This document shows, one piece after another, positions 1 to 17,219 of a stretch of 17,219 nucleotides of DNA (the first letter of the stretch is position 1; the number at the start of each line of letters is the position of its first letter). This stretch comes from an uncultured Nitrososphaerota archaeon (GTDB lineage: Archaea; Thermoproteota; Nitrososphaeria; Conexivisphaerales; DTJL01). Below the pieces are notes generated by a model. That model did no database searches. It saw only the letters and a list, made by a program, of their open reading frames with translations, and was not told where the DNA came from. The stretch covers positions 1 through 17,219 of the forward strand of contig CAWJIE010000009.1 in assembly GCA_963842885.1 (NCBI GenBank), in the 5' to 3' direction. Made by a program: the position numbers and the translations under genes.

Positions 1-144
1 GCATCGCCTCCTCCAGTGTTCCACGCGGTTCCCGACGGGCCCGACTAGCGTCTGACTTTTCTGTCCGTAACCGTCATAGAACATCTCCTTTTCTCCGGCG
101 AGCGCAATCCGCCGAGCTTTGTCTTCAAGAGCTCTTTCGTCCAA
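1..144 (-). CDS. Hypothetical protein, partial (runs off the left edge)
   Basis: Hand translation from TTG at 144 gives MDERALEDKARRIALAGEKEMFYDGYGQKSQTLVGPVGNRVEHWRRRC, open to the edge. An AT-rich TTTATG box lies ~25 nt upstream. No family recognised. Confidence 0.35.
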   Translation of the reverse strand, partial: MDERALEDKARRIALAGEKEMFYDGYGQKSQTLVGPVGNRVEHWRRRC

Positions 145-232
145 TTAACAAATTGTCCTCAACAACATAAAGATGAGTAGACAGCCCATTTCGCAGGTCC
201 AAGCCCACGTCCGAACTCTTCTGGACACCGAG

Positions 233-391
233 CTATGCCAGCTTCTTGGCCGTATCTCCGGCTGTGGCTTCCTGATGAACAGTCGTGGCAGACCTCCATT
301 GGACGAGCTCCTTCTCGTCTGTCAGTGCCTTGAAGACGACTTCCGGCGGAGCATCGACCACTACGGCCTTCCTGATCTCACCTTCGATCAT
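233..391 (-). pseudogene. Truncated SRPBCC/AHSA1-like (START-fold) protein
   Basis: ATG at 391 overlaps the ArsR stop (ATGA). MIEGEIRKAVVVDAPPEVVFKALTDEKELVQW matches the typical SRPBCC/AHSA1 N-terminus, then similarity is lost and TAG follows after 52 aa. ArsR-SRPBCC pairs are common. Confidence 0.7.
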
Positions 392-699
392 CTTCCCCTC
401 GCCTCCTTCTTGTTTTCCACGTGTTCCTTCAGGCGGGTGAGTTTATCGTTCCAGAAGATGTCGAAGAACTCGATCATCTCCGACATCTTTTCCTTGTTGA
501 CCGAATAGAACCTGTTCTGGCCCACCTTGCGCTCGCTGACGAGGCCGGCGTCCTTCAGGACCCTCAAGTGCGTCGACACGGCAGGGAGCGTGAATTCGAA
601 GCTCTTGGCCATCTCGGTCGGCGTCTTCTCGCCGTCCTTCAGCAGGAGCAGCATCTGTCTTCGGTTGTCGTCGGCCATTGCCTTCCAGGAACTGCCCAT
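388..699 (-). CDS. ArsR/SmtB-family winged-HTH transcriptional regulator
   Basis: KAMADDNRRQMLLLL...PAVSTHLRVLKDAGLVSERKVGQNRFYS is the ArsR signature. ATG at 699 is preferred over TTG at 717 because a TATA-like box sits ~26 nt upstream of it. Confidence 0.9.
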   Translation of the reverse strand: MGSSWKAMADDNRRQMLLLLKDGEKTPTEMAKSFEFTLPAVSTHLRVLKDAGLVSERKVGQNRFYSVNKEKMSEMIEFFDIFWNDKLTRLKEHVENKKEARGR

Positions 700-708
700 A
701 ACAGTGTA

Positions 709-732
709 ATACTTCAATATCTATTTAAGTAT
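709..732. promoter_or_regulatory. Imperfect 24-bp palindrome (putative ArsR operator) overlapping a TATA-like box between divergent genes
   Basis: ATACTTCAATATCTATTTAAGTAT matches its reverse complement at 20 of 24 positions. The minus strand contains CTTAAATA ~26 nt before the arsR ATG. Confidence 0.65.
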
Positions 733-762
733 AGGACGCCTTCAGTGTGGTGTGCACCGTCA

Positions 763-1182
763 ATGAACCCATCCGAACTTATTGACAGGCAAATCGCAGA
801 CCTTACGGACTGGCGCGGCAAAATGCTTGCCAATCTTCGCAAAGTCATTCATGATGCTGATCCCGAGATAATCGAGGAATGGAAATGGATGGGCACTCTG
901 TGTTGGTCTCACGATGGACTAATCTGCGTGGCCAACGCTCACAAGGATAAGGTAAAACTGACCTTTTCTCAGGGCGCAAGCCTTCCAGATCCGGACAAGC
1001 TCTTCAACGCCGGCCTTGAAGGCAATAGATGGCGAGCGATTGATTTCCACGAGGGTGACAGAATTGATGAGCGCGCTCTGAAAAATATCATCCGTGCTGC
1101 CGTGGCTCACAATCGTGCTGGGCGGAAGGGGAAAACCCCGGCAGATGCTCGCGGGATTCGGGGTAAAGCACACAACGAATAG
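763..1182 (+). CDS. DUF1801 (YdhG-like) domain protein
   Basis: MNPSELIDRQIADLTDWRGKMLANLRKVIHDADPEIIEEWKWMGT...KVKLTFSQGASLPDPDKLFNAGLEGNRWRAID is characteristic of DUF1801. The upstream part of the track ORF is antisense to arsR. Confidence 0.85.
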   Translation: MNPSELIDRQIADLTDWRGKMLANLRKVIHDADPEIIEEWKWMGTLCWSHDGLICVANAHKDKVKLTFSQGASLPDPDKLFNAGLEGNRWRAIDFHEGDRIDERALKNIIRAAVAHNRAGRKGKTPADARGIRGKAHNE

Positions 1183-1215
1183 AAGGCCACTCTTGGCAAT
1201 CCCAGCACGCTTTCT

Positions 1216-1574
1216 CTAAGCTTTTCTTGGCGGCTGGAGCAGCCCGAAAGCGTTTCCATCTGGGTCGCTGAAGGTGGCGAGGATGCCCCAAGGATATTCG
1301 TCTGGCCGAGCCTGATCGAACTTTACGCCACGTGATTTGGGCTCTTCGAAATCTTTGCGGCAGTCGCTGGTCCGCAACGTCCAGCTTGGGTTGCTCCCGG
1401 GTTGCCATCGATTTTGGGGCGCCTTTGGATCTGGATAGGAACCGGCTTGGAACAAGCTGATTTCGATGTCTTGCCCTTTGGGTACGACGGTCACCCACCT
1501 TCGTTTCCTGGAGGCGTTAAGTCAGTTCGCTTTTCGAAGCCGAGCACCCGCGTGTAAAAGTCGAGGGCTCTGGC
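1216..1574 (-). pseudogene. VOC/glyoxalase-family protein, 5'-truncated and frameshifted
   Basis: ARALDFYTRVLGFEKRTDLTPPGN shifts frame near 1500 into RWVTVVPKG...YPWGILATFSDPDGNAFGLLQ. The first beta strand and start codon are missing. Confidence 0.75.
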
Positions 1575-1784
1575 TTCAGCATCTTCTGGTCGATTGAATT
1601 CTCCTCGTGGGGCTCACAACTCACGGCTGGGTACAACGTCTACGTTACGCTCCTGGGCTACGGGCAGTGCATCACGATACTCGCTGGTATCCTCTTCCTA
1701 TACTCACGGTTCAGGATGAGAGGCTCCATGAAGTCCAAGGGTATCGAGCATTTAACAGAACCAGAAACGCCACGCGTAACTTAA
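1572..1784 (+). pseudogene. Startless C-terminal remnant of a membrane protein
   Basis: The open frame reads GFSIFWSIEFSSWGSQLTAGYNVYVTLLGYGQCITILAGILFLYSRFRMRGSMKSKGIEHLTEPETPRVT*, a TM-like segment plus a basic tail. There is no start codon between the upstream TAA (1518) and the TM segment. Confidence 0.4.
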
Positions 1785-1809
1785 AGACTTATAATATTGT
1801 TTCTTGCCT

Positions 1810-2133
1810 ATGGTTGCGCAGAAGAACATGAAGTTCGTAGCTCTGTTATCATTGTTACTACTGGCCGGCGCTCTTTTCATCGTCCCCGCTCATGCTCAGA
1901 CCACTTCAACGGGCTTTGACGAGAAAAGCGCCAACTACCTGTCGGCCGCGATCGCGTTCGCCGGCTCGGCTATCGCTGCTGGATGGGCTATCAGCAAGGC
2001 TGGTTCTGCCGGTCTCGCTGGTTCGGCTGAGAGGCCTGAGATTAGGACAACAGCCATCATCATCTCTGCTCTTGGCGAAGCGCTCGCGATCTACGGGATT
2101 GTAGTTGCGCTGCTGATACTCGGCAAGGTTTAG
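1810..2133 (+). CDS. atpK: A/V-type ATP synthase subunit K (c-ring proteolipid) with N-terminal signal-like leader
   Basis: Gly/Ala-rich hairpin AAIAFAGSAIAAGWAISKAGSAGLAGSAERPE...ALGEALAIYG with the ion-binding Glu. The leader ends in AHA-Q. Start is ATG 1810 or 1828, with AT-rich boxes at 1780-1796. Confidence 0.92.
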   Translation: MVAQKNMKFVALLSLLLLAGALFIVPAHAQTTSTGFDEKSANYLSAAIAFAGSAIAAGWAISKAGSAGLAGSAERPEIRTTAIIISALGEALAIYGIVVALLILGKV

Positions 2134-2384
2134 GCTATCCAGTTCGCCAGCAGTTTCTTTGTAAGTCTGTCCGCTGCCACCAGCGATAGCGCCAGACCCA
2201 GCACCGAGAGGCCGATCGGAAGTGCGGGATCGTTTTCCAATGAGCCACCGACAACGAGAATGCCAACGAAGAGGCCACCCAGGGCGCCGACCGCCACGAG
2301 GACGCCTATCACGAGAGTGAAGACGAGCACCTTCCTCTGCTGCTCGGCCCTCTTCTTCTTGGTCGCTTCATCCTGGTCGTCCAA
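2130..2384 (-). CDS. Small two-TM membrane protein, AtpZ/AtpI (ATPase gene 1)-like
   Basis: Charged N-terminus, TM1 with GALGGLFVG, Pro-containing loop, TM2 with LSVLGLALS and a basic tail. TTG start follows a purine-rich tract, and the stop overlaps the atpK stop. Family assigned by eye. Confidence 0.6.
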   Translation of the reverse strand: MDDQDEATKKKRAEQQRKVLVFTLVIGVLVAVGALGGLFVGILVVGGSLENDPALPIGLSVLGLALSLVAADRLTKKLLANWIA

Positions 2385-2476
2385 TGCCCCTTCCTCCGCT
2401 CGCTCGGCGGAAGTAGGGACACACTGCTCGATAAGCTTTAATTACACCGAGCGGCTCGGCAATTCGGAGATACGGT

Positions 2477-3046
2477 ATGCTCGCCAGCCCGATGCTCTTG
2501 GAGGGTTCCGAATGGGTCATCGTGGTCGTAATCATCGGAGCGCTGCTGATCTTCGGCCCGGATAAGATTCCGCAGATCGCCAAGCAGGTGGGAAGGGCGA
2601 GGGCGGAGTTTGACAAGGCGTCCAATGAAGCCAAGACGATGATGGACACGGCCATGAAGAGCATCGACGAGGAAGCATCGGAGGCTACGAAATCGCTGAG
2701 CGCAACCGCCAACGACATGAAGGCTTCCTTGGAAGGCACGGCCAACGAGATGAAGTCCTCCCTTGACTCAGTGGTCAGCTCCGTTCGGGCTCCGGCGTCT
2801 GCTCTAACCGCCAGCGCTGCCCCAGGCATCCCTCCCAGCTCACCTGCCCCGACCCCAGCCGTGGTCGAGCCTCAGGCTGCTGCGCCCGCATCTCAGGCTG
2901 CTGCGCCCGCACCGACGGCGAGCGAAGTGGACACTGACGCACTCCTGAAATTGGCTCACCGCATGGGCATTGTGACCGACGGAAAGACGAGGGACGAGAT
3001 ATCGGAGGAGATATTCTCGAAGTCCGGCTCACAGGCCAAGACCTAG
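2477..3046 (+). CDS. tatA: Twin-arginine translocase TatA/TatB family subunit, long form
   Basis: EWVIVVVIIGALLIFGPDKIPQIAKQVGRARAEFDKA gives the TM, FG hinge and amphipathic helix. The C-terminus LAHRMGIVTDGKTRDEISEEI is archaeal-type. Adjacent to tatC. Confidence 0.9.
   Translation: MLASPMLLEGSEWVIVVVIIGALLIFGPDKIPQIAKQVGRARAEFDKASNEAKTMMDTAMKSIDEEASEATKSLSATANDMKASLEGTANEMKSSLDSVVSSVRAPASALTASAAPGIPPSSPAPTPAVVEPQAAAPASQAAAPAPTASEVDTDALLKLAHRMGIVTDGKTRDEISEEIFSKSGSQAKT
2705..2770 (+). repeat. 33-bp (11-aa) degenerate tandem repeat in tatA
   Basis: ACCGCCAACGACATGAAGGCTTCCTTGGAAGGC / ACGGCCAACGAGATGAAGTCCTCCCTTGACTCA encode TANDMKASLEG / TANEMKSSLDS. Confidence 0.8.
2871..2911 (+). repeat. 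20-bp exact direct repeat (period 21) in the tatA Pro/Ala linker
   Basis: CTCAGGCTGCTGCGCCCGCA occurs at 2871-2890 and 2892-2911 (PQAAAPA/SQAAAPA). Confidence 0.9.
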
Positions 3047-3162
3047 TGCGCCTGTCACTTTTCGCGACCTCTTCGTCTCTTTCTGAATGAGTTAATTCTT
3101 ATAATAGTATGACTGGGCTACAGTCGTCGGAGAGCTGGGTCTCCTCAGGTGGTGTGTGACAG

Positions 3163-4069
3163 GTGAGCAATCCAAATGATAGGTCGATGCCCATATGGGA
3201 CCACATCACCGAGCTAATCAAACGGATGAAGGTGGTCATAATAACCTTCATCGTGTCCACCCTCGTCGCGTTGGCGGTGCCCATCGACCTTAGCTTCTTG
3301 AAGAACACCGCGTTCTACAGGACGCCCGCAACCTGGCTCCTCGGCCTGATTAACGAGTACGAAAGGCCCAAGCAACTCATACTCATCAGCGGAGAGATAA
3401 CGGCGCCCCTCGAGCTCTGGGTCATCGCCGCCTGCCTGATGGGCGCCATCGTCACCGCGCCCGTCTTCGCCTTCGAGCTGTACCGCTTCATCGATCCCGC
3501 GCTCTACCCGGACGAAAGGAAGGCGGTGTACCCGGTCATCACAGCCTTCACCGTGCTCTTCCTGACAGGCCTCCTCTTCGGTTGGTTCGTCTTGATCCCG
3601 TTCATGTTCTGGGGCCTGCTACCGTTCTTCGGGTTCGTGGATGCACAGCCGGTCATCTTCGTCATGGACTTCTACACCCTAGTGTTGATCTTCCTGGCGA
3701 ATAACCGGGATCTCGTTCACCCTGCCGGTGTTCTTCGTTCTGCTCGTGAGGTTCCACATACTTCATACTTCGATAATCACCAAGCACAGGAGGTACTACT
3801 ACGCTGCGCTCTACATAGTGGCCGCTTTGATCACGCCTGACGGCGGCGTCTGGGCCGACCTTGCCCTCTTCCTCCCTCTTGCTGCGCTCACCGAGATAGC
3901 GATCCTGGTATCAAAGCGGTACGAGAAGCCCGAGAAGCAGGAGAGGAAAGCCGGTCGAAGCGCCTCCCCCGAGGCCGCTCCGGTCCTGCCCACCAAGTGC
4001 AAGTACTGCGGCCAAGGCCTCGTCAAGGGCAATCCGTTCTGCCCCAACTGCAAACGCAGCCAGGTATAG
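3163..4069 (+). CDS. tatC: Twin-arginine translocase TatC with C-terminal zinc ribbon; one +1 frameshift at ~3700
   Basis: Motifs MPIWDHITELIKR, FIDPALYPDE and AALITPDG. Removing one A at 3700/3701 joins the two track ORFs (FLA-ITGISFTLPVFF) into 301 aa ending CKYC...FCPNC. Confidence 0.88.
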
Positions 4070-4075
4070 CAGACT

Positions 4076-5097
4076 TCATCCGAAGGGCTTCAGGATCTCC
4101 AGGGTCTCCCTAAGCCCAGGGTCCACCCCGGTGAGCTCCTGGTGCCTCTTGAAGAACAGGAAGATCCTGATCATGGGGCCCAGCGTGTTGAAGATGGTCG
4201 CCGTGTGGTGCATCTTCTTCAGGATGAAATCGTATGCGTCGTCATAGACGCTGAACTTCTTCTTGACCTCCCTTTCGTAGTGCCTCAAGGTCATCCAGGT
4301 TGTCCGCCAGTAGCTTGGCGCAGATCATGCTCGGGAGTATCCCTTCCCCAAGGATGGGGAAGACGGTGCCGACGGCCTCCCCCACCCCCACGACGTTCCC
4401 CCTCCTGAAGGGAGTCACGGCCTTCGGAGAGGCCACCCGGATGGGCTTGCCCATCTTCCTCAAGACGTGGTCGGCGGGGTAGTGGTCGAAGAACGTCTTC
4501 ACCCTAGCTTCATGGTGTTTGACCGCGTCGCCGGCGCCGACGTAGGCTTCTCCGTCCCTGAGCGGGAAGTACCACAGGTAGCCCGTGTAGCTGTCGAACG
4601 GCTCCACGTAGAAGTCGTCGAAGGGCATCTTGTCGTATTTCACTTGGTACTGGACGCAGGGGATCACCATGTCCTTCCCCGTGTCGGCCGGCCCGACGAT
4701 CCTCCTGTAGGGGCCGGTCGCGTCGATGACCATGTCATACTTGGCCTCCAGGTCGCCCGGCCTGACGTAGGTCCCAAAGTGGACGTTGGCGCCTTCGGCC
4801 ATGTCCAGGATGAGCCTGGGCTTGTCGAAGGTGGAGAGTTGGGGCGCCCTCATCAGCGTGATTTTGTCGTGGGCGTAGACGTAGATCTTCTTCCCCCTGT
4901 GGAAGAGGTAGTCGTCGTAGTTGAGCCCGATGTCCTTCAAGGAGGGGCTTGATCCCGGCGTATCCCGTCCCCCAGGCGCATGTGCTGGAGAACCGCTCCC
5001 GCGTCTGACCCTCGAAGACCTCCACTTCATGCTTCTGGCGAAGGAGGGCCGCGAGGTAGCTGCCGGAGGGACCCAGACCCGCTATGGCGATCCTCAA
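4076..5097 (-). CDS. Geranylgeranyl-reductase-like NAD(P)/FAD-dependent oxidoreductase; +1 frameshifts at ~4941 and ~4283
   Basis: Rossmann start MRIAIAGLGPSGSYLA, then CAWG, IDATG, GYLWYFP and VGEAVGTVFPILGEGI. Removing one base at each site joins three track ORFs into 339 aa. Confidence 0.82.
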
Positions 5098-5139
5098 TCA
5101 GGCCACTCCTCCCTTCGATGTGAGCTTCGAAAAGGGGCC

Positions 5140-5190
5140 CATTATATATATTATCATATCGCGCGTTCTATCCCTGATAAATTTAAATGG
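5140..5190. promoter_or_regulatory. Divergent archaeal promoter region (reductase / nuo operon)
   Basis: AT-rich island in GC-rich DNA, with ATTATATATATTA at ~5141-5153 and AAATTTAAAT at ~5178-5188. Confidence 0.6.
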
Positions 5191-5236
5191 CCGTCCAGAT
5201 GACCACACGTGAGAGCTGCGGGGGTCATCTGCGAGC

Positions 5237-5605
5237 TTGTTTGGCGCTGACCAAGGCCTTTACTGGTTCATCGTCTTCGCAGTGCTCGCCCTCGTATCGG
5301 GGCTCCTGTTCCTGATCATACCGATGGTCTTCGCGCCGCGCAACCGGAGCGCCCTGAAGGAGGAGAGCTTCGAAGCCGGCCAGCTCCCTCCGGGGGCCAA
5401 GAGGATCAGGTTCGCCCTCCAGTACTACGCCTACCTGCTTCTCTTCTTGGTCTTCGACGTCACCATCATGATTCTCTTCGTGTGGGGCTACGCCTTCTTC
5501 TCGGCGGGCCGGTATGGCTTCGTCTACCCCCTGATCCTGCTCCTCGTCCTCATCCCCCCTCTGATTTACACGGTGAAGCTCTCCAAGGCAGTGGACATGT
5601 GGTAG
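5237..5605 (+). CDS. nuoA: Complex I-like subunit A
   Basis: Three TMs, FEAG loop, QYYAYLLLFLVFDV motif and C-terminal W. TTG start. Confidence 0.92.
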   Translation: MFGADQGLYWFIVFAVLALVSGLLFLIIPMVFAPRNRSALKEESFEAGQLPPGAKRIRFALQYYAYLLLFLVFDVTIMILFVWGYAFFSAGRYGFVYPLILLLVLIPPLIYTVKLSKAVDMW

Positions 5606-5607
5606 AG

Positions 5608-6732
5608 ATGGCTGAGACACCGCGTGGAGACTTCCTGAAGACCTTCCTCGTCTTCGCCTCCATCGCTATGGTCGCAGCCGTCGCCGTGCTCCTCTCGTTG
5701 ATATACCAGCCCCTCCTCTCGATCCTTTCCTACATCTTCAAGAGCCCTTCCAGGCTGCTCGTGGATCCGCTGTTCAAGACCCTGGTCTTCCCGGGGCTCG
5801 TCTATGCCGGCCTTGTGGCGTACGTCGCCATCTGGGGCGAAAGGAAGTTCGCGGCCAAGGTGCAGAACAGGGTGGGACCGCTCTACGCCGGCGCCCTCCC
5901 CGAAGGGATACTGCAGAACATCGCTGACCTGCTCAAGATCCTCTTCAAGGAGATCATCATACCGCGGGAGACGGACAAGCCCATCTTCATCATGGCCCCC
6001 GTGGCGGCTTTCGTCATAGGGGCCCTCCCGGTCGTCCTGGTGCCCTATTCGCCCACCTACGTCATCTTCGACTTCCCCCTCAGCCTCCTCCTGTTCTTCG
6101 TCTTCACGGCCTTCTACCCCCTGGTCCTCCTCCTGGCTGGCTGGAGCAGCAACAACAAGTTCTCCTTCATCGGGAGCCTTCGCGCCCTCTACCAGCAGGC
6201 GTCCTACGAGGTGCCGCTCTTCCTGGCCGCCCTGGCGCCGGTCATGCTGGCTGGCTCCTTCCGTCTGATCGACATCGGCAACGCCCAGAGCGGGTTCTGG
6301 TACGTGCTCGTCGCCCCCATCTCCGCGATCGTCTTCTTCACCGCTCTGCTGGCCGAGCTGGAGAAGTTCCCCTTCGATATACCCGAGGCCGACAGCGAGC
6401 TAGTGGCGGGCTGGCTGACGGAGTACTCGGGTGTCCCCTACCTCCTCTACCAGTTCGCAGCCTACATCAAGATGGTGGCCTACGCGGGGCTCTTCGTCGT
6501 CCTGTTCCTCGGCGGCTGGAGCGGCTTCTCCTTCCTCCCCGGCGAGTGGTGGATGGTGATCAAGGTGGCCCTGGTCGTGCTCGTAATCATCTCCACCCGG
6601 GCCTTCTTCCCTAGGATAAGGATCGACCAGCTTCTCAGCGCCGGCTGGACCAAGCTCATCCCGCTGGCCGTGCTCAACATAGTGCTCCTGGTCCTGCTTC
6701 AGTACGTCGGCCTCCTGGCGTTTCTCAGGTGA
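5608..6732 (+). CDS. nuoH: Complex I-like subunit H
   Basis: ERKFAAKVQNRVGP, GILQNIADLLKILFKE, GWSSNNKFS, SYEVP, PFDIPEADSELVAG and PRIRIDQL. ATG lies 2 nt after the nuoA stop. Extra N-terminal hydrophobic segment. Confidence 0.95.
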   Translation: MAETPRGDFLKTFLVFASIAMVAAVAVLLSLIYQPLLSILSYIFKSPSRLLVDPLFKTLVFPGLVYAGLVAYVAIWGERKFAAKVQNRVGPLYAGALPEGILQNIADLLKILFKEIIIPRETDKPIFIMAPVAAFVIGALPVVLVPYSPTYVIFDFPLSLLLFFVFTAFYPLVLLLAGWSSNNKFSFIGSLRALYQQASYEVPLFLAALAPVMLAGSFRLIDIGNAQSGFWYVLVAPISAIVFFTALLAELEKFPFDIPEADSELVAGWLTEYSGVPYLLYQFAAYIKMVAYAGLFVVLFLGGWSGFSFLPGEWWMVIKVALVVLVIISTRAFFPRIRIDQLLSAGWTKLIPLAVLNIVLLVLLQYVGLLAFLR

Positions 6733-6738
6733 CATGAA

Positions 6739-7430
6739 TTGGACTACCTCCTCCCCCTGATAATCCTCGCATTCACCTCTCTGATGGCGCTGCTGGCGCT
6801 GGAGAGCAAGTCGCTGGTGTACGGCGCCATCTCCCTCGGCGGGTTCTTCCTCGGCCTTTCGATCTTCTTCTTCTATCTGAACCTCTTCTATCTCGCCATC
6901 TTCCAGCTCCTGGTCTACGTGGGGGCCGTCTCCGTGCTGATCCTCTTCGCCGTCATGGTCATCGGCGAGCCTTCGAAGGCCCCCTCCCGGAGGGCGATTC
7001 AGCGGGTTCGGCTTCCTCGGAGGCCTGCTCCTGGCCCTGGCCGCGGACTTCATGGGGCTCGTCCTGATCTTCTCCTTCCTCAACGTCACGCTAGACCCCA
7101 TATTCCAGTCCCTCCTGTACGTCGGCCCCATCGTCGTGTTCTTCGCGTTCGTCATCCTGTTCCTCGGTGAGCCGAAGGAGAGGAGCCGTTACAGGTTCAA
7201 GGCCTTCGGGGTCCTCGGGGCGTCTCTGGTCTTCGCGAGCTTCATCGGCGTGCTTTCGTACCTGGGCTCCCTTCCCACGTTCTCCGGAAACGTGGCCTTC
7301 AACATCGTGGACCTCGCCGATAGCCTCCTAAACGACTACGGTCTCCTGATCGTGGTCCTGGGGCTTCTCCTGGCCGCCGCCGCCTTCGGGGCCGTCGCCC
7401 TGGCAAAGAAGGAGGCTGAGGAACGAGTGA
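6739..7430 (+). CDS. nuoJ: Complex I-like subunit J with internal duplication; +1 frameshift at ~6980-6994; as sequenced, reads in frame into nuoK
   Basis: AIFQLLVYVGAVSVLILFAVM (TM3) and C-terminal LLNDYGLLIVVLGLLLAAAAFGAVALAKKE. The end at TGA 7428-7430 is inferred by assuming a second extra base near 7420. Confidence 0.82.
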
Positions 7431-7735
7431 ACGAGCTGCAGTTCTTCATCGCCGCTTCGGCGCTCTTCTTCGCCATTGGCGTGTACGGCCTCCTTTCCAA
7501 GAAGAGCGCCATCAGGATCCTCTTCTCCATCGAGATAATCATCAACGCCGCCAGCCTGAACATCGCCGCCTTCGCGCGGTTCTCCCCCTACAACCTTGGA
7601 TCGGCGCAGTCCATCACCATCTTCATCATAGCCCTCGCCGCCGCCGAAGCAGCCGCAGGCCTGGCCCTGATCATAGAGGCCTTCCGAATCAGGGGCAAGG
7701 TCGACGTCAACGAAATGGACGAGCTCAAGGGATAG
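7427..7735 (+). CDS. nuoK: Complex I-like subunit K
   Basis: LFFAIGVYGLL, LFSIEIIINAASLN and AAAEAAAGLA, with both conserved Glu. GTG start is preceded by GGAGG. Confidence 0.9.
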   Translation: MNELQFFIAASALFFAIGVYGLLSKKSAIRILFSIEIIINAASLNIAAFARFSPYNLGSAQSITIFIIALAAAEAAAGLALIIEAFRIRGKVDVNEMDELKG

Positions 7736-7745
7736 GTGGAGAGAG

Positions 7746-9240
7746 ATGGACTTCTGGCTCCTGTTGGCAGTATTCCTCCCGGTGCTCGGCGCGGTGGCCG
7801 CCTCCTTATCGAAGGAGAGGAGGGAGGCCGTCTCCATTTCGGCGATCACCACCGGCATCTCGCTGCTGTTCCTCTGCGTCGCGGCATGGTCGGGCGGCGT
7901 GTTCTCCTCAGGAGGCTCGACCTATTCGGAGCTCTACAACTGGGCGCCACTCGGCAAGGCAGGGTTCAGGCTCGACGGGCTGAGCCTCCCCTTCGCCCTC
8001 ATAATCGGGGTGCTGTCGTTCGTCATAACCTTCTATTCTTCGCCCTACATGGCCCACAAGTTCCATGAGGACGGCTCCGAGAAGTGGGGCCTCTTCTTCA
8101 CGCTCTACCAGCTCTACTTCTCCGGGATGTTGGGCGCCGTCCTGGCCACCAACCTGATCGAGTTCTACATCTTCTTCGAGCTCATGCTGATCCCCTCGTA
8201 CTTCCTCATCGCCGAATTCGGGTACGGAGAGAAGGGAAGGATCTCCTTCATGTACTTCATCTGGACCCACTTCGGCGCCCTCGTCATGCTGGCCGGGCTC
8301 ATCTACCTCGGGTTTTCAGCTGGCTCCTTCGACCTGTCGGTCCTGTCGACCCAGGCGGGCCTTCTGCCGGTGGCGGTCCAGCTATTCGTGTCGGTTGCCC
8401 TCTCCGTCGGCCTCTCCGTCAAGATGGCCGCCTTCGGCCTCCACGTCTGGCTGCCGCACGCGCACGCCGAGGCACCCACGCCCATCAGTGCCCTGCTCTC
8501 CCCCGCGATGATAGGAATCGGGGGATACGCCCTCCTCCGGTTCATGGTCACTCTGCTTCCTTCCGGCTACTCCATCGTCTCACCCTACCTGCTGTTCTGG
8601 GGCTTCATCACAATCCTCTACGGCGGGCTCATGGCCCTCGCGCAGGACGACATCAAGCGGCTCCTGGCCTACTCCAGCATCAGCCAGATGGGCTACATCT
8701 TGGTGGGCATAGCGTCCGCCAACGTGCTGGGCTACGGAGGCGCCACACTGCAGTACGTCGCCCATGGCCTGGGGAAGGGGACGCTCTTCATGGTGGCCGG
8801 CGTGCTCATCATGCAGACGGGCACGCGTTCGATAGGCAAGCTGGGCGGGCTCGCAAAGAGGATGCCGTTGACGGCCACCCTAGCTCTCATCGGCTTCCTC
8901 ACCATAATGGGCGTCCCACCGACCGCCGGGTTCATCTCCGAGTTCTTCGTGTTTCAGGGAGCCTTCTCTACGGCCAGCCCTCGGCGGCTCCACCCTCAGG
9001 TTCGCCATAACCTTCCTCGCGATGCTCGCCTCCCTCCTCACCTTCGGCTACGCCCTCTGGACCATGAAGCGCATCTTCTTCGGGAAGCTCCCCGAATCCC
9101 TCTCTGGCGCCAGGGACCCTTCGATGATGGCTCTGGCTCCGATGTTCGTCCTCTGCATTCTCTCCATCATCATAGGGATCTACCCCTTCCTCCTCGACCG
9201 GGCCGTGGAGTTCCTTCGCATCGCCCTGGGAGGTGCCTAG
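7746..9240 (+). CDS. nuoM: Complex I-like antiporter subunit M, copy 1; +1 frameshift at ~8975
   Basis: DGLS, FYIFFELMLIP, KMAAFGLHVWLPHAHAEAPT, DIKRLLAYSSISQMG and GFISEF. Removing one base near 8974-8976 links to TLRFAITFLAMLASLLTFGYALW, giving 497 aa. Confidence 0.88.
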
Positions 9241-11316
9241 ATGGTGGACAGCGGCGTCTTCGCATGGCTCGTATGGATACTCCCCATGGCTGGTGCCCTC
9301 CTCACCCCGCTCTTCGCCAGGCTGGGGCACAAGGTCAGGGACTACGCCGCGGTCTCCTTCGCCCTGCTCTCCGCCCTGGCCTCGACGTCTCTCCTCCCGG
9401 TGCTGCTCGGCGGCCACATAGTCGACAGCCAGGTCCCCTGGTTCCTCGGCCTCGACGCCGGAGTCCTGGCCGACCCCCTCAGCGTCCTCATCGGGACCGT
9501 GGTCTCCTGGGTCTGCTTCTTGATTATGGTCTACAGCCTGGACTACATGCACGGTGACGAAGGCCTCACGCGCTATTGGTTCTTCATGAACCTTTTCATC
9601 GGGAGCATGCAGCTCATCATCTTCTCCGACAACCTCCTCCAGCTGTTCTTCGGTTGGGAGGGCGTGGGTCTCTGCAGCTACGCACTCATCGGATTCTGGT
9701 ACACCGACGAGAAGTCCCGTTGGGTGGGCACCGAAGGCGACACCGCCCTGGGTCAGCCTCAGGCCTACTCCCCCACTCACGCCGGGATGAAGGCATTCAT
9801 CACCACGAGGGTCGGCGACATCTTCACCTTGGTGGGCATCTTCATCATCTACGCCTACGCGGGCACCTTCCAGTACCTCCGCCTTTCGGCTGACACTTCG
9901 TGGGCGTCGGCCATGCACGCGTCAGGTCTGCTTCTCCCCACCATGCTCCTCCTCCTCGGGGGCGCCATCGGGAAGTCCGCGCAGTTCCCACTCCATGAAT
10001 GGCTCCCCGACGCCATGGCTGGCCCCACATCGGTCTCCGCATTGATCCATGCCGCCACGATGGTCAAGGCCGGCGTCTACTTCGTCGCGAGGCTGGCGCC
10101 CATCTTCTTCATCCTCCCCTTCGCTGAGAAGGGTGACTTCTTCACGGCCGTCGCCCTCATCGGAGGGTTCACTGCGTTCCTGGCGGCCTCCCAGGCGCTG
10201 GTCAACAAGGAACTGAAGAAGGTGCTGGCGTACAGCACGGTCTCCCAGATCGGCTACATGATGCTGGCGATTGGAGTCGCCGGCCTGTCGACCAGCTTTC
10301 TCGAAGGCTACGTCGCCTCCATCTTTCAACTCTTGTCGCACATGCTCTTCAAGGCTGGTCTCTTCATGGCTGCCGGCGTCCTCATCCACGTCACGGAGAC
10401 AAAGTACATGAACGAGATGGGTGGGCTCAAGACCAATGTTCGGCGCACCTTTTTCGCGTTCATCATACTGGCCCTTGCCCTCGCGGGCATGCCGCCGCTG
10501 AGCGGTTTCTGGAGCAAGGACTCCATCTTCGCAGCCGCCCTAGGGGCCCCGGCCAGCCTGGTCACGGAATCCGTCTACCTTGCCGCCAGCGTCACCGCTC
10601 TGATCACCGCCTTCTATAGCATCAGGATGGTGGGTATGATCTTCTTTGGCCCCGGCAGGGAGGAAGGTGAGCACCTCCATGACTCCCGCCTCCTGGAGTT
10701 CTCCACCTATGGGATACTAGCAGCTGCTACGCTCGCCATCGGCTTCGTCGGCCCCCTGTTCGAGAACTCCCTGTTCTCGGCGCTCAGCTCCTACGTCGGC
10801 GCCTTCGGGTTGGTCGAGAGCGGAGCCTTCGTGTTCAACCTCTCGGCCGTGGCGACCTCCCTCACGGTCTTCCTCGTCGGCGCCTTCCTTGCCTATCCGT
10901 TCTATGTTTCACGGAGGATGAGCTCAGACAGGCTCATCTCGGGGAGCCCCTTCCTCCAGGGCATCTACAACTTCCTTTGGCACAGATGGTACCTCGACGC
11001 CATCTACTACAAACTCTTCGTCAACCCCGTCATGAGCGCCTCGCTCTGGGGCTACCGGGTCATCGAGCAGGGCTTCTTCGACAGGATCAACGGAGGCGTG
11101 GCCGTCGGCGCCCGAAGCGTATCTACCGCCGGCGACTGGTTCGACCGACACATCATCGACGGGTTCGTCAACGGAGTGGGACGCGTCGCGGGCGGCTTCT
11201 CCTCCCGCTTACGGAAGCTCCAGACGGGGGTCGCCGAGTCCTACCTCTTCTTCATCCTGATAGGTCTGATCCTGTTGCTGCTCCTGCTGACCTTCTACAC
11301 TGGAGGCGTGCCATAG
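9241..11316 (+). CDS. nuoL: Complex I-like antiporter subunit L with extended lateral helix
   Basis: GWEGVGLCSYALIGFW, GKSAQFPLHEWLPDAMAGPTSVSALIHAATMV, HMLFKA, GFWSKD and LRKLQTG. Confidence 0.96.
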   Translation: MVDSGVFAWLVWILPMAGALLTPLFARLGHKVRDYAAVSFALLSALASTSLLPVLLGGHIVDSQVPWFLGLDAGVLADPLSVLIGTVVSWVCFLIMVYSLDYMHGDEGLTRYWFFMNLFIGSMQLIIFSDNLLQLFFGWEGVGLCSYALIGFWYTDEKSRWVGTEGDTALGQPQAYSPTHAGMKAFITTRVGDIFTLVGIFIIYAYAGTFQYLRLSADTSWASAMHASGLLLPTMLLLLGGAIGKSAQFPLHEWLPDAMAGPTSVSALIHAATMVKAGVYFVARLAPIFFILPFAEKGDFFTAVALIGGFTAFLAASQALVNKELKKVLAYSTVSQIGYMMLAIGVAGLSTSFLEGYVASIFQLLSHMLFKAGLFMAAGVLIHVTETKYMNEMGGLKTNVRRTFFAFIILALALAGMPPLSGFWSKDSIFAAALGAPASLVTESVYLAASVTALITAFYSIRMVGMIFFGPGREEGEHLHDSRLLEFSTYGILAAATLAIGFVGPLFENSLFSALSSYVGAFGLVESGAFVFNLSAVATSLTVFLVGAFLAYPFYVSRRMSSDRLISGSPFLQGIYNFLWHRWYLDAIYYKLFVNPVMSASLWGYRVIEQGFFDRINGGVAVGARSVSTAGDWFDRHIIDGFVNGVGRVAGGFSSRLRKLQTGVAESYLFFILIGLILLLLLLTFYTGGVP

Positions 11317-11317
11317 G

Positions 11318-12796
11318 TTGGCGATCCCCATCCTCAGCCTGATGATCTTCCTGCCGGGAGTCGGAGGGCTGATCGTCTACCTTGCGGGACGAATGGTCAC
11401 CAGGGCTGCGAAGTATCTCGCCCTCTCCATCACCCTCGTCGAAGGGGTGCTGGCCTTCGTCGCCTACTTCACCGTCTTCACTGCAGAAGGACCGTTCGGC
11501 ATCTCATCCTTCGTCCTCCAGGAGCAGTACCCGTGGATAGGCTCTCTCGTCACATATCATGTGGGCATAGACGGGCTAAGCGGGCCCCTCATTCTCATGT
11601 CCGTCCTCCTCACCGCCTTGGCCACGGCAGGCTCCTTCTTCGAGATCAAGGAGAAAGAGTCCTCCTACTACGCCCTGATGATGTTCTTCCTCGCCTCCGC
11701 GGTGGGGGTCTTCGCCTCCTTGAACCTAATACTGTTCTACTTCTTCTGGGAGGCCTCGTTCATCCCCATGTTCTTCTTCATCGGCATATGGGGAGGACCC
11801 AACAGGAAGTACGCCTCCGTCAAGTTCCTCCTCTTCACATACTCGGGCAGCGTCGCGATGCTGCTGGGCTTCCTCCTCCTCTACTTCATGACCCCCGGAC
11901 AGTCCTTCGACCTCGTGTCCCTCCTTAATTCGAGCATCCCCGGCTGGCTCCAGGCCGGCGCCTCCGCCCTCACCTTCCTGGGCTTCGGGGTCAAGCTCCC
12001 GGTCTTCCCCCTGCACACCTGGCTCCCTGACGCCCACGTTGAGGCTCCCTCCCCCATCAGCGTGCTCCTGGCGGGCATCCTTCTCAAGATGGGAGGGTAT
12101 GGCTTCCTCAGGTTCAACCTCGAGCTCTTCAGATCGGCCGCCTTCCAGTACGCCTGGGTCTACATCGCCATCGGTCTGATCACCATGTTCTATGGTGCCA
12201 TCGTTGCCCTGATGCAGAAGGACTTCAAGCGGATGGTGGCACTGACCTCCATCAACCACATGGGCTTCGTCCTCCTCGGGGCGTTCGCCGGCCTCGCGGC
12301 TGGCTCCGTCAGCTTCGGCATATCTGGGGCGGTCTTCCAGATGTTCAACCATGCCTTCGCCATCGGCGCCCTCTTCATGCTGGCCGGCTTCATCGAGCAT
12401 GGAACAGGGACCAGGGACCTCACGGTCGTTCGCGGCCTGCGCAGCGTGACCCCCAGGATGGGTGTCATGCTGATACTGGCGGCCCTGGCGGGGATGGGTG
12501 CCCCCTTGTTCAGCAGCTTCCTCAGCGAATTCATGGTCCTCCTGAGCGGCATCACCTACAGCCCCTATCTCTGGGTCGCGGTCCTCGTCCCCGGCATAAC
12601 TGCTGCGTACCTCCTTTGGATGCTCTGGCGGGCGGTCCTCAGCGGACCGACGCCGGGTTCCGAGTATCACGACATCTCCAGGAAGGAGGTACTCTACCTC
12701 GCCCTCTTCCTGATCCCCCTGGTCGTGCTTCTACTCGTCCCGGGCCTCCTTCTCTCCCCCATATCACAGTTCACGAAGGCGGTGTTTGGAGGCTAG
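11318..12796 (+). CDS. nuoM: Complex I-like antiporter subunit M, copy 2
   Basis: GIDGLS, FYFFWE, KLPVFPLHTWLPDAHVEAP, LLAGILLKMGGYG, DFKRMVALTSINHMG and FLSEF. Confidence 0.94.
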   Translation: MAIPILSLMIFLPGVGGLIVYLAGRMVTRAAKYLALSITLVEGVLAFVAYFTVFTAEGPFGISSFVLQEQYPWIGSLVTYHVGIDGLSGPLILMSVLLTALATAGSFFEIKEKESSYYALMMFFLASAVGVFASLNLILFYFFWEASFIPMFFFIGIWGGPNRKYASVKFLLFTYSGSVAMLLGFLLLYFMTPGQSFDLVSLLNSSIPGWLQAGASALTFLGFGVKLPVFPLHTWLPDAHVEAPSPISVLLAGILLKMGGYGFLRFNLELFRSAAFQYAWVYIAIGLITMFYGAIVALMQKDFKRMVALTSINHMGFVLLGAFAGLAAGSVSFGISGAVFQMFNHAFAIGALFMLAGFIEHGTGTRDLTVVRGLRSVTPRMGVMLILAALAGMGAPLFSSFLSEFMVLLSGITYSPYLWVAVLVPGITAAYLLWMLWRAVLSGPTPGSEYHDISRKEVLYLALFLIPLVVLLLVPGLLLSPISQFTKAVFGG

Positions 12797-12802
12797 ATTG
12801 GA

Positions 12803-14242
12803 TTGCTGATCACCATAGCCACGCTCGCAATACCCGCCCTCCTGATACCTGTGTTGGCAGCGCTGGGCATGAAGCAGAAGCGGTTCCCCGAGATCGTCAC
12901 CGTGGTGGCCCTATTCCTCGCCATGCTCCAGCTCCCATTCGTGCTTCTATCTAGCTCCTTCCCCAACACTCAATCCTGGATCTGGTCCTACCCGCACAAC
13001 CTCCTAAGCTTCGACGGCATTTCGTTCGTCTTCAGCGTCACGGTGATCCTCGTCGCCATGATGGTGGCGATCGCCTCCTCCACCATGCTGGATGGAGACG
13101 AAAACAAGCCAGTCTACTACTCCCTCCTCCTCTTCGCCACGATAGGAATGATCCTTGTCTCTTCGACGGCGGACCTGATCTTCCTCCTGATCTCATGGGA
13201 GCTCATGACCGTCCCCAGCTTCCTGCTCGTTGCGCTGAAGAAGCGGGACCCCAAGGCCAACGAAGCTGCCATCAAGTTCTTCCTGGCGGCGGCCCTCTCC
13301 TCCGCCCTGATCCTCTACGGGATCTCCCTCTTCTACGGAGTGACCGGGTCGACCTCGCTCTACGCGCTCCAGAGCAGCCTGGCCAGCCTCCCGCCGTCGG
13401 GCTCCTCCATCATACTCCTGGCGACGGCCTTCCTTCTGGGAGGCTTCGCCGTGAAAATGGCCCTGGTGCCCTTCCACTTCTGGCTTCCGGACACTCTCGA
13501 GGGAGCGTATCCCCCAGTCGCCGCCTTGCTGGCAGCCGGCTCCAAGAAGGCGGGCTTCGCGGCCGCGCTCAGGGTCGTCGTCCTGCTCGTCCTGGTGAGC
13601 CGCTTCGCCTCGGTCTCCCCCTCATGGCAGCTGGCACTTGGCATCATGGCCGCCATCACCATGACCTGGGGGAACGTCGCCGCCCTGACGCAGAAGAGCC
13701 TCCCACGGCTCCTCGCCTACTCCAGCATAGCCCAGGCCGGTTACATGATGATCGGTCTGGCCGTGCAGGGGACCAGCGGCGCTCTGTTCGGCCTGATCGG
13801 TCTCCTCCTCGCCGTCCTGTTTCACGCCGTGATGAAGGGTAGCGCCTTCATCTCGCTGAGAAACATAGGCACTTCGATGGACGACGTGGTGGGCCTCTAC
13901 AAGAAGGCGCCCCTGATGGCCCTCGGCTTCGCCGTTTCTCTCTTCGCGTTGGCCGGACTGCCTCCTCTCAACGGCTTCTGGAGCAAGCTGTTCCTGTTCA
14001 TGGGCGCCGTCCAGGGAGGCATGGCGTGGTTGGCCGCAATCGCCCTGGTCAACAGCGCCGTCGCCCTGGGATACTACAGCTACGTCGCCAAGAAGATGTT
14101 CTTCGACGACCCGCTGACTCCGGGCCCCGCCGTCCAGCAGCCGGACGTCCTCGCCGTCACCCTCTTCGCCCTGGTGTTCATAATAGCGACCGGCCTCTAT
14201 CCTGAACCTTTGATTCGGCTGATAACCCTGGTGGCCCCGTAG
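12803..14242 (+). CDS. nuoN: Complex I-like antiporter subunit N
   Basis: WELMTVPS, EAAIKFF, KMALVPFHFWLPD, RLLAYSSIAQAGY and LAGLPPLNGFWSK. Confidence 0.95.
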   Translation: MLITIATLAIPALLIPVLAALGMKQKRFPEIVTVVALFLAMLQLPFVLLSSSFPNTQSWIWSYPHNLLSFDGISFVFSVTVILVAMMVAIASSTMLDGDENKPVYYSLLLFATIGMILVSSTADLIFLLISWELMTVPSFLLVALKKRDPKANEAAIKFFLAAALSSALILYGISLFYGVTGSTSLYALQSSLASLPPSGSSIILLATAFLLGGFAVKMALVPFHFWLPDTLEGAYPPVAALLAAGSKKAGFAAALRVVVLLVLVSRFASVSPSWQLALGIMAAITMTWGNVAALTQKSLPRLLAYSSIAQAGYMMIGLAVQGTSGALFGLIGLLLAVLFHAVMKGSAFISLRNIGTSMDDVVGLYKKAPLMALGFAVSLFALAGLPPLNGFWSKLFLFMGAVQGGMAWLAAIALVNSAVALGYYSYVAKKMFFDDPLTPGPAVQQPDVLAVTLFALVFIIATGLYPEPLIRLITLVAP

Positions 14243-14245
14243 CTC

Positions 14246-15082
14246 TCAGAAGTACTCGACGACCAGCTTCTCCAGCTTCTCTAGGCTCGCAGAAGCCGGC
14301 AGCCCGCGCAGTATCGCCAAGGCGGAGCTTCCATACTCGTCGGCGGCTGCCTCCACCTTCTTGATCCTGTCCTCACCCGTCACTTCCAGGGAGTTGATGA
14401 GCTCCCCTGGCTTCTCGATGTCAGCCAAGTCATCCCTCAGCTGATAGGCCATCCCCAGCTTCATTCCGAACTCGCTCACCGTAGGAGCCAGCTGTTTCCT
14501 GGCAGAAAGCGCCGCGCCGACCGTAGCGGACGCCCTGAAGAGGGAGGCGGTCTTGAGCTCAAGGACCTCGATGTAGTTCTGCCATGACACGCCTGAAGGG
14601 TTCCGGGTCAACCTGCCCTCCATCTCCTCCCCGGCCGACATCTCTACGGCCGCCCTAGACAACTCGCGGCCGACAGCCCTCTCGTCATAGAGGGAGGCCA
14701 CTTCGAGGATGACGCCAAGGACGAAGTCGGCGGACAGAAGGGCCGAGTCGACGCCGAACATCTGATAGTATGGCGGCTTCTCGCGGCGCACTGACTCCTT
14801 GTCGATGATGTCGTCGTGAATCAGCGAAACCGTATGGAGAAGCTCGATGGCTGAAGTCGCAAGGATCGGGTCCTCGGCACCCGCCCCGAGCGCTTCGTTC
14901 ACCAGGAGGACGACCAGCGGTCTCAACCTCTTCCCTCCCTGCAACGAATATGCCATCGGATCGTGGAGAGGATGGGTCGAGTGCTTCATCATGAGCTGTT
15001 TCAAGCCTGCGTCGATCCTTTCGATGTAGGCTTTATGCTCCTTCAGAAATCGCACTTCCTGACTTATCGCTTCTTCAACCAA
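14246..15082 (-). CDS. Trans-polyprenyl diphosphate synthase
   Basis: GGKRLRP, FARM SLIHDDIID..RR, KTASLF and SARM AYQLRDDLAD. A TATA-like TTATAAATA lies on the minus strand at ~15140-15148. Confidence 0.93.
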   Translation of the reverse strand: MVEEAISQEVRFLKEHKAYIERIDAGLKQLMMKHSTHPLHDPMAYSLQGGKRLRPLVVLLVNEALGAGAEDPILATSAIELLHTVSLIHDDIIDKESVRREKPPYYQMFGVDSALLSADFVLGVILEVASLYDERAVGRELSRAAVEMSAGEEMEGRLTRNPSGVSWQNYIEVLELKTASLFRASATVGAALSARKQLAPTVSEFGMKLGMAYQLRDDLADIEKPGELINSLEVTGEDRIKKVEAAADEYGSSALAILRGLPASASLEKLEKLVVEYF

Positions 15083-15218
15083 AGCTGGAATCTGGCTCCG
15101 AGGACCTGGCTTGCCTGTCTCAGAGTAACTTGGCCTCCAGTATTTATAATGTTCCGGCAGTTCTTATGCATCTCCTCTCAATGCTCCTCTGCCGACGCTT
15201 CTCCGAAAGACACAAGCA

Positions 15219-15300
15219 GGGAGCTGTCTCCGACCTCGCCTCCCGCTTGAGTCCCGGTTGGCCGGGCGAGGTTCGACAACCCTACGGAGACACGATTCCC
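15219..15300 (-). ncRNA. Candidate small structured RNA
   Basis: Nested inverted repeats GGGA/TCCC, TGTCTCCG/CGGAGACA and ACCTCGCC/GGCGAGGT. A TATA-like box lies ~25 nt upstream on the minus strand and a U-rich tract follows. No family recognised. Confidence 0.35.
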
Positions 15301-15357
15301 AGGCTCTCGTTCAGCTTACCAATTCTTATATTAGTGGTCTGTTATACTTCATATGGC

Positions 15358-15741
15358 ATGCGGCCGCCATGCGAGGTTGTCATCAAGTACGTTCTCCCTG
15401 CATTCCGCTGCAGCGTCGCTCGTTCTCTTGTGACCGAATACGGTTTCACACAGGTGAAGACAGCTTCGGCTCTAGGGACGACCCAGGCGGCAATCAGCTA
15501 CTATCTGGGCGAGCGCAGAGGCAGCAGGATCAGAGGTTTCGAGGAGAACGAGCTGGTGAGGTCAGCCGCTGTCGACGTCGCGAAAGAATTGGCGACGGGT
15601 CAGCTCGGGAATGTCGACGCGACAGCCAAGTTCTGCCAGCTCTGCTCCAAGCTGCGCTCGACTGACGCCTTCTGCCAGTTCCACAGGTCGGTCGAAGAGG
15701 TGGACCCGGGATGCAACACATGCAAGGTAACAGGCTGCTAG
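15358..15741 (+). CDS. Archaeal HTH transcriptional regulator (COG2522-like) with Cys-rich C-terminus
   Basis: MRPPCEVVIKYVLPAFR...GFTQVKTASALGTTQAAISYYLGERRG, then CQLC, CQFH and CNTC. TTATATTA at 15326-15333 supports ATG 15358. Confidence 0.85.
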   Translation: MRPPCEVVIKYVLPAFRCSVARSLVTEYGFTQVKTASALGTTQAAISYYLGERRGSRIRGFEENELVRSAAVDVAKELATGQLGNVDATAKFCQLCSKLRSTDAFCQFHRSVEEVDPGCNTCKVTGC

Positions 15742-15751
15742 TGTAACCCAC

Positions 15752-16546
15752 ATGCGCCGAAGACCGATCCCCTTCAAGTTCAAAGTCCTGAGGCCTGAGC
15801 CAGACAGGGAGTTGATCTGCCTTCCGAAGCTGGGTGAATCCGATCTGGGAGAGCTTGTTTCTCGATTGAAAGGGCTGGGCTTCCACGAGCCCAAGGTCAT
15901 CAACGATTGGCCAAAGGTTCTGAGGATCGCCGGGGAATCGGCCATCCTTAGACTCATGCCCCGGGGACTATTGATGGGCCCGCTGGGGACCTTTGAGCGT
16001 CTCGGCCCGTCGCTCGATATCCGCCTCCGCCACGAGCCCGCGGTTCAACTTCCCTTGTCCTGGGTCGACAACGACTACCAGAGCTTGGTTCCGATCGAAG
16101 GCGGGCTACTCCTCCACGTCAGGGGTAGGCACACGCCTTCGCCGAGACGGTTCTCGGCCGAGGTCTCCAAGATGGGCTCCGCGCTATCGGCGGACGAAGC
16201 TCTGATGATACTGGCCACCGTCGAAGCGTGCGGACCCGAGACCATCGAGCTCCTTGCCACCGGTCCCGGCACCTCGGTCGACCTGTCGCAGCCAATCCGC
16301 CTCGAAGGCAAGGGCTTCCTCCATCACATAGAACTGAAGGAGGAGGCGTTCCTCTCGACGGCTGATGAGCTCCTGAAGCGGAGCCTCGACGGTGTCTGCC
16401 CATTTTCACCCCTCCCCGACTCTACGGTCATACTGAAAGGCGCGTCTCTCCCCTCCACTTCGAAGGGGCTTGAAGACGTCGTGGCGACCCTGGAGAACTG
16501 GGTTTCAGACATCAGCTACTTTGCCACGTCCCTCAGGCAAAGCTGA
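15752..16546 (+). CDS. Hypothetical protein (264 aa)
   Basis: Long ATG-started ORF 10 nt after the regulator, with globular composition. No recognised motif. Confidence 0.7.
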   Translation: MRRRPIPFKFKVLRPEPDRELICLPKLGESDLGELVSRLKGLGFHEPKVINDWPKVLRIAGESAILRLMPRGLLMGPLGTFERLGPSLDIRLRHEPAVQLPLSWVDNDYQSLVPIEGGLLLHVRGRHTPSPRRFSAEVSKMGSALSADEALMILATVEACGPETIELLATGPGTSVDLSQPIRLEGKGFLHHIELKEEAFLSTADELLKRSLDGVCPFSPLPDSTVILKGASLPSTSKGLEDVVATLENWVSDISYFATSLRQS

Positions 16547-16623
16547 ACGACGACAAGTTCCCTTCACTGGCGAAGTCTCACACCGAATGCTTTAAAGAGC
16601 GAAATCGTAACCTTCGTGTCGGC

Positions 16624-16699
16624 GCTGCGGTGGTGTAGCCCGGATAAGCATAGCGGCCTTTCGAGCCGCTGATCGCGGGTCCAAATCCCGCCCGCAGCA
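16624..16699 (+). tRNA. tRNA-Glu (anticodon TTC), intronless, CCA not encoded
   Basis: Acceptor stem GCTGCGG/CCGCAGC. Anticodon arm GCGGC-CT-TTC-GA-GCCGC with TTC at 16660-16662. T arm GCGGG-TCCAAAT-CCCGC. TTTAAA box at 16591-16596. Confidence 0.95.
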
Positions 16700-16740
16700 C
16701 TAGCACTTCAGGTCTAGTGCCCTTACTGCCGAGAAAGTCC

Positions 16741-16750
16741 GCTTATAAGC
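16741..16750 (+). promoter_or_regulatory. Palindromic TATA-like box upstream of the integrase
   Basis: GCTTATAAGC is a perfect 10-bp palindrome 21-30 nt before ATG 16771. Confidence 0.55.
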
Positions 16751-16770
16751 AAACCCGCACGGTATGTGTC

Positions 16771-17219
16771 ATGCCCGTCAGGACAGACATCCACAGGTAC
16801 TCGGCGCGCCTTGAAGTAGCATTACGAGGCCTGGAGAAAGCATCGATACCGGTTGAAGACAAGCTGTCGATCAGGGAATTCAGCGAGGTGCTGAGGTCAG
16901 AGGGCCTGAACCTCGGGCGCGTAGCCAAGTACGTCTATCACATGAAGACCGTCGCGGGGAAGCTGAGCGAATCGGGCACGACTCTGAACGGCGCCGATCC
17001 AAGCTCCCTGAAGGGCTTCATGCGATGGGTCAACGAATCTGGCGTCTACAGGCCTTACACCAAGAGGGATTTCATCGTCGTAATGAAACGCTTCTACCAG
17101 TGGCTCAGGGCGCCCCCGGACGAGTATTCGAGCTGGCGAAAGAAGCACACCTACCCGCCGGAGGTGGACGACTTCTCATCCACCATCAAGCTGAACGAGA
17201 GGGTGCTGCCCGACGACCT
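16771..17219 (+). CDS. Tyrosine recombinase/integrase, N-terminal part (runs off the right edge)
   Basis: Not in the ORF track. Hand translation MPVRTDIHRYSARLE...EGLNLGRVAKYVYHMK...YRPYTKRDFIVVMKRFYQWL...YPPEV...VLPDD resembles archaeal integrase N-terminal domains. It starts 71 nt after a tRNA. Catalytic residues lie outside the window. Confidence 0.8.
   Translation, partial: MPVRTDIHRYSARLEVALRGLEKASIPVEDKLSIREFSEVLRSEGLNLGRVAKYVYHMKTVAGKLSESGTTLNGADPSSLKGFMRWVNESGVYRPYTKRDFIVVMKRFYQWLRAPPDEYSSWRKKHTYPPEVDDFSSTIKLNERVLPDD

What the first reader, a model, noticed from the sequence alone, without database searches (positions are those of the whole stretch)
5237..14242. Membrane-arm-only complex I-like operon (A-H-J-K-M-L-M-N) with no hydrophilic subunits
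Seen: nuoA abuts nuoH (2-nt gap) and nuoH abuts nuoJ (6-nt gap), so nuoB, C, D and I are cleanly absent from their usual positions. No nuoE/F/G or hydrogenase genes are present, and both flanks are unrelated genes. Known: even 11-subunit complexes need B, C, D and I for the quinone site and FeS wire, and Mrp antiporters lack NuoA and NuoH. Inference: either the soluble arm is encoded and regulated elsewhere, allowing interchangeable input modules, or this is a stand-alone ion-translocating machine between Mrp and complex I. The expanded M, L and J subunits make it the best candidate for an undescribed system here.
Basis: partly seen in the sequence, partly recalled or inferred. Interest (0 to 1): 0.85.

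Follow-up and report, generated by a model that had tools for sequence, protein, structure and literature searches.

The report
Split-off membrane arm of complex I
This is a real, conserved operon in an uncultured soil-type archaeon that encodes only the membrane half of respiratory complex I, in the known form with an extra proton pump, and the missing electron-handling half is most likely encoded elsewhere in the genome.

Summary
Window 5237-14242 (+) encodes nuoA-H-J-K-M'-L-M-N. The A/H gap is 2 nt and the H/J gap is 6 nt. No NuoB/C/D/I/E/F/G or hydrogenase domain appears in 80 of 81 ORFs scanned.

The same order and the same flanking genes occur in three independent Nitrososphaerota MAG contigs with 79-90% NuoH identity. 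Misassembly is therefore excluded. dN/dS is 0.06-0.2.

The "expanded" subunits have explanations:
- **M'** is a second NuoM-family pump.
- **NuoL** carries the ~26-residue lateral-helix insertion typical of "2M" complex I.
- **NuoJ** carries a lineage-specific duplication of its TM2-3 hairpin.

NuoH keeps the canonical loops that face the quinone module. I therefore read this as the P-module operon of a 2M complex I whose nuoBCDI genes lie elsewhere. That could not be checked, because no further genome scan was allowed.

In this window nuoJ and M' (and tatC and a reductase gene) are broken by window-specific single-base insertions. These are probably sequence errors, and they also create a false J-K fusion.

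Moderate interest; a new variant of a known kind.

The parts
5098..5236 (.). Divergent intergenic region between the GGR-family gene (-) and nuoA (+). It holds AT-rich boxes at about 5142-5160 and 5178-5187 that are candidate archaeal TATA elements.
   Evidence: Sequence. The TTTAAAT and TTATATAT contexts are shared with L001 and L003 in the blastn alignments. The sigma-70-type scan is not meaningful for an archaeon. Promoter function is inferred, not shown.
5237..5605 (+). nuoA (122 aa, TTG start)
   Evidence: Pfam Oxidored_q4, E 3.4e-18. The best PDB match is E. coli NuoA, E 6e-12. It is 79-89% identical to the orthologs in L001-L003. It scores below the NCBIfam equivalog cut-offs.
5608..6732 (+). 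nuoH (374 aa), with an N-terminal extension of about 45 aa that holds extra hydrophobic segment(s)
   Evidence: Pfam NADHdh, E 3.5e-95. NCBIfam NF004741 NuoH scores 332 bits against a cut-off of 305. It aligns to E. coli NuoH residues 24-316, E 5e-57, with conserved loop motifs.
6739..7430 (+). nuoJ, the long form (229 aa in relatives) with a duplicated TM2-3 hairpin. In the window it is broken by single-base insertions near 6985 and 7425.
   Evidence: Pfam Oxidored_q3 matches both pieces. The frames are shown and the insertions. Internal repeat: residues 31-81 against 98-148, 37% identity, E 6e-12. The roughly 66-aa insertion relative to the 163-167-aa forms is shown.
7427..7735 (+). nuoK (102 aa, GTG start overlapping the J stop as GTGA)
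   Evidence: Pfam Oxidored_q2, E 6.7e-22. The L002 ortholog scores 84 bits on NF004320 NuoK against a cut-off of 57.
7746..9240 (+). M', a second NuoM-family antiporter-like subunit (497 aa in relatives). In the window it is broken by a single-base insertion near 8977.
   Evidence: Pfam Proton_antipo_M plus Proton_antipo_N. The L002 ortholog scores 346 bits on TIGR01972 NDH_I_M against a cut-off of 263.8. It is 30% identical to the operon's own NuoM. All 120 of the 120 best database hits share Gly at the TM8 position where the window's own NuoM, NuoN and NuoL have Lys in the alignment.
9241..11316 (+). nuoL (691 aa) with an insertion of about 26-27 residues in the C-terminal lateral helix, and a 19-aa loop insertion near residues 157-175
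   Evidence: TIGR01974 NDH_I_L scores 488 bits against a cut-off of 407.5. The AlphaFold2 model has mean pLDDT 91.4, one helix spanning 582-660 and then a TM helix at 665-686.
11318..12796 (+). nuoM (492 aa)
   Evidence: TIGR01972 scores 434.5 bits against a cut-off of 263.8. The conserved Glu/Lys positions are present.
12803..14242 (+). nuoN (479 aa)
   Evidence: Pfam Proton_antipo_M. The best NCBIfam match is TIGR01770 NDH_I_N at 302.5 bits, below the cut-off of 332.6.

Best explanation
The region is the membrane-arm (P-module) operon of a "2M"-type, 11+1-subunit complex I-like enzyme of a non-ammonia-oxidiser-like Nitrososphaerota lineage. The related records are named Conexivisphaerales or Nitrososphaerales archaeon.

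**What the subunits are inferred to do**
- NuoA, H, J and K form the quinone-proximal membrane stem and the E-channel.
- Four antiporter-like subunits (N, M, the extra M', and L) form the pumping arm.
- The NuoL lateral helix is lengthened by about 26 residues to reach across the extra subunit.

**How I think it works**
- The electron-transfer and quinone-reducing module (NuoB, C, D, I) is needed for function.
- It is most likely encoded at another locus of the same genome, so this is a split nuo gene set and not a free-standing machine.

**Shown**
- Gene content, order and junctions.
- Conservation in relatives and purifying selection.
- The 2M hallmarks.
- Canonical NuoH loops.

**Inferred**
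- That a Q-module exists elsewhere.
- That the assembled enzyme moves one more proton per cycle, as proposed in the literature for 2M complexes.
- That the window's frameshifts are sequence errors.
For: 1. **Family assignments.** All eight genes are Nuo families by Pfam. NuoH, NuoK, M', NuoL and NuoM exceed NCBIfam cut-offs for Nuo models. Fpo, Mrp and hydrogenase-4 models score lower or far below their cut-offs.
2. **Synteny.** The order atpK-tatA-tatC-GGR(-)-nuoA-H-J-K-M'-L-M-N-polyprenyl synthase(-)-orf203-orf264 is found in L002 and L003. L001 shares it as far as its contig reaches.
3. **Selection.** dN/dS is 0.055-0.21 in all 18 pairwise comparisons of 7 genes.
4. **2M hallmarks.**
   - M' is a second NuoM-family gene.
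   - The NuoL segment between the WYLD and QTG motifs is 77 residues in the window.
   - Among the 59 aligned NuoL sequences, 16 have 47-52 residues, 39 have 75-85, 2 have more than 100 and 2 have fewer than 40.
   - The model shows one 79-residue helix at 582-660.
   - The published description is a 26-residue HL insertion plus a second NuoM (PMC9040806 passages).
   - Heterotrophic marine Thaumarchaeota are reported to have a full 2M complex I without NuoEFG (PMC7300363 passages).
5. **NuoH.** It aligns end to end with E. coli NuoH and NDH-1 NdhA. The first cytoplasmic loop, the TM5-6 loop and the C-terminal Arg/Asp motif are retained. 75 positions are at least 95% identical across 121 Nitrososphaerota-type NuoH sequences, and these include those loops. 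NuoA keeps its TM1-2 loop motif.
6. **Split nuo clusters exist.** L004 (Mucilaginibacter) has nuoH-I-J-K-L-M-N directly after bamA, two ompH genes and a racemase gene, with no nuoABCD in the 10 kb held upstream. A partial nuoAHJKLMN operon is reported in actinomycetes (PMC6676996 passage).
Against: - No nuoB/C/D/I was seen. It is absent from the window.
- It is also absent from the 17 further ORFs of at least 100 aa that I picked by eye from the list for the non-syntenic upstream flanks of L002 and L003. I left out ORFs that overlapped a longer one.
- The rest of those genomes could not be searched.
- No paper that I could read states the nuo gene content of this lineage. Kato 2019, Lin 2015, Beam 2014, Reji 2020 and Chadwick 2018 are not held. 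Supplements are closed, so the per-genome gene tables of PMC10640624 could not be seen.
- In this window nuoJ and M' are frameshifted. If the insertions are real, the operon is non-functional in this organism.
- M' lacks the TM8 lysine that the operon's own NuoM, NuoN and NuoL have at that alignment column. Its pumping competence is therefore assumed, not shown.
- NuoA has Thr where E. coli NuoA and two NDH-1 NdhC chains have Glu in the FDVE motif.
Confidence: 0.7

Rival explanations
1. It is an additional or alternative membrane arm. The genome also carries a complete nuo operon, and this A-H-J-K-M'-L-M-N cluster is a second paralogous P-module. It would then parallel the partial nuoAHJKLMN operon of Salinispora, Streptomyces and Kocuria, and could share or compete for the one Q-module.
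For: The actinomycete partial operon has the same subunit content and exists as an extra copy (PMC6676996 passage). Nitrospirales often carry two or more NUO copies, including a 2M copy (PMC12342949 passage).
Against: - The NuoH identities fall smoothly from 95% to about 44%. Hits named Conexivisphaerales (79, 61 and 57%) come first, then hits named Nitrososphaerota or Nitrososphaerales. That pattern fits vertical descent of the lineage's main NuoH.
- No second, more canonical Conexivisphaerales-named NuoH appears among the 120 listed hits.
Confidence: 0.12
2. It is a stand-alone ion-translocating machine, intermediate between Mrp and complex I, that works without any NuoB/C/D/I-type module.
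For: The cluster is tight (gaps of 0-10 nt), self-contained and conserved with non-respiratory neighbours in four genomes. No Q-module lies within about 10 kb.
Against: - NuoH retains the cytoplasmic loops that in solved structures line the quinone cavity and contact the hydrophilic arm. They are as conserved here as in other Nitrososphaerota NuoH.
- No Mrp-specific families (MrpE/F/G-type domains) are present.
- Mrp and hydrogenase models score well below their cut-offs.
- From general knowledge, recalled and not from a call, every characterised NuoH homolog (NdhA, FpoH, MbhM, HycD, EchB) works with NuoD/NuoB homologs.
Confidence: 0.05
3. In the organism of this window the cluster is a decaying pseudogene array, and the frameshifts in nuoJ (two) and M' are real.
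For: Window-specific single-base insertions occur at about 6985, 7425 and 8977. Further ones break tatC (about 3701) and the GGR-family gene (about 4940).
Against: - All of the breaks are single-base insertions.
- They hit unrelated genes, including tatC.
- There are no premature stops, deletions or elevated dN in the broken genes. M' part a has dN/dS 0.06-0.11.
- The three relatives are intact at every site.
- This pattern fits consensus errors of the assembly better than decay.
Confidence: 0.1
4. It is a misassembly or a deletion artefact that removed nuoBCD and nuoI.
For: None beyond the unusual order.
Against: The same A|H and H|J junctions occur in three independent contigs from different records. 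A further 1294-bp contig protein carries both NuoH and NuoJ Pfam domains (P0252).
Confidence: 0.01

Closest known systems
2M respiratory complex I (Chadwick et al. 2018, known to me through passages in PMC9040806, PMC7300363 and PMC12342949; the paper itself is not held)
   Same: It has a second NuoM-family subunit in the nuo cluster and an insertion of about 26 residues in the NuoL lateral helix. It has no NuoEFG. The type is reported in Thaumarchaeota (heterotrophic marine lineage) as well as in Nitrospira.
   Different: Here the cassette lacks nuoB, C, D and I, so nuoA abuts nuoH and nuoH abuts nuoJ. NuoJ carries an extra TM hairpin in this sub-lineage. I could not see how the published 2M cassettes are ordered.
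Partial nuoAHJKLMN operon of marine actinomycetes (Salinispora, Streptomyces, Kocuria; PMC6676996 passage)
   Same: It is a membrane-subunit-only nuo cluster without nuoBCDI and nuoEFG.
   Different: The actinomycete cluster is bacterial and is described as an extra copy beside a full operon, and the passage names seven subunits (A, H, J, K, L, M, N), so no second M. Copy number here is unknown, and homology between the two was not tested.
Split nuo/ndh gene sets (for example the Mucilaginibacter locus L004 fetched here; cyanobacterial and plastid ndh genes, recalled)
   Same: The subunits of one enzyme are encoded at separate loci.
   Different: The split point differs. L004 keeps nuoI with the membrane genes and lacks nuoA upstream. 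Here nuoA stays with the arm and nuoI is gone.
Mrp (Mnh/Pha) cation/proton antiporter
   Same: It has MrpA/D-like antiporter subunits and a NuoK-like subunit, and no redox module in the operon.
   Different: Mrp has no NuoH or NuoA, and it has MrpE/F/G. Here the antiporter-like genes score as NuoL/M/N and fall far below the Mrp cut-offs.

Membership tests
Complex I / NDH-1 membrane arm (NuoA, H, J, K, L, M, N) | All seven membrane subunit families are present in one cluster | tested here: met
   Pfam PF00507, PF00146, PF00499, PF00420 and PF00361 (x4) with PF00662. The NCBIfam Nuo models are the best hits.
Complex I / NDH-1 membrane arm (NuoA, H, J, K, L, M, N) | NuoH keeps the conserved cytoplasmic loops (first loop, TM5-6 loop, C-terminal Arg/Asp motif) seen in solved complex I | tested here: met
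   Alignment to E. coli NuoH 24-316 and to three NdhA chains. These positions are at least 95% conserved in 121 related NuoH sequences.
Complex I / NDH-1 membrane arm (NuoA, H, J, K, L, M, N) | Conserved charged residues of the antiporter-like subunits (TM5 Glu, TM7 Lys, TM8 Lys/His, TM12 Lys/Glu) | tested here: inconclusive
   These residues are present in NuoL, M and N. M' has the TM5 Glu, TM7 Lys and TM12 Glu, but Gly at the TM8 position. The helix labels are recalled, not from a tool.
Complex I-like enzyme (whole, 11-subunit core) | A Q-module (NuoB, NuoC, NuoD, NuoI) is encoded in the same genome | not testable with these tools
   It is absent from the window and from the L002/L003 flanks.
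2M complex I | A second NuoM-family gene sits within the nuo cluster | tested here: met
   M' scores 346 bits on TIGR01972 against a cut-off of 263.8 (L002 ortholog). It lies between nuoK and nuoL in all four loci.
2M complex I | An insertion of about 26 residues in the NuoL lateral helix HL | tested here: met
   The segment is 77 residues here, against 47-52 in 16 of 59 aligned NuoL sequences. 39 of 59 fall in the 75-85 class. The model shows one helix at 582-660.
2M complex I | The cassette also carries nuoB, C, D and I. I assume this for the published cassettes; PMC12342949 mentions separate NuoC and NuoD in the Nitrospira 2M complex. | tested here: not met
   nuoA abuts nuoH and nuoH abuts nuoJ.
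Mrp antiporter | MrpE, MrpF and MrpG subunits and an MrpA with a C-terminal MrpB-like domain; no NuoH or NuoA | tested here: not met
   No such Pfam families occur in any scanned ORF, while NuoH and NuoA are present. MrpA/D NCBIfam models score 143-289 bits against cut-offs of 542-1117.
Group 4 membrane-bound hydrogenase / Fpo | A [NiFe] large and small subunit, or FpoF/FpoO with Fpo-type membrane subunits | tested here: not met
   No hydrogenase domains are present. FpoH scores 229 against 475, FpoK 86 against 145 and FpoL 335 against 1050 bits.
Actinomycete-type partial nuoAHJKLMN operon | A membrane-only nuo cluster that coexists with a complete nuo operon | not testable with these tools
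   The gene content matches. Coexistence with a full operon cannot be checked.

The most novel reading that the evidence does not exclude
In this Nitrososphaerota clade the four-pump (2M) membrane arm is a genetically autonomous module. It is either used without a NuoBCDI module, or it docks to more than one alternative hydrophilic module encoded elsewhere. On that reading the detachment of nuoBCDI and the new NuoJ hairpin would reflect a changed coupling interface.
Probability: 0.06. Interest if true: 0.8.

Novelty: new variant of a known kind. Interest (0 to 1): 0.35.

Why it matters
If the split-operon reading is right, this is an ordinary respiratory enzyme with an unusual gene layout.
- It adds an archaeal case of a P-module-only nuo operon.
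- It extends the 2M (four-pump) complex I to another uncultured, soil/peat-type Nitrososphaerota lineage.
- It gives two small structural leads. One is a NuoJ with a duplicated TM2-3 hairpin, the helix pair that contributes to the E-channel. The other is an M' clade that uniformly lacks the TM8 lysine.

The finding matters more only if whole-genome searches show no Q-module. That would mean a NuoH-containing arm working without its redox partner, which is unknown so far.

For annotators, the practical point is that the window's J-K "fusion" and its truncated J and M' are frameshift artefacts.

Tried and rejected
**Rejected readings**
- **Misassembly:** rejected, because three independent contigs share the junctions.
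- **Natural J-K fusion:** rejected. It results from a window-specific 1-nt insertion 2 nt before the K start, and relatives have an overlapping GTGA stop/start.
- **NuoJ split into J1/J2 genes as in haloarchaea (recalled):** rejected. Relatives have one 229-aa ORF.
- **M' as a NuoL or MrpA/D-type subunit:** considered because Pfam finds Proton_antipo_N. NCBIfam places it best in NDH_I_M.

**Searches that led nowhere**
- Looking for nuoBCDI near the cluster in relatives: none was found within the loci held.
- Literature on this lineage's complex I: searches found no statement. PMC10640624 and its preprint mention NADH only for transhydrogenase. Five relevant papers are not held.
- A search for 'nuoAHJKLMN' gave 12 papers. 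I read passages from 4, and only PMC6676996 describes a membrane-only operon.
- The sigma-70 promoter scan is not informative for an archaeon.

**Not done**
- No complex-prediction job was sent. A NuoH-NuoD stand-in pair would pass by likeness to solved structures and would not show that the genome encodes NuoD.
Full report
**What is there**

The window (GC 0.53-0.63) carries eight co-directional genes from 5237 to 14242. Gaps between them are 0-10 nt, or the genes overlap. Pfam assigns them as follows:
- NuoA (PF00507)
- NuoH (PF00146, E 3.5e-95)
- NuoJ (PF00499, in two pieces)
- NuoK (PF00420)
- four antiporter-like proteins (PF00361)

NCBIfam refines the last four as a NuoM-family protein that I call M' (TIGR01972, 346 bits, cut-off 263.8, scored on the intact L002 ortholog), NuoL (TIGR01974, 488 against 407.5), NuoM (434.5 against 263.8) and NuoN (302.5, just below 332.6). 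NuoH (332 against 305) and NuoK (84 against 57) pass equivalog cut-offs. NuoA and NuoJ do not. Fpo, Mrp and hydrogenase-4 models score lower or far below their own cut-offs.

I scanned 80 of the 81 ORFs of at least 60 aa in six frames. None matches NuoB, C, D, I, E, F, G or a hydrogenase.

**The window's sequence has frame errors**

Three-frame translation and DNA alignments to relatives show single-base insertions, present only in the window, at these positions:
- about 3701 (tatC)
- about 4940 (GGR-family gene)
- about 6985 (nuoJ, inside a C run)
- about 7425 (2 nt before the nuoK start)
- about 8977 (M')

They split nuoJ and M'. The one near 7425 also places the J tail in frame with K, which makes a false J-K fusion. 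In L001-L003, J and M' are single ORFs, and the J stop overlaps the K start as GTGA.

All of the breaks are insertions, they hit unrelated genes, and the broken genes otherwise look selected (M' dN/dS 0.06-0.11). I therefore take them as assembly or consensus errors. I give the real-pseudogene reading about 0.1.

**Relatives and the misassembly test**

- three archaeal MAG contigs, whose records are named Conexivisphaerales or Nitrososphaerales archaeon, with NuoH identities of 90, 85 and 79%
- one Mucilaginibacter locus with 36% identity

tblastn shows the same order in L002 and L003: atpK-like, tatA, tatC, GGR-family (-), nuoA-H-J-K-M'-L-M-N, polyprenyl synthase (-), orf203, orf264. L001 shares this order up to the end of its 8.5-kb contig. 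The junctions are therefore real and conserved.

dN/dS is 0.055-0.21 in all 18 pairwise comparisons. No Nuo Q-module family appears in 17 ORFs of at least 100 aa that I picked by eye from the non-syntenic upstream parts of L002 and L003.

**The "expanded" subunits**

*M' and NuoL together are the signature of 2M complex I.*
- Passages in PMC9040806 describe the Nitrospira 2M complex as having an additional NuoM and a 26-amino-acid insertion in the NuoL amphipathic helix.
- PMC7300363 reports a full 2M complex I, without NuoEFG, in heterotrophic marine Thaumarchaeota.
- PMC12342949 also describes the 2M complex.
- The original paper (Chadwick 2018) is not held.

*NuoL.* I aligned the window's NuoL with 2 orthologs and 56 representatives. 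I chose these from the 150 best of the representative search, keeping near full-length single-stretch hits of 591-733 aa. The segment between the WYLD and QTG motifs falls into discrete length classes:
- 47-52 residues in 16 of 59
- 75-85 residues in 39 of 59, including the window at 77
- more than 100 residues in 2 of 59
- fewer than 40 residues in 2 of 59

The AlphaFold2 model (mean pLDDT 91.4, but 63-79 over residues 590-660) shows one helix from 582 to 660, followed by a terminal TM helix.

*M'.* It is only 30% identical to the operon's own NuoM. It belongs to a wide clade: hits at 53-60% identity are named Bathyarchaeia, Thaumarchaeota and an Acidoferrales bacterium. In that clade 120 of 120 hits have Gly where the operon's own NuoM, NuoN and NuoL have the TM8 lysine in the alignment, while TM5 Glu (119 of 120), TM7 Lys and TM12 Glu are kept.

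*NuoJ.* It is 229 aa in the relatives. Residues 31-81 and 98-148 are an internal repeat of the TM2-3 hairpin (37% identity, E 6e-12). Of 26 database hits, 11 are the long form (223-233 aa, at least 60% identity) and 10 are 163-167 aa. An alignment of four long and five short forms shows a clean insertion of about 66 residues. The duplication is therefore recent and lineage-specific.

**Does the arm need a Q-module?**

NuoH aligns over its whole core with E. coli NuoH (E 5e-57) and with NdhA chains. The first loop, the TM5-6 loop and the C-terminal Arg/Asp motif are conserved. Across 121 sequences (the window plus the 120 best hits, 44-95% identical), 75 positions are at least 95% identical, and they include those loops. 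NuoA keeps its TM1-2 loop motif, but has Thr for the Glu of the FDVE motif.

In solved enzymes these loops line the quinone cavity and touch NuoB/D. That structural role is established knowledge that I recall, not a call result. Their retention under strong selection argues that a NuoB/D-type partner exists.

Split nuo sets are not exotic:
- The bacterial locus L004 has nuoH-I-J-K-L-M-N right after bamA, two ompH genes and a racemase gene.
- A membrane-only nuoAHJKLMN operon is described in actinomycetes as an extra copy (PMC6676996 passage).

**What could not be done**

- I could not search the rest of any genome for nuoBCDI.
- No readable paper states the nuo content of this lineage.
- Supplements are closed. 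The per-genome gene tables of PMC10640624 may hold the answer.

**Verdict**

The most likely reading (0.7) is the P-module operon of a 2M complex I-like enzyme whose nuoBCDI genes lie elsewhere. The rivals are:
- an extra arm beside a full operon (0.12)
- real decay in this organism (0.1, not exclusive of the others)
- a stand-alone machine (0.05)
- misassembly (0.01)

It is a new variant of a known kind. The layout and the NuoJ duplication are new to my searches. The enzyme type is not.

Noticed in passing
window ~3701, ~4940, ~6985, ~7425, ~8977: Five window-specific single-base insertions break tatC, the GGR-family gene, nuoJ (twice) and M'. All three relatives are intact at these sites. 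None was seen in nuoA, H, K, L, M, N or the polyprenyl synthase gene.
   Followed up: yes
window 1804-2133 (+): A lone ATP synthase c/K-type subunit gene (Pfam ATP-synt_C; below the NCBIfam cut-offs) with a signal-peptide-like N-terminal extension. It sits beside tatA and tatC in the window and in L001-L003, with no other ATPase genes nearby.
   Followed up: partly
window 4242-5097 (-) and 14246-15082 (-): A GGR-family FAD reductase (divergent from nuoA) and a polyprenyl diphosphate synthase (convergent with nuoN) flank the operon in the window, L002 and L003; L001's contig ends before the synthase. These are isoprenoid genes that could serve quinone or lipid side chains. Both score below the NCBIfam cut-offs, so chain length and substrate are unknown.
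   Followed up: partly
window 15130-15741 and 15752-16546 (+): Two conserved ORFs with no Pfam or NCBIfam match (orf203, with a Cys-rich C-terminus, and orf264). Both are syntenic in L002 and L003.
   Followed up: no
window 16717-17217 (+) and window 1-1747: Synteny with L002 and L003 ends at about 16700, just before an integrase-like N-terminal domain (PF02899, E 0.0014). It starts only at about 1747. The first 1.7 kb (arsR-type regulator, DUF1801, a glyoxalase fragment) is not shared. These may be boundaries of a variable region or a mobile element.
   Followed up: partly
L004 7721-17917: The Mucilaginibacter contig has nuoH-I-J-K-L-M-N directly downstream of bamA, two ompH genes and a racemase gene, with no nuoABCD in the 10 kb held upstream. 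This is another split nuo layout with a different break point. Its NuoL is 685 aa.
   Followed up: partly
proteins P0316 and P0374 (NuoL representatives): Two NuoL homologs carry a lateral-helix segment about 52 residues longer than the canonical class, which is twice the 2M insertion. They may belong to complexes with two extra pumps.
   Followed up: no
M' clade (P0121-P0240): All 120 best homologs of the extra NuoM-family subunit have Gly where the window's own NuoM, NuoN and NuoL have the TM8 lysine in the alignment. They also have a Lys in the TM11 motif, as NuoL and NuoN do. Named members span Bathyarchaeia, Thaumarchaeota and an acidobacterial MAG.
   Followed up: partly
window 2477-3046 (+): TatA with a long Ala/Pro/Ser-rich C-terminal tail (189 aa in total). 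The tail is the most indel-rich stretch in the alignments to relatives.
   Followed up: no

Follow-up and report, generated by a model that had tools for sequence, protein, structure and literature searches.

The NuoJ subunit of complex I encoded in this stretch of DNA contains a 67-residue internal tandem duplication that includes the third transmembrane helix (TM3). Taken together, the data are best read as a duplication of 67 codons of which the first copy retains the working TM3 and the second forms an accessory hairpin, on a contig that carries single-base insertion errors; we give this combined reading a probability of about three in four. The window, by which we mean the whole stretch of DNA that was analysed, is an entire contig of 17,219 nt and belongs to a genome of 2.03 Mb in 11 contigs (87% complete by marker genes) from an archaeon of soil and peat. 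The nuoJ gene is placed between nuoH and nuoK within a nuo operon; the genes of this operon in the window and all features of nuoJ described below are on the plus strand.

Around nuoJ, the operon comprises nuoA (5237–5605; Pfam Oxidored_q4, 66.1 bits), nuoH (5482–6732 as the listed ORF; Pfam NADHdh, 318.7 bits over residues 107–403), the true start of which probably lies downstream of the listed position 5482, nuoK with a GTG start (7427–7735; Pfam Oxidored_q2, 77.1 bits), an extra nuoM-like gene, hereafter nuoM' (7746–9237; Pfam Proton_antipo_M), in which a surplus base at 8976 breaks the frame, nuoL (9241–11316, 691 aa), nuoM (11318–12796) and nuoN (12803–14242). Among solved structures, the top match of the intact orthologue of nuoM' is NuoM (192.8 bits), those of the orthologue of nuoL, a gene also recognised by Pfam, are NdhF/NuoL (277.5 bits), and those of nuoM and nuoN are NuoM (254.8 bits) and NdhB/NuoN (222 bits), respectively. 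The four antiporter-like genes (7746–14242) correspond to the '2M' form of the complex. Upstream of the operon are found tatA and tatC (2477–4066), the latter frameshifted at ~3700, and downstream a polyprenyl synthetase gene on the minus strand (14246–15082). An ORF running off the end of the contig (16717–17217) is weakly similar to the N-terminal SAM-like domain of phage integrases, at 19.3 bits and hence below the Pfam cut-off of 22.3 bits.

In the window the reading frame of nuoJ is broken at 6978 and the two halves of the gene are held by two ORFs (6739–7170 in frame 1 and 7052–7735 in frame 2). The 5' part (6739–6978, frame 1) encodes residues 1–80, comprising TM1, TM2, the canonical TM3 and the start of the following loop; it covers positions 2–67 of the Pfam Oxidored_q3 profile and is collinear with intact relatives. 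The 3' part (6980–7426, frame 2) encodes residues 81–229, comprising the remainder of the loop, a hybrid helix, a second TM3-like helix (TM3'), a second loop, TM4 and TM5; it covers Oxidored_q3 positions 15–146, and the genome search matched it to positions 80–229 of the profile of duplicated proteins. An earlier note on this DNA had proposed a diverged internal duplication of ~67 residues in NuoJ, including a second TM3-like helix with a Y-x-G-P motif, and had looked to a double Oxidored_q3 match and a significant self-alignment as its tests. The duplication is real, as confirmed by self-alignment, profiles, Pfam and intact relatives, and it does include that helix. Each of the two nuoJ pieces matches Oxidored_q3 (PF00499) above the cut-off of 33.2 bits: the 5' piece scores 54.5 bits and the 3' piece 44.1 bits, and 58.1 and 46.1 bits, respectively, are reached when the genome is searched. 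The Smith-Waterman score of the self-alignment is 129, compared with 40 ± 7.1 for shuffled sequences, none of 2000 shuffles reaching 129; BLASTP between the two uninterrupted pieces of the window aligns 49 residues of which 19 are identical (39%, E 5e-10), and hhalign of copy-1 and copy-2 profiles built from 11 orthologues gives a probability of 98.1% (E 1.2e-13, 64 columns, 38% identity). At the DNA level, a period of ~200 nt was not found in the window by TRF or by a repeat finder, and the sole trace is a 23-nt match of 74% at a spacing of 198 nt. The repeat is thus visible as protein only, and no longer as DNA.

The true period of the repeat is obtained from intact relatives. The frameshift was read through, with CGGA taken as a single arginine codon, and the product was searched against 5.8 billion proteins; a reading with AGGG as arginine was also shifted near the end of nuoK, and both readings put the shift ~10 nt too far downstream with respect to the relatives' contigs. 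This search recovered 11 homologues of 223–233 aa (61–94% identity), which are the intact NuoJ proteins of ~230 aa with both copies that the earlier note had suggested looking for. In all 11 the two copies are in one frame and collinear, with gapless junctions, and NuoJ ends in KKEAEE[RQ] or KKE.EE followed by a stop, none being fused to NuoK. The uninterrupted frame is likewise present in three genomes of the same genus (G011, G012 and G014), and the same operon with an intact nuoJ occurs in the two closest MAG relatives, named at NCBI 'Conexivisphaerales archaeon' and 'uncultured Nitrososphaerales archaeon'. In the relatives 67 residues separate the two tyrosines of the repeated motifs, and likewise the two GEP motifs, so that the true period is 201 nt (67 codons) and the duplication is in frame. 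The motif positions given previously for the window are exact (TAC GTG GGG at 6916 and TAC GTC GGC at 7118; GGC GAG CCT at 6964 and GGT GAG CCG at 7166, each pair 202 nt apart), the period of 202 nt corresponding to 201 nt plus one surplus base. As the earlier note had stated, removal of the repeat leaves a NuoJ of normal size, ~162 aa; the nearest unduplicated relatives have 164 aa.

According to the self-alignment, copy 1 comprises residues 28–95 (6820–7024, including the surplus base) and copy 2 residues 96–162 (7025–7225). The canonical TM3 with its YVGA motif (residues 51–76; 6889–6966) aligns to TM3 of solved NdhG/NuoJ chains, and TM3' with its Y-x-G-P motif occupies residues 118–143 (7091–7168), Y127 and P130 being invariant. 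Alignment with the unduplicated protein P0017 (164 aa, 56% identical) leaves a single clean gap of ~66 residues, located between the TM3-4 loop and TM4. The sequences that follow the two copies, RFSGFGFLG after copy 1 and RFKAFGVLG after copy 2, are similar to each other, as expected if the breakpoint lies in TM4. The repeated unit therefore begins halfway along TM2, comprises TM3 and the TM3-4 loop and ends within the first residues of TM4. It follows from these boundaries that the first of the new helices is a hybrid, in which the start of TM4 is joined to the end of TM2. A hydropathy profile (15-residue window) of the 229-aa protein displays six clear hydrophobic blocks; the block at residues 28–76 is read as TM2 plus TM3 from the alignment to solved chains, which gives seven predicted helices, that is, about two more than the usual five, in line with what the earlier note had anticipated. 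The family norm of five helices and ~160–185 aa is exceeded, and the duplicated NuoJ represents a variant architecture. The loops rich in Lys and Arg (EPSKPPPRGRF, EPKGRSRYRFK and the C-terminal KKE) all face the same side, with the acidic loops opposite, from which the topology (N-out, C-in) is predicted to be preserved. Of the two loops, the second, just before TM4, shows the higher conservation (69% vs. 47%), and it has probably kept the contacts of the ancestral TM3-4 loop.

We further analyzed how widely this architecture occurs. A profile of the 11 intact proteins searched against 1.84 billion representatives matched 1712 clusters with E ≤ 1e-3, a single one of which spans positions 1–229; the next match is the 164-aa protein P0017. 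Among the 150 matches listed, two matches to the repeat unit were found in 11 of the 12 duplicated proteins (the read-through product of the window counted) and in none of the 11 other NuoJ-like proteins of at least 205 aa. In 36 genomes of the order and 401 genomes sampled from the class, full-length matches are restricted to one genus (g1), where they comprise the window's genome, G011, G012 and G014; a further genome of this genus, G013, which is 59% complete, gives no match. Each g1 genome has one nuoJ locus. All four genomes of the sister genera (G015–G018) encode the short NuoJ, and a metagenome scan gave a full-length match in 2 of 80 retained loci. Among the genomes and proteins searched, the duplication is thus confined to the window's own genus. 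The earlier note had called it old because the copies are well diverged; this is to be qualified by the occurrence in a single genus among the genomes searched and by the asymmetry of the strong divergence, which arises because copy 2 evolved fast. In a quick NuoJ tree the duplicated proteins do not form one clade and two changes are needed, on weakly supported branches, and a single clade of duplicated proteins is not rejected by the AU test (p 0.17). As the earlier note had supposed, the titles and abstracts found in the literature hold nothing on a duplicated NuoJ; judged by these, it appears to be a previously undescribed form of a known subunit.

Conservation distinguishes the two copies clearly. 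The score against the unduplicated P0017 is 209 for copy 1 and 101 for copy 2, and the solved NdhG and NuoJ chains 7eu3_G, 6hum_G and 8e9g_J align to TM2-TM3 of copy 1. In the 11 orthologues the mean pairwise identity is 93% for TM3 and 60% for TM3'; the stretch F55–V74 of copy 1 is continuously invariant in all 11, whereas the invariant positions of copy 2 are mainly Y127, P130, L140 and F141, together with Y151 and R152. Substitution rates were compared for six pairs among four distinct genes; dN/dS for the helices is 0.03–0.11 (TM3) and 0.25–0.84 (TM3'), and for the whole copies 0.13–0.26 (copy 1) and 0.20–0.37 (copy 2), values that are rough as dS is near saturation (about 1). The C-terminal third of NuoJ, with dN/dS of 0.11–0.40, resembles copy 2. 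We conclude from this conservation that copy 1 holds the canonical gating TM3 and is probably the working copy. Copy 2, that is, the hairpin, appears from the codon comparison to be translated and under relaxed yet moderate purifying selection, looser than that on copy 1. The invariance in copy 2 of Y127, which corresponds to the tyrosine of TM3, exceeds the needs of a purely passive spacer and weighs against the accessory reading favoured below.

Compared with the canonical NuoJ/ND6/NdhG family (PF00499), the protein shares the position between nuoH and nuoK, the Pfam match, the alignment of TM2-TM3 of copy 1 and the conserved C-terminal TM5, but differs in having 229 aa and seven predicted helices instead of ~160–185 aa and five, and in carrying at the TM3-4 loop an additional TM2b-TM3-loop unit that has diverged in sequence. 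NuoJ of the sister genera, which belong to the same family (P0017; G015–G018, 164 aa), is 56% identical overall and is encoded in the same A-H-J-K-M'-L-M-N gene order but is devoid of profile positions 99–150, which form the hairpin. The duplication had been suggested to co-occur with a remodelled membrane arm and with loss of nuoBCDI, and neither part of this holds. The same operon is combined with a 164-aa NuoJ in the sister genera, so that the duplication and the extra pump subunit do not go together; the genome also possesses nuoB, nuoC, nuoD and a ferredoxin-type nuoI-like gene, which are located on its contig 3. Both forms of co-occurrence, with the extra pump subunit and with a loss of these four genes, were accordingly rejected. 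The other nuo membrane subunits show no internal indel above 5 aa that is specific to the genus. The nuoB/I-like/C/D locus of this genome (G000) lies at about 279.7–286.0 kb of contig 3 (positions 4219–10478 of locus L012, minus strand). There, nuoB carries a LAGLIDADG-domain insert and the nuoI-like gene two Hint/intein-splicing plus LAGLIDADG inserts, so that inteins in these complex I subunits seem likely; nuoD is split over two frames.

The window shares with the 2M-type complex I the two nuoM-like genes, the 691-aa nuoL and nuoN. A lengthened lateral helix of NuoL is a further reported criterion of the 2M complex I. NuoL measures 690–691 aa vs. 606–656 aa in solved NuoL/NdhF chains, a comparison of whole lengths. 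The 2M operon is common to the sister genera and to G010, a genome of another family of the taxonomic order; the 2M form predates the NuoJ duplication and has a wider distribution. A 2M complex I has been reported for heterotrophic marine Thaumarchaeota (PMC7300363, citing Chadwick et al. 2018), in a paper whose passage on this form is silent on NuoJ.

Two surplus bases account for the state of nuoJ in the window. The earlier note was right that one extra base splits the frame, but this base is one G of the GG at 6978–6979, which shifts nuoJ from frame 1 to frame 2, and not part of the AGGG at 6991–6994. From the relatives' contigs the correct reading around 6978 is ...GEPSKPPPGGRFSGFGF..., slightly different from that given previously. 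The second surplus base (7425–7426), absent from the earlier account, abolishes the stop of nuoJ and places NuoJ and NuoK in one frame; in the DNA alignment the relatives read GAA CAG TGA in this region (7420–7432), the stop overlapping the GTG of nuoK. The gene call recorded on the contig, P0005, is a 227-aa NuoJ-NuoK chimera. Logan contigs from four peat and soil runs of two studies were compared with the window; being 95–99% alike, they are not from the same strain, and they show near relatives, rather than the window's strain, to be intact. The base at 6978 is missing in the three runs that cover it (X1–X3, all peat; X5 gives no cover there), and the base at 7425/7427 is missing in all four. 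Programmed frameshifting was rejected, there being no shift at that place in the relatives.

In order to assess the contig as a whole, events private to the window with respect to both MAGs were counted in the syntenic region of 2.1–14.2 kb, within genes and restricted to lengths that are not multiples of three. The count is eight single-base insertions (2387, 2419, 3700, 4281, 4938, about 6978, 7425 and 8976) and no deletions, and none of them lies in a homopolymer. By tblastn, tatC, a GGR-like gene and nuoM' show matching frame switches, as do two further genes, one of them near 16745. The surplus bases are concentrated at 2.1–9.0 kb, the 5.2 kb that hold nuoL, nuoM and nuoN (9.2–14.2 kb) being free of them, and elsewhere in the genome three large aminoacyl-tRNA synthetase genes are whole, which suggests an uneven error rate. 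A class-I aminoacyl-tRNA synthetase-like locus on contig 4 (4611–6489) is found in four pieces over two open frames. Damage by insertions only, in highly conserved genes, indicates a technical artefact, and the frameshift that splits nuoJ in the window is most likely a sequencing or assembly error. Single-base insertion errors of the contig are thus the best explanation for both the split nuoJ and its fusion to nuoK.

That the errors of the contig extend to the repeat itself, which would then be an assembly stutter or a chimera, is next to impossible: although other errors are present in the contig, the copies are just 38–39% identical as protein and undetectable as a DNA repeat, and the same architecture recurs in MAGs obtained independently as well as in metagenome contigs of other records. 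The remark in the earlier note that the repeat is no assembly stutter is borne out by the divergence of the copies and by their occurrence in these MAGs. It is less far-fetched, but still improbable, that this strain truly has the frameshift and the fusion of NuoJ to NuoK, in which case nuoJ, tatC, nuoM' and others would be recent pseudogenes or NuoJ would consist of two polypeptides. The frame change is, after all, present in the window itself, the compared contigs differ from it by 1–5% and none is from the same strain, the breaks are clustered rather than evenly spread, and the genome is just 87% complete by marker genes. On the other hand, each of the eight private events in coding sequence is a +1 insertion, and neither deletions nor large indels nor changes that create a stop occur among them; the residues flanking the breaks are still 93–95% identical to the intact relatives, the locus is the sole nuoJ of the genome, and both surplus bases are absent from every near relative compared. 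Insertion errors in the contig remain the preferred reading.

For the protein, the reading that we favour is the following. The gene descends from an in-frame tandem duplication of 67 codons, giving a product of 229 aa with seven predicted helices in the order TM1, TM2, TM3, hybrid helix, TM3', TM4 and TM5. Copy 1 keeps the canonical TM3 and would perform the normal function of NuoJ in the E-channel, and copy 2 would form a down-and-up hairpin that leaves and re-enters the cytoplasmic TM3-4 loop, translated, accessory and kept hydrophobic. Most likely this hairpin would pack against the lipid-exposed face of NuoJ, in the manner of a supernumerary subunit, and leave the E-channel unchanged. It may also be a merely tolerated passenger that serves no function, hydrophobic only to spare membrane insertion and assembly; its narrow distribution in a single genus, the fast and asymmetric divergence of copy 2 and the lack of an accompanying change in the other nuo membrane subunits would suit this view, which we nevertheless hold to be unlikely, since the hairpin is neither lost nor decayed in any of the 11 orthologues, which reach down to 61% identity, the dN/dS of copy 2 resembles that of the C-terminal third (0.20–0.37 and 0.11–0.40), and several invariant positions occur besides the hydrophobic ones (Y127, P130, Y151 and R152). 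At the other extreme, TM3' might be a working second gating helix that provides a new proton path or a changed coupling in the four-pump (2M) complex I. Mammalian ND6 is relevant here: in the accounts given in PMC7846746 and PMC8357420, its TMH3 forms a π-bulge and the matrix-side half of this helix rotates in the active/deactive change, while the TMH3-4 loop arches over TMH2 and responds to the same change. The location of the insert in the loop that responds in ND6 (in the account of PMC7846746), the invariance of Y127 and P130 in all 11 orthologues and the purifying selection on copy 2 speak for a second gate. It is nonetheless very improbable, in view of the identity of TM3' (60%, vs. 93% for TM3), of its dN/dS of up to 0.84 (vs. 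at most 0.11), of the variable Gln and Gly of the motif, of the lack of a conserved charged residue within the two new helices and of the occurrence of the same 2M operon in sister genera with a 164-aa NuoJ. An accessory hairpin beside a working copy-1 TM3 is therefore retained as the preferred reading.

In practical terms, single-base insertions in a highly contiguous MAG have produced here a falsely split gene and a false NuoJ-NuoK fusion. As regards gene evolution, the duplicated nuoJ is a clean case of a partial-gene tandem duplication that makes a hybrid transmembrane helix and preserves the topology. Movement between states has been seen in few parts of complex I, and TM3 of NuoJ/ND6 and the TM3-4 loop belong to these, as described for the mammalian enzyme in PMC7846746 and PMC8357420. 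A two-helix hairpin inserted exactly at this loop and kept under selection implies that the loop tolerates a large insertion, and the duplicated NuoJ is a natural variant for structural work. Should TM3' lie beside the canonical TM3 and, instead of being passive, change the gate that links the quinone site to the pump subunits, for which we see very little likelihood, the enzyme would be a naturally occurring complex I whose E-channel is modified, and it would allow the part that rotation of TM3 and the TM3-4 loop of ND6/NuoJ play in coupling to be tested.
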